A DNA stretch of 64,000 nucleotides from the NCBI GenBank assembly GCA_035699745.1, contig DASSPH010000099.1:129841-193840 (forward strand). The letters are read 5' to 3'. The translations under genes were made by a program, and so were the position numbers. Source of the DNA: Vicinamibacterales bacterium. GTDB taxonomy: Bacteria; Acidobacteriota; Vicinamibacteria; Vicinamibacterales; 2-12-FULL-66-21. Below the pieces are notes generated by a model, which ran no database searches, had not been told where the DNA came from, and worked only from the letters and a program-made list of their open reading frames with translations. The stretch's first letter is position 1. Each line of letters begins with the position of its first letter. This document shows positions 1-64,000 of this stretch, piece by piece.

Positions 1-832
1 TGCCGGCCGTCGGCACGAACACGTGATCCATGGGCACGCGATAGAACGCGCGCGCCAGCTCCTGCCGGCGCTGCTCGATCGCCGCCGTATAGCCGGCGCG
101 CGCCTGCCGGCCGAGGCCGACCGCGACGCGGCGCCCGGACTCGACGTCGCGCATCTGCACGTAGCCCGCCCCCGCAGGCAGCTCGGTCTCGGACCGGTCC
201 TCGGGCACCACGGCGATGACGTCGTGCCTGGCGGCGAGCAGCGACAGCTCCGGACTGGTCAGCGGCTCGTCGCCGGTGACGAAATCCGAGACGATGAAGA
301 TGACGCTCATCCGCTTCAGCGCGGTGATCAGATGGCGGATCGCGGGCAGCATCAGCGTCTGCCGCGCGGGCGATTTCAGCGCCCAGGCCTGCTCGAGCGC
401 CGTCCACGCCGATTCGCGGGTGCGTTTCGGCGGCGTCGACAGCAGCACCCGATCCGCGAAAGCCAGGAACCCGGCGTTGATCTGGTCCGCGATCGCCGAG
501 AACAGAATCGAGCCCGAGATGTAGGTCAGCGCCTCCCGCTTGGCGTGCGCCGCCGATCCCAGCGTCATCGATCGCGACACGTCCATCACCACCATCACGT
601 TCATCTCGCGCTCGGCGTGGGTGTGCCGCACGAACGGCGCCCCCATGCGCGCGGTCACGTTCCAGTCGATCCGCCGCACGTCGTCGCCAGGGCGGTACGG
701 CTGGTGCTCGTCGAAGTCGAACCCGGGGCCGCGCATCGGACTCTGGTAGGTCCCGACGCGCTGGTTGCGGATCTTGCGGGCGGTCGCCACCTCGATGTAG
801 CGCAGCTCGCGCATGACGTGCTCGGGAATCAT
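1..832 (-). CDS. DUF58 domain protein (partial; C-terminus lies beyond window start), MoxR partner
   Basis: Reverse-strand translation from ATG at 830-832 gives MIPEHVMRELRYIEVATARKIRNQRVGTYQSPMRGPGFDFDEHQPYRPGDDVRRIDWNVTARMGAPFVRH..., the DUF58 hallmark region. The frame stays open to the window edge (>275 codons). It starts 17 nt after the moxR stop. It is absent from the supplied ORF track because no stop codon falls inside the window. Confidence 0.7.
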   Translation of the reverse strand, partial: MIPEHVMRELRYIEVATARKIRNQRVGTYQSPMRGPGFDFDEHQPYRPGDDVRRIDWNVTARMGAPFVRHTHAEREMNVMVVMDVSRSMTLGSAAHAKREALTYISGSILFSAIADQINAGFLAFADRVLLSTPPKRTRESAWTALEQAWALKSPARQTLMLPAIRHLITALKRMSVIFIVSDFVTGDEPLTSPELSLLAARHDVIAVVPEDRSETELPAGAGYVQMRDVESGRRVAVGLGRQARAGYTAAIEQRRQELARAFYRVPMDHVFVPTAG

Positions 833-848
833 CTTCTTCCGATGTTCG

Positions 849-1886
849 TCATGGGATCGGCACCGATCGCAGCAGCTCGTGGACGATCTCGTCGGCGTGG
901 ACGTTCTCCGCCTGCGCCCGCACCGTGCGCGCCAGGCGGTGGCGCGTGGCGTCGGTGAAGACTTCCTTGACGTCCTCCGGCAGCGCCCAGGTGCGGCCGT
1001 GCAGGAACGCGGTCACCCGGGCCAGCGCGAGCAGGTGCTGGTACGAGCGCGGCGAGATGCCGAGCGCGAGCAGCTCGCGCAGATCCCCCCGGCCGACGCT
1101 GCCCGGATCGCGCGTGGCGCGGCCGAGACGGACGATGTACTCGAGGATCTTCGGATCGATGTACACCGCCTGCCCGATGAAGTCGCGCAGCACGGTGACG
1201 TCGGACGGCGAGACGCGGTGCGCGATGCTCTGGCTCATGCGCTTCTGCAGCATCTCGACCTCCTCCCCTTCGCTCGGGTAGCCGACGCGCAGCATCATCG
1301 AGAAGCGATCGAGCTGCGCTTCCGGCAGCGTGTACACCCCCTCCTGCTCGACCGGGTTCTGCGTCGCGAGCACCCAGAACGGGTCGTCGAGCGGGAACGT
1401 GGTGTCGGCGAGCGTGACCTGGCGCTCCTGCATCGCCTCGAGCAGCGCGCTCTGGGTCTTCGGCGTGGCCCGGTTGATCTCGTCCGCGAGCAGGATGTTG
1501 GTGAAGACCGGCCCCTGCTCGATGCGGAAGGTCGCCGATTTCGCGTCGTAGATGCGCGTGCCGATGATGTCCGCCGGCAGCAGGTCCGGGGTCAGCTGGA
1601 CGCGCTGGAACCGCGCCGAGATCGCCTTGGCGATCGTCGTCGCCGTCAGCGTCTTGGCGACGCCGGGCACGCCTTCCAGCAGCAGGTGCCCGCAGCCGGT
1701 GCGGGCGCGCCCCTCCGAGACCGCGAAGGGAATCGCCGCGAACAGCGCCGTCAGCATCCGCCGGATCAGCACGTGCTGTCCGACGATCACCTTGCCGATC
1801 TCCTGCTCGAGACCGGTGACGATCTCCGCCGCCGTCTGTGCGTTCAACAAGGTCTGTTCCGTCATCTGATCGCCATCGGGGGTCAT
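849..1886 (-). CDS. moxR: MoxR-family AAA+ ATPase
   Basis: 345 aa. Walker A GVPGVAKT, LLADEINRATPKTQSALLEAMQERQVT and sensor region VLATQNPVEQEGVYTLPEAQLDRF are diagnostic of MoxR/RavA-type AAA+ proteins. Confidence 0.9.
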   Translation of the reverse strand: MTPDGDQMTEQTLLNAQTAAEIVTGLEQEIGKVIVGQHVLIRRMLTALFAAIPFAVSEGRARTGCGHLLLEGVPGVAKTLTATTIAKAISARFQRVQLTPDLLPADIIGTRIYDAKSATFRIEQGPVFTNILLADEINRATPKTQSALLEAMQERQVTLADTTFPLDDPFWVLATQNPVEQEGVYTLPEAQLDRFSMMLRVGYPSEGEEVEMLQKRMSQSIAHRVSPSDVTVLRDFIGQAVYIDPKILEYIVRLGRATRDPGSVGRGDLRELLALGISPRSYQHLLALARVTAFLHGRTWALPEDVKEVFTDATRHRLARTVRAQAENVHADEIVHELLRSVPIP

Positions 1887-2872
1887 AAGAGCAGCCAGAG
1901 GCCGGCGATGCCGAACGCCGCGAGCGCCAGCGCAGCGGGAAACAGGTCGCGATACTCGGTGGTGGTGCGGTAGCCGACCAGCGTGCGCTCTCCGGCCTCG
2001 ATCTCGTGGAGCGCCCTGGCGAGATCGCCGCCGCTGCGCGATCGCAGGTAGCGCCCGCCGGTCGCGGCCGCGAGATCGCGCAGCATCGACTCTTCGAAGC
2101 GGGTGCGGACGATGCGGCCCCCCTCGTCGCGGAGCGGAATCTCGCGGCCGTCCGGCAGCAGTTCGGGGACCGGCACCTCGTTGTCCGACCCGATGCCGAT
2201 GGTGTTCACGTGGTGCCCCTCCTGGCGGTAGACGCCGAGCTGGCGGTTGACTTCGCCGCCGTAGTCCTCGCCGTCGGAGAGCAGCACGAAGATCTTGCGG
2301 GTCCGCCGATCGTCCTTGCGGGCGACCTCCAGCGCGTTGCGCAGCGCCGCGCCGATGTTGGTGCCCATCAGGTTCTGCGGATCGTTCTCGATCCAGTCCA
2401 GATAGAACGCCACGGTGTCGAGGTCGCGCGTCAGGTACGACAGGATCAGCGAGCTCCCGGCGAAGCCGACCAGCCCCACGCGATCGATGTTCTCGGGCTT
2501 GTCCTTGAGGAACGTGCGGATCTCCTGGGTGGCGCGCGAGAACCGCGACGGCGCGACGTCACGCGCCCGCATCGAGGCCGAGCGGTCGAGCATGATGATG
2601 AGATCTTCACGCTCGTACTGCGGCGTGCGGATGCTGAGCGGCGCCTGCGGCCGGACCAGCGCGAACACCAGCGCGCCGCCGGCGATCGCCGCCAGCAGCA
2701 GCGCGCCCGCTTCTCTCTTCCAGGTGGATCGCCGCGACAGCGGCCTGAAGCGCGCCGCGATCGGCGACAGCCGACGCTGCCGCTGCAGGTAGAGAAACCG
2801 GACGGTCAGTGCCGCGAGCAGCACCGGGAGGATCTGCCACCACGTCGCGAGCTCCGGCCGGAGGACGCGCAC
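1883..2872 (-). CDS. VWA domain protein (BatA-like) with N-terminal TM segments
   Basis: 329 aa. MIDAS-like motif IIMLDRSASM...LVGFAGSS...LLSDGEDY; two hydrophobic helices at the N-terminus. Overlaps the moxR start by 4 nt. Confidence 0.85.
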   Translation of the reverse strand: MRVLRPELATWWQILPVLLAALTVRFLYLQRQRRLSPIAARFRPLSRRSTWKREAGALLLAAIAGGALVFALVRPQAPLSIRTPQYEREDLIIMLDRSASMRARDVAPSRFSRATQEIRTFLKDKPENIDRVGLVGFAGSSLILSYLTRDLDTVAFYLDWIENDPQNLMGTNIGAALRNALEVARKDDRRTRKIFVLLSDGEDYGGEVNRQLGVYRQEGHHVNTIGIGSDNEVPVPELLPDGREIPLRDEGGRIVRTRFEESMLRDLAAATGGRYLRSRSGGDLARALHEIEAGERTLVGYRTTTEYRDLFPAALALAAFGIAGLWLLL

Positions 2873-2873
2873 G

Positions 2874-3446
2874 CTAGCCGGTGCGCCGCGGAGTCTTGCT
2901 GCCGGGCGTGGGCGGCCGCAGCAGCTGCATCAACTGCCTGGGCGGAGTGTTCGGCTGCTTGCGCAGCTCGGCGGACAGCCGCGACGTCAGCTCGAAGTTG
3001 TACTTGGTGTCCCAGTCGCCGGGCGCGGCTTCGACCGCCTGGCGAAACTCCTCTTCGGCGCGGCTCAGCCAGCCGAGCCGCGCCTCGGGCTTCTCTTCGA
3101 CGCTCGCCTTCTGGAAGAATGCGCAGGCCGACCAGAAGTGGGGCGCCGCGTCGGCCGGCGCCTTCTGCGCCAGGTCGATCACCTCGTCGAAGCGCTGCAG
3201 CCGATAGAGCGCCCAGAGGTGGTTCGAGACGACGCGCGCGTGCTCGCGCGGCACCATCTGCTTGACCGCGGGCAGCGCCTCGAACCGCGCTTCCGCGATC
3301 TGATAGTTCGCCACCGCCGACTGCAGCTCGCCGTTCGCCAGATCGCGATCCGCGGCGCCGATCGCGCCCGACCAGCGTGCGTAGCCGAGCAGCGCCAGTC
3401 CCGTGGCGAGCAGAATCACGACGACCGTGGACCCGAGGACCTTCAT
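2874..3446 (-). CDS. TPR-like membrane-anchored protein (BatC-like)
   Basis: 190 aa. N-terminal hydrophobic anchor, then helical repeat region (ANYQIAEARFEAL..., HFWSACAFFQKAS...). Lies 1 nt upstream of the VWA gene. Confidence 0.55.
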   Translation of the reverse strand: MKVLGSTVVVILLATGLALLGYARWSGAIGAADRDLANGELQSAVANYQIAEARFEALPAVKQMVPREHARVVSNHLWALYRLQRFDEVIDLAQKAPADAAPHFWSACAFFQKASVEEKPEARLGWLSRAEEEFRQAVEAAPGDWDTKYNFELTSRLSAELRKQPNTPPRQLMQLLRPPTPGSKTPRRTG

Positions 3447-3462
3447 GGGAGGAACGACGATT

Positions 3463-6317
3463 CTACCGTGACGCGGGCGCCGCCGCCTTCGGAACTTTGC
3501 CGAGGCTGATCAGATTCGCCATCAGCTGGTAGGCGCCGACGGTGCCGTACGGGAGCTGGCGCCAGAGACCCAGCCCGACATACAGCCACCGGCCCTTGCC
3601 AAACCGCGCTTCGACAAGCGCCCCGCCTTTCGTCCCAGGGTTGTACTCGAACGGATCCTGGAGCTGGACGAGGTCCTTGTATTGCGCGTCCTTCTCGCCG
3701 AGGAAGTAGAGGCCGCGCTCCTGCACCCAGCCGTCCCAGGCATCCTGCCGGATGCGGTTCGGGTAGGTGAACGCGTGGTGCTCCTTCTCGAGGATCTGCA
3801 CCGGCGCGGTCTCGTCGGTGACGCGGTTGCTGCTGACCAGCGCCGGATAGGGACCGTACTGCGCCTGGTTGAACTCCGCCGTCTTGTTGTACTGGACGAT
3901 CAGCGTGCCGCCGTCCTGCACGTACTTGATCAGGCGGTGGTTGTAGGCCTTGAGATCCTCGCGGCGCTCGTAGGCGCGAATGCCCAGCATGATCGTGTCG
4001 AACCGCGACAGGTTGCCGTAGGCGAGCTCGTCGCTGTCGATCATCGTCACCCGCACGCCGAGCTGATCGAGCGCCTGCGGCACGAGATCGCCGACGCCCA
4101 TCACATATCCCATGCGGATGTTCGGCGCGACGCCGACGTCCACGACCTTCACCGTCGTCGCCGCCGGGATCACCTTGTGCCGCCGCTGGATGTGCGGGTA
4201 CTCGATCACCTGGTACCCCTCGGTGAACTGCTCGGCGCCGGTGAGGTCGGGCGCCTTCGCCCCGGTGGCGCGCGCCTTCAGCGCGAACTGCCCCGGCGCG
4301 GGCCCGGCGGGCGGCGTCACCGTGAAGCGCACCGTGCTGGTCTCCCCTTCCGCCGAGAGCGAGATCGGCGCGGAGGCCGGCGCGACCCGCCAGCCGGCCG
4401 GAACCTCGAGCGCGATGCTGGCGGTCGCCGCCCCCTTGGTGTTGTTCTCGACCGTGACACGCACGTCCTTGCGCCGATCGACGCCCGCCGCGACCTTCAC
4501 CGGGACGATCATCACGTTCGGGGAGACGGTCAGCGACAGGCCGGGCACGACCTTCAGCTCCATGCGCTTCTCGCCCGTCGCGAGATCGCCGGCGTAGCGA
4601 TACTGCACCGGCATCTCGTGCGTCACGCCGACCCCCTTGACGTCGAACTCGAACTGCGCGCGGAACGGCGTCGGCCGGAACGGCAGTCCGTACGGCGAAT
4701 CCGGCTCCAGCTCGGCGCGCCCGGACTCGGGCAGCCGGACCCAGTACGGGTTGGTCAGCTTCGCGTTCGCCGGGATCCTGACGTCGGACGCGCAGGAGAA
4801 CGCCGGCGCGCTGCGCAGCGGACCGAGGTTCTGGCACGCCGCGCCGCCGTCGAAGCCGGTGAGCGTGACGCTCTTGATCGAGGCGCCTTCCGGTCCGCGA
4901 TTCGCGACGCTGGTGGTGACGCGAACCGGCTGATTCCCCATCACGATCCCGTCGTCCGCAATCGCGTCGATGCGAAGTCCCTGCGCCAGGACGATCGCCT
5001 GCTGGTACTGCTGCTCCTTCTGCGCCAGGCGGAAGTCGATCTCGTACCTCGCGAGGTCGCCCAGGCCCATCCCGCCGAGCCCCGACCGCAGCGCCCGCAC
5101 CGCGGTCAACCCCTGCAGCAGCGAAGGCAGCGTCACCGACGGATCCTGCGAGCCCATGAACGCCTTCTGCGCGTCGAGGCCGTGATTGGTGATCTGCGCC
5201 AGTCCCTCGCGCAGACCCGCCGGGGCGTTCGCGCCGGCGTACTGGGAGAGGCTGGCAAGCGTGGTGTCGATCCCCTCGAACAGCGACGTCTCGTCCTTGT
5301 TCCTCTGCGACTCGATCGTCGTCAGCGCCAGGCGGTAGCGCGCGCCGCTGGCGCCGCCGAAGTTCTGAATCGGCGACCGCCCCTGGCACTTGTGCATGCT
5401 CGCGGCCACGCTGCCGACCTCGCCGATCGTGCAGCCGATCAGCGGGTCGTACATCGACGTGTCGATGGTCGCGTACTTCGCGTTGGGATCCGGTGGAGGT
5501 GGAGCCGGGAGATCACCGCCAGCCGGCGGCTGTCCCGCCGCAGCCCGACCCTGGCCGGCGGGCGGAGGCGGACCGCCCCGTCCTCGTCCGCGTCCCCCAG
5601 GCCCGCCGGGCCCGCCCAGCCGGCCGCCGAATCCACCGCCGCCCGGCTGATACAGCTTCTTGATCTGCCAGGGGCGCAGTCCTTCTTTCAGCTGCTCCGG
5701 ATACTTCGTGGGATCGGCCGCCGCGGCGAACGCTTCCGCGGTGAGCGTCGCCGACACCATGTGGTGCTGCCCGCCGCCGGTCCCCGTCGGGTTCAAGGTG
5801 ACGACCACGTCGGGGCGGATCGTGCGGATCATGCGCACGAAGTCGCCGAGGATCTCGTCGTGCCCCCACTTCTGGAGCGTCTCCTGCGGGCTGAACGAGA
5901 AGCCGAAGTCGACGGCGCGCGTGAAGTACTGCTCCGCCCCGTCCCAGCGGTGCGCCTGCAGCAGTTCCTCGGTGCGCAGCACGCCGATGGCGTCGAACAG
6001 CTCCGGGCCGATCTCGTTCTGGCCGCCGTCGCCGCGCGTCGCGGTCAGCAGCGCGACGCGCATGCCCTGGCCGCGTGCGTGGAGGGCGAGGATCCCGGTG
6101 TTCTCGTCGTCGGGATGCGCCGTGGTGTGCATGAAGGTGCCGACGGTGGTGAGCCGCCGCAGCGCCAGGCCGAGCCCCACCTGCCCTCGTGCGTCCGTCA
6201 GCGGCTCGACGAAGAACTGCGGCGAGCGCTGCTGCGCTCTCGCACCGAAAGCCAGTGCCGAGACGGAAAGGGCCAGGACGCCCGACGCCAGAACGGACCG
6301 GGGAGCTTTCATGAGCA
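3463..6317 (-). CDS. PIG-L/LmbE-family deacetylase fused to a C-terminal ThuA/GATase1-like domain, with signal peptide
   Basis: True start MLMKAPRSVLASGVLALSVSALAFGA at 6317; the track merges it into a spurious 1985-aa ORF (3463..9420). Contains the HTTAHPDDE motif of PIG-L deacetylases. The C-terminal 250 aa (MGYVMGVGDLVPQALDQLGVRVTMIDSDEL...LIVQYNK) resemble the ThuA/class-I amidotransferase-like fold. A Gly/Pro-rich linker lies in the middle. Confidence 0.75.
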
Positions 6318-6320
6318 TGC

Positions 6321-9257
6321 CTAGAACGCGAACTTGAACCCGAGCTGGAACTTCCGCTGCTCGTAGCCGTTCAGCGGCAGGAAGTCCTTGCCTTCGGCCG
6401 GCAGGCTGGTCAGGGACGAGACGACGGTGCCGAACACCAGCGGCGAGAGCACGTTGCCGGCGGTGTCGACGTTGACGCCGTTGCGGACGCCCGAGGTCTG
6501 CACGATGTTGAAGATGTTCTTGAACTCGCCGAGGATCTCGACGCGGCGGGTGCCGCCCAGCGGAATGAACCGCGACAGCCTCGCGTCGACGTTCCACCGC
6601 GCCGGCAGATAGTACGAATTGCGTCCGACGTTCAGCGGTCGATCGTTGTTGTTGCCATCGCCGTTGAGGTCGCGGTTGCCGGTCAGCGTGAACGGCAGCC
6701 CGCTGTTGAACTGCAGGATGACGCCGACCTGGTTGTCGCTGAGCAGCCGGCGCAGCGCGCCCGGGCCGCGGGTGACGCGCGACATCGCGACGATGCTGCC
6801 GTTGAACGAGTGGCGCGTGTCGAGGGCGTTCGGACCCTTGTCCCGCTCGAGGTTCTGCGGATCGGAGCGCGGCTGATCGCCCTGGACCGACAGCGTGGCG
6901 CCCGCGAGCGGCGCCGTGTCGATGCCCTTGCCGAGCGTGTAGTTCAAGTCCCACTGCACGCCGCTGGCCGAGCGCTTGCCGAAGGTGAGCAGCAGCGCCT
7001 TGTAGGTCGACTCGCCCGGCGACTGGACGACGTTGATGTTGTTGAACCGCGGATCGAGGCGCGTGCCGGCGTTGACCGTCGTGCTGTAGATGCCGCGGCC
7101 GTCCGCCAGCGTGCCGATCGGGTTGATCGGATTGATATTGGTGATGACCGGCAGGTTGTAGCCGCGGTTGTAGACCACGCCGATCGAGCCGTTGTACGCC
7201 TTGCCAAACCCGCGCGCGTACTGCGCGCTGTTCTGGATGTTGTAGGCCAGCTCGAGATCCGGATCGGGCGCGAAGATCGACTGCGCCGGGAGCACCGCGC
7301 CGGCCGGCAGGTTCGACAGCGTGCCCGGGAACGCCGGCGCGCCGATGCCCGTCGCCGCCACCGAATACGTCGTCCGGGCCGGCAGGCCGTTCTGCTGGAT
7401 CGCGTTCTCGTAGACGGCGAGCAGCGGCTGGTCGTACATGATGCCGGTGCTGGCGCGCACGACCTGGTCCTTCTTCTCGCCGAGCGTCCACGCGACGCCG
7501 AGGCGCGGCCCCCACTGGTGGGTGTGATCCTTGAAGCTTCGCGAGTACGCAAACGGCGCGCTGCCGTTCGCCTCCGGGTAGAAGTAGGAGTCGTAGCGGA
7601 CGCCGTAGAGGACCTTCAGATCCGACGTGAGCCGCCAGTCGTCCTGCCAGAACGCGCTGAACAGCTGACTGTTCATCTTGAAGTTCGGATCGCCGATCAC
7701 CTGCGCGAACGTGGTGTAGCCGCGCGGATTGGTGCCGTTCACGGCCGCCAGATAGGCCGCCACCGTCGGGAACGTGTAGGTCGTCGTCAGCGCCACCGCG
7801 CGCGTATCGGCGACGAACTGGTAGTCGATCCCCGCCTTGAAGCTGTGGCGCCCGCGGATCAGCGTGAAGTTGTCGAGCACCTGCGTGATCCCCTGGACGA
7901 AGTCTTCGCCGTCCGACGTCGGGCGCCCGAAGTTGATCGCGTTGCTGATGTTCACCGAGATGCCGGTTGGCGCCCCTTCGTGCGCGGTGCGCGACTGATG
8001 CCGCCGCGCGTACTGCACCCGGAGCTCGTTCAGCCGGTTGGCGCCCCAGTTCGACACGAACTGCGCCGCCGTCGAGCTCATGCGATCGGCGAAGTCGAAG
8101 CCGCGCTCGATCGCCGTGATGCCGCCGGCGCCGCCGTTGTACGGATTGTTGTTGGAGAACAGATTGGTGCGGAGGGTCAGCCGGTGTCCCGCGGCGAGCT
8201 GCGCGTCGATCTTGCCCAGGAAGAACCGCACGTTCTGATACGCCGGCACCGAGTTCGGCTGCGCCGGCAGCCCCACCTGCGCCACCAGCGCCGGCGTGAA
8301 GGTGAAGGTATTGGTCATGTCGCGGTACGTCCGCTCGAACCCGGCGTAGTAATGCACGCGATCCCGGACGACCGGCCCGCCCGACGACGCGGTGACCGTA
8401 TTGACGACGTCTTTCGGCTTGTTCTCGGCGGTCCGCGGGGTGATCGTGGTGTAGAAGGGATAGGCGCTGAACGGCGTGCGGCGGAAGCGGTAGCTCACGT
8501 CGCCGCGCAGCCTGTTCGTGCCCGACGGCGTGATCGCGTTGTAGACCAGCCCCATCGTCTGGCCGAATTCCGGCGCGTAGCCGCTGGTCGTGACCTTGAC
8601 TTCGCCGATGGCGACCTCCGACATCGGCATCAGGCGCAGCCCGGCGCGGTCCTTCTGCGTGTTGGTGTTGCCGTCCATCTGATAATTGATGCGCAGCAGC
8701 GAGCCGTTGGCGCTGAAGCGCGGCACGCCGAACTCGGAGTTCTCGAGGCCGCTGACGCCGGGCTGCAGCAGCGCGAAGTTGTACGGGTTGCGCGACACCA
8801 GCGGCAGATTGTGGATCTCGCGCTCGTTCAGATTGCGCCCCACGTCGATCTTGCCGAGATCGACGACCGCGGCCTCCGACTGCACCGAGACGACCTCGGT
8901 GATCCCGCCGATCTCCATCTTGATGTTGACGACCGCCGCCGCGCCCGCGGTGATCGGGATGCCGGTCTGCTCGTGCTTCTTGAAGCCGGCGAGTTCGGCC
9001 GCCACCGTATACGCGCCGAGCGGCAGGAGCGGCGCGCGATAGAGCCCGTTCGCGTCCGTGACGACGACGCGCTCGGCGCCGGTGTCGGTGTTGCGGATCG
9101 TGACGGTGACGCCGGGAAGCAGTCCGCCGGATGCATCGGTAATGGTCCCCTCGATGGTGCCGTTCACGGCCTGCGACTGCGCGCCGGCGGTGCCCGCCAG
9201 CATGAGCAGCGACAGGACCAGCACGGCCACTCGACGTGTTCCGCCTGCGACGTTCAT
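6321..9257 (-). CDS. TonB-dependent outer-membrane receptor with N-terminal carboxypeptidase-regulatory-like domain
   Basis: 978 aa. Signal peptide; N-terminus GTIEGTITDASGGLLPGVTVTIRNTDTGAERVVVTDANGLYR (CarbopepD_reg-like); plug/barrel-like body; C-terminal aromatic terminus ...GFKFAF. Stop at 6321-6323, 1 nt before the start of the deacetylase gene. Confidence 0.85.
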   Translation of the reverse strand: MNVAGGTRRVAVLVLSLLMLAGTAGAQSQAVNGTIEGTITDASGGLLPGVTVTIRNTDTGAERVVVTDANGLYRAPLLPLGAYTVAAELAGFKKHEQTGIPITAGAAAVVNIKMEIGGITEVVSVQSEAAVVDLGKIDVGRNLNEREIHNLPLVSRNPYNFALLQPGVSGLENSEFGVPRFSANGSLLRINYQMDGNTNTQKDRAGLRLMPMSEVAIGEVKVTTSGYAPEFGQTMGLVYNAITPSGTNRLRGDVSYRFRRTPFSAYPFYTTITPRTAENKPKDVVNTVTASSGGPVVRDRVHYYAGFERTYRDMTNTFTFTPALVAQVGLPAQPNSVPAYQNVRFFLGKIDAQLAAGHRLTLRTNLFSNNNPYNGGAGGITAIERGFDFADRMSSTAAQFVSNWGANRLNELRVQYARRHQSRTAHEGAPTGISVNISNAINFGRPTSDGEDFVQGITQVLDNFTLIRGRHSFKAGIDYQFVADTRAVALTTTYTFPTVAAYLAAVNGTNPRGYTTFAQVIGDPNFKMNSQLFSAFWQDDWRLTSDLKVLYGVRYDSYFYPEANGSAPFAYSRSFKDHTHQWGPRLGVAWTLGEKKDQVVRASTGIMYDQPLLAVYENAIQQNGLPARTTYSVAATGIGAPAFPGTLSNLPAGAVLPAQSIFAPDPDLELAYNIQNSAQYARGFGKAYNGSIGVVYNRGYNLPVITNINPINPIGTLADGRGIYSTTVNAGTRLDPRFNNINVVQSPGESTYKALLLTFGKRSASGVQWDLNYTLGKGIDTAPLAGATLSVQGDQPRSDPQNLERDKGPNALDTRHSFNGSIVAMSRVTRGPGALRRLLSDNQVGVILQFNSGLPFTLTGNRDLNGDGNNNDRPLNVGRNSYYLPARWNVDARLSRFIPLGGTRRVEILGEFKNIFNIVQTSGVRNGVNVDTAGNVLSPLVFGTVVSSLTSLPAEGKDFLPLNGYEQRKFQLGFKFAF

Positions 9258-9445
9258 TCGTCCTCCCGATATCCGGAATGGGTGTGCCGCCCGTTACGAC
9301 CACTCGCGGCGAATTGTTTACCCTTTTTCGCGAGCCCCGGCGCGCCGCGGTGCACGCGCGCGGTGGACGAACGGTCCGAATTCGAGAGTGTAGTCGATGC
9401 GCGGCGCGCACGGGGCGCAATCGCGGGGCAGGAACCAGAAGGAAG

Positions 9446-9473
9446 GCGGCGACGCACGCATTGCGCGTCGCCC
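9446..9473 (-). terminator. GC-rich imperfect palindrome downstream of the small lipoprotein ORF (putative terminator hairpin)
   Basis: GGCGACGCACGC-ATT-GCGCGTCGCC, about 35 nt 3' of the 9511 stop on the minus strand, followed on that strand by CCTTCCTTCTGGTT. No clean U-tract. Confidence 0.3.
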
Positions 9474-9510
9474 GGAGTCGACGATGCGGCGGGTGATCCC
9501 GCGGACCGCG

Positions 9511-9669
9511 TCAGCGGCGCAGCAGCGCGACGATGCCGACGACGACGACCGCCGCGATGACGATGCCGACCCAGAAGCCGGCCTTGAAGATCCCGCCGAC
9601 CACCTCGCAGCCGGCCAGCGAAACGGCCAGCAGCACGACGAGCAGCAAACGAGCGCTATAACTCAACAT
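9511..9669 (-). CDS. Small lipoprotein (52 aa), entericidin-like architecture
   Basis: MLSYSARLLLVVLLAVSLAGCEVVGGIFKAGFWVGIVIAAVVVVGIVALLRR. Lipobox L-A-G-C, then an amphipathic/hydrophobic C-terminal helix. Below the 60-aa cutoff of the supplied ORF track. Lies in the divergent intergenic region between the TonB receptor and the DUF2071 gene. Confidence 0.4.
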   Translation of the reverse strand: MLSYSARLLLVVLLAVSLAGCEVVGGIFKAGFWVGIVIAAVVVVGIVALLRR

Positions 9670-9744
9670 TGCAGCACCATCCCCGCTCCGGTTCTTTCAC
9701 GACTCGTGCCGTGGCGGGCGCGCCGTTTGCGTCCGGACACACCG

Positions 9745-10509
9745 ATGAGCGACTTCAACCATCGCATCCTCGACGACACCTCGCACCGGCCGTGGCCGAT
9801 GCCGGCGGGACCGTGGCTGATGACGCAGACCTGGAACGACCTGCTCTTCGCGCACTGGCCGGTCGACGTCCGGGCGCTGCGCGACCGGGTCCCGCCGTCG
9901 TTCGAGCTGGATCTGTTCGACGGGCAGGCCTGGCTGGGGATCGTGCCCTTCCACATGACCAACGTCGCCCCGCGCCTGGTGCCCCCCCTGCCGTGGGTCT
10001 CCGCGTTTCCTGAGCTGAATGTCCGAACCTACGTTCGGATCGGCGATAAGCCCGGTGTGTACTTCTTCAGCCTCGACGCCGGCAACCGGGTCGCCGTGGG
10101 GGCGGCCCGTACGCTCCTGAACCTGCCTTACTACACGGCCGAGATGGCGGTCACGGCCGACTCGGGCCGGATCCGGTACGAAAGCCGCCGCCCCGACCCG
10201 CCGGCCGAGTTCCGGGCGACGTATCGCGGGCTCGGAGGTCCCCGGCCGCCGCAGCCGGGCACGCTCGAATACTTCCTGACCGAACGCTATTGCCTCTACG
10301 CGGTCAATCACCGGCACGTCGCCTACCGTCTCGACATTCACCATCCGCCGTGGCCGCTCGAAGCAGCGGAAGCGGAGATTCCGCTGAACACGATGGCCGG
10401 CGCCGCAGGGATCCGGCTGCCGTCGATGGCGCCGCTCCTCCACTTTGCGAAGCGCCAGGACATGGTCTGCTGGGCGCCGGAGATGCTGAGCCGGGACCGC
10501 GCGTTCTGA
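9745..10509 (+). CDS. DUF2071 (YqjF-like) domain protein
   Basis: True start MSDFNHRILDDTSHRPWPMPAGPWLMTQTWNDLLFAHWPV at 9745; the track's 9397 start adds an Arg/Asp-rich junk extension. The W-rich conserved N-terminus is typical of DUF2071. Confidence 0.7.
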   Translation: MSDFNHRILDDTSHRPWPMPAGPWLMTQTWNDLLFAHWPVDVRALRDRVPPSFELDLFDGQAWLGIVPFHMTNVAPRLVPPLPWVSAFPELNVRTYVRIGDKPGVYFFSLDAGNRVAVGAARTLLNLPYYTAEMAVTADSGRIRYESRRPDPPAEFRATYRGLGGPRPPQPGTLEYFLTERYCLYAVNHRHVAYRLDIHHPPWPLEAAEAEIPLNTMAGAAGIRLPSMAPLLHFAKRQDMVCWAPEMLSRDRAF

Positions 10510-10612
10510 TAAGGTTCGCCGATGGTACGAATGGTCGGCATCGCGGCAGCCGTCGTCCTCGTCGCGCAATCTGGAGCCGCGTCCTCTACGACCGTGCCGC
10601 GATGGTGACGCG

Positions 10613-11800
10613 ATGACGACGATGTTGTGCATTGCGACGTACCGAAAAGGAGACGAGTTCCTGAAAGAATGCCGGCGCCAGGGCTGCCGCGTGCTCCTGG
10701 TGACCGACGAGACGCTGCGCGACGCGGACTGGCCGCGCGAGGCGATCGACGCCTTCTACTACGTGCGGCGCGACATGCCGGCCGGCGACATTCGCAAGGG
10801 GGCGGCATATCTGGCGCGCACCGAACGGCTGGATCGCATCGTGGCGCTGGACGACTTCGACGTCGAGACCGCCGCCATGCTGCGCGAGTACCTCCACGTG
10901 CCGGGCATGGGAGAGACGACGGGCCGTGCGTTCCGCGACAAGCTGGCGATGCGGTCGCGGGCGCGGGCGGCGGGGATTGCCTGTCCGGATTTCGTCCACG
11001 CGGTGAATCAGGATGCGATCCACGAGTGGACGGCGCGCGTCTCCCCGCCGTGGGTGCTGAAACCGCGCGCCCAGGCCGCGGCGATCGGGATCAAGAAGAT
11101 CGAATCGGCGGACGAACTGTGGAGCATCCTCGACACTCTCGGCGACGCGCGCCCCGAGTTCGTGCTCGAGCAGTTCGTGCCCGGCGACGTGTATCACGTC
11201 GACTCCCTCGTGCTCGATCGGACGGTCGTGTTCGCGCAGGCGAGCCGCTACGGAACGCCGCCGTTCGCGGTGGCCCATCAGGGAGGCATTTTCGTGACCC
11301 GCACGCTGGGCGCGGACGATCCGGTGGCGATCGCGCTCGAGGACATCAACGCGCGGGTCCTCGTCTCGTTCGGGCTGCAGCGCGGCGTGTCGCACACCGA
11401 GTTCATCCGCGCCGCCGACGGCACGATCCACTTCCTCGAGACGTCCGCGCGCGTCGGGGGAGCCTACATCGCGGACGTCGTCCATGCGGCGACGGGGATC
11501 AACCTGTGGCGCGAGTGGGCGAAGATCGAGATCGCCGGCGAGCACGGCCGCTACACGGTGCCGCCGGCGGCGGATCGATACGCGGGCATCGTGCTGTCGC
11601 TCGCGCGGCAGGAGCATCCCGACATGCGCGCGTACGACGATCCGGAGATCGTGATGCGGGTCGACAAACGCCATCACGCCGGCCTCATCGTCGCGTCTCC
11701 CGACGAGGCGCGGGTGCGCGCGCTGCTCGACGCCTACGCGTCGCGGTTCTATCGGGATTTCCACACCTCCGCGCCGGCCCCCGAGAGAGCGCACGATTGA
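10613..11800 (+). CDS. ATP-grasp superfamily ligase
   Basis: 395 aa. Central-domain motifs WVLKPRAQAAAIGIKKIESADELW and EQFVPGDVYHVDSLV, C-domain SHTEFIRAADGTIHFLETSARVGG. Confidence 0.75.
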   Translation: MTTMLCIATYRKGDEFLKECRRQGCRVLLVTDETLRDADWPREAIDAFYYVRRDMPAGDIRKGAAYLARTERLDRIVALDDFDVETAAMLREYLHVPGMGETTGRAFRDKLAMRSRARAAGIACPDFVHAVNQDAIHEWTARVSPPWVLKPRAQAAAIGIKKIESADELWSILDTLGDARPEFVLEQFVPGDVYHVDSLVLDRTVVFAQASRYGTPPFAVAHQGGIFVTRTLGADDPVAIALEDINARVLVSFGLQRGVSHTEFIRAADGTIHFLETSARVGGAYIADVVHAATGINLWREWAKIEIAGEHGRYTVPPAADRYAGIVLSLARQEHPDMRAYDDPEIVMRVDKRHHAGLIVASPDEARVRALLDAYASRFYRDFHTSAPAPERAHD

Positions 11801-11809
11801 CGCACGCCG

Positions 11810-12187
11810 CTACTTCGCGGCCGGCAGGAACTCGAGCGCGACGACGCGCCTGGTCGAGGGCGTCCAGGTCAGATACACGCGGTCCGGCGGCGTGCGGCCG
11901 CCGCAGCTGACAGGGCCGCGAAACGACGGGGTGTGCGCGATGTATTCCACCGAGCCGAGGGTGGGAGCGGTGAACTTGACCGGCGTCTTGTCCGGTTTCT
12001 GCAGCACGAAGGTGACGGGGCGCCCGGGGGGACACTCGATGCGCCGCAGCAGCCCTTCGACGCGCACCTCCCCCGCCTTCGGCACACGATAGATCGTACG
12101 CGTTTCCGGCTCGGCGCCCGGCGTGACGCGCACCGGATCCTGACTCGTCAACAACGCGAGCACCACGGCGGCAATCATCGGCAGCAT
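11810..12187 (-). CDS. Secreted hypothetical protein
   Basis: 125 aa. N-terminal signal-like MLPMIAAVVLALLTSQD; no recognisable domain. Confidence 0.45.
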   Translation of the reverse strand: MLPMIAAVVLALLTSQDPVRVTPGAEPETRTIYRVPKAGEVRVEGLLRRIECPPGRPVTFVLQKPDKTPVKFTAPTLGSVEYIAHTPSFRGPVSCGGRTPPDRVYLTWTPSTRRVVALEFLPAAK

Positions 12188-12235
12188 CCTACTCCCCTAG
12201 ACGTCCGACAAGGAACGCGCTAAGCTCGAGCCGCG

Positions 12236-12427
12236 GTGCCGGATGCGAACGCGGCGAAGGCGCTGCTCGCGAACGATCCGTTCGTCAAGGCCGGCGTGAT
12301 GGTCCCGGACCGTGTCAAGGACGTCGCCGCCGCGACCGCGCTGGCGGCGGAAGATCCGTCGGTGAAGGCGGGACGGTTGAAGCTGGAAGCTTGTCCGTGG
12401 ATGACCTTCAAGGGCATTCTCAAGTAG
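12236..12427 (+). pseudogene. YciI-like protein, C-terminal remnant (N-terminal half missing)
   Basis: 63-aa GTG-started ORF ending ...AEDPSVKAGRLKLEACPWMTFKG. This matches the conserved C-terminus of the YciI/Dabb family (DPF..G....E..PW). An in-frame stop at 12221-12223 leaves no room for the roughly 50 N-terminal residues. An intact paralog lies at 35409..35783. Confidence 0.3.
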
Positions 12428-12890
12428 GCCGCGGCGCGAGCACGAACTCGAACTTCGGCAGCGTCCGATCCCTGGCGCCCGGCATCGGCGCCGGCACTTC
12501 GCCAATCCGCCGTGCGCCGAGCCGCTCGTAGAAGCCGCTGGCGAACGGGTCGGACAGCAGTTCGACGGCGCTGACGCTGCGGCGCCTCGCCTCCGTCAAC
12601 GCGTGCAGCACCAGCGCGCGGCCGACGCCGCGGCCGTGCCTCGCCGGCTCCACCCAGACGTGCTCCAGGTTGCAGCGGTCGCCGCGGTCCTCGAGCGCGC
12701 ACATCCCGACCACCGCGCCATCCTCTTCCGCGACCCATACGTCGTGCAGATCGAGATACCCGGGAATGATGGTGAGCTGGGCGTCCCATTCGCGCATCCA
12801 GTGTGCCGGATAGCCCCAGTGCGCCTTGGCCCGGTGCGCCAGGTCCGACAACGCGTCGGCATCGTCCGCCGCGGCGCGCCGAATGAGCAT
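12420..12890 (-). CDS. GNAT family N-acetyltransferase
   Basis: 156 aa. Acetyl-CoA binding motif VWVEPARHGRGVGRALVLHA. Confidence 0.85.
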   Translation of the reverse strand: MLIRRAAADDADALSDLAHRAKAHWGYPAHWMREWDAQLTIIPGYLDLHDVWVAEEDGAVVGMCALEDRGDRCNLEHVWVEPARHGRGVGRALVLHALTEARRRSVSAVELLSDPFASGFYERLGARRIGEVPAPMPGARDRTLPKFEFVLAPRPT

Positions 12891-13437
12891 GCACCAGTTG
12901 TATCATGCGGGCCTGCCTCTCCTCCTCCTGGGCGTCTTCATCGTCCTCGCCTTTATCGCGCTGATTCCGTTCTCCCTGATCCAGCGGTTCCGGATGGGGA
13001 CGATGCGCCGGCGCGCGCTCGGCTGGGTGATTGGCCTGAACGCGTTCGGGACCTTGCTGTCGGTGCTGTTCTTCCTGGTCAGCGCAGCGATCGCGACCCG
13101 CTGGGTTCCCGGCACGCTGACCTACACCGCCGCCGGCATCGGCGGCGGCGCGGCCGCGGGTGCGCTGGGGCTGGCGCTGACGCGCTGGGAGGCGGCCGCG
13201 GGACGGCTGTACTACACGCCCAACCGGTGGCTGGTGCTCGCGATCACGCTCGTGGTGACCGGACGTTTGTTCTACGGCTTCTATCGCAGCTACGAGGCGT
13301 GGCAGGCGACGCTGGATCGCATGACGTGGGTGGCGGTCTCGGGCGTGGCGACGTCGATGTCCGCCGGCGCCATCGTGCTCGGGTACTACCTGGTCTACTG
13401 GTTTGGCGTGCGGCGGCGCCTGCGGCGCGTTTCGTGA
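12883..13437 (+). CDS. Integral membrane protein (4-5 TM), unknown function
   Basis: Hydrophobic helices LPLLLLGVFIVLAFIALIPF, ALGWVIGLNAFGTLLSVLFFLVSAAIA, WLVLAITLVVTGRLFYGFY, VAVSGVATSMSAGAIVLGYYLVYWF. Start chosen at the first ATG (12883) after the Arg/Ser-rich track extension. Confidence 0.5.
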   Translation: MSMHQLYHAGLPLLLLGVFIVLAFIALIPFSLIQRFRMGTMRRRALGWVIGLNAFGTLLSVLFFLVSAAIATRWVPGTLTYTAAGIGGGAAAGALGLALTRWEAAAGRLYYTPNRWLVLAITLVVTGRLFYGFYRSYEAWQATLDRMTWVAVSGVATSMSAGAIVLGYYLVYWFGVRRRLRRVS

Positions 13438-13452
13438 TATAGCCTCAGGTCG

Positions 13453-14604
13453 ATGAGCTACACTCCCGACCCGTCTCACAAGTTCACGTTCGGCCTCTGG
13501 ACCGTCGGCAACCGCGGACGCGACCCGTTCGGCGAAGCGGTCCGTCCCGCGCTCGATCCCGTCACTTCCGTGCACAAGCTGGCGGAACTCGGCGCCTACG
13601 GGATCAACCTGCACGACAACGACCTCGTTCCAATCGACGCGACACCCGCGGAGCGGGACGCCATCGTCCGGCGGTTCCGCCAGGCGCTCGAGGCGACAGG
13701 ACTGAAGGTGCCGATGGCGACGACCAACCTGTTCACCGATCCGGTGTTCAAGGACGGCGCGTTCACGTCGCACGATGCTTCGGTCCGCGCCTATGCGGTT
13801 CAGAAGACGATGAGCGCGATGGACCTGGGCGTGGAGCTCGGGGCGCGGACGTACGTGTTCTGGGGCGGACGCGAGGGGGCGGAGGTCGACGCGGGCAAGG
13901 ATCCCATCCAGGCCATCGCCCGCTTCCGTGAAGCGATCGACTTCCTCTGCGAGTACGCGATCGATCGGAAGTATCCGCTGCGGTTCGCTCTCGAAGCGAA
14001 GCCGAACGAGCCGCGCGGCGACATCTACTTCCCCACCACGGCGGCGTATCTCGGCTTCATCCCGACGCTGGCGCATCCCGACATGGTCGGCGTGAACCCC
14101 GAGGTCGCGCACGAGCACATGGCGGGGCTGAACTTCTATCACGCCGTCGCCCAGGCGCTCGAGGCCGGCAAGCTCTTTCACATCGATCTGAACGATCAGA
14201 AGCCCGGCCGGTTCGACCAGGATCTGCGCTTCGCCTCCGAATCGATCAAGCCGCTGTTCTTCCTGGTGAAGCTCCTGGAAGAATCCGGCTACGACGGGCC
14301 GCGCCATTTCGACGCGCACGCCTACCGGACGGAGGACGAACAGGGCGTGTGGGACTTCGCGCGCGGCTGCATGCGCACGTATCTCATCCTGAAGGAGAAG
14401 GCGGAGCAGTTCCGCGCGCACGCGGAGATTCAGGCGCTGCTCGCGGAGCTCGAACCACAGGGGCAGGAGCCGCTCGGTCCGTACTCGGCGGATCGGGCCG
14501 CGGGCTTGAAGGTGCGGGTATTCGATCGTGAGGCGCTGGCGGCGCGCCGGCTGCCCTACGAGCGCCTCGACCAGCTCGTGGTCGAGCTGCTGCTGGGCGT
14601 CTGA
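13453..14604 (+). CDS. xylA: Xylose isomerase, class I (short, actinobacterial type)
   Basis: 383 aa. N-terminal FTFGLWTVG signature; metal/active-site region [26 protein letters not shown]. Confidence 0.92.
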
Positions 14605-14639
14605 GCCGGCGGAGCCCGGCCCGGCATAGAATCCAGCGC

Positions 14640-15986
14640 ATGTCGACGCACCTTCGCTTCGCGGCGGCCATGGCCGGCCTTGCGTTCCTCACTGGCGCGG
14701 GCGCACTCGCGCAGTCCCGCGCCGGCGACTGGCCAAGCTGGCGCGGCCCCGACGGCGGCGTCTCTCCGGCCGCGTCGCTGCCGACGCGCTGGAGCGCGAC
14801 CGAGAACGTCGCGTGGAAGGCGGCACTCGCCGGTGCGGGCGTGTCGACGCCGATCGTCAGCGGCGACCGCGTCTACGTCACCTCGCAGATCGGCGCCGGC
14901 GTCCGCCGCGAAGGCAACCACCCGCGCCTCGTGCAAGGCGCGGATGCCGCCGCCCAGGGCGAGCGCCCGCTCGGCGCGGCGAGCGCGCCCGACCCCGGCA
15001 GGACGACGTTCGTCGTCGAGGCGTTCAATCGCGCGGACGGCACGCGCGTGTGGGAGCGCCGCATCGACGCCGAGGGGGATCTGACCCCCGTTCACGACAA
15101 GCACAACCTGGCGACGGCGAGCCCGGCCAGCGATGGCTCGATGGTCGTGGCGTGGTTCGGCACCGGGCAGGTGGTCGCGCTCGATCGCGCGGGCGGCGTG
15201 CTGTGGCAGCGGAACCTCGCGCGCGAGAACGGGGCGTTCGACATTCAGTGGGGACACGGCAGCTCGCCGGTGCTGCACGGGGACACGGTGCTGCTGCTCT
15301 GCGACCAGCCCTCGCGGTCGTATCTGCTGGCGATCGACAAGGCGACGGGCAAGGATCGGTGGAAAGCGGATCGCGGCACGGGACGCGCGTCGTACAGCAC
15401 GCCGCTCGTGGTGCAGGGGCCGTTCGGCACCGAGATCGTCGTCAACTCCACCGAACGGATCGACGCCTACGACGCCGCCAGCGGCACGCTGCTGTGGCAC
15501 GCCGGCGAAGCGAGCCGGTTCGCCGTGCCGACGCCCGTGTTCCATGGCGGCGTGATCTATGCCAGCCGCGGCTACCGCAGCGGCCCATACATGGCGCTGA
15601 AGCCGGGCGGGCGCGGCGACGTGAACGGCACGCACACACTCTGGCGCGTCGCCACCGGCGCGCCGTACGTCTCCTCGCTGCTCTTCTACGAGGGGCTCGT
15701 CTATATGGCCAACGACGTGGGCGTGCTCACCGCCGTCGACGCGGCGAGCGGCCAGCGGGTCTGGCAGGAGCGGGTGGACGGCGTGTTTTCGGCCTCCCCG
15801 GTGGGCGGCGGCGGGCACGTCTATTTCGTCAGCGAGAACGGCGAGACCGTCGTCGTCAAGGCGGGACGCACGCCGCAGATCGCCGCGCGCAACCCGCTCG
15901 GCGAGCGCGCCATTGCGTCGCCGGCGATCGCCGGCGGTCAGATCTTCCTCCGCACCGACCGGCACGTGTTCGCGATCGGCCGCTAG
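14640..15986 (+). CDS. PQQ-like beta-propeller repeat protein, secreted
   Basis: 448 aa. Signal peptide; repeated W-containing blade motifs (DWPSWRGP, VAWKAAL, VWERRID, LWQRNL, LLWHAG, VWQERVDG). Confidence 0.8.
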   Translation: MSTHLRFAAAMAGLAFLTGAGALAQSRAGDWPSWRGPDGGVSPAASLPTRWSATENVAWKAALAGAGVSTPIVSGDRVYVTSQIGAGVRREGNHPRLVQGADAAAQGERPLGAASAPDPGRTTFVVEAFNRADGTRVWERRIDAEGDLTPVHDKHNLATASPASDGSMVVAWFGTGQVVALDRAGGVLWQRNLARENGAFDIQWGHGSSPVLHGDTVLLLCDQPSRSYLLAIDKATGKDRWKADRGTGRASYSTPLVVQGPFGTEIVVNSTERIDAYDAASGTLLWHAGEASRFAVPTPVFHGGVIYASRGYRSGPYMALKPGGRGDVNGTHTLWRVATGAPYVSSLLFYEGLVYMANDVGVLTAVDAASGQRVWQERVDGVFSASPVGGGGHVYFVSENGETVVVKAGRTPQIAARNPLGERAIASPAIAGGQIFLRTDRHVFAIGR

Positions 15987-15987
15987 C

Positions 15988-17052
<1,065 letters not shown>

Positions 17053-17069
17053 CGGGTTACCATGAGGGC

Positions 17070-17477
17070 ATGCCCCTCGACGAGCGCTCGCTGTTCACCG
17101 ACAAGCACGAGACCAGGCCGGGACGTTTCCAGTGCCCGAAGTGCCGCCGCACCGGCGAATACAGCATCCGGTGGGTGCGCCGCACGAAGAAGGACCGGCT
17201 GCCGCCCGGGGCCGACGAGGTGGATCGCGCCAAGTTCGCCAAGCTGCGCAACTATCTGCTCAGACTGGACGACGAAGTCACCTGCAAGACCTGCGGCAGG
17301 AAGTTCGAGATTCCGTCGCAGCAGTCGATGATCTTCGTCGACCAGCTCGCCGGGCTGCCCAACGAGGAGGATCTCGAGCGCGAGATCGCCGCCGCGTCCG
17401 GCGAATCCGAGCCCGAGCCGCCGAAGAAGCCGAAACTGCCGGACCGGTTCACCCGCACCCCCAGCGGCTGGAAGTAA
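17070..17477 (+). CDS. Zinc-ribbon protein (two CxxC pairs)
   Basis: 135 aa. CPKC...(41 aa)...CKTC; acidic C-terminal tail. Preferred over the antisense ORF 17049..17630, which is Arg/Gly-rich. Confidence 0.55.
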   Translation: MPLDERSLFTDKHETRPGRFQCPKCRRTGEYSIRWVRRTKKDRLPPGADEVDRAKFAKLRNYLLRLDDEVTCKTCGRKFEIPSQQSMIFVDQLAGLPNEEDLEREIAAASGESEPEPPKKPKLPDRFTRTPSGWK

Positions 17478-18031
17478 GACAGCAGCGCCGTCCTGGGAAG
17501 GAATTTGCCGAGACACGGAACCTTTCTCTCCCCGGGGGCAGACCTTTTCACCGGCAATCGCGGGTTTTCCGGCGCATTTCGCTGGAACCGATGTTGCTCC
17601 GGTGGAAGGCGTGCCTCTTGACGTCGCCATCGGACGCGCGCTCGCATGGTGCGCTCATCCTTACCTTTCGTGGCGGCGTCTGCCGGCATCCGGTCGCGTG
17701 CTGCTGGTGGCTGCGTATGTCAGTGCCGGCTACGTGACCGTGTTGACGCTGCTGCTGGTCTCCTGATCGGTCGCCGCGGCCGCGTCACACCGGTCTGCCG
17801 TCATGACGCCGCCGGCCGGCGGCCGGTGGTCGGTTCCGTCCTTCGGGGTGGGTCCGTGGCGCGGGCGGATGTCCCGCAACTCGGGTCCAGATCTCCCCGG
17901 CCGATCACCGGGCGCCGGCCGCCGTCGATCCCGCCTCCGCGTCAGAGCGATGCCCTCGGACATGTGAACGCCTCCCCCCTGACGATAGCGGGCCGGCGTG
18001 ACAACGGGGAAACGCGTGCGTTTCAGGAAGG

Positions 18032-18589
18032 TCAGGGATTGGCGTCGGTCGTCGCCGTGAGGCGGCGCCGCATGTTCACGTCGCGGTTCTGTTCGATGTA
18101 GTCGACGCCGTCGGCGGTGATCGCCAGCCGCGACTGATCGTCGCGGGTCACCAGCTTCCGCTGCGTCAGGTACCAGATCGTGAACTCGAGGTGCTCGCGA
18201 GGCTGGCCTGTCAGCTGCGACAGCTCGTAGTTGGTGAACGCCGGCGACCCCGGCTCGGCCCGTCGGCGCGCGTAGAGGATCTCGAGAATCGTGCACCGGA
18301 GCTGCTGTTCCAGCTCGAAGTCGCTGGCGCCGCTCGCCGTCGCCGCGAAGCGCCACCGCTCCTGCCGCAGCGCCTGGTGATGGACGTCGTACTGCGCCCG
18401 CTTCTCGGGCACGCTGAGCACCGAGTACGCCTCGTGCAGCGCGCGGAAGCGATCGGCGTCGCCGGTCTCCTTGTTGTCAGGATGGAAGCGCTGCGCGAGC
18501 AGCCGGAACACCCGCTGAACGGTGTCCGGATCGGCGTTGGGGCTGATCTGCAGCGTCTCGTAGTAGTCGACGGGGTGACCCTCTGACAT
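18032..18589 (-). CDS. J-domain (DnaJ-like) protein with C-terminal winged-helix-like region
   Basis: Start MSEGHPVDYYETLQISPNADPDTVQRVFRLLAQRFHPDNKETGDADRFRALHEAYSVLSVPEKRAQYD, a canonical J domain with HPD. The track's upstream 53 codons are junk. Confidence 0.7.
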   Translation of the reverse strand: MSEGHPVDYYETLQISPNADPDTVQRVFRLLAQRFHPDNKETGDADRFRALHEAYSVLSVPEKRAQYDVHHQALRQERWRFAATASGASDFELEQQLRCTILEILYARRRAEPGSPAFTNYELSQLTGQPREHLEFTIWYLTQRKLVTRDDQSRLAITADGVDYIEQNRDVNMRRRLTATTDANP

Positions 18590-18675
18590 GCACGTCCTTT
18601 CCGCTGGCCGCAGATGATCGCCGAAACCCTGCCGCGAGCGCAAGGCGGACGTAGAATCGCGCCGGAGGTCCGCAC

Positions 18676-19935
18676 ATGACCAGAGGCCGTCAGGAGATGG
18701 CGATCGCGGCAGGACTGGTGGCGCTGCTGCTGTGCCGCAGCTCCGCACAGACCGGCATCCGATTCACCGTGGTGCCGATCGATCCCGGCGCCGCCGAGTC
18801 CGTTGCGGTTGCGGACGTGAACAACGACGGCCGCCTCGACATCGTGTCGGCGGAGAGCTGGTACGAAGCCCCGGCATGGACCAGGCGCGCCATCCGCGCG
18901 ATTCCCGTCGCCAGCGGCTACGTCGATTCGTTCAGCGACCTGCCGCTCGACGTCGACGGCGACACCTTCACCGACGTGATCCAGATCGGCTACTTCGCGC
19001 GGCGCATCGTCTGGATGAGGAACCCCGGACGGAGCGGAGAGGCATGGACGGAGCATCTCATCGACGCGGTCGGGCCCACGGAGTTCGCCTTCCTCGTCGA
19101 CCTGGACAACGACGGCAAGGCCGACGACCTGCTGCCGCAGTTCACCGGCGCGGCGCAGGCGCCGCTGACCTGGTACGACCTCCAGGACGGGAAATGGATC
19201 AAACACGCCGTCAGCCAGCGGAGCTACGGACACGGCATCGGCGCCGGAGACGTGAACGGCGACAAGCGCAACGACATCCTGACGCCGCAGGGCTGGCTGG
19301 AGGCGCCCGCGGATCCGCGCGCGCCCGGCGACTGGACGTTTCACGCCGCCGACTGGCAGCAGCGCGCGATTCCGCCGCCGGTGAAATCCGGCGCCGCCTC
19401 CGCGAACGCCCCGCCGCCCATCGCTGTTCCCCCGACGACGGAGCCGGCCCCGTCGCCGCGCGGGGCCGAGTGGGGATTCCTGCATGCGATCGACGTCAAC
19501 GCCGACGGCCGTACCGACGTCCTCACGACCAGCGCGCACAGCTACGGGCTCTGCTGGTTCGAGCAGCGGGCTGACGGCACCTGGCAGCAGCACGTGATCG
19601 ATCACAGCTGGTCGCACGCGCACGCGTCCGCGCTTGCCGACATGGACGGCGACGGGCGCCTCGATCTGGTCACGGGCAAGCGCTTCCAGTCGCGCAACGT
19701 GGCGGCGGCGGGCGACGACGAGCCGCTGGGAATGTATTGGTATCGATTCGAGCGCACGCCGGGCGGGCCGGTCGCCTGGTCGCGCCATACCATCGACTTC
19801 GGCGGCAAGGCGGGCGCCGGGCTTCAGATCGCGGTGCGCGACATGGACGGGGACGGCGACCTGGACGTGGTCAGCGCGGGCAAGTCGGGACTGTATCTTG
19901 CACGAAACGAGAACCGATCGCGTTCTCGTCGATGA
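18676..19935 (+). CDS. FG-GAP/VCBS repeat beta-propeller protein, secreted
   Basis: 419 aa. Signal peptide; repeated Ca-binding-like DxNxDGxxD blades (DVNNDGRLDIV, DVDGDTFTDV, DLDNDGKADD, DVNGDKRNDI, DVNADGRTDV, DMDGDGRLDL, DMDGDGDLDV). Confidence 0.75.
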   Translation: MTRGRQEMAIAAGLVALLLCRSSAQTGIRFTVVPIDPGAAESVAVADVNNDGRLDIVSAESWYEAPAWTRRAIRAIPVASGYVDSFSDLPLDVDGDTFTDVIQIGYFARRIVWMRNPGRSGEAWTEHLIDAVGPTEFAFLVDLDNDGKADDLLPQFTGAAQAPLTWYDLQDGKWIKHAVSQRSYGHGIGAGDVNGDKRNDILTPQGWLEAPADPRAPGDWTFHAADWQQRAIPPPVKSGAASANAPPPIAVPPTTEPAPSPRGAEWGFLHAIDVNADGRTDVLTTSAHSYGLCWFEQRADGTWQQHVIDHSWSHAHASALADMDGDGRLDLVTGKRFQSRNVAAAGDDEPLGMYWYRFERTPGGPVAWSRHTIDFGGKAGAGLQIAVRDMDGDGDLDVVSAGKSGLYLARNENRSRSRR

Positions 19936-20396
19936 CTGCTTCGCGTCCGGCCCGGCTCGTCGTTATCGCGTGGGTCCTTACCGGGATCGCCCTCGGGCTC
20001 GGCACCTATACATTCGCCTACGCGAAGGGGTATTCGTACCTGACCAACGATCCCGCGGCGTGCGCCAACTGCCATGTCATGCGCGACCACTACGCCGCCT
20101 GGACGCGCTCGAGCCACCGCGCCGTCGCCGTCTGCAACGACTGTCACACGCCGCCAGGCGTCGTCGGGAAGTACACGACCAAGGCGCGCAACGGTTTCTG
20201 GCACTCGTTCTATTTCACGACGGGGCGGTATCCCGATCCGCTGCGGATCACGCCGCGCAACCACGAGGTGGCCGAGATCGCCTGCCGCAAATGCCACAGC
20301 GAGCTGACCGCCTCGATTGATCCGGCACACATGGAGACAGGGCGCGGCGGCCTCTCCTGCACCAGGTGCCACAACGACGCAGGACACATCGAATGA
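19932..20396 (+). CDS. nrfH: NapC/NirT-family tetraheme cytochrome c, NrfH
   Basis: Start MTASRPARLVVIAWVLTGIALG (TM anchor). Four CxxCH motifs: CANCH, CNDCH, CRKCH, CTRCH. Start ATG overlaps the stop of the FG-GAP gene (ATGA). Confidence 0.85.
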   Translation: MTASRPARLVVIAWVLTGIALGLGTYTFAYAKGYSYLTNDPAACANCHVMRDHYAAWTRSSHRAVAVCNDCHTPPGVVGKYTTKARNGFWHSFYFTTGRYPDPLRITPRNHEVAEIACRKCHSELTASIDPAHMETGRGGLSCTRCHNDAGHIE

Positions 20397-21772
20397 AGCG
20401 CCCGATCCCAGCGCCGGTCCTCATTGCCGCGTTTGCCGCGATCGCCGCGATTGCGGTCACGGCGCTCCTGGTGAACATCTTCAGCCGGCAGCAGGAAGGG
20501 CGGAACCCTTTCTACCGCGTCGTCGAGCTCGACGACCAGACGGTTGATCCCGCGGTGTGGGGCAGGAACTTTCCGCTGCAGTACGACAGCTACCGCCGGA
20601 CGGTCGATCAGGTCCGGACGCGGTACGGCGGCAGCGAGGCGGTGCCGCGGGCGCCGACGCAGGCCGATCCGCGCAGCGTCGTCGCGCAGTCGCGCCTCGC
20701 CGAGGATCCGCGGCTGAAGACGATGTGGGCGGGATACGCGTTCGCGCGCGACTTCCGCGAGGAACGCGGGCACGCCTACATGCTCGAGGACCAGACCTTC
20801 ACCGAACGCCAGATCGCGTCGCAGCAGCCCGGCACCTGCATGCATTGCCACGCGTCGGTCTACGTGCCGTACAAGCAGCTCGGCGGCGGCGACCTGATCA
20901 AAGGGTTCGAGACGATGAACCGGATGACGTATCAGGAGGCGCGGACGAAGGTGACGCATCCGGTCGCGTGCATCGACTGCCACGATCCATCGACGATGCA
21001 GCTGCGCGTGACCCGGCCCGGGTTCCTCGAGGGGATTGCGAAGGTGAAGGCGGCGCAGGGGGCCGCCGGCTACGACGTCAACCGCGACGCCACGCGGCAG
21101 GAGATGCGCGCCTACGTCTGCGGCCAGTGCCACGTCGAGTACTACTTCAAGGGTCCGGAAAAGCGCTTGACCTATCCATGGGACAAGGGGCTCAAGGCCG
21201 ACGAGATCCTCGCCTACTACGAAGAGTCAGGCTTCAAGGACTGGACGCACGCCGAGAGCGGCGCGCCGGCGCTCAAGGCGCAGCACCCCGAGTTCGAGAT
21301 GTGGAACCAGGGCGTGCACGCGCGATCCGGCGTCGCCTGCGCGGACTGTCACATGCCGTATCAACGCGTAGGGGCGATGAAGGTCAGCGATCATCACGTG
21401 CGCAGTCCGCTGCTCAACATCAACCGCGCCTGCCAGACCTGCCACCGCTGGCCCGAAGAAGAGCTGAAGGCGCGCGTCGAAACGATTCAGGACCGGACGT
21501 TCCAGGTGCGCAACGTCGCGATGGACGCGCTCGTCGCGCTGATCGGCGACATCAAGGGCGCGCGGGCGGGCGGCGCTGCCGACGGCGCGCTGGAGCAGGC
21601 GCGGCGCCACCAGCGGCGCGCGCAGTTCCTGCTCGATTTCATCGAGGCCGAGAACTCGATGGGATTCCACGCCGACCAGGAAGCGATGCGGATCCTGGCG
21701 CTGTCGCTCGACGAGACGCGCCGCGGCCAGCTCGCGCTGCCGGGGCGATCGTCCGGGGGCGGCACTCGCTGA
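20393..21772 (+). CDS. nrfA: Cytochrome c nitrite reductase, pentaheme subunit NrfA
   Basis: Start MKRPIPAPVLIAAF overlapping the nrfH stop (ATGA). Five heme motifs CMHCH, CIDCH, CGQCH, CADCH, CQTCH. Heme 1 is CxxCH, not the classical CxxCK. Confidence 0.9.
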   Translation: MKRPIPAPVLIAAFAAIAAIAVTALLVNIFSRQQEGRNPFYRVVELDDQTVDPAVWGRNFPLQYDSYRRTVDQVRTRYGGSEAVPRAPTQADPRSVVAQSRLAEDPRLKTMWAGYAFARDFREERGHAYMLEDQTFTERQIASQQPGTCMHCHASVYVPYKQLGGGDLIKGFETMNRMTYQEARTKVTHPVACIDCHDPSTMQLRVTRPGFLEGIAKVKAAQGAAGYDVNRDATRQEMRAYVCGQCHVEYYFKGPEKRLTYPWDKGLKADEILAYYEESGFKDWTHAESGAPALKAQHPEFEMWNQGVHARSGVACADCHMPYQRVGAMKVSDHHVRSPLLNINRACQTCHRWPEEELKARVETIQDRTFQVRNVAMDALVALIGDIKGARAGGAADGALEQARRHQRRAQFLLDFIEAENSMGFHADQEAMRILALSLDETRRGQLALPGRSSGGGTR

Positions 21773-21795
21773 TTCGAGCAACCGAAGCGGCGCGA

Positions 21796-22302
21796 TCAGC
21801 GGCGCGCCGGCACCTCGGCACCGACAGTGCCGACGATGCCCTGGTCGTCCGAGAACGTGATGACCACTCGCAGCGCGGGGAATGCCGTGCTGCCGCCGCT
21901 GCCCGGGGCGCAATAGCCAAGCCACGCCGCGCCGGTATCCGTGTAGAACGTATCGAGTTCGCCGCCGGCCGGAACCCGCAGCTTGTCTCCCCAGCAGCTG
22001 GGCGCCGTTTCGTCCGACCCCGCTGGACCGTACACCACGACTCGCTGGATCGTCGCGCCGCTCGTCCCGCCCGCTTCCCTCAGCAGGAACCGCACCTCGT
22101 AACCGAATCGGGGCGTCCCGGCGTGCACGATGGCGAATGGCTGCTCGATCAGGATCGAGGCACTCGATGGATTGGCTGACGCGGGCGCGGGCGGAGGCGT
22201 GGTCGTCGTGACCGTTGATGGCCTCGACGGAGATCCGCCGCATGCCGACAGGAACCAGAAGCCGACGACTGCGCCTCGCCAGGCGGAAGTGTTACGCGTC
22301 AT
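21796..22302 (-). CDS. Lipoprotein, unknown function
   Basis: MTRNTSAWRGAVVGFWFLSACGG lipobox, then a Thr/Pro-rich linker. Confidence 0.5.
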   Translation of the reverse strand: MTRNTSAWRGAVVGFWFLSACGGSPSRPSTVTTTTPPPAPASANPSSASILIEQPFAIVHAGTPRFGYEVRFLLREAGGTSGATIQRVVVYGPAGSDETAPSCWGDKLRVPAGGELDTFYTDTGAAWLGYCAPGSGGSTAFPALRVVITFSDDQGIVGTVGAEVPARR

Positions 22303-22391
22303 GCTGTGCCTCGGCTGTGTCGAAGGCAAACCCGCCACCGTCGAGCCTGGGATGCAGGCGCGCGTATTCTAGCCGGTCCGCAGGCCGGAAG

Positions 22392-23612
22392 TCACCTCTG
22401 ATCCGGACCGGCGCCGTTCCCCTGCTGGGCGAATACGTCCGCGATCTTCAGGGCAATCGTGTGCGTGTCCGCGAACGACGTGTTCGACAGGACGGCGACG
22501 ACAATGCCGTATTCCGGGAACGTCACCAGCGAAGACACGCGACCGCCGCGCAATGCTCCGTCGTGGCCGACGGTGCGCGTTCCCTTGCCCGCGGCCGTGG
22601 CGGTTTCGAGGTCCCAGCCAAGTCCGTACCCCGTCTCTTCTCCGGAAGACAGCCGCTGTGACGCCTGGAGCATCTGTACCGTCGCGGGCTTCAGCAGCTT
22701 GCCGCCGTTGACGGCCAGCGCGAAGCGCACCAGATCCGACGGGGTCGACAGGAACGCGCCGGCGCCTGCGGAGCAGGACACGTCGAGCGGCTCCGGCTCC
22801 TGCGGCCCATACCGCGGGTCGGCGCCGAACCTCGGGAAATAGTAGGTCGCCAGATCGGGCACGGCATCGGTGGTTGAATCGGCCGCCGTGTCGCGCATGC
22901 CGAGCGGCTCGAATACCTGCTTCTGCACGACGGCGAAGAACGGCTCCTTCGCCGCGGCCTCGATCGCAGCGCTCACCAGGACCCAGCCGTAGCTCGAGTG
23001 CTGGTAGCGCGCGCCAGGCTCGAACAGCAGCGGCCGGTCGGCGAACCGCTTGAACGCGTCCGCGGTGCGCTCGCAATGCTCCACGGTGGGCTCCTCGTCG
23101 CCCGCGTCGTTCCGGATCCCGGCGGTGTGCGCCATCAGATGCCGCAGCGTGACCGGCCATTGCTTGTCCGGGAACGATGGCACGTAGGTCTGGATCTCCG
23201 ACTCGAGATGGAGCTGCTCCCTCTCGAGCAGCAGACCGGCGGCCGCGGACGTCAGCGCGATCGACGCGCTCCCGATCTTGAAGCGCATGGCCGGTCCGAC
23301 CGGCACCTGGTTCTCGACGTCCGCCCAGCCGAGCCCCTCTGCCCAGACCAGCTCGCCGGCGGCGCCGACGGCGACGGACAGCCCGGGGAGATTCTGCGCC
23401 ACCAGGCCGGCGCGGGCGATCTGCCGCGCCTGGGCGGCAGCCGCCGACCACCTCGCCGGCGGCGACGAGAGCATCCGCGACGGCACGTGGCCCGGATCCT
23501 GATGGATCGGCCTCGCGGTCGCATTGACGTAGAGGAACAGGCCGACGACGAACGCGGCGATCAGCATCGGCGGGACGGCGAGCCAGACGAGCCACTTACG
23601 ATGGTTCAGCAC
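22392..23612 (-). CDS. Beta-lactamase-fold serine hydrolase family protein with degenerate catalytic motifs
   Basis: 406 aa. N-terminal TM; class C beta-lactamase/esterase-like fold. The canonical SxxK, YxN and HTG motifs appear as SASI, HSS and HDG. Confidence 0.7.
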   Translation of the reverse strand: MLNHRKWLVWLAVPPMLIAAFVVGLFLYVNATARPIHQDPGHVPSRMLSSPPARWSAAAAQARQIARAGLVAQNLPGLSVAVGAAGELVWAEGLGWADVENQVPVGPAMRFKIGSASIALTSAAAGLLLEREQLHLESEIQTYVPSFPDKQWPVTLRHLMAHTAGIRNDAGDEEPTVEHCERTADAFKRFADRPLLFEPGARYQHSSYGWVLVSAAIEAAAKEPFFAVVQKQVFEPLGMRDTAADSTTDAVPDLATYYFPRFGADPRYGPQEPEPLDVSCSAGAGAFLSTPSDLVRFALAVNGGKLLKPATVQMLQASQRLSSGEETGYGLGWDLETATAAGKGTRTVGHDGALRGGRVSSLVTFPEYGIVVAVLSNTSFADTHTIALKIADVFAQQGNGAGPDQR

Positions 23613-23679
23613 GGCGCCAGCGTATCACGGCGACTTTGTCACACAAAGCTCTGCCGGTCGCGCGCCATCGAGCGCCCCG

Positions 23680-25041
23680 TCAAATCAGCCCCGCTCGCTT
23701 CACGGCATGGTAGCGGTTCACCAGCTCGACCCCCAGCCACTCCGGCTCGGCGTCTGCCATCAGGGCGTCGTTGGCGGCCAGCCGGTTGAACGCGTTCCGG
23801 CGCGCCTGCTCGTACAGATGCGCGGCGGCGATGTCGATCGGATCGGCGTGCTCGAACGGTTGCCGGATCATCTCGCCGACGACGCGCTCGCGGAGGCTGG
23901 CGAGCAGCACGAGGTGCCGGTGCCGCAGCAGGCGAAGCGCCGCCGCCAGCTCCGTGCTGTCCTCGTCGCGGAAGTTGGTGATGACGATCACCAGGGCACG
24001 CTTGCGCTGCCGCAGCAGCAGCGCGCGCGCCGCGGCCAGGTAGTCCGAATGCGTCGCGGTCGGCTGCACGTCGTACATCTGGCCCATCAACGCGTTCAAT
24101 GCGTGCTTTCCCTTCCGCGGAGGAAACGAGCGCTCGCCGCCCGGCGGCGTCCCGAACGTCATCGCGCCGACCGCATCCCCCTGCCCGAGCGCCACGTACG
24201 AGAGCAGCATGACGGCGTTCAGCACCTGATCGAAGTGCGCGGTGCCGGCCGACGCCGTGCGATCGTCCGCGCGCATCCGCCGGCCGCAATCGACGAGCAG
24301 CATCACGCATTGATCGCGTTCGTCCTGGAACTCGCGCACGATCGGCTTGTTCGCCCGCAACGTCGCACGCCAGTCGATGTGGCGGACGTCGTCGCCGAGC
24401 CGGTACTCCGACAGCTGCTTGAAGTCGGTGCCCTGCCCGCGCAGCTGATAGGTCTTGACGCCGATCTCCTGCAGCCGCCGGTCCCCGGCCAGCCAGGCAT
24501 AGCGCGCCACCTGCGCGAAGTCGGGAAACACGCGGCGGCGTTCGGCCGGACCGAGGCGCTGCTGCACCTCCCAGAACCCCCACCGCGAACGGATCCGCAC
24601 GTCGGCCGGCGCGAATGTCACGTCGCCGCGCATCGTCGGCGTCACGGTATAGGTGACGTCGACACGCTTGCCGCCCTGGATGGCCAGCCGCCGGATCGGC
24701 AGCCCCTCGACCGCAAGCGTCGCGTCGGCGTGGTCGTGGAGGTCGCCGCGCCATGTCGCCGTGCCCTGCGCCTCGATGGCCACGCGGATCGGGCGCTTGA
24801 CGCCGATGGCGAAGGCGGCGGGAAGGTCGCGGGTCAGCATGGGGGACGCCGCGCGCCAGCCTCGAAGCGTCAGCACGAGGTCCACGGCGGCGACCGCCGC
24901 GAGCAAGGCGGCCGCGGCGAGCGTGACCCGGCTCACCGCCGGCGCGGTCGCGCCGGCCACCAGCGCGAGCAGCGCGGTCGCGGCAAGCGCGGCCAGGCCG
25001 CTCAGCATCGTTCGCCCCGGAAGCGCACGCGTCATGGCCAT
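23680..25041 (-). CDS. DUF58 domain protein with N-terminal TM region
   Basis: 453 aa. RxxDWxxTLR region (DDVRHIDWRATLRANKPIVREFQDE) and VWA-like body (CVMLLVDCGRRM). Confidence 0.8.
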   Translation of the reverse strand: MAMTRALPGRTMLSGLAALAATALLALVAGATAPAVSRVTLAAAALLAAVAAVDLVLTLRGWRAASPMLTRDLPAAFAIGVKRPIRVAIEAQGTATWRGDLHDHADATLAVEGLPIRRLAIQGGKRVDVTYTVTPTMRGDVTFAPADVRIRSRWGFWEVQQRLGPAERRRVFPDFAQVARYAWLAGDRRLQEIGVKTYQLRGQGTDFKQLSEYRLGDDVRHIDWRATLRANKPIVREFQDERDQCVMLLVDCGRRMRADDRTASAGTAHFDQVLNAVMLLSYVALGQGDAVGAMTFGTPPGGERSFPPRKGKHALNALMGQMYDVQPTATHSDYLAAARALLLRQRKRALVIVITNFRDEDSTELAAALRLLRHRHLVLLASLRERVVGEMIRQPFEHADPIDIAAAHLYEQARRNAFNRLAANDALMADAEPEWLGVELVNRYHAVKRAGLI

Positions 25042-25053
25042 GCTCCGCCCGGT

Positions 25054-26017
<964 letters not shown>

Positions 26018-26031
<14 letters not shown>

Positions 26032-27184
26032 GCTGACCCTTCGTGTGAATGGCGAGAAGTTCGCGCCGCGCCGCTTCGAGCAGGACGATGGCGCGCCGCA
26101 GGTCCCCGGCCGCGGATCGGCCGGAGTGGTGAACGGCCGCCGCGAGCGCGCCGGCATCGAAGCCGGTCGCACGCGCGAGGGCGGCGAGCCGCTGGTCGCC
26201 GGACAGAACGGCGTAGCCGCTGATGCGGCGGCCGGCGGCCTGCTCGAGAGCGCGCAGCGATGCGGCGTGCAGCGACTCGCCGCCGCCGTGCTGCAGCGCG
26301 AACCGCCCGGTGCCGCGGATCTGATCGGCCAGCGACCGCCGCGCGGCGGCGGACGGCGCGGCGAGCGGCCCGAAGCGGCTCGCGCCTCGCCACAGCAGCG
26401 CCGCGAGCAGCGTGAGCCCGAGTGCGACGACCGGCGCTCCATGGCGCCAGATCAGCGCCGGCAGCGAGGGAAACTCCTCCTCCGACAGGAAGCGCACCTC
26501 GTCGCCGCGCCGCAGCTCGGTCGCGGCGGCGAACAGGCGGCCGTGCTCCCCTTCGAACAACGTGCGCTCCACGAACGGCGCCGCGTTGATCACGGTGACG
26601 CGTCCGCGGCCGATCCGCATCCGCATCGCCTGGATTCCACGGTTGTCGCGGAGCGCCCACTCGGGGACCCGCGTGCTCTCCAGCCACGTCATGCCGAGAT
26701 CGCACAGCCACAGGACGTTCGGACTCGCCGCCGGCCGGCCGCTCACTTCTTCAGTGACCTTGCGGCACGCGGGATCCGGCTCGCCCTTCCAGTTCTTCCA
26801 GTCGGGATAACGGCGTACGATCCCGGTCCAGTTCTCGAACGCCTCGTCGGCTTCGACCAGACGGTTGTCGACGACGAGACGGCCGCCCGATTCCACCCAC
26901 CGCTCGAGGGCGGCGCGGCGGTTGCGCGTCAGGCTCCAGTGCCACGTCGAGATCACGAGCACGGCGTTCGAGTCCGGCACCACGAGCATGCGATCCCATG
27001 CCGTCCTGGCGCCGAGCCGCTCCGCGAACCGCTGCGTCGCATAGAACGGATTGACGAGCGCCTCCCCCTTCGGCGGCATCGGGACCTTCACTTCTTCCCA
27101 GTACGTGTGATTCGCCACCCAGCCTGCCAGGAGCGCCAGCGGAACGGCCGCCAGGAGCGCGGTGACGATGCGCCTGCGCGTCAT
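26018..27184 (-). CDS. DUF4350-like protein (N-terminal TM, periplasmic domain, C-terminal TM)
   Basis: 388 aa. Architecture and operon position match DUF4350 proteins found upstream of MoxR/DUF58. Overlaps the moxR start by 14 nt. Confidence 0.6.
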
Positions 27185-27960
27185 GCCGCCTCCGGCGCCG
27201 GCGCCGCACCGGCGGAAACCGGACGCAGCGCGGACGCGAACTCGTCGCAGAGCGCATGCACGGTCGTCGTGTCGATCGGCTCGCGTCCGTAGCCGAAGCG
27301 CTGCCAGACGCGCACCAGACGGGACAAGTACTCGGCTCTGTCGGGCAGCCGCGCGGCCGCGAGCGCGAGGCAGTCTCCTTCGGTGCTGGACTCCCGGATC
27401 GGCACGCCGTGAACGTGTGCGAGCCGCGAGAGCATGCCGCGATACAGCAGCGCGAGCGCCGCCCGCTGCTCGCCGCGATCCCAGAGCTGCCGCGCGGCCG
27501 CCCCGACATCGTCAGGCAGCGTCTCGGGCCGGATGTCCAGGTCGCGCACATGCGTGGGCACGACGAACGCGCCGTCCGCGGGATCGGCGAGCCGCGTGCG
27601 GGCGACGCGCGTGAGATAGACGACCAGCAGTCCGGCCAGGCCCGCGGCCCCCACCCACACCAGCACCCGGGCCGATTCGCCCACCCAGGCGAGCAGTCCC
27701 GAGATCCACGACAACCAGCCGGGCGCACGCCACGGCTTCGACGGAGACGAGTCCCTCCAGCGAAGCGCCTTGATCGTCCGCTCCGTCGCCAGGTTGGGAT
27801 CCGTTTTGACCGCCTCGATCGCGCGCGGGATTTCGGCGGGGTCGGGAGCCGGCGCGGATGCCGCGGACGCCGGCTGCGCGGCGAGTGCCGCAAGCGGCGG
27901 CGCGCTCAGCGTCGCCACCAGCGCCGCGAGCCGGACCCCTCGCTCAAGCCGCGAAGGCAC
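27181..27960 (-). CDS. DUF4129-like protein
   Basis: 259 aa. Signal/TM, then a domain with ...SSTEGDCLALAA.... Overlaps the next gene by 4 nt. Confidence 0.55.
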   Translation of the reverse strand: MPSRLERGVRLAALVATLSAPPLAALAAQPASAASAPAPDPAEIPRAIEAVKTDPNLATERTIKALRWRDSSPSKPWRAPGWLSWISGLLAWVGESARVLVWVGAAGLAGLLVVYLTRVARTRLADPADGAFVVPTHVRDLDIRPETLPDDVGAAARQLWDRGEQRAALALLYRGMLSRLAHVHGVPIRESSTEGDCLALAAARLPDRAEYLSRLVRVWQRFGYGREPIDTTTVHALCDEFASALRPVSAGAAPAPEAA

Positions 27961-28678
27961 GCCGGAACTCCTGCTCGATATCCCAGGCCTCGAGCTCGGC
28001 GCGCCGGTTCAAGTACATCCCGAAGCCGGCGGCGACGTAGAAGGGCTCCACGAACAGCACTGCGAGCGCGTAGCCGATCGGGATGGACAGCATCAGCCAC
28101 GCCGGGGCCTCCCCCATCACCAGCGCCTCGAACTGCGGCGCGCGCCCTGCCGGCGCGAACCAGAACACGAGCGAGCAGGCGGCCAGCCACAGCGCGATCT
28201 CCGCGAGGCTGAATACCGACGTGATCATCAACGCCGGCCCGGCAATGCGGTTGCGGATCACGCGCATGCGCTGCCGCGCGCCGAGGATGGAGAACCCTTC
28301 GAGCTGGTAGATTGGCTCGGTCAGCGTGCGCCACGGGGACAGCCGGCGGGCGGTCCACGTGAACGCGCACTGCCGCCACCAGACGGCGCGCTGCGCGCCC
28401 CAGACGTCCACGGGCCTGGTCGGCTGGCCGAACGCCGCCCGTGACAGGACGAAGAGGACCGTGCGATCGAGCCAGGGCTTCGCCCACCAGATGACGAAGC
28501 CCGGCAGCCACGCCGCGATCTCGTACGACGCCAGCCCGAGGACGATCACGGGCAGCGCGACCATGGCGTAGCAGCCATAGACCGATCGCGCGGCGCTCTG
28601 GCACAGGCGGACGCCGAGGTCCGCCCCTTCGAGCGCGGTGCGCGGACGCAGCCGGACCGCCAGCGTGTCAAGCTGCAC
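27944..28678 (-). CDS. Integral membrane protein, unknown function
   Basis: Multiple TM helices (MVALPVIVLGLASYEIAAWLPGFVIWW, ALMITSVFSLAEIALWLAACSLVFWF, WLMLSIPIGYALAVLFV). Start uncertain: GTG 28678, or ATG 28564. Confidence 0.5.
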   Translation of the reverse strand: MQLDTLAVRLRPRTALEGADLGVRLCQSAARSVYGCYAMVALPVIVLGLASYEIAAWLPGFVIWWAKPWLDRTVLFVLSRAAFGQPTRPVDVWGAQRAVWWRQCAFTWTARRLSPWRTLTEPIYQLEGFSILGARQRMRVIRNRIAGPALMITSVFSLAEIALWLAACSLVFWFAPAGRAPQFEALVMGEAPAWLMLSIPIGYALAVLFVEPFYVAAGFGMYLNRRAELEAWDIEQEFRRAFAA

Positions 28679-29651
28679 GGCGCCCCTGCCGGATGAAATA
28701 GGTGAACACCGCGATCCAGCACACCGCCGCGACGCTGTACTTGAGCGAGGGCGCCAGCCACTGCGCCGACGACCAGAACGCCTCGATCGCCGCGGCAATC
28801 AGCAGCATCATGGCGACGCCGTAGAGCACGACGGCGGAATCGCGCGTCGCGCCGACCAGGGCCTGCCCCCGCGTCAATCGTCCCGGCGCGAGGAGGGCAT
28901 GGCCGATCCGCAGGCCCGCGGCGCCCGACAGCACGATGGCGGTCAACTCGAACGCCGAATGCGTCGCGACGAACGAATAGAACGTCGGCGCCATGCCGCG
29001 CTCGGTGAGATACCCGGCAATCGCGCCGCCGAACGCGCCGTTGTAGACCAGGAAGAACACGCTTCCGAGCCCTGCGAACAGGCCGCCGGCAAAGCACTGG
29101 AACGCCACGCCGATGTTGTTCCGGACATAGAACGCGAACATCACCCAGTCGGTCGTCGCCTCGCGTACGCGGCCGATTGCTTCGGCGGACGGCGAATACA
29201 TCCGATCGAAGGACGACGCAGTGTCGGCGCTGACGACCGAAAGGATCAGCTCCGGCTGGCGGTACACCACCAGACCGACGGCGATGGTCGGCAGCAGGAA
29301 GAGCGCCGCGGCGGCGGCGACGTAGCGGGCCTGCGCTCTGACGGCGCGCGGGAAGTCCGCCAGCAGCATCGCCTTCACACGCGCGGCACCGAACTCGTGC
29401 TGACGGTAGATCACCTGGTGGCCGTCTGCGGTCAGCCGCTCGAGGCGATCGACCAGGTAGGCCGGATACGATCGGGCCCGCGCCAGCGCGAGCTGCTCGC
29501 ACGCCCGCCGATAGAGCGCCGCCACGCGGTCGCCCGGCACCTCCTCGCGCGCGCCGGATCGCCGGCCGGTGCGGCCGAGCACGCGGTCCAGCAGCGCTTC
29601 GAGCTCCGTCCACTCGGCTTCGTAGAGCGCCTCGAACTGCAGCGGAGTCAT
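28668..29651 (-). CDS. SpoIIM-like (stage II sporulation protein M / DUF95) membrane protein
   Basis: True start MTPLQFEALYEAEWTELEALLD at 29651; the track's upstream 171 codons are junk. The N-terminal cytoplasmic helix followed by several TM helices is typical of DUF95. ATGA overlap with the RDD gene. Confidence 0.65.
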   Translation of the reverse strand: MTPLQFEALYEAEWTELEALLDRVLGRTGRRSGAREEVPGDRVAALYRRACEQLALARARSYPAYLVDRLERLTADGHQVIYRQHEFGAARVKAMLLADFPRAVRAQARYVAAAAALFLLPTIAVGLVVYRQPELILSVVSADTASSFDRMYSPSAEAIGRVREATTDWVMFAFYVRNNIGVAFQCFAGGLFAGLGSVFFLVYNGAFGGAIAGYLTERGMAPTFYSFVATHSAFELTAIVLSGAAGLRIGHALLAPGRLTRGQALVGATRDSAVVLYGVAMMLLIAAAIEAFWSSAQWLAPSLKYSVAAVCWIAVFTYFIRQGRRAA

Positions 29652-30391
29652 GCGCGCCGTCCCAGCGACCAGTGCGCGACGCCGAGCACGCGCCGCGTCA
29701 CGTCCGGTCCGCGGCGCCCTGCGTCCCCCGACACTACCGCCGCGAGCGCCGCCAGCTCGTCGAGACGCTCGGACGTCAGCCGTGGTGCCCGCGCCGCGAG
29801 CGCGATGAGCGCGGCCTGATCGTCGGCGCTCAGCGGCACGACCGGCACGACCGGTTCGACCGACCCCAGCGCCATCCGCGGCGCTCCGCGCGGCTGATGG
29901 ATCACCAGCGTCCCGGCGGCAATGTCGCCGAGGCGCTGGCAATCCCGCCGCAGCAGCATGCTCACCACAGCAAATCCGTAGCCGAACGGCAGGAAGTCCG
30001 CCACGCGCAGCAGATTCCGGGTGAGCGCCGCCGCCGCGGTCACCGGCAGGCCGTTCTCCATCACGACCCTGAGCGCGAACATGCGCTTGCCTGGCGTCGC
30101 GCCGCCCGGCATCAGCTCGAACACGACCGGATAGAACCACTCGAGCGCGAAGATGATGATCAGCCACAGCGCGAGGCCGAGCTGCCCGAAGAGGGCGAGG
30201 CCGATCGCCGCGGCGTAGATGATGGCCAGCCGGATCACGCCGTCGACCGCAAAGGCGTAGAACCGGACGCTGAGGCCGGCCGGGCGCAGCTCCAGCAGGA
30301 TGCCTTCCGGAGTCTCCGTGGTGACGACGGTGTCGAGGACCCCGCCGCGGGCCGGCAGCCCCTCAGGCTTTGATGACGAGGGTGTCGGCAA
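29648..30391 (-). CDS. RDD family membrane protein
   Basis: 247 aa. RFYAFAVDGVIRLAIIYA...TPGKRMFALRVV is the RDD signature. Confidence 0.75.
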   Translation of the reverse strand: MPTPSSSKPEGLPARGGVLDTVVTTETPEGILLELRPAGLSVRFYAFAVDGVIRLAIIYAAAIGLALFGQLGLALWLIIIFALEWFYPVVFELMPGGATPGKRMFALRVVMENGLPVTAAAALTRNLLRVADFLPFGYGFAVVSMLLRRDCQRLGDIAAGTLVIHQPRGAPRMALGSVEPVVPVVPLSADDQAALIALAARAPRLTSERLDELAALAAVVSGDAGRRGPDVTRRVLGVAHWSLGRRA

Positions 30392-30869
30392 GGTGATCGT
30401 GGATGCAGCGCCGCGACTCCCCGAAGATGAAGAGCGCGTCGATGATTCCGTACATCGGGACCACGGCGAGGATCATGTTGACCACGTTGCGCAGCCAGAT
30501 GACGCGCGACAGCGACACCGGCGACCCGTCGGACCGGACCATCTTGATCCCGCAGGCCTTCTTTCCGATCGACTGGCCGTCGGCCTTCAGACACTTGATG
30601 GTGAGCCACAGCCACGCGGCGAAGCCCACCAGCGCCAGCGCCAGGGCGATGCCCATGCCCGTGTTGCCGGCGTCGTCACTGCCCTGGGCCTGCGCGGAGC
30701 CGCCGATGAACGCACCGGCAAAGAGCGGCAGATAGACCATCACCCCGACGATCAGCCCGTCGAGCAGGGAAGCGCCGAGCCGGGTGGAGCGATCGGCCAG
30801 CAGGATGCCGGCTGCCGGATCCGCGACATCGAGGACGACTGCCTGGGGCGGAGCGTACGGATTTGTCAT
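30363..30869 (-). CDS. RDD family membrane protein (second, shorter)
   Basis: True start MTNPYAPPQAVVLDVADPAAG at 30869. RLGASLLDGLIVGVM...SIGKKACGIKMV is an RDD signature. Confidence 0.7.
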   Translation of the reverse strand: MTNPYAPPQAVVLDVADPAAGILLADRSTRLGASLLDGLIVGVMVYLPLFAGAFIGGSAQAQGSDDAGNTGMGIALALALVGFAAWLWLTIKCLKADGQSIGKKACGIKMVRSDGSPVSLSRVIWLRNVVNMILAVVPMYGIIDALFIFGESRRCIHDHLADTLVIKA

Positions 30870-31027
30870 CGAATCACGATTCCTGTGAGTACGGCGGCGC
30901 GCGCCTGGCGATTCTGCATCGGCATTGGCGCCTTCGCCACCACTTTTATCGGATGATGGCGCCGGCTGTGCACGCCCCGTTCCGCGGTTCGCTGGGTCGA
31001 TCGTGCACACCCGGCGCTCGGAGCGGG

Positions 31028-32974
31028 TCAGCGCGGCGGCGCGTCTCCGTTGCGACGCTGGAACTCGCGCAGGAAGCCCATCACACCCGCCGACAGCGCG
31101 TCACCGCTCCCGGTCACCATGATGTCGGGCACGAAGCGGCTCGGGCTCTTGACCAGCTCGGCCACCACGTTGACCGCGGAGGTCGCTTCCGGCCCGATCG
31201 CCTGCGACTGCGCCGCGAACCCCTTCGCGCGGGCCAGGCCGATCGCTTCGATCTCCGCGCCTCGCGCGCGGCCGGTCTGCTCGATGAACGCCGCCTCTCC
31301 TTCCCCTTCCGCTCTGCGTGCCCGGGCGCGGTTCTCCTTGATGATGATCTCCACCTCCGACCCGGCGAGATCCCGCTGCCGGTCGGCCAGGCCCCCCTGC
31401 TTCTCCATGTCGATGCGGGTGAGCTGCGCTTCGCGCTGCGCCAGGAAGGTGGCTTTCTCCTGGTTGGCGATCTCGCGCTGCGTCAGCACCCGGACGATCT
31501 CCTCCGGCAGCACCACGTCCTGGATGTACACGCCGCGCGTCTCGACGTTGTACTTGCGGATCTGGTCGGCGATGTAGTTCTGCGCCTTACTCTGCAGCGC
31601 GGCCCGGTTCTCGATGAACTGGACCGCCGCCATCCCCTGCAGCGTGTCGCGGAAATAGTTGCCGACCACCGCCTGCAGCACCTCGTTCACCAGGTTCTGC
31701 ATCGTCCCCACCATCGAGATCACTTTCGGCGCGAGCTTGTCCGACACGTGAATCTGCACCTGCAGGTCGATGTTGAAGACGAAGCCTTCCTTCGACTTGG
31801 CGACGATCTGTTTCAACTGCTTGTCCAGGTTGTGCGCCTGCGACGCCGCTTCGGCCCAGTTCAGCGTGAGAATCGCCGTCGGCACCATTTCCGCCTGGTA
31901 GATCCGCGGGTTGATCGCGTACTTGCCGGTGCGGAGCGGTTCTTCCCAGATGCCGCGATGGCCGGGCCGCACGATCGAGCCGAACTTGAACTCGTCGCCG
32001 GAGGTGTCTTCCGTCGGCTGTCCGACCGCGGCCTTGATCACCGCGACCTCGCCCTGCCTCACCACCAGCATCGGCGCGGTCTGCACGCGGACGAGATACG
32101 GATTCAGCGCGTACGATCCGTACAGCAGCGGATCGTGCTGCAGGCCGATGCGCCCGCCGCTGTCGAGAAACTTCTGGTAGTCCTGGTAGTTGTTGTGCCG
32201 CTCGTTCTGGTTGCCGATCAGCACGTCCGCAATCTCGGCGTCGCTCCGCCCCTCGACCTCCATACGCCGCACGTCGTCGAACCGCCCTATCCTGCAGGCG
32301 ATGTCGCCCGACGGCAGCGGCTCGCCGTCCAGCGTCTCGACGATGCCGACGACGTCGACGACCCTGTCGGTGCCCTGCTCGTGCAGGCGCGCGGGCGCGA
32401 TGACTTTCAAGGTCAGTTGATCGGGTTCGAGGCCGAAGAGCGCCGGTCCGAAGCGCTCGCGGTACTCCGCGTTGACCGGCAGCCCGAAGCTGCGGCTGCG
32501 GGTGAGCACGAGGAACGCGACCGGGTGGAGCGGCAGAATCGCTCCGGGAGGCAGCACCGGGCGCTGCACGCCCTGCTGCCCTCCCTCGGCGACGAAGGTG
32601 CGCACGTCGGTGAACTGGCCGAACACCGGCTTGTAGACGCCGGATTTCCAGCCGGTCGGCAGCGGCGCGCCGACCTGCGCGATCACGAGGCCGATTTCGC
32701 CCGTGGGGATCTGCACCCACGGATGTTTCTCGACGCGGTTCACCGGCCAGAGACGCACGGCGACGCCGGGCATCAGCAGATCCGCCTGGTATCCGGCTTC
32801 GTTCTGAAACGCGACCGGACCGCCTTCCGCGCGCCGGGGCCCCCAGCGGCGGATCACGAGCCCGACCTGGTTGGGGCCGATGCGGTGCACGGAGAGGACG
32901 GCGACGACGGCGAGGAGTACAGCCAGCGGGACGGCGATCGCGATCGCCGCCTGAACGGGCGAGCCAGCAAACAC
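31028..32974 (-). CDS. SPFH/band-7 (flotillin-like) membrane protein
   Basis: 648 aa. N-terminal TM; extended SPFH domain and coiled-coil/Ala-Glu-rich C-terminus (ANQEKATFLAQREAQLTRIDMEKQ...ARARRAEGEGEAAFIEQ). Confidence 0.8.
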   Translation of the reverse strand: MFAGSPVQAAIAIAVPLAVLLAVVAVLSVHRIGPNQVGLVIRRWGPRRAEGGPVAFQNEAGYQADLLMPGVAVRLWPVNRVEKHPWVQIPTGEIGLVIAQVGAPLPTGWKSGVYKPVFGQFTDVRTFVAEGGQQGVQRPVLPPGAILPLHPVAFLVLTRSRSFGLPVNAEYRERFGPALFGLEPDQLTLKVIAPARLHEQGTDRVVDVVGIVETLDGEPLPSGDIACRIGRFDDVRRMEVEGRSDAEIADVLIGNQNERHNNYQDYQKFLDSGGRIGLQHDPLLYGSYALNPYLVRVQTAPMLVVRQGEVAVIKAAVGQPTEDTSGDEFKFGSIVRPGHRGIWEEPLRTGKYAINPRIYQAEMVPTAILTLNWAEAASQAHNLDKQLKQIVAKSKEGFVFNIDLQVQIHVSDKLAPKVISMVGTMQNLVNEVLQAVVGNYFRDTLQGMAAVQFIENRAALQSKAQNYIADQIRKYNVETRGVYIQDVVLPEEIVRVLTQREIANQEKATFLAQREAQLTRIDMEKQGGLADRQRDLAGSEVEIIIKENRARARRAEGEGEAAFIEQTGRARGAEIEAIGLARAKGFAAQSQAIGPEATSAVNVVAELVKSPSRFVPDIMVTGSGDALSAGVMGFLREFQRRNGDAPPR

Positions 32975-33141
32975 GGCAAGCCTCCAAGTGCCGGCGGGGT
33001 TAGCTGACGGGCTCGAGGTTGGAGTCCTCTACCCACCTTCGCTCGCCTTGCGAGCTACGGTGGGATGCGCCCCGTGGCGCGGATATCGCGCCGGTGGTTC
33101 CCCCGCGACGCCGGGTCTGGCCGGCGTCTTAGGCTGATTCC
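32975..33141 (-). promoter_or_regulatory. Structured 5' leader of the flotillin-to-DUF58 operon
   Basis: About 165 nt between the predicted -10 element and the ATG. On the minus strand it contains GGCGCG-ATATC-CGCGCC and a nested hairpin CCCACC-GTA-GCTCGC-AAG-GCGAGC-GAA-GGTGGG. Confidence 0.4.
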
Positions 33142-33169
33142 ACTATACGCCCGCGCCCGGGGGAGTCAA
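33142..33169 (-). promoter_or_regulatory. Sigma70-like promoter (TTGACT-N16-TATAGT) for the flotillin operon
   Basis: Minus-strand TTGACTcccccgggcgcgggcgTATAGT (forward-strand ACTATA at 33142-33147, AGTCAA at 33164-33169). Confidence 0.5.
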
Positions 33170-33201
33170 ATCGTGAGCCGACCGGCGCGATCGAGTCACG
33201 A

Positions 33202-33627
33202 TCAACCGGCGAGCTTCACCCAGCTTGCGGTCGTTCGGTTGTAGCAGTGCAGGCCGCAGCCCCTGGCGCACCAGTGGTAGTAGTCGTATTCCAGGCCGTC
33301 GATGCGCCCGCGCTCGATCCACTCGAGGGCAGTTCCGCAGGCCGGACACGCGCGCCGACGATGATCCGCGGCCGCCGCGTTGATGGCGTCGGCACGCGCG
33401 ATCAAACGCGACGAGCGCTCGAGGAGGCCCTCGGCGCCCCGGCGGACGCTCTCGGCGCGCTCGCGCAACCCGCGCGAGCGGAGGACGGTCCACAGGTTCT
33501 GGAGGAGGATGTCCGGCGCGACCCTTTCTTCCAGACAGAGATCCGCTTCCCTCGCCGTCCGCGACGCCACGCGGTCGTCGCCGATCAGCACCACCGGGAT
33601 GTCCCGGGTATCGGGCCGCGACTTCAA
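33202..33627 (-). CDS. Zinc-ribbon protein with degenerate receiver-like N-terminal region
   Basis: 141 aa, TTG start. C-terminal CPACG...HWCARGCGLHCY cysteine cluster. The N-terminus DIPVVLIGDDRV...ADLCLEERVAPDILLQNLWTVLRS resembles beta4-alpha5 of a response-regulator receiver. A 50-aa ORF in another frame (33624..33776) encodes MSTT...IVLLADDDFPRL, a receiver beta1-like start. Confidence 0.4.
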   Translation of the reverse strand: MKSRPDTRDIPVVLIGDDRVASRTAREADLCLEERVAPDILLQNLWTVLRSRGLRERAESVRRGAEGLLERSSRLIARADAINAAAADHRRRACPACGTALEWIERGRIDGLEYDYYHWCARGCGLHCYNRTTASWVKLAG

Positions 33628-33999
33628 GAGGTGAACGATGTCGCGCCCGAGCGGCTGCCCATGAAAGTGGGTGGCATGTAGCGCGAGTGCTGCTGCAGCC
33701 GGGGAAAATCGTCGTCTGCGAGCAGCACGATGGGGGGAACAGTCGAAGCGGCCTGGAGTGTGCTCGTCGTGCTCATTGGATCACGCACCTGACAATGCAA
33801 CCCGCTTTCCAGCGAAAAGAGCGGCTGAGGCGGTCTGGACCGAACGATAGAGCCGTGATCCTGCGAATGCTGCCGGCGGTTCACGTCGACGAGCCTTCTG
33901 CTACACTCTCGCGCCAATGACACGTGCCCTGCGCGCCAGGTCCGCCTCTCTGCTGACCCGCGTCTGACCTGAAGCCGCAGCGACTTCCTGCCCCCCACC

Positions 34000-35412
34000 A
34001 TGGAACCCGAGGCGATCACGTTCGCGGATCGTGCCACGGCAGTTCGCGACCCTGCTGTTCTGGCGGCGCGCCGCTCCGCAGCGGGACGCACCTACCGCGT
34101 CGCCGCGCTCATCGGGCTGTTCGTCTTCGTGGTGCTCAATGCGAACGGGCGCGAGATTCCCGCGTCCGACAGCCAGGCGGCCAAGTACGCCAGCGTGGCG
34201 CTGGCACGCCGCGGTGCGCTGACGCTCGACGGTCTGGTGGGTCGTGTGCCGCAGTATGGAGAGCGGCTCGCGTTCCAGCGCGATCGCGAAGGACACTGGC
34301 GGAACGCGTACCCGTTGCCGCCCGTTCTGGAAGGCGCGGCCGTCGCGGCGATCTTGAAGGGGCTCGGACTCGTCCAGCTCGACGCGCGTCTGGCCCCGGC
34401 CCTCGTCGCCAAACTCACCGCCTCCGCGCTCGTCAGCCTCGCCAGCGCGATCGCCTTCGTCATTGCGGTCCGGTTCTGCCGTCGCGGACCGGCCGCGCTC
34501 GTCGCCGTGGGATTTGCCTTGGCCTCCGGCCTCTGGCCCACCGCCAGCCAGACCCTGTGGCAGCACGCCACGGTCGTCTGGTCGGTCGCGCTCGCCGTCT
34601 GTCTCTGGGTCAGCAGAGCGGATCGCGACGGCCGCATCCCCTACCATCTCGCCGCCGGCCTGCTCCTCGGCTGGGCGGCGTCCGCCAGACCGCAAACGCT
34701 TCCGATGCTGTTGATCCTCTCCGCGGGGATCCTGTGGCGGTCCCCGGCACCCCGCCGCATCGCGTTTGCGATCGCGTTTCTCCTGCCGTTGACCGTTTTT
34801 GCCGGCCTGAACGTGCGGTGGTTCGGTGACCCGTTCGGCAGCCTGCACGCATTCGAAGCCGCGAGCCTCGCGGCCCATCGCGTGGAGAGCACGTGGCAGT
34901 TCCCGCTGGCAGGCGCGGTCGGCCTCCTCGTGAGCCCCAGTCGAGGCTTGCTCGTCTTCAGCCCCATCGTCTTGATCGTGCTCGGCGCTCGGCCGCGGGA
35001 CCCGGCGGAGCGCACGGTGCTGCGTGTCACGATCGCGGCGGCCGCCGTCCAGCTGATCGTCTACGCGTCGTTTTCCGTCTGGTGGGGCGGGCACACCTAC
35101 GGACCGCGGTACATCCTCGACGGGCTGCCTCTCCTCATCCCGGCCGCGGCGCTGGGCGTCGCGCGGATCGGCCGGGCGCCGCACCTCGTCGCAGCCGGCG
35201 CGGTGGCCGCCCTGCTCTGGTCGATCGCCACCGGCGCGACGGGGGCGTTCTGCTATCCACACGACGGGTGGAACACGGATCCGGCGAGCGTCGACCATTT
35301 CCACGAGCGGCTGTGGGACGTCCGCGACAGCCAGATTCCGCGCTGCTGGGCACGCGGACCGTCACCCCAGAACTTCGCGCTGTTCACCCGCGACGCCTGG
35401 CGCCGGAACTAG
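34000..35412 (+). CDS. Polytopic membrane protein, GT-C/DUF2029-like putative glycosyltransferase
   Basis: 470 aa with about 10 TM helices and a short periplasmic C-terminal domain. Family assignment is by architecture only. Confidence 0.5.
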   Translation: MEPEAITFADRATAVRDPAVLAARRSAAGRTYRVAALIGLFVFVVLNANGREIPASDSQAAKYASVALARRGALTLDGLVGRVPQYGERLAFQRDREGHWRNAYPLPPVLEGAAVAAILKGLGLVQLDARLAPALVAKLTASALVSLASAIAFVIAVRFCRRGPAALVAVGFALASGLWPTASQTLWQHATVVWSVALAVCLWVSRADRDGRIPYHLAAGLLLGWAASARPQTLPMLLILSAGILWRSPAPRRIAFAIAFLLPLTVFAGLNVRWFGDPFGSLHAFEAASLAAHRVESTWQFPLAGAVGLLVSPSRGLLVFSPIVLIVLGARPRDPAERTVLRVTIAAAAVQLIVYASFSVWWGGHTYGPRYILDGLPLLIPAAALGVARIGRAPHLVAAGAVAALLWSIATGATGAFCYPHDGWNTDPASVDHFHERLWDVRDSQIPRCWARGPSPQNFALFTRDAWRRN

Positions 35413-35783
35413 TGTCCCGGCGCTTCCGCTCCGAACTCCGGTCCGTCGAGCGGACGCACTTCGCACTCGATCTCCCACTGGTCGCCGTGCACCCGCAGGA
35501 AGCGCTTGGTCAGCTCGATGGCGGCCTGCATCGAGGGGGCCTCGAGGATCGCGAAACCGCCGATGACTTCCTTGGTCTCGGCGAACGGCCCGTCGACGAC
35601 GGAGAGCTGCCCTTTGCGCAGGCGCACACGCCGGCCCTCCCTGGTGGGGCGCAGTCCGGCAGTTCGGATCAGCACCCCCTCGCGGGTCATCTCGTCCATC
35701 AGCTTGCCCATGTCCTGCATCAACTGCTCGCTCGGGGCCTGGGCGGTCCGTTCGTCCAGGCGGATCATCGAAAGAAATCGCAC
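35409..35783 (-). CDS. YciI/YCII-related family protein
   Basis: GTG start VRFLSMIRLDE...; GPFAETKEVIGGFAILEAPSMQAAIELTKRF is the YCII signature. The track's upstream 31 codons are junk. Confidence 0.75.
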   Translation of the reverse strand: MRFLSMIRLDERTAQAPSEQLMQDMGKLMDEMTREGVLIRTAGLRPTREGRRVRLRKGQLSVVDGPFAETKEVIGGFAILEAPSMQAAIELTKRFLRVHGDQWEIECEVRPLDGPEFGAEAPGH

Positions 35784-35900
35784 GGTTACTCTCCTTGGGG
35801 CGGCCGCCATGACCGCGTTCTGATGGCTGGTCGAATGCGTGCCGCGCGGATCGACAAAGTCGCACCGCGGAAGCACCTGTCATACACTCCAGCGCACGAC

Positions 35901-36755
35901 ATGAAGCTCATCGTGGAGCCGGAAGGGGGCATCGGCCCGATTCTGAGGGCGATCGCCCAAGCGAAGAGCGCGATCGACATCGTGATCTTCCGCCTGGACT
36001 GCCGCTCGGTGACGCGCCACCTCGAGGACGCGGTGCGCCGCGGGGTGCTGGTCCGGGCGATGATCGCCCGGAAGCACCGCGGGCATTCCCGCGATCTGCG
36101 CAAGCTCGAGCGCCGCCTGCTGCGGTCGGGCGTCATCCTCTCCCGCACCGCCGGCGATCTCGTGCGCTATCACGGCAAGATGATGATCGTGGATCGGCGC
36201 ATCCTGCACGTCTACGGGTTCAATTACACCCGCCGCGACTACGAGAGCCGCAGCTTCGGCATCGAGACCACGGATCCCGCCCTGGTGCGCGAGGCGCTGA
36301 AGCTGTTCGACGCCGACGCGGCGCGGCGGCCCTATCGCCCCGGTCACCGCGATCTGGTGGTCAGTCCGGCGAATTCGCGCGAACGGCTGGCGGCGTTCAT
36401 CCGGGGCGCGCGCCGGCAGCTCCTCATCTACGACCCGCGCTTCAGCGATCGCGACATGCACGACCTGATCGCCGAGCGGTCCGGCGCGGGGGTCGACGTG
36501 CGCGTCATCGGCAAGGTGCGGCACCTGCGATCGCCGCTCGCCATCGAGAAGTTCCCCGGCTTCCGGCTCCACGTCCGGGCGATCATCCGGGACGGGACGC
36601 ACGCGTTCGTGGGCAGCCAGAGTCTCGGCCCGATCGAGCTGGATCGGCGCCGCGAGGTCGGCGTCATCGTCCGGGACGCCGCCATCGTCCGGCGCATGCG
36701 GTCGGTGTTCGAGGGGGACTGGTCGCAGACCGGCGCCGCGAGAGCCGCCGGGTAG
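35901..36755 (+). CDS. Phospholipase D-like (HKD) domain protein
   Basis: Start MKLIVEPEGGIGPILRAIAQAKSAIDIVIFRL. Two HxK motifs: YHGKMMIVDRR and LHVRAIIRDGTHAFVGSQSL. The track's long N-terminal extension (from 34893) is junk. Confidence 0.8.
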   Translation: MKLIVEPEGGIGPILRAIAQAKSAIDIVIFRLDCRSVTRHLEDAVRRGVLVRAMIARKHRGHSRDLRKLERRLLRSGVILSRTAGDLVRYHGKMMIVDRRILHVYGFNYTRRDYESRSFGIETTDPALVREALKLFDADAARRPYRPGHRDLVVSPANSRERLAAFIRGARRQLLIYDPRFSDRDMHDLIAERSGAGVDVRVIGKVRHLRSPLAIEKFPGFRLHVRAIIRDGTHAFVGSQSLGPIELDRRREVGVIVRDAAIVRRMRSVFEGDWSQTGAARAAG

Positions 36756-36767
36756 CGCCCAGCTCCC

Positions 36768-36814
36768 AAAATCGCTCACCCAAAATCCCTCACGCCGGTG
36801 GCCTCCTGTTGACA
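36768..36814 (+). promoter_or_regulatory. Conserved direct-repeat motif plus TTGACA upstream of padR (copy 1)
   Basis: AAAATCGCTCACcCAAAATCCCTCACGCC, then 12 nt, then TTGACA (36809-36814), 32 nt before the ATG at 36846. Near-identical to copy 2 at 43248..43280. Confidence 0.5.
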
Positions 36815-36845
36815 TTCGACCCGAGTAGGAGCAGACTCCTGTCGC

Positions 36846-37196
36846 ATGTCTACCCAAGACGATAAGGAGCGGATCGCCCTTCTGCAGGGAACATTGGATC
36901 TGCTCATTCTTCGGGTATTGATCTTTGGGGGCCAGCACGGCCAGGGCATCGCCCGGGCAATCGAGCAGCAAACGGACGGGACACTACTCGTCGACCACGG
37001 GTCTCTTTATCCCGCCCTGCAGCGCCTTGAGCGCCGCGAGTGGATCGAGGCGGAATGGGGCACGTCGGACAACAACCGGAGGGCTCGCTTCTACCGGCTC
37101 ACGCGCGCCGGACGCAAGCGGCTGACTGCAGGTACGGGCCAGTGGTACCGGCTGAGCGCGGCCATCGCACGAGTCCTCGGACCTGAACAGGCCTAG
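36846..37196 (+). CDS. padR: PadR family transcriptional regulator
   Basis: 116 aa. [14 protein letters not shown]...[40 protein letters not shown] is the PadR wHTH. Confidence 0.9.
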
Positions 37197-37198
37197 TT

Positions 37199-39817
37199 AT
37201 GGCGCGTCGCCACGACCCTTCGGATGACGAGTTTCGGGAAGAAGTCGAGTCGCACGTCGCGCTCGAGACCGACCGCCTGCTGGCCGAGGGCGTCAGCCCA
37301 GAGGAAGCCGCAATGGCGGCCCGGCGAAAGTTCGGGAACGTCACCCGTGTCCGGGAGAACTTCTACGAATCGCGGCGCGTGATGTGGTTCGAGGACCTGC
37401 GACATGACACGCGCTTTGCAGTGCGCTCCTTGCAACGCAGCCCCGCGTTTACAGCCGTGGCCCTTTTGACTCTGGCAATAGGCCTGGGCGCAAATACGGC
37501 GATCTTCAGCGTCGTCAATGCGGTTCTGCTGCGCCCACTTCCGTATAACGCGCCTGACCAGTTGGTCCTGCTGGAGCATCCGCCGCTTGGCGGGAGCCCC
37601 GCCTGGTTAAGAGACGCCTGGCACGCGCGATCGCGCACGCTGACGGAGTTCGCCGGCATCGAGCCGTCCGCGCCAGCGACACTCGTCGCCGGAATTCAGC
37701 CGATGCCTGTCAACGCTGCGCACGCCACGGCGAACTTCTTCGCACTGCTGGGCATCAAGGCTTCGCTCGGAAGGATCTTCGCCGAGACAGATACCCAGCC
37801 TGGGGCGCCGGCGGTCGCGGTGCTCAGCCACAGCTTCTGGATTCGGCAGTTTGATGCCAGTGCCGACACCATCGGCAAGAGCATCACGCTGACGGATGTA
37901 ACCTTGACGGGCGAGCCGCGCGTTATCATCGGCGTGCTCCCAGCCGATTTCCGCTTCCCCGTTGCGGACCCGCCTGGTGAAGCACCGATATTCGCGAGGA
38001 TGCAACCAGATGTCATCGTTCTCTCCCGGGATGACGCGTTTCAGCAGGTGATTGGAAGGCTCGCTCCCGGAACGACAGCGGCGAAGGCCTCAACCGAGTT
38101 GTCCGGCATCTTTGCCCAAGAAGCGTCCGCACGTTTTTCGGCGCGTTTCGTTGAGCGCACGCGTGTCATCGCAATGCCTCTTCAGGATCGCCTCGTCGGC
38201 AATGCCCGGTATCGGCTGCTGCTGCTCATGGGTGCCGTGGGCTGTGTTCTCCTCGTGGTGTGCGCCAACATCGCCAGCCTTCTGTTGGCGCGCATCACCG
38301 GACGCGGACCCGAGTTTGCCGTCCGCGCGGCGCTCGGCGCGCGGACCGGCCGCCTTGTACGCATGATCCTGACAGAGAACGTCCTCCTCGCCATTTTCGG
38401 CGGCGCAGTTGCACTGTTCCTCGCGTACTGGAGCAATGACGTGCTCCGCTCGCTGCTCGCAGGTCGTGTCTCCTACGTCGAAACCGTCGCACTTGACTGG
38501 CGGGTGTTGGCCTTCAATCTCGCCGTCGCCGCGGCTATGGGTGTGGTCTGCGGGCTCGCATCTCTCGCGACGATTTGGTCGACCCGGCACGCAGGGAGCA
38601 CGACCGCAGCTGGTCGATCCATCACCCGACGCCCGCGCCTAGGTTTGACCCTTGTGGCCGGGGAAGTCGCCGTCGTGTTCGTCTTAGTCTTGATGGCGGC
38701 GCTGTTGTCTCAGACGCTCTGGAACCTTCGTCACACCAGGCGAGGTTTTGACGCGAGCGGACTGCTGACCGCCGGGGTGATGCCGGGAGCGTCCGGCACC
38801 ATTCCCGAGTTGCAGAACCTGACCGTGACGTTCTTCGGCACGATCGTCGATCGCATCGCTCGAGAGCCGAATGTGGAATCGGTAGCGGCAGCGTCAACCG
38901 TGCCGTTCAGCGGTCCGGCTATGGGGATGTCCGGCGTGTCGGTCGTGGGCCGCCAGGCACCCGACAAGACCCCGCCAGTCTCTGTCGCGGCCGTCACACC
39001 GGGCTATTTCGCGACGATGCGGATCCGGTTGATAGGTGGCCGTGATTTCAACAGGGGGGATGTTCCGTCGCGAGACCGCGTCGCCATTGTCAACGAGGCT
39101 TTCTTGCGAGTGATCGCGTCGGCCCTGACACCTGGCACAGAGATCCAGTTTGGCCGCTCTCGCCTGACAGTAATCGGCATCGTCGAGAACACACCGGACA
39201 CGTCGCTCCGGCGACCGGCTCGGCCGTTTGTGTATCTCCCAATGGCTCAGACCATCGGCAGCCAATTCGCTTTCGGCCGGTTGATGATCCTAGTGCGCGC
39301 GCGTAGTGGCGACCCGGCCGCGCTGATCCCCACCCTGCGCAACACCGTCTGGAGCCTCGGACACGACATCGTGATAGATGACGTCAGCACGATGGACGAA
39401 CGGGTCGGCGCGGCAGTGCGCACGGAGCGGGACAGCGCGCTGTTGTTTGGAGTGCTAGGCGCCATCGCACTAGTCGTTGCCGTCGCCGGTGTGTACGGTG
39501 TCGTCGCGTACTCGGTTTCGCAGCGCACTCGGGAGATCGGGATTCGAACGGCTATCGGTGCGACTCATCGTCAGGTGGTGGCCGGCATCGTCCGAGAGTC
39601 GGTTTGGCCCGTCGCAATCGGGATAGGAATCGGGGCTGCCACCGCGGTCGTCGTCGTGCGCGCGATCGCGGGACTTCTTTTTGAAATTAGGCCCACGGAT
39701 CCGCCGACCTACGTCGGGACGGCCGTCGCTCTGACTCTTACGGCCTTGGCGGCAGCGTGGATTCCCGCACGGCGGGCTGCTGGGGTCGATCCGGTCACGG
39801 CACTTCGCGCTGAATAG
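37199..39817 (+). CDS. ABC transporter permease, FtsX-like duplicated (MacB-like) family
   Basis: 872 aa. Two FtsX-type 4-TM modules, each with a periplasmic domain; C-terminal IPARRAAGVDPVTALRAE. Starts 2 nt after the padR stop. Confidence 0.9.
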   Translation: MARRHDPSDDEFREEVESHVALETDRLLAEGVSPEEAAMAARRKFGNVTRVRENFYESRRVMWFEDLRHDTRFAVRSLQRSPAFTAVALLTLAIGLGANTAIFSVVNAVLLRPLPYNAPDQLVLLEHPPLGGSPAWLRDAWHARSRTLTEFAGIEPSAPATLVAGIQPMPVNAAHATANFFALLGIKASLGRIFAETDTQPGAPAVAVLSHSFWIRQFDASADTIGKSITLTDVTLTGEPRVIIGVLPADFRFPVADPPGEAPIFARMQPDVIVLSRDDAFQQVIGRLAPGTTAAKASTELSGIFAQEASARFSARFVERTRVIAMPLQDRLVGNARYRLLLLMGAVGCVLLVVCANIASLLLARITGRGPEFAVRAALGARTGRLVRMILTENVLLAIFGGAVALFLAYWSNDVLRSLLAGRVSYVETVALDWRVLAFNLAVAAAMGVVCGLASLATIWSTRHAGSTTAAGRSITRRPRLGLTLVAGEVAVVFVLVLMAALLSQTLWNLRHTRRGFDASGLLTAGVMPGASGTIPELQNLTVTFFGTIVDRIAREPNVESVAAASTVPFSGPAMGMSGVSVVGRQAPDKTPPVSVAAVTPGYFATMRIRLIGGRDFNRGDVPSRDRVAIVNEAFLRVIASALTPGTEIQFGRSRLTVIGIVENTPDTSLRRPARPFVYLPMAQTIGSQFAFGRLMILVRARSGDPAALIPTLRNTVWSLGHDIVIDDVSTMDERVGAAVRTERDSALLFGVLGAIALVVAVAGVYGVVAYSVSQRTREIGIRTAIGATHRQVVAGIVRESVWPVAIGIGIGAATAVVVVRAIAGLLFEIRPTDPPTYVGTAVALTLTALAAAWIPARRAAGVDPVTALRAE

Positions 39818-39859
39818 CCCGCGTGCCGATGGTTCGCCTCGGGACGTGAACCTCGGCCC

Positions 39860-39968
39860 TTGTAGACCCCCTCTGAAGCGACCTCAATTCTGAGTATACG
39901 CGACTGGGGTATATTGTTATTGTATATAATGCGGCGAGATGCGCTATATCAACTATCATAATATACCC
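39860..39968 (+). promoter_or_regulatory. AT-rich segment (about 30% GC) with TATA-like repeats upstream of the AbiEi-like gene; likely promoter/operator and island boundary
   Basis: ...ctcaattctgagtatacgcgactggggTATATTGTTATTGTATATAATGcggcgagatgcgcTATATCAACTATCATAATATAccc. Contains a perfect TATAAT (39924-39929). Contrasts sharply with the 70% GC flanks. Confidence 0.45.
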
Positions 39969-39970
39969 AC

Positions 39971-40789
39971 ATGGCTGCAGACGATCGGAAGGTGGTCGCC
40001 GCGCTCGCGAGAGCCGCAAAAGGCGGTGTGGTCTCTCTACCCGCCGCACTTCACGCAATTGACGGCCCGCCCGCAAAGGCGGCGCTTCGACTTCGCCGGC
40101 TCATCCGCCACGGTTGGATCGAACGGCTGCGGCGGGGCCTTTACTTAGTCAAGCCGCTCAGCGCGGCTCCCGACCAAGCGGCTATCCCAGAGGACCCGTG
40201 GGTGCTGGCTCGCGAGGTCTTCTCCCCCTGTTACATCGGCGGATGGAGCGCAGCCGAACACTGGGAGCTGACCGAACAGATTTTCCGATCGACGTTGGTT
40301 GTGACCGCTGTGCCTGCTCGAAAGACCGAGCTGCGTATTGGGGGCTACGACTTCCGCGTGTTCCGCGTTCACCGAACTCGTCTCGCTGCCGGAGTCGTCA
40401 ACGTCTGGCGAGGGCCCGAACGGGTCCAGGTCTCTGGACTCGAGCGGACAATCGCGGACGGTCTCCGAGATCCGGAGCTTGTCGGCGGAGGTCGCCATCT
40501 GGTGCAGCTTCTCCGCGCATACGGAGAGCATAAGGACCGCAATTTCGTCCGCTTGCTTGATGTCGCCCGACATACTGCTTCCGGCGCGGCTTGGAAGCGG
40601 CTGGGGTTTCTAAGCGAACGCCTCTGGCCCGCAGAAGTCAAGGTCGTCACCGCCGCCGGCCGCCATCTCACGGCAGGCTACGTCCGTCTCGACCCTGGCA
40701 ATAGACACCATGGAAAGCTCTCCAAGCGGTGGCGGCTCTGGATCAACGTGCCGGTTTCTGACCTGACATCCGAGCCGGCCGCTTCATGA
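39971..40789 (+). CDS. AbiEi-like antitoxin / transcriptional regulator (type IV TA)
   Basis: 272 aa. N-terminal wHTH-like region; C-terminal domain typical of AbiEi/COG5340-like proteins. Stop overlaps the start of the following nucleotidyltransferase gene (ATGA). Confidence 0.7.
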   Translation: MAADDRKVVAALARAAKGGVVSLPAALHAIDGPPAKAALRLRRLIRHGWIERLRRGLYLVKPLSAAPDQAAIPEDPWVLAREVFSPCYIGGWSAAEHWELTEQIFRSTLVVTAVPARKTELRIGGYDFRVFRVHRTRLAAGVVNVWRGPERVQVSGLERTIADGLRDPELVGGGRHLVQLLRAYGEHKDRNFVRLLDVARHTASGAAWKRLGFLSERLWPAEVKVVTAAGRHLTAGYVRLDPGNRHHGKLSKRWRLWINVPVSDLTSEPAAS

Positions 40790-42182
40790 TTGCCAAGCAA
40801 GACATCCTCGATCGCGCTGCCGAATGGCACTTGCGCCCGGAAGTGGTCGAAAAGGACTACGTGCTCGGATGGCTGCTCGCAGGCGTTGCCGCCCTGCCGA
40901 CTCTCTCTGGATTTTCAAGGGCGGCACATGCGTCAAGAAGTGTTTCTTCGAGACATATCGTTTCTCGGAGGACCTGGACTTCTCCCTGCGGCCGGATGCG
41001 CCGTATACGCAGGACGAACTCGTGGCGCAGCTTCGAGAACTGACTGCGCACGTCGCAGAGCTGACCGGCCTGGAGTTTCCGGCTGACCTCGTCGATGTGA
41101 AAACGAGGCAGAACAAGCAAGGGCTACCGACGTTCGAGGGTCGCGTCGCCTATCGCGGTCCCCTCGAGTATCCAGGCTCTCCCAAGATTCGCTTCGACAT
41201 CACGCGACACGAGCCGGTCATCGACGATCCGGCCGAGCGGCCGATTCTGCATCCCTACCCTGACGCGTTGCCCGAGGGCGTCGCCGTGCTCACGTATTCG
41301 TTCGAGGAGTTGCTCGCCGAAAAGACTCGCGCTTTGCTCGAGCGATCGCGGCCTCGCGATTTGTACGATGTCGTTCACCTTCTCGAGAATGCGCCTACGG
41401 ATCTCAATCTGGTCGACGTTCGCAGGCTGTTCGCAAAGAAATGCGCGGGCAAAGCCATCGCGCTGCCTTCGTCGATCGAATTGATCGGCATCGTTGCCGG
41501 CGACGCCGAACTGCGATCCGAGTGGGCGAGTATGCTTGCGCACCAATTGCCAGCATTGCCGGACTTGGACGCGATGCTCTCGAGGCTGCCTGCGGTTCTT
41601 GGCTGGTTGGATGCTCCGTCAAAGCCCCTTCCCGAGACGCAGCTGCCTCGAGTGCCCGTTGGCGAGGGCCTTAGCCCAATCGTTGCACCGGGGATTCGGT
41701 ACTGGGGCGCCGGCTCGCCACTCGAGTCGATCCGGTTCGCGGCGACCAACCGTCTCATGCTCGAGTTCGAATACCACGGCAAGCACCGGCAGGTGGAACC
41801 GTATTCGGTCCGACGAGCTGGCACTGGGAACGTCCTTCTGTACGCTTGGGAACTCGCAGACGGTCACATGAAGGCGTACAAGGTCGACGAAATGTCCGCT
41901 GTCAAGGCGATGAGCGCCACGTTCTCACCGCGATACCAGGTCGAGATCTCGGCGTATGGACCAATACAGGCGTCTTCCACGGCAGCGCATCCGAGAATCA
42001 CGACACCGCGGCAACCGCGCCCCCATTCCGCGCGTCGCGGACCAACCTATATATTTCAGTGCTCGTATTGCGGGAAACGGTTTGAACACTCCACCAATGA
42101 CTCAGCCCTCCGGGAGCACAAAACGCAATCGGGCTGGAAATGCTCGGGACGACGAGGGTACTTAGTCGACGCACGATATTGA
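40786..42182 (+). pseudogene. AbiEii/AbiGii-family nucleotidyltransferase toxin with C-terminal WYL-like and zinc-finger extension; apparent frameshift at (CT)4 near 40901-40908
   Basis: Frame 1 from ATG 40786 gives MIAKQDILDRAAEWHLRPEVVEKDYVLGWLLAGVAALPTLS, the conserved AbiEii N-terminus. Conserved FKGGTCVKKCFFETYRFSEDLDFS continues in frame 0 (track ORF 40824..42182). The junction is actCTCTCTCTgg. The C-terminal 150 aa add R-x-V-x-PY...LLYAWELA...KAYKVDEM (WYL-like) and CSYCGKRFEHSTNDSALREH (C2H2-like). Confidence 0.6.
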
Positions 42183-43208
42183 CTAAACGGTGCGGCGCCA
42201 CTCAAGCCATCTGCTGGCCAAGATCTGGTAATTCCGCGGCGGATGATCTCTGGCACTTTCCCCATGAACGATTCCGAACATCACCGAGTCGCTGGCGGTA
42301 AGAAATCGAAGAAGAATTCCGGTCCACGGGGCCAAGGGAGGAACTCGCCCCGAACCTCCGAGCGCTTTCCTTCGTGGCCTTTGACCCTGTCGTAAAACGT
42401 CGAATCCCTTGGGCCAGGTAGAAGTACGAGATGGCGTCCCATGAGAACTGCAACGCCACCGTCCAGAATTCCTGGCTCCCGAATAATTACCAGGGCTCGA
42501 GCGTCCTTTGGGCTGCTGGGAAACGCGAATCCCGAAGAGCGACGGCGCGGACGTTCGGATGTCGATCTTCTGTCGAACGACTTCATAGGCGGGATCGAGG
42601 ACAAATCGGTATCCGAACTTCGCAAACGCGACGATACATGCTGCCCGTAACCAAGACACAGCCGCGTGGGAAGAGTTGTATTGCTCACGAAATTGCAGCT
42701 TGACATTCCAGTCGCGATCTCCACTCTCCACCAAGCGATTCAGCTCGGCGACGAACGCGGCGTGCGCTGTAGGGGAGTTACGATTCTCATCTCCAAACAA
42801 CTGCATACCCGTCGGCCCGGCTTCCAGCGTCATGTTGACTTGGGTTTGGCCGAGCGCCACCCGAACCCGCTGATCCCGCAGAACACCCGGAGGGTCGTCT
42901 TCGTAACGGGCTGCAATACTCGCGTGAGAGTCCAACATCGATCCCGCGGTGTGATTCCACCTGGCGCACGTCAACGCGATCGCGCGACCACCGGCGAACT
43001 CCGGCGGCGCATGTTCGGCAGTCAGTTGATTCGTTCCAACGGCGGGCCGCATGAAAGCCCGAAAAAGGGTCGGCGTGACGCAAAGGGGGCAGATGTAGAC
43101 GGGACCAATGTGCGGCGGCAGGACGTCGCGGACCACCGATGGGCAAGTCTGCGCGAACGCCTCCGCCCCGCGGTCGAACCACGCAAGGCGCGTTTGCAGC
43201 TTGGGCAT
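42183..43208 (-). CDS. HNH-nuclease-like protein (N-terminal His-Me finger motif), low-GC
   Basis: YICPLCVTPTLF...LTAEHAPPEFAGGRAIALTCARWNHTAG fits CxxC...EH..P..GG....C..N. Local GC is about 57%, versus 70% in the flanks. The C-terminal third is low-complexity and may not be genuine. The stop abuts the AbiEii stop (convergent). Confidence 0.45.
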   Translation of the reverse strand: MPKLQTRLAWFDRGAEAFAQTCPSVVRDVLPPHIGPVYICPLCVTPTLFRAFMRPAVGTNQLTAEHAPPEFAGGRAIALTCARWNHTAGSMLDSHASIAARYEDDPPGVLRDQRVRVALGQTQVNMTLEAGPTGMQLFGDENRNSPTAHAAFVAELNRLVESGDRDWNVKLQFREQYNSSHAAVSWLRAACIVAFAKFGYRFVLDPAYEVVRQKIDIRTSAPSLFGIRVSQQPKGRSSPGNYSGARNSGRWRCSSHGTPSRTSTWPKGFDVLRQGQRPRRKALGGSGRVPPLAPWTGILLRFLTASDSVMFGIVHGESARDHPPRNYQILASRWLEWRRTV

Positions 43209-43247
43209 TCCTATTCAGCACTGATCGTACCTCGAAGCGTCCTCTTC

Positions 43248-43280
43248 GCAATCGCTCACCAAAATCCCTCACGCTTGACA
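43248..43280 (+). promoter_or_regulatory. Conserved direct-repeat motif plus TTGACA upstream of padR (copy 2)
   Basis: GCAATCGCTCACCAAAATCCCTCACGC immediately followed by TTGACA (43275-43280), 61 nt before the ATG at 43342. Confidence 0.5.
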
Positions 43281-43341
43281 GCGCCGCGCCGGACGGAGGA
43301 AACTTTCCGCTCCCATAGTTCGTCTATGCAAAGAGCGGCTG

Positions 43342-43686
43342 ATGAAGGAACCGAAGGCGAAGAACAAGAACGAGCTGCTGCCCGGCACGCTCGAGATGCT
43401 GATCCTCAAAACCCTGTCGATCGGGCCGATGCACGGCTACGGCATCGCCCAGCACATCCAGATGCTGTCGGCTGACGTGCTGACGATCGAAGAGGGATCG
43501 CTGTACCCGGCCTTGCAGCGGATGCGCGTCAAGGGGTGGCTGTCGGCCGAGTGGAAAATCTCGGCGAACAACCGCCGGGCGCGGTTCTACACGCTCACCG
43601 CCGCCGGGAAGAAGCAGCTCGGCCTCGAGGAAGCACGGTTTTCCCAGATGTTCGGCGCGATCATGCGGGTGATGAAGACGACGTAG
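43342..43686 (+). CDS. padR: PadR family transcriptional regulator (paralog 2)
   Basis: 114 aa. LLPGTLEMLILKTLSIGPMHGYGIAQHIQ...[22 protein letters not shown]. Confidence 0.9.
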   Translation: MKEPKAKNKNELLPGTLEMLILKTLSIGPMHGYGIAQHIQMLSADVLTIEEGSLYPALQRMRVKGWLSAEWKISANNRRARFYTLTAAGKKQLGLEEARFSQMFGAIMRVMKTT

Positions 43687-43710
43687 TGGCCTGATTCTCC
43701 GGAGGGTAAG

Positions 43711-46407
43711 GTGGGTTCGTTTCTCCGACGTCTGCTGTTCTTCTTCCAGCGCAACCAGTTCGATCGCGATCTGCAGGACGAGCTGCGCTTCCACGAGGAG
43801 ATGAAAGCGGACGCCCTGGCCGACGCCAACGGCATCAGCGCCGACGAGGCGCGGGCGGCGGCGCGCCGGCGGGTCGGCAATCCCCTGCGGCTGCGCGAGC
43901 AGTCCCGCGAGCCGTGGACCTTCGCGACCGTGGAAACGTCCGCGCAGGACGTGCGCCACGCGCTGCGCCTGATGAGGCGGGCGCCGGCCTTCACCGTCAC
44001 CGCGCTCGCGATCCTCGCGCTCGGCATCGGACTCAACACCGCGATCTTCTCCGTCGCCTACGGCGTGCTCTGGCGGCCGCTGCCCTACCCCGACCCCGAT
44101 CGACTGATCATCGTCCAGTCCGCGCAGCAGACCGAGCGGGGCGTCAGGACCTTCTCGACCTGGTCGCCGGTGTCCTACGACGCGCTCCGCCCGCGCGTCA
44201 CCGCGTTCGAACATCTCGCGGCCTATGTCACGCTCGACGCGCAGCTCAGCGGACGCGGCGAGCCGGCGCAGGTCCAGGGGCTCGAAGTCAGCCCGAACTT
44301 CTTCGCGATGCTGGGCGTCACGCCCGCGCGCGGACGCCCTTTCCTCACCGGCGCCGCCTCGTCAGACGACGATCGCACCGCCATCGTCAGCGATCGACTC
44401 TGGCGCACGTCTTTCGGCGCCGATCCGGCGATCGTCGGACAGTCGATCACCGTCGACGGCATCCCGCGTACCGTCATCGGCGTCATGCCGCCGGATTTCG
44501 GCTTCAGGCCGGTGATCCGGATTGGCGCGCTGCCGGAAACCGATATCTTTCTGTTCAATCGCTGGGCCGGCGACACGGGCCGGAGCGCGTTTCTCTTCCT
44601 GCTGGGGCGCATGAAGCCGGGCGTCACGCAGGAACGCGCCGAAGCGGAATTGACGGCGCTGGTGAACGAGCCGTCGATCGCGCCCACCGGCGCCCTGGGA
44701 ATGGAGGGCACACTCGCGGCGAACGTCCGCACGCTGGCTCGCACAGTCCGCCTGCAGGCCTACGGCATGGAGTCGGTGCGGCCGCTGCTCCTGATCCTGC
44801 TCGGCGCGGTGTCGTTCGTGCTCCTGATTGCGTGCGTCAACGTCGCCAACCTGCAGATGGCGCGCCTCACGGCCCGGCGCGGCGAACTCTCCGTCCGGAT
44901 GGCGCTCGGCGCGGGGCGCCGGCGGATCGTGCGTCAGCTACTGACCGAGGCGGTCGTGCTGTCGCTGCTGGGCGCGTCGCTGGGCGTGCTGCTCGCGCGG
45001 ATCGCGATCGACGTCACGCTGCCGCTCGTCCCGCCGTCCGCGCTGCCCGGCGTCGGCGGGATCGTGATCGACGGCGGCGTGCTGGCGTTCTGCCTCGGCC
45101 TGTCGCTCGTCTCGACGCTGCTGATCGGGCTCCTCCCGGCGCTGCGTGTCAGCGGAACAGCGTTCGGTGAAGGGCTCGCGCTGCACGCCGGCGAGACGCG
45201 AACGACGGGGGACCGCCAGGGCGAACGGCTGCGGACGCTGCTGGTCGCCGGGCAGATCGCCATGACGCTCGTGCTGCTGATCGGCGCGGGGCTGCTGATT
45301 CACAGCTTCCTGCGTCTCACGGCGGTGTCGCCGGGCTTCGAATCGCGCGGGCGCGACGGCGTGGTGCAGACCGTCCGGGTGACGCTGCCGCAACACCTGT
45401 ACGGGGAGCCCGGGCGGATCCATGCGTTCGCGCGCGGCGTGCTCGAGCGCGTCCAGAACCTGCCGGGGGTGACGTCGGCGAGCGTGATCAACTCGGCGCC
45501 GTTCGGCAGGATGTTCATCCAGCTCGACTTCAACATCGAGGGACAGCCGAAGCCCAGGCTCTCTGCCGGCACGCCGAAGATCGACGCCGGCTATTTCCGG
45601 ACGATGGGGATTCCGCTGCTGGCGGGACGGGACTTCACTGCCGCGGACACGGCGGGCGCGCCCAACGTGGCGATCGTCAGCGAGCGCATCGTGCGCGAGT
45701 ACTTTCCCGGCGGCCCGGTCGAGGCGCTCGGCCGGCGGATCCGCATCACCGACCGCGGCGAGTGGCTCACGGTGGTGGGCGTGGCGGCGGACATCCGTCA
45801 GATGGGGCTCGATCGCGACGTGCAGCCGATGATCTACGCGCCGTTCCAGCAGGACCGCAGCGGATTCCTCCGGTTCGTGTCGTTCGTCGCACGCACCACG
45901 ACCCCCTCGGCCGTGGTCGACGGCATCCGCGCCGAGATCCGCCGCGCCGCACCCGATCTACCGATTGCCGGCACGGTGACGATGGACGAAGCGGTTGCGG
46001 CGTCGGTGGCGCCGCCGCGGTTCCGGATGCTGCTGCTGGGGCTCTTCGCGGCGACCGCGATGCTGATTGCGACCTGCGGCATCTACGGCCTGATGGCCTA
46101 CGCCGTGACCCAGCGCCGCCGCGAAATCGGCGTGCGCATGGCGCTCGGCGCCCAACGCCGCGACGTGCTGCGCCTCGTGCTCGCACGCGCGCTCCGCATC
46201 GTCCTCGCCGGGGTGATCGTGGGCCTCGCCGGCGCCGCCGGCGTGACGCGGGTGCTGCAGCGGTTCCTGTTCGGGGTGACGCCGACCGATCCGGTCGCGT
46301 TCACGCTCGTCACGCTGCTGCTGGTAGCCGTGGGGCTGATGGCGGCGTGGCTGCCTGCACGGCGCGCGACCCGGATCGATCCGAGCGTCGCACTGCGCGC
46401 GGAATAG
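43711..46407 (+). CDS. ABC transporter permease, FtsX-like duplicated (MacB-like) family (paralog 2)
   Basis: 898 aa, GTG start. N-terminus VGSFLRRLLFFFQRNQFDRDLQDELRFHEEMKAD typical of this family. Two FtsX modules; C-terminus LPARRATRIDPSVALRAE. Confidence 0.9.
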   Translation: MGSFLRRLLFFFQRNQFDRDLQDELRFHEEMKADALADANGISADEARAAARRRVGNPLRLREQSREPWTFATVETSAQDVRHALRLMRRAPAFTVTALAILALGIGLNTAIFSVAYGVLWRPLPYPDPDRLIIVQSAQQTERGVRTFSTWSPVSYDALRPRVTAFEHLAAYVTLDAQLSGRGEPAQVQGLEVSPNFFAMLGVTPARGRPFLTGAASSDDDRTAIVSDRLWRTSFGADPAIVGQSITVDGIPRTVIGVMPPDFGFRPVIRIGALPETDIFLFNRWAGDTGRSAFLFLLGRMKPGVTQERAEAELTALVNEPSIAPTGALGMEGTLAANVRTLARTVRLQAYGMESVRPLLLILLGAVSFVLLIACVNVANLQMARLTARRGELSVRMALGAGRRRIVRQLLTEAVVLSLLGASLGVLLARIAIDVTLPLVPPSALPGVGGIVIDGGVLAFCLGLSLVSTLLIGLLPALRVSGTAFGEGLALHAGETRTTGDRQGERLRTLLVAGQIAMTLVLLIGAGLLIHSFLRLTAVSPGFESRGRDGVVQTVRVTLPQHLYGEPGRIHAFARGVLERVQNLPGVTSASVINSAPFGRMFIQLDFNIEGQPKPRLSAGTPKIDAGYFRTMGIPLLAGRDFTAADTAGAPNVAIVSERIVREYFPGGPVEALGRRIRITDRGEWLTVVGVAADIRQMGLDRDVQPMIYAPFQQDRSGFLRFVSFVARTTTPSAVVDGIRAEIRRAAPDLPIAGTVTMDEAVAASVAPPRFRMLLLGLFAATAMLIATCGIYGLMAYAVTQRRREIGVRMALGAQRRDVLRLVLARALRIVLAGVIVGLAGAAGVTRVLQRFLFGVTPTDPVAFTLVTLLLVAVGLMAAWLPARRATRIDPSVALRAE

Positions 46408-46430
46408 CGCCTCCAGTAGAATGCGGGCCT

Positions 46431-47288
46431 ATGCCCGTCACGCACATTCGCCGGGCCGCACTGGCGTCCGTCGCCGCCGCGGCCATCGCTCTCGGGCCCT
46501 CGACCGGTGCAGGCCAGACCGGCGTGCAGCCGGTGCAATACCGCTCGCCGGAGGGGGTCGAGTACCGCTCGCTCCCCGATACGGACGCGATCAGGACCGC
46601 GCGCGCCGCGCTCGAAGCGGATCCGAAGAACGTGGCGCGGATCATCGACCTCGGCGTCGCCCAGTCCGGCGCGCGGCAGTTTCGCGAAGCCATCGCGACG
46701 TTCACACGCGGACTCGAGATCGAGCCGGCCAACCCGCTGCTCCTCCGCTGGCGCGGCCATCGCTATCTTTCCGTGCGTGAATTCGATCGCGCGTCCGCCG
46801 ACCTCACGCGCGGGGCCGCGATCGACGGCACGATCTACGGCATCTGGTACCACCTCGGGGTAGTTCAGTACCTGCGGGCAGACTTCGGCGACGCCGCCGC
46901 ATCCTTCGCCAGGGCGCAGCCGATCGCTCCGGACGCCGGCGAGCTGGCGGGTTCAACGGACTGGCTGTGGATGTCGCTCAGCCGCGCCGGCCGCGGCGCG
47001 GAAGCGAAGGCGATGCTCGATCGGCGGCCCGACTCGAAGCCGGTGACCAACGCCTACACGCGGCGCCTGCAGCTCTATCGCGGCGAGATCGGCCCCGACG
47101 CGGTGGTCACGCCGGCGGATACAGACGACGTGCAGATGGCGACGCTCGCCTACGGCCTGGGAAACTGGTTCCTCGTGCGCGGCGACACGGCGCAGGCGCG
47201 CCGGTGGTTCGAGCGATCGATCCAGTCCGGCGGCTGGCCCGCGTTCGGATTCATCGCGTCGGAGGTGGAGCTGCGCCGGCTTCGGTGA
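46431..47288 (+). CDS. TPR-repeat secreted protein
   Basis: Start MPVTHIRRAALASVAAAAIALG (signal). The helical repeats resemble TPR motifs. The track's long upstream extension from 45762 is junk. Confidence 0.6.
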   Translation: MPVTHIRRAALASVAAAAIALGPSTGAGQTGVQPVQYRSPEGVEYRSLPDTDAIRTARAALEADPKNVARIIDLGVAQSGARQFREAIATFTRGLEIEPANPLLLRWRGHRYLSVREFDRASADLTRGAAIDGTIYGIWYHLGVVQYLRADFGDAAASFARAQPIAPDAGELAGSTDWLWMSLSRAGRGAEAKAMLDRRPDSKPVTNAYTRRLQLYRGEIGPDAVVTPADTDDVQMATLAYGLGNWFLVRGDTAQARRWFERSIQSGGWPAFGFIASEVELRRLR

Positions 47289-47301
47289 GCCCCGCGGCAC
47301 G

Positions 47302-49584
47302 TCACCGCCGTAGCGCTGACGCCGGCGCAGTGCTGGACGGCGCTTTTCCCGCGGACACGATCAGCGCCTGCGTCGCCCAGTTCGTCCCCGCCGCGGAAAT
47401 GAACTGGCTGGCCCCATGGGGGAATCCGCTTTCGAAATAGATCTGCGTGGGATGCGATCGCGTCCTGACCAGCCATGAACCATCGTTCAACTGCGTGCGC
47501 AGAAGGAACTGCACGCCGCGGCGGTAGGCTCCATCGCCGGGTTGGATGCCCGCGTGGTGCAATGCGACGAGTACGGCGCCGGTGGCATACGCGTCGCTCG
47601 CCATCGACGGCAATTGCGCCCATCCGCCATCGTCGCGCTGGCCGTTCAGCAGGTCGCGGACGGCCGCGTCGCGGACGCGCTGCGGGGCACGGCCCCACAC
47701 CAATCCGAGCAGCCTGAAGACGCGATCCTCGGTCGTGGCTGGCTGCGCGTGCTGCAGCCAGGATACGGCCGCCGCGACCGCGCGGCGATGTGCCGGCTTG
47801 CCGTTTCCGTACACCTGGATCCCGCGCAGAGCGACGGCCGTTGCCGTGAACTCGCTGGCTTCGGAAGGAGGACGGTATGGCGATCGCCATCGCCCCTCGG
47901 GCTGCTGCATCAGCGTGATCAGCCTGACGATCGCATCGGTGCCCTGGTCGGCGGCGTGCCCCTCCGCGGCCAGACCCATCAGGATGTAGCCAAGGGTCGT
48001 CGTCGCACCCCCGGGACTCACGATTCCCTGCAGCGCCTGTTCGCGAGTGGCGCGGACGTCCTCGATTACGGTCGTCAGCTCCTTTCGCGCTCCCGCCTCG
48101 TCGACGGTGAACCCGTGGCGTCGAGCCGCCGCCACCGTCATCGCGGTGAGCGCATTGTTGTGGCACGACACGCATCCGCTCTTCTCGTAGAACGACGTCG
48201 CGGTGCGTTGGAGCAGCGGCAGGCTGCGGGCGACCGCATCGCGAATCGTGTTCCCGGTCACGGCGGTTGGCGTCGGCTGTCGCTCGCCAGTCTCCGGAGC
48301 GCCGGCCGCCACCAGCGTATCGACGAGCGGCGTGCGGCCGAGCCGCCGGGCGAAGTCGAGCGCGGTCAATCCGTTCGGATCCCTGGCCGCCGGATCCGCG
48401 CCGCGGTCGAGGAGCAGGCGGAGCGAGCCGGCAGGAAGCGTGTCGGCGATGGCCGCGAGCATCAGGGGTGTGCGGGACTTCGCGTCGCGCGTGTTCACGT
48501 CGGCACCGCGCTCCAGCGCCGCCCGGATCGCGTCGGGTCGTCCGGGGCCGGCAAACGGCAGCACGGCGAGCAGGGCACCGGTCAGCGCCATGGGCCGGGA
48601 GACGGCGGCAATCGCGTCAGCGCACTCGTGCGAATTCGCCCGGAGCGCGGCCAGCCTGGCGGCGCCGTTGTTGTCGCGGGCGCCCGCCGCGAGCAGCAGG
48701 CGGACCGCCTCGAGATTGCCGCGGCTCGCCGCCCCGGTCAGCGCCGCCGGTGTCGCCTCCGCCCCGCGCTCGAGCAGCAGCTTGACGACAGGCGCGGCGC
48801 CCGCCTGCGCGGCGAGCATGAGCGGCGTGCGTCCGAAGTCGGACGTCGAATCCACGTCCGCGCCGGCGTTCGCGAGCAGCCTGACTTTCTCGGCATCGTC
48901 CACCGCCCACGTGAGCGCGGTCGCGCCGGCGTGGTTGCGAAGGTTGGGGTCGGCGCCGGCGTCGAGCAGTTGTTTCACCAGCGCGGCGGTGCCATAGAGC
49001 GCCGCGTACATCAACGGCGTCGAGCCGTCAGGACCGCGCCGGTTCAGGACGTCGGGCTCGCGGCGCACGGCCTGGAGCGCCGCGTCGGGGCGGGAGGCCG
49101 CAATCAACTGCGTCACGCGCGTCGCCGCCGGATCCGGCGGCGGAAGCGGCGTCTCGTTCGCCAGCGCGTCAGGCCATTCGGCGCCTTCGTCAATCCACCG
49201 CTTGAGGACGCTGAGTTCGTCCGCCGACAAGGGATCGTCAGGCGGCATCTGCGTGCCGAACTCCGGGCTCAGCACGCGTCTATAGAGCCGGCTCGACTCG
49301 CTGCTGCCCGGAATGATGTTCGGCCTGGTCACACCGGCGAGCGCGCGTGCCCGCCGGTCGAGCCGATAGCCATTCATCTGTTTCGTCGGACCGTGGCATT
49401 CGTAGCAGCGATCCCGGAGGAGCGGCTGCACGTCCCGCGCGAAATCTATGCGCGACTGCGCTCGCGTGGTCGCCAACCCGCCCGACGCCGCCCACCCGAG
49501 GGCGGAGACCAGCGAGAGCAGAATCGCGCCGGCCAGGCCGTACGGAGCGCGCCGAACCGCGTTCATCGGTCCTCCAATCGCCAC
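47302..49584 (-). CDS. PSCyt1 (Planctomycete cytochrome C) domain - ankyrin repeat - prenyltransferase/terpenoid-cyclase-like fusion protein, secreted
   Basis: 760 aa. [20 protein letters not shown] (PSCyt1 CxxCH); about 7 ankyrin repeats (TPLMYAALYG.., ATALTWAVD.., RTPLMLAAQAG...); C-terminal alpha/alpha toroid-like repeats (DGGWAQ, DGSWLVRT). Confidence 0.7.
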   Translation of the reverse strand: MAIGGPMNAVRRAPYGLAGAILLSLVSALGWAASGGLATTRAQSRIDFARDVQPLLRDRCYECHGPTKQMNGYRLDRRARALAGVTRPNIIPGSSESSRLYRRVLSPEFGTQMPPDDPLSADELSVLKRWIDEGAEWPDALANETPLPPPDPAATRVTQLIAASRPDAALQAVRREPDVLNRRGPDGSTPLMYAALYGTAALVKQLLDAGADPNLRNHAGATALTWAVDDAEKVRLLANAGADVDSTSDFGRTPLMLAAQAGAAPVVKLLLERGAEATPAALTGAASRGNLEAVRLLLAAGARDNNGAARLAALRANSHECADAIAAVSRPMALTGALLAVLPFAGPGRPDAIRAALERGADVNTRDAKSRTPLMLAAIADTLPAGSLRLLLDRGADPAARDPNGLTALDFARRLGRTPLVDTLVAAGAPETGERQPTPTAVTGNTIRDAVARSLPLLQRTATSFYEKSGCVSCHNNALTAMTVAAARRHGFTVDEAGARKELTTVIEDVRATREQALQGIVSPGGATTTLGYILMGLAAEGHAADQGTDAIVRLITLMQQPEGRWRSPYRPPSEASEFTATAVALRGIQVYGNGKPAHRRAVAAAVSWLQHAQPATTEDRVFRLLGLVWGRAPQRVRDAAVRDLLNGQRDDGGWAQLPSMASDAYATGAVLVALHHAGIQPGDGAYRRGVQFLLRTQLNDGSWLVRTRSHPTQIYFESGFPHGASQFISAAGTNWATQALIVSAGKAPSSTAPASALRR

Positions 49585-49680
49585 GGGGCAGTGCTGGGAG
49601 TATAGGGCTTTTCCGTTCGGCCGGCCGTCTCTTTCGCGCGGCGATGGCTCCGTCGGCGTGTCACGGTAGACTCAACAGGT

Positions 49681-50742
49681 ATGCGCAGACGCGATCCCCT
49701 CTCCATCCCTTCCCGCCGGCTCCTGACCTCGCTCGCCATGATGATGCTGGTTGGTCTGGCGGCGGGCTGCCAGAAGAAGCCGGCCGCGGTGTCCGCCGAC
49801 ACGTGGGCGACCGTCGACGGCCGGCCGATCACGCGCGACGACGTCGAGAAGGCGTTCCGGCGGACGCAGGATACCGCCGCGACACTCTCGCCGGACGAGG
49901 CGATGACCCTCAAGTTGAGTCTGCTGAACGAGATGATCCTCCAGGACGTCCTTCTGACGAAGGCGCGGGCGCTCAAGATCGAGGTGCCCGACAGCGAAGT
50001 GGACGCCGCCTACGCCGAGGGCAAGAAGAACCTGAGCGACGCGGCGTTCGAAGAGGAGCTGAAGAAGCGGAACCTCGGCGCCGCCGATATGCGGGAGGGG
50101 GTCAGGCGCGAACTGCTCGCCAAGAAGCTGCTGGATCGCGAGGTCGTGTCGAAGGTATCGGTGACCGATCAGGACGTGACCGACTTCTACAACGCGAATC
50201 GCGCCCAGTTCACGGTTGCCGAAGAGTCGTATCGGCTCGCGCAGATCGTCGTCACGCCGGAGCGCGGGGCTCAGCCGGCGAACCGGACGGGCAACGACGC
50301 GGCCACGCCGCAGGAAGCGTCGTTCAAGGTGCGGATGATCATGGAACGGCTGAAGACCGGGACGCGATTCTCGGATCTCGCGGCGGATTACTCCGAGGAT
50401 CCGGAGAGCGCTCCGCGCGGCGGCGATCTCGGGCTGGTGCCATTGTCGGCGCTGAAGCAGGCGCCGGAACCGCTGCGCAACGCCGTCATCGGCAAGACCC
50501 CAGGGACCGTGAACCTCGTCACCGCCGGCGGCATCTACACGCTCGTGCTGGTCATCGCGCACGAGCAGGCCGGCGAGCGCGGGCTGTCGACGCCAGGGGT
50601 GAAGGACGGCATCACGCAGACGCTCAAGGATCGCAAGGAGCAGCTGCTGCGGACCGCCTACCTCTCAGCCGCGCGCAACGACGCGGTGGTCGTCAATCAC
50701 GTCGCGCGGCGGATCGTCGAGGGGAACGGGAAGCTGCAGTAA
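49681..50742 (+). CDS. SurA-like peptidyl-prolyl isomerase (parvulin) lipoprotein
   Basis: 353 aa. Lipobox LAAGC; SurA N-terminal-like chaperone region and PpiC-type segment (FSDLAADYSEDPESAPRGGDLG). Confidence 0.75.
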   Translation: MRRRDPLSIPSRRLLTSLAMMMLVGLAAGCQKKPAAVSADTWATVDGRPITRDDVEKAFRRTQDTAATLSPDEAMTLKLSLLNEMILQDVLLTKARALKIEVPDSEVDAAYAEGKKNLSDAAFEEELKKRNLGAADMREGVRRELLAKKLLDREVVSKVSVTDQDVTDFYNANRAQFTVAEESYRLAQIVVTPERGAQPANRTGNDAATPQEASFKVRMIMERLKTGTRFSDLAADYSEDPESAPRGGDLGLVPLSALKQAPEPLRNAVIGKTPGTVNLVTAGGIYTLVLVIAHEQAGERGLSTPGVKDGITQTLKDRKEQLLRTAYLSAARNDAVVVNHVARRIVEGNGKLQ

Positions 50743-50792
50743 GTCCGCCGCCCGATGAACGTCGTGCGAAGCGTTGGCGCGATCAATGACGG

Positions 50793-51797
50793 GTGAAGCC
50801 GGCAGCACCTATACCGCGTCGGGTTGGAACAAACGCTTCCGGCAGGTGTCACACCGGATCAAGTGGTCCCTTGAAGAGGCAGAGCACGTTCACCAGCCGG
50901 TCCGTCCTCTTCGACGCCCCGCCGGCGCGGATCCGGCCGCGCGGCTTCTGGCCGACGGTGCTCGCGGCCGCCGCGCTGAGCACTTGGTCCGGCTCGGTCG
51001 CGTGTCTCTGGGTCAGCGAGCCCGGGCTCGTCTTCAGGGCCGCCCAGACACGAGAGCCCCCACCTCGCCCCGGTCCGGGTCTCTTGCAGTTGACGACCAG
51101 CGATGGCGTGTCCCTCGACGCGCTGGCCCTCACCGCCCGGCCCCCTTCGAGCTACTGGATCCTGTTCTGCCCGCCGAGCGGCCGCACGATCCACGGCAGC
51201 GTGCGGCGGCAGATCGAATCGCTCCGCGCCGCCGGCTACAACGTGCTCGCCTTCGACTACCGCGGTTTCGGGCGGAACCGGGGGACGCCGTCGGAGCGGG
51301 GCGTCTACGCCGACGCCGAGGCCGCGTACCGTCATCTCACGCAGGATCGCGGCGTCGCGCCGGCGCGAATCATCCTCGCGGGACGCTCGCTGGGATCCGC
51401 CGTCGCCATAGAGCTGGCGACGCGCGTCCCGTCGGCGGGACTGCTCCTCTTCAGCGCGATCGATTCGGTCCCGGCAGTCGCGTCGCGGTACTGGTTCTGG
51501 GCCCCGGTCGGTCTGCTCGCCTCGCAGCGGTTCGACTCGATGGCGAAGGCGCCGCGCGTGACGGTCCCGGTCGTGCAGGTGCACGCGCCGGGCGACTGGC
51601 TCGTGCCCATCGACGCGGCGCGCGCGTTGTTCGGCAGGTTTCCCGTACGCGGCGCGATGCTGCAACTTCCGGGCGGGCACAACAGCGTCGGGTTCGACGT
51701 GATCACCGGACTGACGCGCGAAGGGGGCTACGCCTCGATGGCGCGGGCGGACGAGTCCCTGATCCGCACGCTGCTGGAGCTCTGGCCCTGTCGCTGA
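50793..51797 (+). CDS. Alpha/beta hydrolase (GxSxG: GRSLGS)
   Basis: 334 aa. YRGFGRNRG, nucleophile elbow GRSLGSAVA, C-terminal His region LPGGHNSV. Start uncertain (the N-terminal 40 aa are low complexity). Confidence 0.6.
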   Translation: MKPAAPIPRRVGTNASGRCHTGSSGPLKRQSTFTSRSVLFDAPPARIRPRGFWPTVLAAAALSTWSGSVACLWVSEPGLVFRAAQTREPPPRPGPGLLQLTTSDGVSLDALALTARPPSSYWILFCPPSGRTIHGSVRRQIESLRAAGYNVLAFDYRGFGRNRGTPSERGVYADAEAAYRHLTQDRGVAPARIILAGRSLGSAVAIELATRVPSAGLLLFSAIDSVPAVASRYWFWAPVGLLASQRFDSMAKAPRVTVPVVQVHAPGDWLVPIDAARALFGRFPVRGAMLQLPGGHNSVGFDVITGLTREGGYASMARADESLIRTLLELWPCR

Positions 51798-53188
<1,391 letters not shown>

Positions 53189-53192
<4 letters not shown>

Positions 53193-56100
53193 TCCTTCGT
53201 GATCGTCTCGTCGAGATTGAGCAGCGCGTTCGCCACGAGCGTCCAGTCGGGATGCCGCCGGAACATCGCCACGATGAGATCGAGCTCCTGCGGCTTCGGG
53301 GCGCGCGACGTCACGAGCCGGAAACCGTACGCCGCGCGCACTCGGACCGGGTCGGCCGAGGGTTCGATCTCGGGCTCCGTCATCATCCGGCGTCCGAGCG
53401 CACCCGCCATCTCGAAGAAGGCCTCGTCGTTCAGCATCGTGAGCGCCTGCAGCGGCGTGTTCGTGCGCACGCGGCGAACGGTGCAGGCCTCGCGGCTGGT
53501 GGAGTCGAACGTCGTGAACGCGGGGTACGGCGCGGTCCGCCGCAGGAACGTGTAGAGGCCGCGGCGATAGCGATCCTCTCCCGTGCTGGGCACCCACCGA
53601 TCGCTGCTGTACGGGTTCTGCCAGATCCCGTCGGGCTGCGGCGGGAACACGCTCGGTCCGCCGATCCGGCGGGACAGCAGACCGCTCGCCGTCAGTCCGA
53701 TGTCGCGCACCATCTCCGCCTCGACGCGGAACCGCGGCCCGCGTGCGAACAGCCGGTTGTCGGGGTCGCGCTCGGCCAGCGGAGGCGTGATCGCGGACGC
53801 CTGCCGATACGTGGCCGACATCACGATCAGCCGGTGAAGCGGCTTCAGCCGCCATCCCTGCTTGACGAAGGTCACCGCCAGCCAGTCGAGCAGATCGGGA
53901 TGCGACGGCGCCGCCCCCTGCGATCCGAAGTCCTCGCTCGTCTCCACGAGGCCGCGGCCGAAGAACTGTTCCCAGGCGCGGTTCACCGTCACGCGCGCCG
54001 TCAGCGGATTGCGTTCGTCCACGAGCCAGCGCGCCAGTCCCAGCCGGTTCGGCATCACGTCGTCCGGCAGTGCGGGCAGGAACGAGGGCACCGCCGCATA
54101 CACCTGTTCTGCGCGATCGAGGAAGGCGCCGCGGCGCCGCACCCACGTCGAAGGGCGCTCGTACCCCGGCTTCTCCTTCATGACCATCGCGCTCACGATG
54201 CCGAGCTCGCGCAGCGACTTCTGCAGCGCTTCGACGCGATCGCGGGTTGTCTTGAAAAGCGGCGACACGGCACGGAACCGGGCCGCGAGATCCCTGGTCT
54301 GCTGCTCGGTCCGCCGCGCGCGAGGCGTGAGGAGCGAGGGGCGCAGACGCGCGGCGACGCTGACCGCGCGCAGCGGCGATGGGCTGGTGGTGACGGACAG
54401 GCGGAATCGCCCGAGCCCCTGGCCGACCGGCGCGGTCGTGACGATCGAGAACTGCAGCGCCGCGCCGGCGGCGCCGAGCGGCCGATCGGCAACGAAGATC
54501 CCCTGGCGCCGCACGCGCCCGGCCGGATCGCGCGTCGCATCGACCACCCACCCCGCAGAGGACACCGACCCATCGTCCGTCTTGATCGGCGCCAACGGTA
54601 CGGATGCGCCGTTGCCGGTCGTCACGGTGAGCGCGCTGAGCACGAAGTTGCCGTAGGGATCGCGTCCAGGCCCGCCGCCCGGCAGCCGCGCATCGGGCAG
54701 CGCCTCGATCCTGATCGCCGTAATGCCGGGGACGGGCGCCCTGGCGGCAACGGTGTAGGTATTGGCGGCGGGATTGGGACCGCTCACGAGCACCGACTTG
54801 TCGGCAAGCCGCTCGCCGGTCGAACCGCCGCTCGAGTCGAACCGCTCGACCGTGAGCGGTATCCACGCGCGCTCTGCCGCGAGCAGGCTCTGCTCCCATC
54901 GCGCCTGCGCCGCTGCTCGCGCCGGTGAGTCGGCGCGGAGCGAGGCATTGTGCTTGTCCAACTCCGCCTGCAGCGCCTTGCGGCGGGTCTCCTGCTCCGC
55001 GGTCGGGAGGCTGATCTGCGGCTCGTCGGCGAACCGATCGCCGCCCGCCTGCCCGGCGATCGTGTACTCGACGTTCTCGAAGAAGGCGAGCATCCGGTAG
55101 AAATCGCGCTGCGTGAACGGGTCGTACTTGTGGTTGTGGCACTGCGCGCAGCCGAGGGTCGACCCGAGCCAGACCGTCGCCGTCGTGTTCACGCGATCCA
55201 CCAGCGTCTCCCAGCGCGCTTCCTCCACGTCGATGCCCCCCTCCTGGTTGAGCATCGTGTTGCGATGGAAGCCGCTGGCGATCCGCTGCGCCTCGGTCGC
55301 GCCGGGCAGCATGTCGCCGGCGATCTGCTCGATCGTGAACCGATCGAACGGCATGTCCGCGTTCAGGGCGTCGATCACCCAGTCCCGGTACTTCCACATC
55401 ACGCGCAGGCGATCCTTTTCGTAGCCGTGCGAATCGGCATATCGCGCGAGGTCGAGCCAGGGGCGCGCCCACCGCTCGCCGTAGTGCGGCGATGCCAGCA
55501 GCCGATCGACGACATGCTCGTAGGCGGCGTCGCGTCCGTTGGCGGCGGCGTCGGCGAGCGCGGCATCGAGCTCCGCGAGCGTGGGCGGCAGGCCGATCAG
55601 GTCGAGCGACACGCGGCGGACGAGCGTTTCGAACGCGGCTTCCGACGACGGGGGGAGCCGTTCCTTCTCCAGGCGGGCGAGGACGAAGCGATCGATGTCG
55701 TTGCGCGGCCAGGCCGCGTTTCCGGCGGCGGGCGGATGCGCGGCAACGGGCCGCACGTACGCCCAATGCGTGGATTCGGGTTCGCCGGCGGCGGCGGGCT
55801 CGGCCCCCGGCTGGCCCGGCCACGCGGCCCCCTGATCGATCCAGGCACGAATCAACGCGATCTGCGGCGCCGTCAGCGGCTCCGCATCCTTCGGCATCGG
55901 CTCTTCGCCGTCCAGACCGCGGATGCGACGGACGAGAAGGCTGCGCTCGCTGTCGCCGGGGACGATCGCCGACCCGCTGTCGCCGCCTCTGAACGCCGCG
56001 GCACGGAGGTCCAGCCGCAGCCCGTTCCTCGCCTTCTTCGGGCCGTGGCATTCGTAACAGCGGGCCTCCAGGATCGGCTGGATATCGCGGGCGAAGTCGA

Positions 56101-56239
56101 CCGGCGACTGGGGCGCCGATCCCTGCTGCCGCGCGGCCGCGACGCGGCCGGCGATGAGGGCGATCAGCGCCGCCGTCGCGGCGCGCCGCGCAAACGTCAG
56201 GAAGCGGGAGATCTCGGGCATCCCTGCGGGCGCGGCCAT
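53189..56239 (-). CDS. PSCyt1/PSCyt2/PSD (DUF1549-DUF1553) multidomain protein
   Basis: 1016 aa. [20 protein letters not shown] (PSCyt1); [13 protein letters not shown] (DUF1549-type); typical partner of DUF1501. Confidence 0.85.
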
Positions 56240-56380
56240 TCAATCACGGGGTCGCGTCTGGCGGCAACGGCTGTCGTCGCCAGCTTCACGGTCCAGCCGT
56301 CGAGGTTGCGTCCGCAGGGCAAACAAGGCCAACCGGGTCCGCATGTCGTGTCCGCGTCGTATTATGTCGCCGCGAGGGAG

Positions 56381-57142
56381 ATGGACATGAGAAATGTGAC
56401 ACGAACGTTGATGGCCGTCGCGCTGGCCGGCGCCGCGGCTTCACAGGGGATCTTCGCGCAGCAGCCCGCGCAGCCGCCCGCGGCCCCGCAGGGCGGCGGA
56501 CGGCAGGGGCAGCCGCAGCCCATGACCTTTTTCGTCACGAGCGTCCCCAAGGGGGACGGCGCGAATTACGGCGGGCTTGCCGGCGCGGACGCGCACTGTC
56601 AGGCGCTCGCGGCCGCCGTCGGACGCGGCGACGTGAAATGGGTGGCGTACCTCAGCACACAGGGGCCGAATGCGGTGAACGCGCGCGACCGCATCGGCGC
56701 GGGTCCGTGGTTCAACGCCAAGGGGCAGCAGATCGCCGCGACCGTCGCCGAGCTGCACGGCGACACGATCGAGCAGGCACGCCTGGGCAACCGGATTCAG
56801 AAAGTGTCGGCGTTGAACGAGAAAGGCGGACTGGTCAACGGCGTGGGCGACTCGCCGAATCAGCACGACATCCTGACCGGGTCCACGCCGGAGGGGCGCG
56901 CGTTTCCGGAGGGAGCCGATCGCACCTGCAGCAATTACACGAGCAACGCGGCGGGGCCGGCCGCCACGCCGGGTCAGCCCCCGCCCGCCGGGCCGTCGGT
57001 GCAGCTTGGACATCACGATCGCCTGGGCGGCCCGAATGCGTCGTGGAACTCCGTTCACGCGAGCCGCGGGTGCAGCCAGCAGAACCTGGTCTCGACCGGC
57101 GGAGCGGGCCTCCTGTACTGCTTCTCGCCGGGCCCGCGCTGA
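56381..57142 (+). CDS. Secreted hypothetical protein
   Basis: Start MDMRNVTRTLMAVALAGAAASQGIFAQQ (signal). No family recognised. The track's upstream extension from 54950 is junk. Confidence 0.5.
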   Translation: MDMRNVTRTLMAVALAGAAASQGIFAQQPAQPPAAPQGGGRQGQPQPMTFFVTSVPKGDGANYGGLAGADAHCQALAAAVGRGDVKWVAYLSTQGPNAVNARDRIGAGPWFNAKGQQIAATVAELHGDTIEQARLGNRIQKVSALNEKGGLVNGVGDSPNQHDILTGSTPEGRAFPEGADRTCSNYTSNAAGPAATPGQPPPAGPSVQLGHHDRLGGPNASWNSVHASRGCSQQNLVSTGGAGLLYCFSPGPR

Positions 57143-57226
57143 CCGAAGAGGCTGCCCCTCGCCCGGACGGGCGGGGGGCAGCGACGTCTTTGGCGTGCTG
57201 TCAGCCGGCAGTCGAGGCCACGGCGT

Positions 57227-58072
57227 TCACTTTGCAGCCAGCTGCGCGCGCAGGAACTTCACGCCGTCGAACGCGATCGAGTCCACCGTCGGCGCCAGGT
57301 CTCGCCAGATCGCCGCGGCGGCAGACAACTCGCCGAGCGCGAACCCGAAGCTCTCGATCACCATCCAGCGGTCGTAGCCGATCGACCTCAGCGTGGTGAA
57401 GAACTCGCGCCAGGCGACGTGCCCCGTGCCGGGCGTGCCGCGATCGTTCTCGCAGGTGTGCAGGTGCTTCAGGTGCGGCGCGGCCGCGCGCAGCGCCTCG
57501 CCGACCGTCTTCTCCTCGATGTTGGCGTGGAACGTATCGAACAGCAGGCCGATCGACGGATGCCCGACGGCGTCGCAGAACTTCGCGCCGTCGGCGGCCG
57601 TGTTCAGGAAATACGTCTCGAAGCGGTTCAGCGGCTCGATCCCGATCTCGACGCCGGCGTCGGCGGCCACCGGCGCGAGCGCCTGCCAGGTCTCCACTCC
57701 CCATTTCCACTCATCCGCGGTCCGCCGCACGCCGGTCAGATAGCCGACCGGCGAGTACATCGGCCCGGACAGGATCGTCGCGCCCGCTTCGGCGGTCTGC
57801 CGGATGCACGCCGTGAGATGCTCACGCGTCCGCGCCCGGACGGCGGCGTCGGACGAGCCGATGTGCATCCCCGCCGGCACGACGCTGACCGCCGTCGCTT
57901 CGAGCCCGGCGCGCTCGAGCTCGCGGCGGATGGCGGTCGCGGGAAGGTTCTTCGGATCGAGCACCGCGAACTCGATGCCGTCGAACCCGCCCTCCTTGAT
58001 CCCTGCCAGGCGGTGGAAATCCGCGGGGCCGAAATGCACGCCCCACAAGAACGTATTGACGCCGATTTTCAT
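57227..58072 (-). CDS. Sugar phosphate isomerase/epimerase (xylose-isomerase-like TIM barrel)
   Basis: 281 aa. MKIGVNTFLW...GFDGIEF...EIGIEPLNRFET...HLHTCENDRG motifs of the AP-endonuclease-2/TIM family. Confidence 0.8.
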   Translation of the reverse strand: MKIGVNTFLWGVHFGPADFHRLAGIKEGGFDGIEFAVLDPKNLPATAIRRELERAGLEATAVSVVPAGMHIGSSDAAVRARTREHLTACIRQTAEAGATILSGPMYSPVGYLTGVRRTADEWKWGVETWQALAPVAADAGVEIGIEPLNRFETYFLNTAADGAKFCDAVGHPSIGLLFDTFHANIEEKTVGEALRAAAPHLKHLHTCENDRGTPGTGHVAWREFFTTLRSIGYDRWMVIESFGFALGELSAAAAIWRDLAPTVDSIAFDGVKFLRAQLAAK

Positions 58073-58123
58073 CGTTCATTCCCGGGAGGCTGCGCCCCCC
58101 GGACTCCCTGCACGCTGCCGGTC

Positions 58124-59071
58124 CTATTGTTTGCGCGGCGGCTTGGGGTCGAGATTGACCGTCAAGTCTTCCGGCGCGATGGTGTCGACGACGCCCTTCG
58201 GCGGCACGTCGACCCTGGCGATCCACAGCAGCGCGTTCAGCACGATACGCCGCTGATTGGCGTCGCCCCAGTTGGCGTGCGTGTGGCCGCCGGTGAAGCC
58301 GAAACTCCGCCCGCCGTCCGGCCGCTCGAACACCCACATCATCGTCTCGGCGCGCCCCTTGTCCGCGATGATGTGATCGTACGGCCCGCGCGGGCTCACG
58401 TAGGGACCGTCGCGCACGTCCTCGCTCGGCGTCGCCACGAGCAGCGGCAGGATGCGCGGCTTGAGCTTCTCGTCCGCGGTCCAGCGCATGTTGAAGTACC
58501 ACTCGTCGTGGTTGGAGAACGGCCCGACGCCGCGCGTGACCGGATGCGGCGGGAACTTCTCGAAGTTCGGCGCCCACATCGGATTCACCGAGTAGTTGGT
58601 CTCGTAGTAGCCGCCCGCCCAGCGGTGCATGGCCGCCCCCGGCTCGCCCACCGGCACCTCCACCCCGTAGTGGCCGAACCCGAGACCGACCCCCTTCTTC
58701 GCCAGCGCGTCGATCACCTGCATCCGATCGTTCTGGATCGCCGGATGGCCTCGCCCGCCGTCGGCATAGATGAACACGGCGTCGGCGCCGTCGAGCGCGG
58801 CGTGATCGTCGACCTCGTTGCCGTCGACGGTCTTCTTCGGCCATCCCATCGGAATGACGTCGACCGTGACCCCCTTCACCGCCGACATCGCCTTCTGCAG
58901 CAGCAGCGATCCGGCGCGGAACTCGTGCATGCCGGGCGGATGGCTCGGGCGTCCGGCGATGATGACGATGCGCTTGGCACGCGTCTGCGTCCCGGCCGGC
59001 GTCGTGGTCAGGACGACGGCGGCGGCGGCGAGCGCAATGGCGGCGATGGGTCTCCAGAACATAAGCACCAC
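58124..59071 (-). CDS. ThuA-family protein, secreted
   Basis: 315 aa. Signal peptide; ThuA-like motifs (DAVFIYADGG, ETNYSVNPMW, GFTGGHTHANW). Confidence 0.8.
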   Translation of the reverse strand: MVLMFWRPIAAIALAAAAVVLTTTPAGTQTRAKRIVIIAGRPSHPPGMHEFRAGSLLLQKAMSAVKGVTVDVIPMGWPKKTVDGNEVDDHAALDGADAVFIYADGGRGHPAIQNDRMQVIDALAKKGVGLGFGHYGVEVPVGEPGAAMHRWAGGYYETNYSVNPMWAPNFEKFPPHPVTRGVGPFSNHDEWYFNMRWTADEKLKPRILPLLVATPSEDVRDGPYVSPRGPYDHIIADKGRAETMMWVFERPDGGRSFGFTGGHTHANWGDANQRRIVLNALLWIARVDVPPKGVVDTIAPEDLTVNLDPKPPRKQ

Positions 59072-59074
59072 CGA

Positions 59075-60202
59075 TCAGAACTGAGGAATGACGATCTTCT
59101 CCCCGCCCGCGAGCGCGCTCTGATGCGCGCAGATGCCCACCATCGTCCAGTTGACGGACGTTTCCGCGTCAGGCATGGCCGGCCGCTCGCCAAGGCAGGC
59201 GAGCAGGAAGTTGTGGACGAGATGCGGGTGCGAGCCGCCGTGGCCGCCGCCCTGGAGAAAGGACAGGTGCTCGGCATCCTGAATCGCCGCCGGCTGCGTG
59301 AAGCGGCGGATCGGTTCCGGCAGCAGGTGCGCGTAATCGGGCACCTTGACGCGTTTCGGAATCTCCGGCTCGCCGAGCGGGGCTTCGGCGGTGCTCTTGG
59401 TGTGGATCACCGGTTCCTCCCCCTCGACCTGCTGCCACTCGAACGACTTCTTCGATCCGTAGGCATCGAAGCTCTCGCGGTACTGGCGGGCGGTGTTGAA
59501 CAGGCTGCGCGTCACCTCGGCGCACACGTCCGAGTCGCGCAGCTTGAATGTGGCCGTCTCAATCGCGAACGGGCTGCCGTACCTGGGAATCAGACGTTCG
59601 TCGATGCGGCCGGAGCCGTGACACACGACGTGCTCGGCGTGCCTGCCGAGGAGCGCGAGGCACGGGCTGACGCAGTGCGTCGCGTAGTGCATCGGCGGAA
59701 ACCCTTCCCAATAGCCCGGCCACCCGTCCATGTCCTGCTGATGGCTGCCGCGGAGAAACTGGATCCGCCCGAGCTCCCCGCGATCGTACAGCTCCTTGAC
59801 GAACAGGTACTCGCGGCTGTAGACGACCGTCTCCATCATCATGTAGACGCGGCCGCTCTTGCGCTGCGACTCGACGATCTGCCGGCATTCGTCGATGGTC
59901 GTCGCCGCCGGCACCGTGCTCGCGACGTGCTTGCCCGCCTTCAGCGCGGCGATCGACTGCGGCGCGTGATCGGCGATCGGCGAGTTGATGTGGACGGCAT
60001 CGACATTCGGGTCCTTCAGCAGCTCGTCGTAGCTGGTATAGCGCGCCTTGATCCCGAACCGATCGCCGCACGCGTCCAGCTCGCGCTTGTCGCGCCGGCA
60101 GATCGCGTACATCTCGGCGCCGGGATGCCGCTGATAGATGGGGATGAACTCCGCTCCGAAGCCGAGACCAACGATTGCGACGCGAATTTTTCTCTCTGCC
60201 AT
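59075..60202 (-). CDS. Gfo/Idh/MocA family oxidoreductase
   Basis: Start MAERKIRVAIVGLGFGAEFIPIY (Rossmann GxGxxA). The track's N-terminal 31 codons translate the heptamer repeat and are not coding. Confidence 0.85.
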   Translation of the reverse strand: MAERKIRVAIVGLGFGAEFIPIYQRHPGAEMYAICRRDKRELDACGDRFGIKARYTSYDELLKDPNVDAVHINSPIADHAPQSIAALKAGKHVASTVPAATTIDECRQIVESQRKSGRVYMMMETVVYSREYLFVKELYDRGELGRIQFLRGSHQQDMDGWPGYWEGFPPMHYATHCVSPCLALLGRHAEHVVCHGSGRIDERLIPRYGSPFAIETATFKLRDSDVCAEVTRSLFNTARQYRESFDAYGSKKSFEWQQVEGEEPVIHTKSTAEAPLGEPEIPKRVKVPDYAHLLPEPIRRFTQPAAIQDAEHLSFLQGGGHGGSHPHLVHNFLLACLGERPAMPDAETSVNWTMVGICAHQSALAGGEKIVIPQF

Positions 60203-60244
60203 CTGGTAACTGGAAACTGGTAACTGGAAACTGGAAACTGGTAA
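60203..60244. repeat. 6x tandem heptanucleotide repeat (CTGGWAA on the + strand; TTWCCAG on the mRNA strand), immediately 5' of the Gfo/Idh/MocA start codon
   Basis: CTGGTAA CTGGAAA CTGGTAA CTGGAAA CTGGAAA CTGGTAA at 60203-60244, abutting CAT (start codon, minus strand) at 60200-60202. Confidence 0.9.
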
Positions 60245-60258
60245 CCGGCACCGGTTAC
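60241..60258. other. Perfect 8-bp palindrome GTAACCGG-CA-CCGGTTAC overlapping the TAA stop of the upstream gene
   Basis: Seen directly in the sequence. The stop codon TTA (reverse complement TAA) lies at 60255-60257, inside the right arm. Confidence 0.7.
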
Positions 60259-63200
60259 TGTCCGCCGCGCCCTCTCCCGGCCGGCGCCACGACATTCAGC
60301 ACGCCGTTCATCGTCCGCCAGTGGGCCGGGAACGTGCAGACGTAGGGGTATTGTCCCACCTGGGCCGGCGCCCGGAACTGCGCCACGATCGTCTCGCCGG
60401 GATTCGCCAGCTTCGTCGAGAACAGGACGACGGGCAGATCCGGCACGTACTGCTGCTGCAGCGCCACCTCGGGTGTGGTCGCCATCCGGTCGGCCGCCTC
60501 GCCGATGACGTTCATCGATCCCGGCGCGCCGAGCACGAAGTTGTGGAGCATCAGGTCCGGGTTGGCGAACACGATCTCGACCAGCTGCCCGGGCGCAACC
60601 GTGATCTGCGACAGATCGAACCGCATCTGGTCTTTGACGGCCGACAGCCGAATCACCACGTCGGGCGCCTGCGAGGCGACGGGCGGCAGCGTCGCCGCCG
60701 CGCCAGAGACGCCCCCGGCGGCGGTCAACGCCACGTGTGCGGCGAGCTCCCCCGGCTTCGCGTAGAGGGCGCCGGCATTCGTCTGCCGTTCGACGCGGTA
60801 CTTCCAGCCGCCCGCCAGGCTGGCGGCAAACCGCGCCGCGCCTCCCAGCTCGCTCGCCGACGGGCCCTCGATGAACATCTGGTCCGGCGCGCCGGTGAAT
60901 CCGCCCTCGCCGCGGCCGTTCTGGATTCGAACGGTGATCGTGTTCGCCCCCTGCCGGAGCGTCCCCTGCGCAACCGCGTAGCGGCCGCTTCCACGCCCGC
61001 CGCCGGGCGCGGCGCCCGGCGGCGCCGGCGCGAAGGACACCGACTGCCCGTTGATCCACACCTCGGCGTTGTTCCGGACCGGCCCGAATGACAAGGTCGC
61101 CGCCTCGGCGCCCCCCTTCCAATCGATCGTCCGTGTGAACCACACCACGCCGTCGAAGTCGGGAAGCCCGCGTGTTTCCCACGCGCCGGGGACCTGGATG
61201 TCCTTCCACTCGGCGGAGAGATCCGCGGCCGCAGGCATGCGCCAGTCCGGCTTCAGATTGCCGAGGCGCAGCGGCACCGGCAGGGCGGCGAACGCCACCG
61301 CCGCCTTGTCCGCCTTGTACATGGCGAGGAAGGGATCCTGATGCCGCGTCGCGGCGATGTAGAAGGCGCGCCCCAGCCACTTGTCGCCGAAGTTCTCCGG
61401 CTTGGCGCTCTCTCGATAGATCGCCTGCCCGATCTCGGCTGACGTGGGCATGTCCGCCACGACGAGCGCGACGGCCAGCCGCGTATGCGGATCGGGGTCC
61501 GCGAGCGCGCCGGCCGACAGGATTGCCGCCGCCGAGGCGGGATCCTTCGGCAGCACCATCGCGGCCGCCTTTCGCACGCCGGCCGCGGGGTGCTTCAGCG
61601 CATCGACCGCGGCACGGAACGCGTCGCTCGTCGTCGAGGTCAGCTCGCCGAGACCGTGCAGCGTCCACAAGGCGTGGAACGCGGCGCCGTTGGTGCCGAC
61701 TTCGTCGACCGACGTGTTGCGCGTCAGCGCGATCAGCTTCGGGACGACATCCTTCTGCCCGCGCTCGACGAGCAGCCGCTGGGCGTGCAGCCGCCACAAC
61801 ATGTTGTCGGACGCGAGGGCCGCCAGCAGCCCGGCCGGATCCTTCTTCGAGAGCGACCGCCGCGGGGCGGCCGGCGCCTTGTTGTAGACGACGCGATAGA
61901 TGCGGCCGCGCTGCTTGTCGCGGAGCGACGTTTCGAACGCGTTCCCGGGGCCGTTGCTGAACCCCGGCGGCGTCGGGTTGTGTTGCTGGATGAAATTGTA
62001 CCAGTCGGCGATCCACACGGCGCCATCGGGGCCGACCTGCGCCTGGATCGGCGCTACCCATTCCTCCGCGCCGGCGAACAGGTTCCAGCCGTCGTGCGCG
62101 ACGAAGCTCGAGCCCTGCTTCTCCATCACCGCCTGGCCGACCAGATGCGCGGTGGGCTCGGTGATGAAGGCGATGCGGTTCCAGTACTGCTTCGGAAACG
62201 ATCGCGCCGTGTAGAGGTAATGCCCTGCAGCCGCGGTGTAGCCGCCGTGGACGTCGACCTGCCGGATGTAGGGAGTCGTGTGATGCACCGCGTAGAACGC
62301 CGCGGAGCTCTGGTAGCCCGGCCCGACGCCGCGGCCGGTGAACGGCCCGCCGGGCAGCCCTTGCAACCCTTCGAAATAGCGGTTCGGGATGGCGACGTAG
62401 AAGCTCGGATCGTTGTTGGCGGTCGATCCGAAGACGTCGAACGTCTCCGAGAACCCGAGGCCCCACGTATTGTTGGTCGAGCCCGTGATGTGCTCGAAGC
62501 CGGTCTTGCCGTCCGGCTTGAAGCGGAACGCCGCCTGCGCGAAGTTGAACGGTTTGCCGCCCACCTGACCGTTGAAGCCCGAGTAGCCGACGACCCCCCA
62601 GATGTGGTTGTCGGGCGCGTACTGGATGTTCGACGCGACCGCGTGGGTGTCGCGAATGCCCCACCCGGTGTGCAGGATCTCGCGCACGTCCGCCTTGTCG
62701 TCGCCGTTGGTGTCCTTCAGGAACAGCGTGTGCGGCGGCTGCGTCACGATCACGCCGTCGTTGGCGAACGCGAGGCTGGTCGGGATGTTCAGGTTGTCGG
62801 CGAACACCGTGAACTTGTCGGCGCGGCCGTCGCCGTTGGTGTCCTCGAGAATCTTGATCCTGTCGCTGCCCGGCTCGCCGTTGAGCGGGACGTTCGGATA
62901 GTCCACCGTCTCGATCACCCAGAGACGGCCGCGCTCGTCGAAGGAGAAGGCGATCGGCTTGATGATCTGCGGCTCGCTGGCGAACAGCTCCACGCGGAAC
63001 TCGGCCGGCACCTGGATGAACTTCATGGACTCTTCGGGGGTGAAGGGCATCTGGTACTTCGGCGCCGGGCTGCGGTTCTCGTAGTTCGGCACCGGCAGGC
63101 CGTCCACGTACACCACCGGCGGCATGCGCGCCTGCTCGGTCCAGGCGGCGCGCGCCGCGTCGTTCACCGCCCACGTGGTGCCGCGCTCGACGAGCGCCTG

Positions 63201-63923
63201 GAACCCCGGGACGTTCCAGGTGCGCTCGTCATGGCCGAACGCGGTGTAGAAGACGCGCCCCTTGCCGTGCGTGCGCACCCAGGTGTACGGCTCGCGCCCC
63301 TGCGCGTCCACGCGCTCCATCAGCACGACCCGATCGACGGGGTTGTGCTTGGTGTGGACGTAGGTTTCGTCCCACGGCGTCGTGAAGTTCTCGAACCCCT
63401 TCATGATCGGATGCTCGGGCTGCACGATCTCGGCGCGGATCTCGCCGGTTCCGTGCCGCTGGAACTGGCCGCCGACGAGCGCGATGAACGGCTCCGAGTT
63501 CTGGAACATGAACGACGCGCAGTGGAGGACGACGAGCCCCTTGCCGCCGGCGACGAAATCGAGCAGCGCCTTCTCCTGCTCGGGCGTGATCTTCGTGTGG
63601 TTGGCGTAGAGCATCAGCGCGTCGTAGTTCGCCAGCGTCTCGGCGTCGAGCGCCTCGTCTGGCGTATTGACGTGCGTGATCTGGATCCCCTTGCGCGCCA
63701 TCGGCGGCGCGAGCACCTGGTACAACGCGGCCGAGTTGTGGTGCCGCTGGTCCTGGCCGAGCATGAGGACCTTGAGGGGCCTGAACGACGCCGCCGCCCG
63801 CTTCGCGGCGGGTGCGGCCCCCTGCCGCGATTGCGCGCCGATCGAGAACGGCGCCAGACCGATTGCGGTTGCGGCGAGTCCCACGGCCAGCCGCACCCAC
63901 CATGCCATGCGTGTCATCGTCAC
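60255..63923 (-). CDS. Large secreted multidomain protein: ThuA-like N-domain, beta-propeller dehydrogenase-like domain, HEAT-like repeats, C-terminal cupredoxin (azurin-like type-1 Cu site)
   Basis: 1222 aa. N-terminal LKVLMLGQDQRHHNS...TAFGHDE (ThuA-like). C-terminal HNFVL...YPYVCTFPAHWRTMNG matches the azurin/plastocyanin His-Cys-His-Met ligand pattern. Confidence 0.8.
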   Translation of the reverse strand: MTMTRMAWWVRLAVGLAATAIGLAPFSIGAQSRQGAAPAAKRAAASFRPLKVLMLGQDQRHHNSAALYQVLAPPMARKGIQITHVNTPDEALDAETLANYDALMLYANHTKITPEQEKALLDFVAGGKGLVVLHCASFMFQNSEPFIALVGGQFQRHGTGEIRAEIVQPEHPIMKGFENFTTPWDETYVHTKHNPVDRVVLMERVDAQGREPYTWVRTHGKGRVFYTAFGHDERTWNVPGFQALVERGTTWAVNDAARAAWTEQARMPPVVYVDGLPVPNYENRSPAPKYQMPFTPEESMKFIQVPAEFRVELFASEPQIIKPIAFSFDERGRLWVIETVDYPNVPLNGEPGSDRIKILEDTNGDGRADKFTVFADNLNIPTSLAFANDGVIVTQPPHTLFLKDTNGDDKADVREILHTGWGIRDTHAVASNIQYAPDNHIWGVVGYSGFNGQVGGKPFNFAQAAFRFKPDGKTGFEHITGSTNNTWGLGFSETFDVFGSTANNDPSFYVAIPNRYFEGLQGLPGGPFTGRGVGPGYQSSAAFYAVHHTTPYIRQVDVHGGYTAAAGHYLYTARSFPKQYWNRIAFITEPTAHLVGQAVMEKQGSSFVAHDGWNLFAGAEEWVAPIQAQVGPDGAVWIADWYNFIQQHNPTPPGFSNGPGNAFETSLRDKQRGRIYRVVYNKAPAAPRRSLSKKDPAGLLAALASDNMLWRLHAQRLLVERGQKDVVPKLIALTRNTSVDEVGTNGAAFHALWTLHGLGELTSTTSDAFRAAVDALKHPAAGVRKAAAMVLPKDPASAAAILSAGALADPDPHTRLAVALVVADMPTSAEIGQAIYRESAKPENFGDKWLGRAFYIAATRHQDPFLAMYKADKAAVAFAALPVPLRLGNLKPDWRMPAAADLSAEWKDIQVPGAWETRGLPDFDGVVWFTRTIDWKGGAEAATLSFGPVRNNAEVWINGQSVSFAPAPPGAAPGGGRGSGRYAVAQGTLRQGANTITVRIQNGRGEGGFTGAPDQMFIEGPSASELGGAARFAASLAGGWKYRVERQTNAGALYAKPGELAAHVALTAAGGVSGAAATLPPVASQAPDVVIRLSAVKDQMRFDLSQITVAPGQLVEIVFANPDLMLHNFVLGAPGSMNVIGEAADRMATTPEVALQQQYVPDLPVVLFSTKLANPGETIVAQFRAPAQVGQYPYVCTFPAHWRTMNGVLNVVAPAGRGRGGQ

Positions 63924-64000
63924 TGCCTTTCGCGTCCCGGCGCCGGTGTAAGCGCTTTCACAGAGGCCGCATGCTACCGCAAAATCCCGTCAGAGCATAC

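Follow-up and report, generated by a model that had tools for sequence, protein, structure and literature searches.

The tightly packed genes at the start of the window, the 64,000-nt stretch of DNA analysed here from a soil acidobacterium (a Vicinamibacterales MAG), probably form a composite of two separable units, a receptor/PIG-L cassette and a MoxR module, which have long been neighbours in one Vicinamibacterales clade and are possibly co-expressed by read-through. That the receptor and PIG-L genes stand next to the module is specific to this lineage, two units set side by side rather than one fused machine.

Gene organization of the locus

All six minus-strand ORFs at 1-9257 are confirmed in the sequence. 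Read from the receptor gene to the DUF58 gene, their spacings are 2, 16, 1, -4 and 16 nt (Table 1): the receptor stop codon lies 2 nt before the PIG-L ATG (8 nt before a second ATG), the gene for a 190-aa protein follows PIG-L after 16 nt and precedes the VWA gene by 1 nt, the VWA and MoxR genes overlap by 4 nt, and 16 nt separate MoxR from DUF58. The sequence-only reading had described these six packed genes correctly, with coordinates that hold except for the PIG-L start, which it placed at 6317 (the ATG is at 6318; the NCBI model of 949 aa, P0001, begins at the ATG at 6312). Its calls of a receptor, PIG-L, VWA, MoxR and DUF58 are supported by Pfam, and its TPR call is weak. The ORF list also contains a frame of 1985 aa (3463-9420); it was rejected as a high-GC artefact, the PIG-L frame being open through the receptor gene.

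The lipoprotein-like ORF upstream of the locus is a conserved same-strand neighbour, called as a 54-aa gene in one related locus (L001). The receptor/PIG-L cassette would have its promoter in the intergenic region that follows it. In a simple scan of positions 1-10000, this region included, neither a sigma-70-type promoter nor a minus-strand terminator was found.

Table 1. Features of the locus, in the order of minus-strand transcription
Feature	Coordinates	Strand	Basis or remark
Lipoprotein-like ORF, 52 aa	9511..9669	-	Lipobox LAGC and C-terminal hydrophobic helix (sequence)
Intergenic region, 253 nt, 5' of receptor gene	9258..9510	-	GGGAGGA Shine-Dalgarno 6 nt before ATG
TonB-dependent-receptor-like outer-membrane protein, 978 aa	6321..9257	-	OMP_b-brl_4 and CarboxypepD_reg (Pfam)
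Secreted multidomain PIG-L/LmbE (CE14-type) deacetylase (predicted), 949-951 aa	3463..6318	-	Pfam, sequence
TAGAAT, candidate -10 element for MoxR module	3460..3465	-	Conserved TAnAnT; TAG is the PIG-L stop codon
190-aa protein, module gene 1	2874..3446	-	N-terminal TM helix, helical TPR-like domain, BatC/MxaK-like position
Membrane VWA protein, 329 aa	1883..2872 (GTG start)	-	VWA_2 68.9 bits, VWA 53.1 bits, both over their cut-offs
MoxR-family AAA+ ATPase, 345 aa	849..1886	-	AAA_3 212.8 bits (cut-off 27), AAA_lid_2 54.9 bits
DUF58 protein (VWA-like, DxSxS)	1..832	-	DUF58 165 bits; last ~15 codons beyond window edge

The receptor and the PIG-L protein

The receptor consists of a signal peptide, a CarboxypepD_reg domain (72.6 bits), a conserved segment of about 125 aa at the plug position and a beta-barrel (OMP_b-brl_4, 251 bits). 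The OMP_b-brl_4 match, together with barrel matches among the homologues, identifies the barrel as the 22-strand TBDR type: TonB_dep_Rec_b-barrel is matched in 15 of 16 homologues (best E 3.5e-11), while the window receptor itself reaches 22.6 bits, under the cut-off of 27. The Pfam Plug model has no match in the receptor even at E<=10, nor in any homologue; the segment at that position (residues 116-245) contains many invariant residues. The receptor is not of the SusC type, scoring 14.7 bits against TIGR04056 (cut-off 368), and the next gene encodes PIG-L and not a SusD-like lipoprotein.

The PIG-L protein begins with a signal peptide, followed by the PIG-L domain with a disordered Gly/Pro/Arg-rich insert (~222-275), a helical bundle, Ig-like/NPCBM_assoc beta-sandwiches and a C-terminal GATase1/ThuA-like domain (~730-940). 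The PIG-L domain passes the curated threshold (59.9 bits, cut-off 28.2) and has the Rossmann-like LmbE fold; NPCBM_assoc is matched as well. The Zn-binding/catalytic motif (AHPDD ... HxxH-type His) is intact, and H66, P67, D68, D69, E70 and H183/H184 do not vary among 71 homologues; by analogy with MshB, we take these residues to be metal ligands. The LmbE-type thiol-pathway deacetylases and amidases MshB, Mca and BshB are cytoplasmic proteins of ~230-300 aa. The protein described here, with 949 aa, carries a signal peptide and domains of three additional types, and its scores are far under the equivalog cut-offs (51 bits, cut-off 277).

The fusion of PIG-L to a ThuA/GATase1-like domain, as the sequence-only reading had it, is correct at the level of the fold. 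The C-terminal domain has a GATase1-like alpha/beta fold without the Cys nucleophile. Membership in the ThuA family by sequence was rejected, as PF06283 has no match within the last 225 aa of the protein even at E<=10; only Glyco_hydro_42M (E 0.029) and DUF2194 match there, both weakly, and a profile search of this domain against PDB sequences gave no match. A true ThuA protein (135 bits) is encoded elsewhere in the window.

Judged by family and fold, the cassette would be an uptake and processing unit, in which a TonB-dependent-receptor-like barrel and a Sec-exported Zn-type PIG-L (CE14-like) deacetylase bearing Ig-like and GATase1/ThuA-like accessory domains most likely serve the import of an N-acetylated glycan or amino-sugar conjugate (for example of the chito-oligosaccharide type) and its periplasmic de-N-acetylation. 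Among the closest known systems are pairs of a TonB-dependent receptor with a periplasmic glycan-processing enzyme (PUL-like loci, the CE14 diacetylchitobiose deacetylase pathway); the cassette differs in lacking a SusD-like lipoprotein, a glycoside hydrolase and a regulator.

The MoxR module and related operons

The first module gene encodes the 190-aa protein, which ends in a conserved, basic, Pro-rich tail. Its TPR-S match is weak (22.6 bits, under the cut-off of 27.6), and a few of its 754 homologues have precomputed TPR Pfam matches; JGI names them 'TPR repeat protein', and one homologue, 74% identical, is named 'mxaK protein'. The 329-aa VWA protein has a BatA/BatB-like topology: an Arg-rich loop lies between its two N-terminal TM helices, a MIDAS DxSxS motif is present, and a further TM helix is found at the C terminus. 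It scores 68.5 and 62.2 bits against the NCBIfam BatB and BatA models, far under the equivalog cut-offs. The Walker A (GVPGVAKT) and Walker B (LLADE) motifs of MoxR are intact. In relatives (L001-L003, L085-L087) the DUF58 gene is followed by genes for a DUF4381-like protein of 339 aa (DUF4381 E 4e-4) and a second, BatA-like VWA protein of 327 aa, with VWA above its cut-off and 110 bits against the BatA model, again far under the equivalog cut-off. The module in relatives is thus complete with six genes: TPR, VWA, MoxR, DUF58, DUF4381-like and VWA. A second MoxR-DUF58 pair is also present in the window.

In MRP-type operons, MoxR stands with DUF58, VWA and TPR genes as a standard unit and is typically the first gene (PMC11834572). 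Compared with the BatI/MRP MoxR operons of B. fragilis, Leptospira, Borrelia, Francisella and Riemerella, the module shares MoxR AAA_3, DUF58, a DUF4381-like protein, two MIDAS-bearing membrane VWA proteins of BatA/B-like topology and, with its weak TPR match, a TM/TPR-like protein, all co-directional; however, the order is permuted, with TPR and VWA first and MoxR third, and in this clade the receptor/PIG-L cassette precedes on the same strand. BatD and BatE equivalents are absent from the module, and in L001, L085 and L086 the second VWA gene is followed by a convergent amidohydrolase gene. By gene content the module can also be likened to MxaRSACKL, the accessory genes of methanol dehydrogenase clusters, which form an apparently matching set of six (MoxR, DUF58, a ~330-aa protein, VWA, small TPR-like, VWA) and from which its order differs by a circular permutation, K-L-R-S-A-C. 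No methanol/PQQ dehydrogenase (mxaF/xoxF-type) gene is among those called within 10 kb in L001-L004 and L085-L087 or among the scanned window genes. The sequence-only reading had suggested that the locus is not a generic aerotolerance operon; this is not supported, its MoxR part being a complete and self-contained Bat/Mxa-type six-gene module. We propose, by analogy with other MoxR-VWA systems, that in this permuted set (TM-TPR, VWA, MoxR, DUF58, DUF4381-like, VWA) the cytoplasmic AAA+ ATPase and DUF58 would cooperate with periplasm-facing MIDAS-VWA/TPR membrane proteins.

A candidate promoter at the junction of the two units

The candidate -10 element TAGAAT overlaps the PIG-L stop codon and lies 13 nt upstream of the 190-aa ATG at 3446, with no Shine-Dalgarno sequence in between; the receptor and DUF58 genes do have one. 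A -10-like hexamer is found 6-13 nt upstream of the 190-aa start in loci with or without the cassette; loci that lack PIG-L have it too, as do loci whose PIG-L stop codon is 60-230 nt upstream. Of 79 distinct upstream sequences, 32 contain TAnAnT at -26..-4 of the 190-aa start where 1.9 would be expected, a count inflated by the relatedness of many of the loci; the motif occurs at none of the other module starts (VWA, 0 of 70 sequences; MoxR and DUF58, 0 of 28 each). No recognisable -35 element accompanies TAGAAT, and the consensus scan gave no match there. The spacer between PIG-L and the 190-aa gene ranges from 10 to 221 nt among relatives. It is 10-35 nt, without a terminator, in the window and its nearest relatives, while many others have spacers of 75-220 nt with REP-like hairpins; REP-like palindromes have been inserted at this junction in L087, L097, L116, L118 and L136.

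Because the hexamer is conserved with or without PIG-L, and because of the hairpin spacers, the module probably has its own promoter, as far as can be judged from sequence; in some loci the hexamer may be mere PIG-L stop-codon context or a deletion remnant. With TAGAAT as the -10 element, the module would be transcribed into an mRNA that is leaderless or has a very short leader. Since the gap is 16 nt and a terminator is absent in this genome, read-through from the cassette into the module could also occur here, giving co-expression without mechanistic dependence.

Conservation of the neighbourhood

In 51 of the 76 informative related loci, the gene directly upstream of the orthologous MoxR module is PIG-L. 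This adjacency spans two PIG-L paralog clades, with both paralogs in tandem in L085, and the order receptor, PIG-L, module is kept down to ~50% receptor and PIG-L identity. Its persistence is far above that of random gene order and is compatible with selection for linkage.

The two units nevertheless occur apart. The receptor directly precedes PIG-L without the module in 21 of 72 PIG-L loci, and the module stands alone at the same syntenic site in L086, L093, L097, L151 and L155, within a backbone of ATP-grasp, DUF2071 and small lipoprotein genes on one side and amidohydrolase and PadR genes on the other. In three of these (L093, L151 and L155) a homologue of the lipoprotein ORF lies ~100 nt before the 190-aa gene, which places the cassette exactly between the lipoprotein ORF and the module. 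L086 retains the last PIG-L bases (..ggcacgcggTAAACT), indicating a secondary deletion. Partial forms are found as well: L120 has the receptor, a PIG-L remnant of ~46 aa and the module, and L105 and L106 have PIG-L and the module, their upstream 780 nt containing no receptor homologue. In a tree of the 190-aa protein the cassette-less loci are nested singly among the cassette-bearing ones, so that at least three independent losses of the cassette are implied.

The sequence-only reading had called the locus hard-wired and transcriptionally fused, a description supported at best in part: the units are separable, and a candidate internal promoter precedes the 190-aa gene. The conservation that it proposed to look for in related genomes is seen for PIG-L and the module in the 51 loci but is not general, as none of 80 sampled PIG-L loci of other species has a MoxR, VWA or DUF58 gene within 10 kb and five loci have the module alone. 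The findings that it named as speaking against itself are thus in part seen: the linkage is not general, and an internal promoter can be argued from the hexamer and the spacers.

Alternative explanations

PIG-L enzymes are metalloenzymes, and MoxR-VWA systems (CoxD/E, NorQ/D, MxaRSACKL) are metal-insertion or maturation chaperones. The module could then be devoted to assembling or maturing the upstream envelope system, eight genes forming one operon with one function, in which it might load the PIG-L metal, remodel PIG-L or dock it to the receptor. Such a role would be in keeping with an adjacency that has outlasted deep divergence and occurs in both PIG-L paralog clades, with the short, terminator-free gaps in the nearest relatives and with the periplasm-facing VWA domains of Bat proteins (PMC5700661), which share a compartment with the signal-peptide-bearing PIG-L. 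We consider it unlikely, however, as the module persists alone at the same site after the independent cassette losses, most PIG-L homologues and receptor/PIG-L pairs have no MoxR neighbour, and the junction carries a conserved -10-like element and, in many lineages, hairpin spacers; the second MoxR-DUF58 pair suggests that MoxR modules are multi-copy general equipment here. No precedent for such a role was found in the literature. Apart from adjacency, nothing positive speaks for a functional link, and that the Bat-type module is a periplasm-facing machine for maturation or docking with the cassette as its client in this clade, through PIG-L metal loading or remodelling or through coupling of PIG-L to the receptor, appears quite doubtful, the sole positive hint being the adjacency across the two paralog clades. 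If it is so, a Bat-like operon would for the first time have a concrete client assigned to it.

The adjacency might, at the other extreme, be purely historical and without co-expression, the tight spacing reflecting spacer deletion down to the module promoter. The hexamer that abuts and overlaps the PIG-L stop codon, the variable spacer with its inserted mobile palindromes and the existence of every partial gene combination all agree with this. We nevertheless regard it as improbable: read-through is hard to avoid where no terminator-like structure separates PIG-L from the 190-aa gene, as in the window, and an order that two thirds of the related loci have retained speaks against complete neutrality. 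Two separable units with possible read-through between them remain our preferred reading; internal promoters can occur in Bat clusters (PMC3557215).

Far more remote is a role of the MoxR/VWA genes in phage defence or conflict, as a system of the MoxR-VWA ternary type with the receptor as a phage-receptor-related partner. To this could be related one weak PADLOC match of MoxR (DolB, E 5e-5, 20.6 bits) and a sub-threshold bpMoxR Pfam match (17.9 bits, cut-off 27). PADLOC has no match for the other seven proteins, however, the gene content is of the canonical Bat/MRP type and not of the MoxR-VWA-beta-propeller type, and the locus sits in a stable block of chromosomal synteny and not in a defence island.

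Gene array and module content

All six minus-strand ORFs that the sequence-only reading had placed at the start of the window are present there, in the ORF list and in the sequence, and the spacings read from the sequence bear out the tight packing that it described (see the table). The first two genes encode an outer-membrane receptor and a PIG-L family deacetylase, together called the cassette here, and they are followed by a MoxR module, which begins with a 190-aa TM/TPR-like protein and runs past the window edge. Pfam and NCBIfam searches identified VWA, AAA_3 plus AAA_lid_2 (MoxR) and DUF58 domains in the module proteins of the window, and the TPR match of the 190-aa protein lay below the Pfam threshold. 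Neither a promoter nor a minus-strand terminator was found by a simple consensus scan of positions 1-10000. Since the high GC content (about 69% in the window) keeps reading frames open, a 1985-aa ORF at 3463-9420 (minus strand), in which the PIG-L frame extends upstream for about 1030 further codons through the receptor gene, was rejected as spurious.

In related loci with the same arrangement (L001-L003, PIG-L identity 81%; L004, 61%; L085 and L087), the genes past the window edge encode a 339-aa protein with a weak DUF4381 match and then a second membrane VWA protein (327 aa, 110 bits on the BatA model), followed by a convergent gene. The six genes (TM/TPR-like, VWA, MoxR, DUF58, DUF4381-like, VWA) form a complete and standard MoxR module. 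Its gene content is the same as that of Bat/MRP-type MoxR operons (PMC11834572, PMC3557215, PMC5700661) and of mxaRSACKL, but the order is permuted, with MoxR in third position here and in first position there. No PQQ dehydrogenase genes lie near the module. A reading as a defence system was rejected, as PADLOC shows no defence-system relationship.

The window also carries a second MoxR-DUF58 pair on the minus strand, within 22392-26442, so this genome has more than one copy of a MoxR module. In two related loci (L110 and L119) the module is followed, at a distance of a few kb, by a second, divergent MoxR.

Features of the window
Feature	Position	Strand	Remark
Small lipoprotein ORF	9511-9669		
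Receptor gene	6321-9257	-	2 nt from stop to PIG-L ATG 6318; 8 nt to ATG 6312 (NCBI start)
PIG-L gene	3463-6318	-	16 nt to 190-aa gene (sequence)
Gly/Pro/Arg-rich insert of PIG-L	~5490-5650	-	residues ~222-275
TAGAAT hexamer	3465-3460	-	its TAG is the PIG-L stop codon
190-aa gene	ATG 3446	-	1 nt to VWA gene (sequence)
VWA gene		-	4-nt overlap with MoxR (sequence)
MoxR gene		-	16 nt to DUF58 (sequence)
NrfA-type cytochrome c552	20366-21772	+	
Beta-lactamase-family protein	22392-23612	-	after second MoxR-DUF58 pair
Second DUF58	23680-25041	-	
Second MoxR	25054-26442	-	AAA_3, 206 bits; long N-terminal extension
SPFH/Band-7 protein	31028-32974		648 aa
c-di-AMP riboswitch (RF00379)	32977-33145	-	54.6 bits; gathering score 38
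PSCyt1-ankyrin-prenyltransferase-like protein	47302-49584	-	
PSCyt1/PSCyt2/PSD1 (DUF1549/DUF1553) protein	53189-56239	-	
1222-aa protein with ThuA domain	60255-63923	-	ThuA, 135 bits

The receptor and the PIG-L protein

The receptor is a 978-aa outer-membrane protein with CarboxypepD_reg and OMP_b-brl_4 domains (Pfam/NCBIfam), and 15 of 16 homologues fit the TonB_dep_Rec_b-barrel model, so its barrel is of the TonB-dependent receptor type. A Plug domain could be confirmed neither with Pfam nor by comparison with the PDB, by phmmer or with a profile; the profile gave a single match, a weak one to the Cir barrel (E 0.02). The plug position is filled by a conserved segment of about 125 aa.

An NCBI entry, 'MAG TPA: PIG-L family deacetylase [Vicinamibacterales bacterium]', matches the PIG-L protein with 100% identity. 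The 949 residues of the protein hold PIG-L and NPCBM_assoc domains (Pfam/NCBIfam), the N-terminus reads as a typical Sec signal peptide, and the LmbE-family motifs HPDD and HH do not vary across 71 homologues. In an AF2 model (pLDDT 75.7, pTM 0.67), a PIG-L domain with a disordered insert is followed by a helical bundle, several beta-sandwiches and an alpha/beta domain. The insert, a Gly/Pro/Arg-rich low-complexity segment (GGGGFGGRLGGPGGPGGRGRGRGGPPPP...) inside the catalytic domain, is modelled at a pLDDT of about 30 and is a feature kept across homologues. The C-terminal alpha/beta domain (about 730-940) was modelled well, and because of it the earlier description of the protein as a PIG-L/ThuA-like fusion is right at the level of the fold; membership of ThuA by sequence did not hold. 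This domain lacks a Cys nucleophile and gave nothing significant with Pfam (E<=10) or in a profile search against PDB sequences. A true ThuA domain in a 1222-aa protein of the same window served as a positive control and shows that, by sequence, the C-terminal domain of PIG-L falls outside ThuA. The 1222-aa protein also carries DUF7133, a GH2-type sugar-binding-like domain and a C-terminal cupredoxin domain. The PIG-L family is large (>5,249 matches at E<=1e-10); the large secreted protein with Ig-like and GATase1-like domains is one of >5,000 uncharacterised Acidobacteriota proteins, whose family members are often paired with TonB-dependent receptors or with bshB1-bshA.

Linkage between cassette and module

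The conservation of the neighbourhood in related genomes, a check named in the sequence-only reading, was viewed from both sides. With the 190-aa protein as query, 754 homologues were retrieved, 80 metagenome loci and three long contigs were fetched, and 76 informative module loci were classified. PIG-L lies directly upstream on the same strand in 51 of these, and 14 have neither PIG-L nor receptor. In 11 loci, all in a more distant sub-clade (L138, L146, L147, L150, L152, L154, L156, L157, L161, L164 and L167; 190-aa proteins 55-62% identical), an unrelated TonB-dependent-receptor-like gene (25-45% identity) lies upstream of the module in divergent orientation, 150-310 nt away, which is a second, different receptor/module neighbourhood. 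Where the 190-aa protein is at least 65% identical to that of the window, a strict filter found PIG-L in 27 of 35 loci; it had missed L087, L088, L110 and L130, and with these PIG-L is present in 31 of 35.

The linked PIG-L genes form two paralogue clades, about 50% identical to each other (NJ tree, no bootstrap). Both occur in tandem between receptor and module in L085 (4369-9984), clade B and then clade A, where the second copy seems frameshifted in a long-read assembly. In-situ duplication followed by differential loss explains the two clades most simply.

From the PIG-L side, 80 loci were fetched from GTDB species representatives of Vicinamibacterales, Bryobacterales and Terriglobia; PIG-L identity among the matches listed is 47-56%, and the sample stands for paralogues or more distant lineages rather than for the closest orthologues. 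Among these matches, homologues of the 190-aa protein, VWA, MoxR or DUF58 occur within 10 kb at none of the 80 loci. The only recurrent neighbour among the listed loci is a homologous receptor directly upstream (21 of 72 analysable). Receptor and PIG-L thus make up a recurrent two-gene cassette that is normally unrelated to MoxR. In 13 of the 72 analysable Acidobacteriota loci (L007, L034 and 11 others within L005-L084), bshA (TIGR03999, 514 bits) directly precedes a large secreted-type PIG-L paralogue and is itself often preceded by bshB1 (TIGR04001, 262 bits), both at equivalog-level scores. This context hints that some members of the PIG-L family are linked to bacillithiol or GlcNAc-malate chemistry. 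DUF1800/DUF1501 genes lie downstream of PIG-L in other loci of the sample.

L086, L093, L097, L151 and L155 share the syntenic surroundings of the locus (ATP-grasp, DUF2071, small lipoprotein ORF ... amidohydrolase, PadR) and lack the cassette. The small lipoprotein ORF stands directly before the 190-aa gene in L093, L151 and L155, and L086 is a deletion state, because the last bases of PIG-L remain. Partial states are seen in L120, which keeps the receptor and a PIG-L remnant of about 46 aa, and in L105 and L106, which have PIG-L and the module and no receptor homologue within the 780 nt upstream. In a tree of the 190-aa protein (NJ, no bootstrap) the cassette-less L093, L103, L097 and L086 are nested singly inside the clade that carries the cassette, implying that the cassette was lost independently at least three times. 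The module has thus been kept, apparently intact, where the cassette is gone.

A candidate promoter at the junction

The junction between the PIG-L stop codon and the 190-aa start codon varies from 10 to 221 nt among the relatives. A REP/MITE-like perfect palindrome (GGGGTCAGATCTCGATTTTCG...CGAAAATCGAGATCTGACCCC) occupies it in L087 (~9930-9990), L097 (947-1013) and L116 (1562-1630), with variants in L118, L122 and L136; it was inserted there repeatedly in different lineages. L096, L100, L133 and L134 have unrelated repeats, palindromic or tandem, at the same spot, and none of these elements is found in the window.

Either 6-13 nt ahead of the 190-aa start codon or ahead of the inserted palindrome, there is an A/T-rich hexamer of the TAnAnT type (TAGAAT, TAGACT, TAAACT, TACACT or CATAAT). 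It is present at -26 to -4 in 32 of 79 distinct upstream sequences from mutually related loci, compared with 1.9 expected from shuffles, and at the VWA, MoxR and DUF58 starts in 0 of 70, 0 of 28 and 0 of 28 sequences, respectively. The hexamer also occurs where PIG-L is missing (L086, L093, L097, L103, L141, L151 and L155) and where the PIG-L gene ends much further upstream (L087, L118, L121, L130 and L136). In the window, TAGAAT is separated from the ATG by 13 nt without a Shine-Dalgarno motif, unlike the receptor and DUF58 genes, at which Shine-Dalgarno-like motifs are present. A TANNNT-type -10 element at such a distance without a Shine-Dalgarno motif is characteristic of those genes of high-GC bacteria whose mRNAs have a short leader or none. 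On these grounds the module is predicted to have an internal promoter of its own, with no -35 element; as the consensus scan found no promoter, the proposal draws solely on comparative conservation. A leaderless-type -10 that overlaps a stop codon would illustrate that, in high-GC bacteria, a promoter can be concealed even in an operon-like gap of 16 nt.

Two units or one system

We lean towards reading the locus as two separable units, a receptor and deacetylase cassette and a module with its own promoter. The first would combine the receptor with a secreted CE14-like deacetylase, probably to take up an N-acetylated glycan or conjugate and remove its N-acetyl groups in the periplasm, and the second would be a self-contained Bat/Mxa-type MoxR module under its own promoter. 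Both would have been adjacent since early in one Vicinamibacterales clade, and through read-through in the window's genome they would probably be co-expressed in part.

That the genes instead form a single MoxR-assisted envelope import and processing system, as the sequence-only reading had proposed, appears unlikely. MoxR-VWA systems act as maturation chaperones, which would suit such a system, as would the unusually persistent adjacency of cassette and module. Moreover, the secreted PIG-L protein is a metalloenzyme and shares its compartment with the Bat VWA domains (PMC5700661). However, the signs that by the sequence-only reading would refute it are in part there, namely a linkage that is not conserved elsewhere and a candidate internal promoter between the two parts. 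The comparative evidence points the opposite way: the two units can be separated, and the module apparently has kept a promoter of its own. The locus should therefore not be annotated or interpreted as one system.

All components of the locus come from known families. What is new, as far as the literature searched goes, is that the order of the module genes is permuted and that the module is placed, in a clade-specific way, behind the receptor/PIG-L cassette; no description of this was found there. Bat-like MoxR operons are widespread, and to our knowledge a client has been established for none of them; a Bat-like module that is reproducibly found behind a defined envelope cassette could give a handle on this question.

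Elsewhere in the window, the gene directly downstream of the c-di-AMP riboswitch encodes the SPFH/Band-7 protein, a gene class uncommon in that position.

Follow-up and report, generated by a model that had tools for sequence, protein, structure and literature searches.

Gene organization of the locus

The window, a 64,000-nt stretch of DNA from a Vicinamibacterales bacterium (GCA_035699745.1 DASSPH010000099.1:129841-193840), carries nine co-directional genes between positions 23680 and 32974, all on the minus strand and with GC3 values of the coding type (0.81-0.93). From the 5′ end, Pfam identifies an SPFH/Band_7 membrane protein of YqiK/flotillin-like type (g1, 31028..32974, 648 aa, Band_7), two RDD-family proteins (g2, a membrane protein, 30363..30869, 168 aa; g3, 29648..30391, 247 aa), a SpoIIM-like membrane protein (g4, 28668..29651, 327 aa), a polytopic membrane protein without a Pfam family (g5, 27944..28678, 244 aa), a DUF4129 protein (g6, 27181..27960, 259 aa), a DUF4350-like protein with a weak match (g7, 26018..27184, 388 aa), a MoxR-type AAA+ ATPase with AAA_3 and AAA_lid_2 domains (g8, 25054..26031, 325 aa) and a DUF58 protein (g9, 23680..25041, 453 aa). 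The original prediction had listed these nine genes, and all of them exist with the families it named, DUF4350 weakly. Genes g2 to g9 form an eight-gene block; outside it, a beta-lactamase-family gene on the same strand (22392..23612) marks, by locus comparison, the boundary of the indel described below. A separate set of MoxR, VWA and TPR genes lies at 849-3446 of the window.

The genes of the block are tightly packed, with junctions that are either overlaps of 4-29 nt or a single 12-nt gap. Gene g3 overlaps g2 by 29 nt, g4 overlaps g3 by the ATGA at 29648-29651, and g5 shares 11 nt with g4 and 17 nt with g6; the 4-nt overlap at 27181-27184 and the 14-nt overlap at 26018-26031 are likewise exactly as first reported, and the start of g9 follows the g8 stop by 12 nt. 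The earlier statement that all nine genes are joined by overlaps or by gaps of 40 nt or less thus applies to g2-g9 and fails between g1 and g2, where the gap is 158 nt because g2 starts at the ATG at 30869 (MTNPYAPP, kept in four orthologues) and not at the GTG at 31010. For g3, the sole canonical start is the TTG at 30391, and the GTG start of g5 at 28678 matches more than 100 homologues.

The SPFH gene and its predicted riboswitch leader

Directly upstream of g1, a covariance-model search matched the c-di-AMP riboswitch aptamer of the ydaO/yuaA leader (Rfam RF00379) at 32977..33145 on the minus strand, scoring 54.6 bits (gathering score 38) and covering the full model (1-134). The same leader lies upstream of the SPFH orthologues in loci L002, L003, L004 and L027 (49.6-65 bits), so that full-model matches above the gathering score occur in five loci, with the hallmark conserved segments present. 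A covariance model of our own also finds the leader at the SPFH genes of L019 and L085. The putative promoter of g1 is a sigma-70-like TTGACT-16-TATAGT motif with 10 of 12 consensus matches (33142..33169, minus strand), the sole minus-strand promoter-like site by match to the sigma-70 consensus in 23400-33400.

The Shine-Dalgarno sequence GGAGG is separated by 5 nt from the preceding 3′ strand of P1 and by 6 nt from the GTG start codon of g1. As the 3′ end of the riboswitch abuts the ribosome-binding site, the leader is probably a translational OFF switch, the SPFH protein being made at low c-di-AMP. Known c-di-AMP riboswitches control genes for cell-wall hydrolases and for transporters of K+, osmolytes and amino acids. 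With the ydaO/yuaA regulons g1 shares the aptamer, but here the expression platform is minimal and the putatively controlled gene encodes an SPFH protein. No paper in the collection searched combines ydaO, c-di-AMP, riboswitch and SPFH.

The g1 protein comprises an N-terminal TM helix, a region of ~270 aa, an SPFH domain at residues 304-517 (Band_7, 66.9 bits) and a long predicted C-terminal coiled coil, modelled with low confidence (pLDDT 58.7). At E <= 0.01, Band_7 and Band_7_1 are its only Pfam matches, with no C-terminal flotillin domain, and the conserved ~270-aa region preceding the SPFH domain matches no Pfam family. No flotillin was matched among PDB sequences, where the best hits are QmcA and prohibitin at E ~0.002-0.004 (QmcA 0.002); some homologues of g1 carry the JGI name 'YqiK'. 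In the flotillin-type pairs yqiJK and yuaF-floT, an NfeD-type partner gene is adjacent. Like Escherichia coli YqiK and Bacillus subtilis FloT, g1 is anchored in the membrane by its N-terminus and joins an SPFH/Band_7 domain to a long C-terminal coiled coil rich in Ala and Glu; unlike them, it has the extra ~270-aa region and predicted c-di-AMP riboswitch control, and its similarity to solved SPFH proteins is marginal. No NfeD family was found among its neighbours, nor does any conserved neighbour accompany the SPFH gene across 80 loci.

The region between g1 and g2

A stable stem-loop (30959..31017, minus strand) starts 10 nt past the g1 stop codon. It folds at -40.2 kcal/mol (z = -3.66), with 0 of 200 shuffled sequences folding as well, and was not found as a repeated element in the window; in L003, a comparable hairpin lies 3′ of the g1 orthologue. 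We regard it as a candidate terminator lacking a U-tract, or as a 3′-end stabilizer; no canonical U-tract terminator was found between g1 and g2. A promoter-like motif, TGCACA-16-GATAAA (30945..30972, minus strand), lies upstream of g2, and its -10-like part, CCGATAA(T), recurs upstream of g2 orthologues. GCCGATA is present in 25 of 78 such upstream regions against about one expected, the expectation being a rough estimate and the count being inflated by related sequences. The roles of the hairpin and of the g2 promoter are guesses from sequence. Transcription of g1 apart from g2-g9 is favoured by its own promoter and riboswitch, the hairpin, the 158-nt gap and the shared promoter-like motif; some read-through into g2-g9 is possible, since g1 and g2 are co-directional with no U-tract terminator between them.

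The SPFH gene and the block in related loci

When the window is aligned with L001-L004, the SPFH gene alone is shared. Homologues of the SPFH gene that are 56-90% identical were located at 80 genomic loci, none of which has a gene of the cluster within 10 kb (0/80). Conversely, no SPFH gene occurs at any of the 37 metagenomic cluster loci that extend 700 nt or more upstream (0/37), nor at eight further cluster loci (0/8). In L085, whose SPFH protein is 90% identical, the SPFH gene is followed, after 54 nt, by the orthologue of 22392-23612, and the block is missing. Because the SPFH gene of this close relative adjoins the beta-lactamase-like gene, g2-g9 is a discrete unit, a 7.3-kb exact indel relative to L085. 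The same borders emerge from the cluster side, where DNA homology with the cluster loci L083 and L086 spans 30881/30882 to 23684/23682, exactly g2-g9, and where the neighbours upstream of the block vary among loci. The beta-lactamase-family gene has a conserved palindrome and a promoter-like upstream motif of its own at ~23613-23660.

These comparisons bear on the original prediction, which had placed all nine genes in one flotillin-headed operon in which the SPFH protein would scaffold a membrane microdomain and MoxR would service the RDD, SpoIIM, DUF4129 and DUF4350 proteins within it. SPFH proteins are known to scaffold membrane complexes, the genes are adjacent on one strand with no U-tract terminator between g1 and g2, and transcription from the riboswitch-controlled promoter could physically read through. 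Nevertheless, the comparative-genomics check proposed for the flotillin-MoxR linkage, which we ran, found that the linkage is not conserved, an outcome which the prediction itself had named among those that would speak against it: the linkage is missing from the 80 SPFH loci, from all 37 informative metagenomic cluster loci and from the eight further ones, and in L085 the SPFH gene adjoins a beta-lactamase-like gene instead. No neighbour of the SPFH family is conserved, and the 158-nt gap holds the -40 kcal/mol hairpin and a promoter-like motif. We therefore abandon the nine-gene operon and, with it, the flotillin-organized microdomain serviced by MoxR, both of which we now judge very improbable. 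Gene g1 is most likely an independent gene outside the conserved block, as judged from these loci.

The exact presence/absence polymorphism relative to L085, and a context of the block that is different in every relative, might also suggest that the block arrived recently as a mobile island and that the site beside the SPFH gene is an insertion hotspot, rather than the product of ordinary rearrangement. The borders, however, hold no integrase, transposase or tRNA, and no flanking direct or inverted repeats of >=9 nt were found; GC content (0.71-0.72) and GC3 equal those of the surrounding genome. In addition, the cluster appears vertically common in Vicinamibacteria-like soil bacteria, with at least 249 relatives confirmed to carry it in one metagenome scan. 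Recent acquisition of this kind is thus unlikely.

Conservation of the eight-gene block

The core of RDD, SpoIIM-like, DUF4129, DUF4350, MoxR and DUF58 genes had been described as recurring in bacteria with no assigned function; it does recur widely, and we observed it to be colinear across several phyla. The six genes keep a strictly colinear order in Pseudomonas, in Catenovulum and in two MAGs, one from Myxococcota and one labelled Bacteroidota. In the window, all six families, DUF4350 with a weak match, are present in the same order on one strand, in overlapping or nearly abutting genes, and the full colinear block is found in every long metagenomic locus. On this evidence, g2-g9 is most likely a translationally coupled operon and a local variant of the widespread core.

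Three additions to this core had been proposed: a second RDD gene, an extra membrane protein and the flotillin. Apart from the unlinked flotillin, they fare differently. The second RDD gene is a true, lineage-conserved addition, with g3 following g2 in 57 of 57 loci. By sequence comparison, g3, which is 50% identical to the single Catenovulum RDD protein, is the orthologue of the core's single RDD, and g2, only 31% identical to it, is a lineage-specific added paralogue. The reading of g5 as an extra protein was rejected: it equals the N-terminal half of a fused DUF4129 protein in Pseudomonas, Catenovulum and Myxococcota, and so is half of a core protein. Gene g6 corresponds to the C-terminal half of this g5::DUF4129 fusion of Proteobacteria and Myxococcota. 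The fusion family comprises 2357 clusters (50% identity, E <= 1e-30), the best 150 of which are all full-length fused. The split into g5 and g6 is conserved in L082, L083 and L086, as well as in those long metagenomic loci that extend to these genes.

Compared with the six-gene clusters of Pseudomonas, Catenovulum (plasmid pCadTS8_2) and Myxococcota, the block thus has the same families, order and tight coupling, including an overlap of ~11-14 nt between the SpoIIM gene and the next; it differs in that g5::DUF4129 is split into overlapping genes and a divergent second RDD gene heads the operon. Further identities to Catenovulum proteins are 50% for MoxR, 40% for SpoIIM and 34% for DUF58. Mycobacterial annotation lists this set as Rv3689-Rv3695 / MAB_0386c-0392c, with membership taken from the annotation in the paper's table, and the homologous mycobacterial genes are co-regulated (PMC8191103). 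The SpoIIM-like Rv3694c and the RDD protein Rv3695 co-purify with the divisome-associated Rv0954 (PMC8093794).

Proteins of the block

The topology of the block proteins was predicted from hydropathy and the positive-inside rule. In the SpoIIM-like g4, an N-terminal domain of ~107 aa, named DUF8413 in newer Pfam releases, would be cytoplasmic. For g5, the predicted fold is CysZ-like; no EI24/CysZ Pfam match was obtained for g5 or 75 family members even at E <= 1, and Foldseek gave no significant whole-chain match; any resemblance to CysZ would lie at the level of the fold. Gene g6 encodes a signal/anchor, a predicted periplasmic stretch, a TM helix and a DUF4129 domain, which is putatively cytoplasmic and is modelled as a HEPN-like bundle of four helices. 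The DUF4350 match of g7 (20.2 bits) falls below the cut-off of 30.4; its positional orthologues score as DUF4350, and g7 matches the Catenovulum DUF4350 gene with E = 1e-6. The protein is predicted to be anchored at its N-terminus and to place a domain of ~220 aa in the periplasm, followed by a TM helix and, in the cytoplasm, a basic tail of ~119 aa.

The MoxR-type ATPase g8 comprises AAA_3 (207.5 bits) and AAA_lid_2 (73.3 bits) domains, with intact Walker A (GVPGLGKT) and Walker B (LLADEINR) motifs and a PDB match to 2r44 at E = 2e-68. The co-directional adjacency of the MoxR and DUF58 genes is kept in all complete loci. In the g9 protein (DUF58, 107 bits), two N-terminal helices are predicted to form a membrane hairpin, with the vWA-like domain in the cytoplasm. 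An intact MIDAS (DxSxS) is absent from DUF58, D-C/S-G-R/K-R-M being found in the window and seven orthologues; owing to this degenerate motif, classical metal-dependent vWA docking may not apply to g9.

MoxR-vWA pairs also occur in biological conflict systems (review PMC12067865), and g8 scores 34.6 bits with the Pfam family bpMoxR (cut-off 27), which raises the question of whether the block is an anti-phage system akin to the MoxR-vWA-beta-propeller ternary systems. The bpMoxR match lies beneath the far stronger AAA_3 match (~207 bits), however, and by Pfam g2-g9 hold neither a beta-propeller nor an effector or any other partner of conflict type. PADLOC yielded two weak local matches and no system match. 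The strict gene order across phyla in variable chromosomal contexts, with partners that are membrane proteins of housekeeping type, likewise argues against a conflict system, and we consider such a role extremely improbable.

Related MoxR systems and proposed function

The pair of MoxR and DUF58 is generally seen as a chaperone/adaptor module for maturing other proteins (review PMC12067865), as Snider and Houry reportedly described in 2006. The MRP-subfamily operons, namely Bacteroides Bat, mycobacterial moxR1-DUF58-vWA and bifidobacterial PFNA, resemble the block in having adjacent MoxR (AAA_3) and DUF58 genes; unlike them, the block is without a BatA/BatB-type VWA, TPR, transglutaminase, FN3 protein or kinase. 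A second relative is the archaeal arCOG01314 (DUF4350)-MoxR-vWA system, which shares with the block a COG0714 MoxR, a vWA-type protein and a DUF4350-type protein that is anchored in the membrane and has a large flavodoxin/GldG-like domain outside the cytoplasm. In the archaeal system the partners are secreted Ig-like and S-layer-type proteins and the vWA protein is extracellular, whereas the block has RDD, SpoIIM-like and predicted CysZ-fold/DUF4129 partners and a DUF58 vWA-like domain predicted to be cytoplasmic. Makarova, Galperin and Koonin (2015; PMC5898192) predicted that DUF4350, MoxR and vWA make up a system for secretion or membrane remodelling, and in the same paper they reported bacterial SpoIIM homologues beside vWA proteins and COG0714 ATPases.

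Taken together, we consider it likely that the interval holds two independent units, adjacent only in this Vicinamibacterales genome: the SPFH gene, and an eight-gene MoxR membrane operon whose products would form one remodelled complex. The block probably encodes an inner-membrane complex remodelled by MoxR and DUF58. We infer that its six integral membrane proteins would build a single complex, with a periplasmic face contributed mainly by the GldG/flavodoxin-like DUF4350 domain and a cytoplasmic face on which the DUF4129 bundle and the SpoIIM N-domain join the tail of DUF4350 and the vWA-like DUF58, itself tethered to the membrane. A cytoplasmic MoxR hexamer would dock via DUF58 and use ATP for assembling, remodelling or gating the complex. 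We speculate that the output would lie in the cell envelope, as transport, secretion or membrane/wall remodelling, rather than in a flotillin microdomain.

Gene structure of the locus

Frame-specific GC3 and Pfam searches together confirmed nine minus-strand genes, in agreement with the original prediction, in a window with a G+C content of ~69%. The products of the SPFH gene and of g5 each show 100% identity to a protein from a Vicinamibacterales (Acidobacteriota) MAG. The most 5' of these, g1 (31028-32974), encodes an SPFH/Band_7 (flotillin-like) protein and is followed by two RDD genes, g2 (stop codon at 30363) and g3 (29648-30391), the SpoIIM gene g4 (28668-29651), g5 (stop codon at 27944; no Pfam family), the DUF4129 gene g6 (27181-27960), g7 (26018-27184; a weak DUF4350 match at 20.2 bits against a cut-off of 30.4), the MoxR AAA_3 gene g8 (25054-26031; 207 bits) and the DUF58 gene g9 (23680-25041). 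NCBIfam supplied an informative name for none of eight of the nine proteins. The coordinates of the three junctions quoted in the original prediction proved exact, and the tight spacing it described applies to g2-g9, which overlap by 4-29 nt or lie 12 nt apart, but not to g1 and g2, which are separated by 158 nt.

Two start codons were corrected. The g2 gene begins at ATG 30869, giving an N-terminus, MTNPYAPP, that is kept in orthologues of 166-178 aa, and g5 begins at GTG 28678, giving a protein of 244 aa that matches more than 100 homologues and a relative from Catenovulum. An internal GTG considered as the start of g3 is in fact GTC, and TTG at 30391 was retained. An antisense ORF of 112 codons opposite g2 (30397-30735, plus strand; GC3 0.94) was rejected as a shadow ORF, its wobble phase being that of g2; shadow ORFs of this sort are typical of high-GC genomes.

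Elsewhere in the window, a second, separate MoxR locus (849-3446, minus strand) comprises genes with domain matches to MoxR AAA_3 (849-1886), VWA_2/VWA (1883-2872) and a TPR-like protein (2874-3446), and possibly reaches 5389 through an upstream minus-strand gene for a 648-aa protein with no Pfam family (3443-5389). This locus resembles a Bat operon and is unrelated to the g2-g9 block. Between 38001 and 44000, G+C falls to 0.61-0.63 against ~0.69 elsewhere, and this segment may be foreign or otherwise atypical.

The SPFH gene is not part of the conserved unit

An alignment-based search of one-genome-per-species contigs with the SPFH protein yielded 80 loci at 56-90% identity, spanning Acidobacteriota, Actinomycetota, Armatimonadota, Chloroflexota, Patescibacteria and other phyla. 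By tblastn, g2-g9 had no match in any of them, although MoxR is hard to overlook. Blastn comparison of the window with the four closest of these loci (L001-L004) revealed the SPFH gene and its leader as the sole common DNA, and ORF clustering across all 80 found no conserved neighbour of the SPFH family, the best cluster being common to 8/80. The family itself is unusually conserved, with 56-62% identity across the five named phyla and over 200 columns invariant. Residues 30-300 of g1 (window ~32075-32885), which precede the SPFH domain, form a stretch of ~270 aa with no Pfam family; an AlphaFold model of the protein, at a pLDDT of 58.7, was too poor for a fold search.

From the cluster side, three contigs with g5 homologues at 68-74% identity (L082, L083 and L086) each carry the complete, colinear series RDD-RDD-SpoIIM-g5-DUF4129-DUF4350-MoxR-DUF58, and at the DNA level they match the window between 30881/30882 and 23684/23682, exactly g2 to g9. 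The genes upstream of the block in these contigs are mutually unrelated, encoding an aminotransferase, a divergent PadR and a Trans_reg_C regulator. A metagenome scan queried with g2 orthologues added 80 further loci, in which g2 was followed by g3 in all 57 informative cases and the block was colinear, to the end of the sequence, in every locus of sufficient length. None of the 37 metagenomic cluster loci with at least 700 nt upstream gave an SPFH match. In a further cluster locus, L081:7777-11600, we observed just RDD-RDD-SpoIIM-g5 and a 293-aa gene with no Pfam family, followed by unrelated genes; homology to the window ends at 27443, and the missing DUF4350-MoxR-DUF58 half reflects either decay or misassembly.

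The flotillin-headed operon thus fails, from both sides, the test of conserved linkage that the original prediction had set for itself; its observation of the locus was largely right, its headline reading was not. The adjacency of SPFH gene and block is a one-genome accident, and the idea of a MoxR chaperone servicing a flotillin microdomain is therefore not worth pursuing from the present locus. The conserved unit is now cleanly bounded as g2-g9.

On the contig of the closest SPFH relative (L085; protein P0002, 90% identical), 54 nt separate the SPFH gene from a beta-lactamase-family gene downstream of it. The orthologue of that gene in the window, with 75% nucleotide identity, is the one at 22392-23612, directly downstream of DUF58. 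The two genes being adjacent in L085, g2-g9 and the ~158-nt leader constitute a clean insertion or deletion. Both contigs have a palindrome and promoter-like motif (CTTTG...CAAAGT...TA..C.T) 5' of the beta-lactamase-like gene; it comprises CTTTG-N-CAAAGT and then a -10-like element (window ~23613-23660, minus strand; L085:2030-2075), and is probably the operator/promoter of that gene. At the block borders we found no integrase, tRNA or flanking repeat, the repeat search returning chance 8-mers only, and the composition of the block is the same as that of the genome. The indel is more likely to stem from ordinary rearrangement than to represent a mobile island. Further along this flank, 20321-21772 (plus strand) encodes a cytochrome c552 (NrfA-type nitrite reductase; Pfam E = 1.7e-136).

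A predicted c-di-AMP riboswitch precedes the SPFH gene

The sole minus-strand sigma-70-like site in 23400-33400, TTGACT-16-TATAGT, lies at 33169-33142. Directly downstream, Rfam identified a complete c-di-AMP (ydaO/yuaA) riboswitch aptamer, RF00379, at 33145-32977 (minus strand), which scores 54.6 bits where the gathering score is 38. The same riboswitch occurs 5' of the SPFH orthologues in L002, L003, L004 and L027, and a covariance model built from these four sequences and that of the window added L019 and L085, the latter with a truncated 5' end, for a total of 7/82 sources. It was present in every close relative (at least 77% identity) having upstream DNA and absent from the distant SPFH homologues tested. 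A Shine-Dalgarno sequence, GGAGG, sits 5 nt past the P1 3' strand and 6 nt ahead of the GTG start; as this leaves no space for a terminator, control of g1 is most likely translational.

Further signals lie between g1 and g2. Ten nucleotides past the g1 stop codon is a 59-nt hairpin (31017-30959; -40.2 kcal/mol, z = -3.66) whose stability no shuffle matches; it is not a repeated element, and L003 has a comparably strong hairpin at the equivalent place. Immediately past it, at 30972-30945, is TGCACA-16-GATAAA. Its CCGATAA core resembles GCCGATA(AT), seen in 25/78 g2-orthologue upstream regions, a count inflated by kinship. A four-locus alignment of these upstream regions showed little conservation apart from the start codon, and the CCGATAA(T) motif surfaced only through k-mer counting across the 78 loci. 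Taken together, the promoter, riboswitch, hairpin and g2 motif favour separate transcription of g1 and g2-g9.

The riboswitch before the SPFH gene is the most interesting by-product of the analysis. Among the papers searched, none connects ydaO riboswitches with SPFH genes; such an arrangement would link membrane scaffolding proteins to the control that a second messenger exerts on osmotic and envelope homeostasis.

The block is a variant of a widespread MoxR-DUF58 cluster

The plasmid collection contained one relative of g5, on a Catenovulum adriaticum megaplasmid, in the order RDD, stage II sporulation protein M, 515-aa hypothetical protein, DUF4350, MoxR, DUF58. The 515-aa protein matches g5 over residues 1-235 (E = 4e-25) and g6 over residues 303-505 (E = 4e-6). 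Homologues of this fused protein occur in Pseudomonas, Neptuniibacter, Marinobacterium, Arenimonas, Thiothrix, Burkholderiales and Myxococcota; a profile search returned 2357 clusters at 50% identity (E <= 1e-30), the best 150 of which are all full-length fused proteins. Pseudomonas, one Myxococcota MAG and a further MAG all have the identical six-gene order, in which SpoIIM and the gene after it overlap by ~11-14 nt. Since the fused protein matches both g5 and g6, g5, originally taken for an extra membrane protein, is half of a core subunit that is fused with DUF4129 elsewhere, and conservation of the g5/g6 split in acidobacterial loci means that it is no frameshift artefact. The second RDD gene is indeed an addition, as proposed: g3 is orthologous to the one RDD gene of the core (50% identity), and g2, at 31% identity, is a diverged paralogue specific to this lineage. 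At E <= 10, Pfam matched nothing, DUF3488 and EI24 included, in g5 or the N-domain of its fused homologue, and Foldseek found no significant whole-chain match in the PDB for a model of the fused protein. That g5 and the DUF4129 protein are fused elsewhere strongly hints that the two interact physically, and it offers an experimental handle in Pseudomonas.

The block is a lineage-specific version of a MoxR-DUF58 cluster that is already known but uncharacterised; the window contributes a variant and no new principle. DUF4350 (arCOG01314) with MoxR and vWA proteins has been predicted to form a secretion or membrane-remodelling system (Makarova et al. 2015, PMC5898192), and bacterial SpoIIM homologues adjoin vWA proteins and COG0714 ATPases (PMC5898192). 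The mycobacterial set, by table annotation, comprises RDD Rv3695, SpoIIM Rv3694c, DUF58 Rv3693, MoxR Rv3692, DUF4350 Rv3691 and membrane protein Rv3689, all co-repressed 70- to 220-fold (PMC8191103); the divisome-associated Rv0954 co-purifies with both Rv3694c and Rv3695 (PMC8093794). Our literature search found no functional study of the cluster. A role for g2-g9 as a defence system is unlikely, because the block has no propeller or effector, PADLOC returned no defence-system match, and its partners are housekeeping-type membrane proteins.

A possible AAA+-powered membrane machine

Hydropathy and charge bias suggest a soluble MoxR and four membrane-embedded arrangements: in g4, a ~107-aa cytoplasmic N-domain ahead of the SpoIIM helices; in g6, a signal/anchor, short periplasmic stretch, TM helix and cytoplasmic DUF4129 domain; in g7, an anchor, ~220-aa periplasmic domain, TM helix and basic cytoplasmic tail; and in g9, an N-terminal two-helix hairpin with a cytoplasmic vWA-like domain. 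The Walker motifs of MoxR are intact. In eight DUF58 orthologues the MIDAS position reads D-C/S-G-R/K-R-M, and searching the PDB by sequence turned up no DUF58 relative of solved structure.

In the mechanism that we infer as most likely, the membrane proteins of the block combine into a single inner-membrane complex. Membrane-tethered DUF58 would recruit MoxR to the cytoplasmic DUF4129 and tail domains, and ATP use by MoxR would assemble, remodel or gate the complex, with a probably envelope-related output. Our broadest proposal is a tentative one, which we consider rather doubtful as a whole: that, in Acidobacteriota as in Pseudomonas and Mycobacterium, the block or its six-gene core represents an unrecognised AAA+-powered inner-membrane machine. 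In it, a subunit with a putative CysZ fold, the RDD proteins and the SpoIIM-like protein would make up a channel-like or remodelling core bearing the periplasmic, GldG-like DUF4350 domain, and MoxR would assemble or gate this core by way of MIDAS-less DUF58 and the DUF4129 bundle. Separately, the Vicinamibacterales SPFH family would be the first of the flotillin-like proteins known to stand directly under c-di-AMP riboswitch control. Any mechanistic lead has reach, because the uncharacterised cluster occurs in M. tuberculosis (Rv3689-Rv3695) and Pseudomonas; if real, such a machine would add a new class to the systems for envelope transport or remodelling, one tied to cell-wall growth or division.

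Follow-up and report, generated by a model that had tools for sequence, protein, structure and literature searches.

Elements of the CIME type are non-autonomous and cis-mobilisable, are bounded by attL and attR and carry no integrase of their own. IMEX, integrative elements that exploit XerCD at dif, encode no recombinase and have dif-like flanking repeats of 28 bp. Transposons are flanked by target-site duplications of 2–14 nt, and the promoter-targeting TnGBS/ISLre2 elements reportedly insert 15–17 bp upstream of sigma-A −35 boxes. Operators of the PadR/LmrR type are inverted repeats such as ATGT-N8-ACAT.

The locus described here lies in a 64-kb stretch of a Vicinamibacterales metagenome-assembled genome (68.6% GC), referred to below as the window. 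CIME elements are its closest match. As in att-flanked islets, two direct copies of a repeat surround a foreign segment with accessory and defence genes (AbiE, an HNH nuclease and an efflux-type cassette), and no recombinase lies inside. Nevertheless, the target here is a few bases upstream of a promoter −35 hexamer and not a tRNA gene or the 3′ end of a conserved gene; the repeat is itself a two-unit tandem; and no cognate integrase, excision product or empty site was seen at this locus. IMEX share the flanking repeats of about 26–28 bp and the missing recombinase gene, but the present repeat lacks two inverted arms around a central region and sits beside a promoter rather than at the replication terminus. 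With transposon insertions the locus has in common a duplicated target flanking the insert and an insertion directly upstream of a −35 hexamer that leaves the promoter intact. The 25–26 nt are long for a transposase target duplication, however, and the window contains neither terminal inverted repeats at the segment ends nor a transposase. Like the repeat, PadR-family operators occupy promoter regions of autoregulated padR operons, but the repeat is direct, precedes the −35 and lacks conservation.

Two direct repeats upstream of the padR genes

Read directly from the sequence, the left site (36768–36796) is AAAATCGCTCACCCAAAATCCCTCACGCC and the right site (43248–43275) is GCAATCGCTCACCAAAATCCCTCACGCT. 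They have in common the core AATCGCTCACC[C]AAAATCCCTCACGC (DR-L and DR-R; Table 1), and the only difference between the two cores is a 1-nt indel within the C run, giving 25/26 identity. DR-L starts about 15 nt past the stop codon of a PLD-like gene that belongs to the native left flank. DR-R lies on the same strand, 6480 nt away start to start.

A pattern scan of the 64 kb without gaps and with up to three mismatches detected no further copies, and none were expected from the 100 shuffles that served as chance control. DR-R falls outside such an ungapped scan owing to its indel and was recovered by other searches. The near-identical pair noticed in a first-pass annotation of this DNA is thus real, with exactly two copies in the window against a chance expectation of zero. 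Its observation that the surrounding intergenic sequence is dissimilar was also borne out: comparison of the flanks showed the DNA around the two copies to be mutually unrelated.

Each copy is itself a tandem repeat, as had been proposed, of two AAAATCSCTCAC units with a period of 14 at the left and 13 at the right. Unit 1 has G at the S position and ends in CC, while unit 2 has C and ends in GC, a difference that both copies preserve. It follows that one two-unit block was copied and that the sites are not arrays that evolved independently. The repeat is C+A-rich (A8 C12 G2 T4; 52% GC). No dyad symmetry or self-complementarity was found in it; its units are direct and it contains 2 G in 26 nt. 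Scans with Rfam and for tRNAs and consensus promoters or terminators returned no feature at the repeats.

The first-pass annotation had both copies abutting a TTGACA hexamer. This applies to DR-R, where the gap is 0 nt, but at the left site the hexamer begins 12–13 nt past DR-L. Both copies were also recovered, at 100% identity across 7.8 kb, in a Logan assembly made independently from a different sample (L001), which rules out an artefact of assembly or binning.

Table 1. Positions of the repeats, genes, promoters and predicted sites at the locus (numbering of the window; GC3, GC content at third codon positions)
Feature	Position	Strand	Remarks
PLD-like gene, native left flank	35835–36755	+	GC3 0.91
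Left direct repeat (DR-L)	36770–36795	+	AATCGCTCACCCAAAATCCCTCACGC; two tandem 14-nt units
Islet between the repeats	36796–43249		~6.45 kb; GC 0.622 vs 0.693 in both flanks
padR1 promoter	36809–36837	+	−35 TTGACA 36809–36814, 17-nt spacer, −10 CAGACT 36832–36837; predicted from conservation
Candidate PadR1 operator, imperfect inverted repeat	36817–36844	+	CGACCCGAG ... CTCCTGTCG; spans the −10 and the start codon; predicted
padR1, acidobacterial PadR (TIGR03433)	36846–37196	+	GC3 0.74, foreign
ADOP1, duplicated FtsX/MacB-type permease (TIGR03434)	37199–39817	+	GC3 0.74
AT-rich 27-nt inverted repeat	39907–39968		Just upstream of abiEi; resembles an AbiEi operator
abiEi / abiEii, type IV toxin–antitoxin / abortive-infection module	39971–40789 / 40824 or 40869–42182	+	GC3 0.67 / 0.68
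orf341 (341 aa), HNH_5-endonuclease-containing family	42183–43208	−	GC3 0.64
Right direct repeat (DR-R)	43250–43274	+	AATCGCTCACCAAAATCCCTCACGC; adjoins the −35 of native padR2
Native padR2 promoter	43275–43304	+	−35 TTGACA 43275–43280, 18-nt spacer, −10 GAAACT 43299–43304 (orthologs nAnACT)
Inverted repeat CATAG-TTCGT-CTATG	43314–43328	+	Nearly invariant in padR2 orthologs; likely PadR2 operator
Native padR2	43342–43686	+	GC3 0.92
Native ADOP2	43711–46407	+	GC3 0.905

Composition and gene content of the islet

The five genes between the repeats have GC3 values of 0.64–0.74, compared with 0.91–0.92 in the directly adjoining genes and 0.84–0.94 over the remaining window; plausible native ORFs elsewhere in it range from 0.80 to 0.94. 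A maximum-likelihood, two-boundary scan of total GC located the left change-point at 36760, no more than 10 nt from DR-L. The higher A+T content of padR2 at the first and second codon positions blurred the right boundary in total GC; GC3 set it between the HNH ORF and padR2. The copies exactly bracket the GC3-anomalous 6.5-kb segment, which fits the recombination or attachment motif that the first-pass annotation had offered as an alternative. Its statement that the repeat marks an island edge was right as to the edge but not as to the side: the copy that it took for the right edge forms the left boundary, the right boundary being formed by the other copy.

The closest PadR1 ortholog (locus L102, 92% identity) is encoded on a contig of 65.6% GC whose genes have GC3 values of 0.73–0.82, matching the islet and not the host. 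The PadR1 ortholog of L103 has a GC3 of 0.89, like its own genome. The composition of the islet and the match to L102 together point to a 6.5-kb segment of foreign DNA from a lower-GC relative, with the repeats at both of its junctions.

The two padR–ADOP cassettes are old paralogs, with amino-acid identities of 46% for PadR and 33% for ADOP, which excludes a recent cassette duplication. A longer duplication of the whole cassette had been named in the first-pass annotation as another source of the similarity; the duplication was instead found to be confined to 25–26 nt. PadR1 is 88–92% conserved in L102, L103 and L104, while the adjacent ADOP is only 58%, 32% and 83% identical, respectively. 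This gap suggests that regulator and permease have been reshuffled between cassettes.

Immediately before the start codon of abiEi lies ...CAATCATAATATACCC, which also precedes abiEi at the loci L107 (~9130–9180) and L108 (~5130–5185). Together with the AT-rich 27-nt inverted repeat upstream of abiEi, it is probably the autoregulatory operator of AbiEi. AbiEii of the window has about 437–452 aa, compared with 466 aa in close homologs. The abiEii stop codon adjoins the end of the convergent HNH ORF, and the AbiEii C-terminus may have been truncated by the neighbouring insertion.

The product of orf341 gave no match in Pfam, NCBIfam, PADLOC or PDB sequences, and its family assignment comes solely from homologs that carry HNH_5. 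This large, uncharacterised family comprises about 1400 cluster representatives, typically of 300–320 aa with an N-terminal HNH_5 domain. Homology is limited to residues 1 to ~230 of orf341, beyond which the sequence is rich in Arg, Ser, Pro and Gly. The C-terminal third is thus probably frameshifted, suggesting a frameshifted pseudogene.

Promoters and candidate operators of the padR genes

Sequences upstream of padR were compared across 80 loci of the family from Acidobacteriota and Gemmatimonadota genomes (L005–L084). Orthologs of padR2 were recognised at 21 of these loci (84–91% identity) and at the metagenomic loci L105 (94%) and L106 (92%), giving 23 promoters. Across Vicinamibacteria, PadR2 is conserved at 84–94% and ADOP2 at 71–89%. 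The ortholog alignment consists of ...acagTTGACAGC, an 18-nt spacer, an nAnACT −10 and a nearly invariant CCATAGTTCGTCTATGCAAAG, and continues down to the ATG. The direct-repeat motif was absent from all 23 promoters; their conservation starts only at TTGACA, and nothing is conserved at the position of the motif. It was also absent from the promoters of the three padR1 orthologs (L102, 92%; L103, 88%; L104, 90%), in which conservation runs from TTGACA onward, with CAGACT, GACACT or CATACT as the −10 and an inverted repeat that reaches the ATG. Upstream of the −35 their DNA is unrelated.

A search for the two-unit motif in related loci and loci of the same organism, 1.38 Mb in total, returned it only from the same-organism Logan contigs. 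At four further loci that carry two padR paralogs close together, the paralogs had no upstream motif in common, and when the repeat was compared with the DNA preceding the −35 in the orthologs, the similarity was not significant (p = 0.11). No synteny of the PLD-like gene, orf341 or abiE with the padR orthologs was detected; the orthologous loci have other neighbours.

A promoter layout of TTGACA, 17–18 nt and nAnACT is widespread in the family. At 57 of the 80 loci, where about zero would be expected, the 100 nt preceding the padR start contain an inverted repeat ATAG-N5-CTAT. From this distribution and its placement downstream of the −10, it is likely to be the family-wide operator of TIGR03433 PadR proteins. 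The searchable literature yielded no description of ATAG-N5-CTAT and no account of the regulation of ADOP or TIGR03433–34 cassettes. For padR1, the outline CGACCC ... ACTCnTGTCG of the candidate operator is kept in L103 and L104 and partly in L102. The −10 ends 8 nt ahead of the ATG, a layout that L102–L104 share. The padR1 transcript may consequently be leaderless, with a putative operator overlapping the start codon. Transcription is predicted to start at about 36844 for padR1 and about 43311 for padR2.

Other short tandem repeats were observed upstream of padR −35 hexamers. ACGCCAA is present twice just upstream of TTGACA in L005 and others and three times in L106. Tandem repeats in this position were noted in L005, L006, L009, L013, L016, L025 and L106, with a copy number that varies between genomes. 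Further arrays, of the TTAGCAGTTGGCC and CTAATCCCT types among others, lie upstream of the padR −35 in L044, L057 (CAATCGT, five copies), L059 and L069.

Occurrence of the motif in other collections

A scan of metagenome contigs gave 17 matches to the motif, all of them unrelated tandem repeats in other organisms; none came from this organism or from a padR context. Two contigs, L091 (30–53 and 880–940) and L098 (490–556), carry four to five tandem 13-nt AAAATCGCTCACG units, AAAATC(G/C)NTCACG, upstream of small ORFs of unknown function, and the likeness of these units to that of the window was selected by the search pattern. Both contigs have a GC content of 0.60–0.65, and their arrays look like iterons or operator arrays. 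Scans of viral contigs gave no two-unit match. Eight single-unit 16-mer matches were found there in unrelated contexts, no more than expected by chance.

Origin of the repeats

On balance, an islet of ~6.5 kb was probably inserted immediately upstream of the −35 of native padR2, and the repeats would be the direct repeats at its junctions, either attL/attR-like or arising from a long duplication of the target. A horizontally acquired segment with padR1–ADOP1, abiEi/abiEii and the HNH-family ORF would have entered between the native PLD-like gene and the −35 of padR2–ADOP2. One stretch of 25–26 nt just upstream of that −35 would thereby have come to be present on both sides of the islet, either through recombination there, leaving attL and attR, or through a long duplication of the target. 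In this reading the repeat would be a by-product of the insertion rather than a PadR operator, and the predicted operators would be separate sites downstream of each −35, CATAG-N5-CTATG for padR2 and CGACCCGAG...CTCCTGTCG for padR1. The exact bracket, the foreign composition, the lack of conservation and the copy-type identity are observations, whereas the direction and mechanism of the event and the identity of the ancestral copy are inferred.

Insertion accounts for the identity of the repeats, for the absence of the motif in orthologs and for the composition boundaries. It would also explain the unequal spacing to the −35, with the left copy now followed by islet DNA and the right one still next to the sequence that was natively beside it. 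The 25/26 identity extends to unit-specific variants and to bases outside the units, arguing for copying and not for convergent binding sites. Nevertheless, the bracketing geometry is partly forced by gene order. With padR1 opening the islet and padR2 following directly behind it, any motif ahead of each padR would fall on both boundaries as well.

The machinery that would have moved the islet was sought in the window. No integrase, transposase, resolvase or other recombinase was detected among the approximately 55 window ORFs screened with Pfam, with NCBIfam applied in addition to the eight around the islet. The only nuclease-like ORF among those screened is the HNH-family gene at the islet end, which is apparently damaged. 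Local alignment of the inner islet ends gave no terminal inverted repeats (score 7, null mean 8.0, p = 0.86). No tRNA or tmRNA was found in the window, and the insertion site is intergenic, adjoining the −35. Look-ups by exact protein for an empty site (PLD-like gene, single repeat, padR2) gave islet-bearing contigs or nothing, with no closer relative or second strain among them.

Close relatives of abiE occur in unrelated contexts, indicating that abiE modules are mobile. At L107, abiEi/abiEii have a GC3 of 0.78 compared with 0.94–0.98 in neighbouring genes, and an imperfect 20-nt direct repeat lies on both sides of the module (8991–9010 and 11477–11496; 17/20 identical). L107 may be a second example of an insertion with a long flanking duplication. 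No flanking repeat was found around the abiE module of L108.

The positions of the repeats could alternatively reflect a lineage-specific cis-regulatory site, in which an activator, repressor or response regulator binds the tandem units, or their A-tracts act in the manner of an UP element, to co-regulate both padR–ADOP promoters independently of the PadR autorepressor. We consider this possible but unlikely. Both copies are upstream of conserved padR −35 hexamers in the same orientation, but their offsets from the −35 differ by 12–13 nt and not by whole helical turns. The two motif copies and the two padR genes are each the only ones in the 64 kb, although one of the genes is recently acquired foreign DNA. 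Tandem units are generally known from sites of direct-repeat-binding regulators, but a period of 13–14 nt matches no standard tandem-binding family, and identity of 25/26 that includes spacer bases is far above what is usual for independent sites of a regulon. The motif is conserved in the ortholog promoters of neither gene and, the same-organism Logan contigs aside, is missing from the 1.38 Mb of related and same-organism loci. Against an UP element stand the C+A-rich rather than AT-rich composition and the lack of a fixed position relative to the −35. Regulation and insertion are not fully exclusive readings, as the native DNA ahead of the padR2 −35 could play some promoter-proximal role and stay functional even if the insertion duplicated it.

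It is decidedly unlikely that the repeats belong to a low-copy, dispersed family of non-palindromic intergenic repeats derived from short tandem repeats, which either reached both sites by chance or provided, as pre-existing copies, the homology for recombination or rearrangement of the islet. In related padR loci, short tandem repeats often lie directly ahead of the −35, but this motif is found in none of the relatives, and its two copies in 64 kb both lie at composition boundaries. Arrays of a near-identical 13-nt unit do occur in unrelated metagenome contigs; however, the metagenome and viral matches are unrelated in context and no more numerous than expected.

A small chance is given to an undescribed mechanism, recombinase-less or mobilised in trans, that places accessory and defence islets immediately upstream of −35 boxes with a direct duplication of about 20–26 nt. 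L107 would be a possible parallel, and the terminal gene of the islet, of the HNH family, may take part in such a mechanism.

The operator shared by both PadR paralogs that the first-pass annotation put forward is most improbable: the repeat does lie upstream of both padR genes, but it has no dyad symmetry, precedes the −35 entirely at each site and at different distances rather than overlying the promoter or transcription start, and is missing from the orthologous promoters, where ATAG-N5-CTAT is conserved instead (57 of 80 family members, about zero expected, and nearly invariant in padR2 orthologs). With this inverted repeat as the likely PadR operator, the puzzle of an atypical direct-repeat PadR site disappears. 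The earlier interpretation is, overall, partly supported. Readings as dif/IMEX sites, integron attC sites or UP elements were rejected on architecture, the units being direct, without dyad symmetry and not AT-rich.

Implications

An islet with flanking repeats is an ordinary kind of genome feature, and the locus is most likely another instance of this known type. If the insertion reading is true, the repeat should not carry an annotation as a regulatory operator. It would instead date and delimit the recent horizontal acquisition of a second PadR–ADOP efflux-type cassette together with an AbiE defence module in a Vicinamibacterales genome. Such islets would then be able to insert only a few bases away from a conserved promoter and leave it intact. 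The more useful lead is the promoter and candidate operator architecture of the uncharacterised acidobacterial PadR/ADOP family.

Follow-up and report, generated by a model that had tools for sequence, protein, structure and literature searches.

AbiE is an abortive-infection, i.e., phage-defence, toxin–antitoxin (TA) system (Dy et al. 2014, PMC3985639; bioRxiv 10.64898/2026.01.19.700257). The toxin of this family blocks translation by adding nucleotides to the 3′ ends of tRNA, and the antitoxin AbiEi represses the operon and inactivates the toxin by inducing its auto-phosphorylation (bioRxiv 10.64898/2026.01.19.700257; PMC11375011). The AbiE systems of S. agalactiae and Lactococcus are bicistronic with a 4-nt overlap (PMC3985639). 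Their AbiEi is of the COG5340 type with a winged-helix N-domain, and their toxin is a DUF1814 nucleotidyltransferase (NTase) of about 287 aa that carries GG-x15-DhD with the motif II Arg, K..A...R, and +DxxD, in line with motifs I–IV as defined by Dy et al. 2014 (PMC3985639). Inverted repeats upstream of abiEi act as operators in S. agalactiae (PMC3985639). MenT3/TglT and MenT4 of M. tuberculosis (PMC7450476, PMC10435456, PMC11375011) are likewise NTase toxins, and some of their MenA antitoxins are unrelated to AbiEi.

The locus described in this article lies in a 64-kb stretch of a Vicinamibacterales metagenome-assembled genome (MAG), herein called the window, and is an AbiE module with a toxin pseudogene. 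Like the S. agalactiae and Lactococcus systems, it is bicistronic, with an AbiEi-type gene directly upstream of the toxin gene and a short overlap between the two. The antitoxin/transcriptional regulator gene abiEi (39971–40789, plus strand, 272 aa) is intact, and its product matches Pfam AbiEi_4 (1.1e-6) and AbiEi_1 (2.7e-4) as well as the PADLOC model AbiEi PDLC02271 (4.8e-67). Its stop codon shares bases with the abiEii ATG at 40786 in the sequence ATGA (40786–40789), and the same 4-nt overlap occurs in three related loci (L018, L046, and L047). An imperfect inverted repeat (39907–39968; 27-nt arms, 74% complementary, 8-nt spacer) in an AT-rich stretch lies directly 5′ of the abiEi start and is, by analogy with the S. 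agalactiae operators, a candidate AbiEi operator/promoter region. An uninterrupted toxin ORF that includes the N-terminal helices is present in L046 and L047, and in the window it is broken by a −1 shift at 40900/40901. The intact allele matches the PADLOC model AbiEii PDLC02317 at 4.9e-121 and contains the AbiE motifs hG[G/S]-x15-DhD with the motif II Arg, K..A...R, and +DxxD; an NCBIfam search of four proteins returned no matches. Hence, the sequence and fold hallmarks of the family are found with the exception of an uninterrupted toxin ORF, and the locus differs from the S. agalactiae and Lactococcus systems in three respects: a 4-nt deletion splits the toxin ORF, the intact form has 466 aa and adds a C-terminal WYL-like domain and a CCHC zinc ribbon, and the host is an uncultured member of the Acidobacteriota. 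By analogy, an intact module would be expected to work by the family mechanism, that is, tRNA 3′-end addition held in check by AbiEi repression and toxin auto-phosphorylation.

The predicted structure of the intact protein (AF2 model) shows the MenT/AbiEii nucleotidyltransferase fold. Its best structural matches are the M. tuberculosis toxins, with MenT4 found by Foldseek at E = 2e-8 (6y56) and MenT3/TglT at target-normalised TM scores of 0.64–0.66 (about 0.65 for 6j7p/6y5u). The biochemical activity is likely to be shared as well, namely tRNA 3′-end nucleotide addition neutralised by antitoxin-induced auto-phosphorylation. The sequence identity to MenT3 and MenT4 is, however, just 15–19%, and the MenT toxins are without the WYL and zinc-ribbon extension.

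The toxin gene of the window is split over two reading frames. Its 5′ segment (40786–40899, plus strand) comprises native codons 1–38, with codon starts at 1 mod 3, and encodes two conserved N-terminal helices. The remainder (40902–42182, plus strand) encodes residues 41–466 of the intact protein and the stop codon in frame 0 mod 3, herein frame B, and contains the NTase core with motifs I–IV, the WYL-like domain (about 41721–41951, plus strand), and the CCHC zinc ribbon (about 42042–42179, plus strand). Reading from ATG 40786 gives MIAKQDILDRAAEWHLRPEVVEKDYVLGWLLAGVAALPTLS, followed by out-of-frame residues up to a stop at 41043; the ORF open from the coupled start of the deletion allele (40786–41043, plus strand) has 85 aa, 38 native and 47 out-of-frame. 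An earlier note on this DNA had placed the N-terminal segment MIAKQDILDRAAEWHLRPEVVEKDYVLGWLLAGVAALP in frame 1 and the conserved core SLWIFKGGTCVKKCFFETYRFSEDLDFS in frame 0, that is, −1 relative to the N-terminal frame, and the ORF reading, tblastn, and the GC profile all agree with it. With the intact allele as tblastn query, the window splits into q1–41 (frame 1) and q38–466 (frame 3), and the codon-position GC pattern changes over at about 40900. The frame-B product matches Pfam AbiEii PF08843 (1.4e-37) and is identical to the intact protein P0121 from residue 41 onward. The same note had considered that homologues might start internally in the downstream frame; the N-terminal segment is present in 107 of 107 aligned homologues, with no internal starts, and the frameshift call hence stands.

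The frame is broken by a 4-nt deletion, with TGTC missing between 40900 and 40901 (plus strand) in the alignment to L046 and L047. The intact alleles read CCG ATG TCC TCT CTC TGG (P M S S L W) where the window reads CCG A^CT CTC TCT GG. The gap has a single possible placement without flanking microhomology and sits immediately 5′ of, and outside, the (CT)4 tract CTCTCTCT (40901–40908, plus strand), which encodes Ser-Leu-(W) in the intact frame. The frame switch thus falls within 40895–40915, where it had been expected, but not at the CT tract itself, to which it had been attributed. Both L046 (SRR26663107) and L047 (SRR34018707) are Logan contigs from other sequencing runs that carry the same flanking genes as the window and were compared with it over 4–5 kb. 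TGTC after 40900 is the sole difference between L047 and the window over 4,033 nt, and L046 differs by the extra TGTC and by one SNP at 42637. The two contigs encode P0121, a 466-aa intact ORF (...LAGVAALP-MSSL-WIFKGG...) that shares the 90%-identity cluster of the window's public toxin record (P0001), and abiEi is identical between the deletion allele and the intact alleles. A look-up of contigs encoding the identical AbiEi yielded no samples beyond the three runs.

The nearest relatives of P0001 (85–74% identity) are all single ORFs, almost all of them exactly 466 aa long, and their junction consists of LP, four residues, and W. At the DNA level, in a comparison made without P0002 (the closest outgroup), the outgroup L018 reads CCA ATG TCC TCT CTC TGG at the junction. 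As the outgroup homologues are all single ORFs with four residues from LP to W, the deletion in the window is the derived state. At SNP 42637, L046 keeps the family-consensus Tyr and both L047 and the window have Cys, which places the window on the most derived branch. The deletion in abiEii is very recent, and one 4-bp loss separates broken and intact alleles across more than 4 kb. The idea of a decayed toxin, raised in the earlier note as one of several options, is supported by this comparison: the intact alleles of the two other runs differ by the 4-nt indel, and the outgroups are single ORFs. An ancestral (CT)6 that lost two units (466 aa, PTLSLW) was considered and rejected, as the intact alleles read ATG TCC TCT CTC TGG and contain (CT)4.

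It is unlikely that the gap is a sequencing or consensus artefact, in which the organism has the intact TGTC gene and the four bases were lost in base-calling, assembly, or polishing of one sample. In favour of such an origin, the remaining gene is without flaw and does not differ from the intact allele, the deletion allele is confined to the MAG and the data of one run (SRR25158179), and a low-complexity CT run adjoins the deletion site. The Logan assembly of SRR25158179, however, matches the window at every base over 5,541 and 6,439 nt and lacks TGTC as well. The Logan assembler differs from that of the MAG, so that the agreement base for base over 6.4 kb is one between separate assemblies, although not necessarily between separate data, as the MAG and the Logan contig possibly derive from the same reads. 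Because the deletion allele is reproduced exactly, an assembler artefact is unlikely, and the sequencing error that had been suggested for the CT tract is unlikely as well. A codon-usage frame scan, which is informative outside the island around the module alone and blind inside it because codon usage is atypical there, found every same-strand frame change to be a normal gene boundary and thus no other frameshift candidates in the remaining 64-kb window. Within the island, the 1-nt frameshift of an HNH-like neighbour recurs in three separate runs; real frameshifts therefore do occur there. To our knowledge, a 4-nt deletion that is neither part of a homopolymer nor a repeat unit is also not a typical short-read or HiFi error. 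We infer that the sampled population truly carries this mutation and that it did not arise at the level of the reads.

CT-dinucleotide tracts phase-vary outer-membrane protein genes of Helicobacter pylori in their 5′ coding region, and the window likewise has a CT run near the 5′ coding end, beside the frame break. Slipped-strand phase variation had been proposed for this site as one option, with (CT)5 restoring PTLSLWIFKGG. In a simulation, (CT)5 instead leads into the third frame (...PTLSLDFQGRH...), which runs into a stop after 100 codons, and the ORF is restored solely by (CT)3 (PTLWIFKGG, 464 aa), (CT)6 (PTLSLWIFKGG, 466 aa), or a 1-nt insertion. For the deletion allele, losing one CT unit, to (CT)3, thus reopens the ORF and gaining one, to (CT)5, does not; for the intact allele, a change by one unit in either direction puts the gene out of frame. 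The repeat has the same length in the intact and broken alleles, (CT)4 being present in the window, L017/L048, L046, and L047. The CT tract therefore did not slip, and no CT-number variants were seen among the alleles compared. Unlike in H. pylori-type phase variation, the window's tract is short (four units), unconserved, and at chance level, and the deletion beside it is a non-repeat one of 4 nt. One (CT)4 tract is observed in the window against 1.45 expected, with at least one in 77 of 100 shuffles. The repeat length in homologues, which the earlier note had suggested as a check, speaks against phase variation as well: (CT)4 is missing from most relatives and, among the 38 with an in-frame junction, occurs at this position solely in L018, L046, and L047. 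A short repeat beside a frame break is no evidence of slippage, and near-identical alleles from other runs settled the question without reads.

It is therefore highly improbable that the CT tract is a reversible ON/OFF slipped-strand switch, or that ribosomes shift −1/+2 on CUC UCU. CT-repeat phase variation does occur in other bacteria, and a deletion allele reduced to (CT)3 would be back in frame at the cost of two linker residues, in a region that is variable. For recoding, the tRNA-Leu on CUC 40903–40905 could in principle re-pair with CUC 40905–40907. The indel, however, is TGTC and no CT unit, and the other frameshifted relative considered for comparison (L010) shifts the opposite way, at a G-run. 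A programmed ribosomal frameshift was rejected: an X XXY YYZ slippery heptamer is absent from 40895–40920, the RNA structure downstream of the junction is nothing unusual (fold z = −0.06), and the split is not conserved in the homologues, all of which are single ORFs. There is a very slight chance that the OFF state of the deletion allele is reversible, in that the loss of a CT unit or a rare +2/−1 slip would restore a toxin two residues shorter; if true, this would offer an antitoxin-only population a low-frequency route back to a WYL-sensor AbiEii activity.

The preferred reading, which we hold to be probable, is a real and recent 4-bp deletion that gives a toxin-null AbiEii allele with AbiEi intact. 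The TGTC loss falls into the variable linker that leads from the N-terminal helices to strand β1, and it shifts the frame by −1. From the coupled ATG 40786, ribosomes would make 38 native and 47 junk residues and halt at 41043. The NTase core, the WYL-like domain, and the zinc ribbon stay open in the other frame, the mutation being presumably too young for further decay. This frame-B remainder has no coupled start and no good ribosome-binding site, and its product would be without the invariant N-terminal helices. Hence an active toxin is most likely not made, and the antitoxin/repressor AbiEi stays intact.

The importance of the lost segment can be appreciated from its conservation. Residues 1–31 contain 8 invariant and 15 near-invariant positions among the 107 full-length homologues, the invariant ones being E13, V21, E22, K23, D24, L27, W29, and L31. 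The linker 37–42, the site of the deletion, is variable among the same 107 homologues. In the AF2 model of the intact allele (pLDDT 88.6), confident helices 4–14 and 18–36 pack before β1, and a short turn (38–41) leads into β1 (WIFK) and the GG motif. The family profile aligns to the solved AbiEii-type chain 9hlo_B at E = 1e-12, with 9hlo_B residue 26 opposite profile position 23; as the alignment starts at this residue, 9hlo_B has the same N-terminal element. Because the lost N-terminal helices hold the eight invariant residues, conservation suggests that the allele is most likely toxin-null. The catalytic motifs are untouched and all lie 3′ of the break in frame B (GG47–48, x15, DLD64–66 with R60; K181..A184...R188; RDLYD192–196), in keeping with a very young mutation. 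The complete absence of lesions from the 1,281 nt downstream would also suit an artefact or a truncated protein that is still expressed.

An N-terminally truncated toxin, translated from a frame-B start and keeping some NTase activity or a regulatory or decoy role, is quite unlikely. Two in-frame ATGs lie 5′ of the junction (40824 and 40869), and a product from either would contain the four catalytic motifs, the WYL-like domain, and the zinc ribbon; the Pfam AbiEii model, moreover, begins at residue 30. Neither ATG, however, is preceded by a convincing ribosome-binding site (AAGGA lies 13 nt ahead of ATG 40869), and translation coupled to abiEi proceeds in the other frame. The product would also be deprived of residues 1–31 with their 8 invariant positions and of two helices that are also found in the solved toxin, and an internal start is used in 0 of the full-length homologues.

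In the public annotation, the deletion allele appears as an ordinary CDS. The record HET7698658.1 (P0001; 40869–42182, plus strand), 437 aa from an internal-start call, is 100% identical to the frame-B reading and comes from a Vicinamibacterales MAG. The record opens with 11 residues (MAARRRCRPAD) that come from reading the N-terminal coding region out of frame. The Pfam AbiEii model starting at residue 30 may explain why the truncation went unflagged. The 437-aa record hides a frameshifted pseudogene, and counting HET7698658.1 as a functional AbiEii overcounts in defence-system censuses.

The deletion sits in surroundings that show decay of their own. A convergent HNH_5-like gene (42281–43208, minus strand), identified by homologue comparison, is a pseudogene in all three alleles. 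Joining of its two frames gives a product that homologues of 304–320 aa cover colinearly to 97–99%. It contains a 1-nt insertion at about 42504–42512 (CCCAAAGGAC, minus strand), a Cys→Trp change at 42957–42959 in a CxxC zinc motif, and a Tyr/Cys polymorphism at 42636–42638. Searches of the HNH-like pseudogene itself against Pfam and PADLOC gave no matches, and an NCBI protein record for it was not found. As its frameshift is common to all three alleles, it is older than the abiEii deletion, and the island was hence already decaying before the toxin was hit. The AbiE module is flanked by two gene pairs, each of a PadR gene and a MacB/FtsX permease gene. A lower GC content (0.56–0.65, compared with 0.69 for the window) and a weak host-type codon-usage signal mark the segment at about 37200–43300, which comprises the upstream MacB/FtsX permease gene, the AbiE module, and the HNH pseudogene. 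This composition is consistent with a horizontally acquired or otherwise atypical segment.

Decay is frequent in this family: disrupted abiEii copies are found in 6 of the 15 assessable loci of species-representative genomes (16 in total), and frameshifts, stops, or 5′ remnants occur in the relatives L008, L010, L011, L014, L015, L016, L038, and L041. One of them, L010 (positions 4100–4150; Chthoniobacterales MAG JBBSPM010000011.1), encodes a 38%-identical AbiEii homologue with a separate frameshift. Here TGGGGTTTTC, directly ahead of VFKGG, contains a surplus G; the site is a few codons away from the break in the window, and the shift goes in the opposite direction. A hot spot common to the window and L010 was considered and rejected, as the L010 change is an extra G in a G-run; because it shifts the opposite way, no common mechanism applies, and the proximity would be a coincidence or reflect a general preference for early knock-outs. 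The abiEii deletion allele is ordinary TA decay and not a genetic switch. As in other decayed TA modules, the toxin is disrupted, the antitoxin is intact, and the neighbouring defence-type HNH gene has decayed too; unlike them, the window was caught at a polymorphic stage, with alleles set apart over 4 kb by nothing but the deletion. It presents a clean, dated example of the first step of TA decay, the toxin knocked out and the antitoxin kept, in an uncultured soil acidobacterium, and has little significance for biology at large.

A more interesting by-product is the architecture of the toxin subfamily itself. Its C terminus (window 41721–42179, residues about 314–466) consists of a WYL domain and a CCHC zinc ribbon. 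The WYL domain has Foldseek matches to DriD, PafBC, BrxR, and CapW and a PADLOC WYL match at 3e-6, and the zinc-ribbon residues C427, C430, H446, and C454 are invariant in the 107 homologues. In the searchable literature, an AbiEii–WYL fusion appears in incidental co-mentions alone, with no description, and the architecture thus seems undescribed there. The arrangement suggests a ligand-sensing, possibly ssDNA-sensing, toxin. It is widespread, with more than 100 full-length homologues of 460–475 aa that carry the extension in Acidobacteriota, Gemmatimonadota, and other phyla, and a ribbon-less form of the AbiEii homologue has roughly 395 aa.
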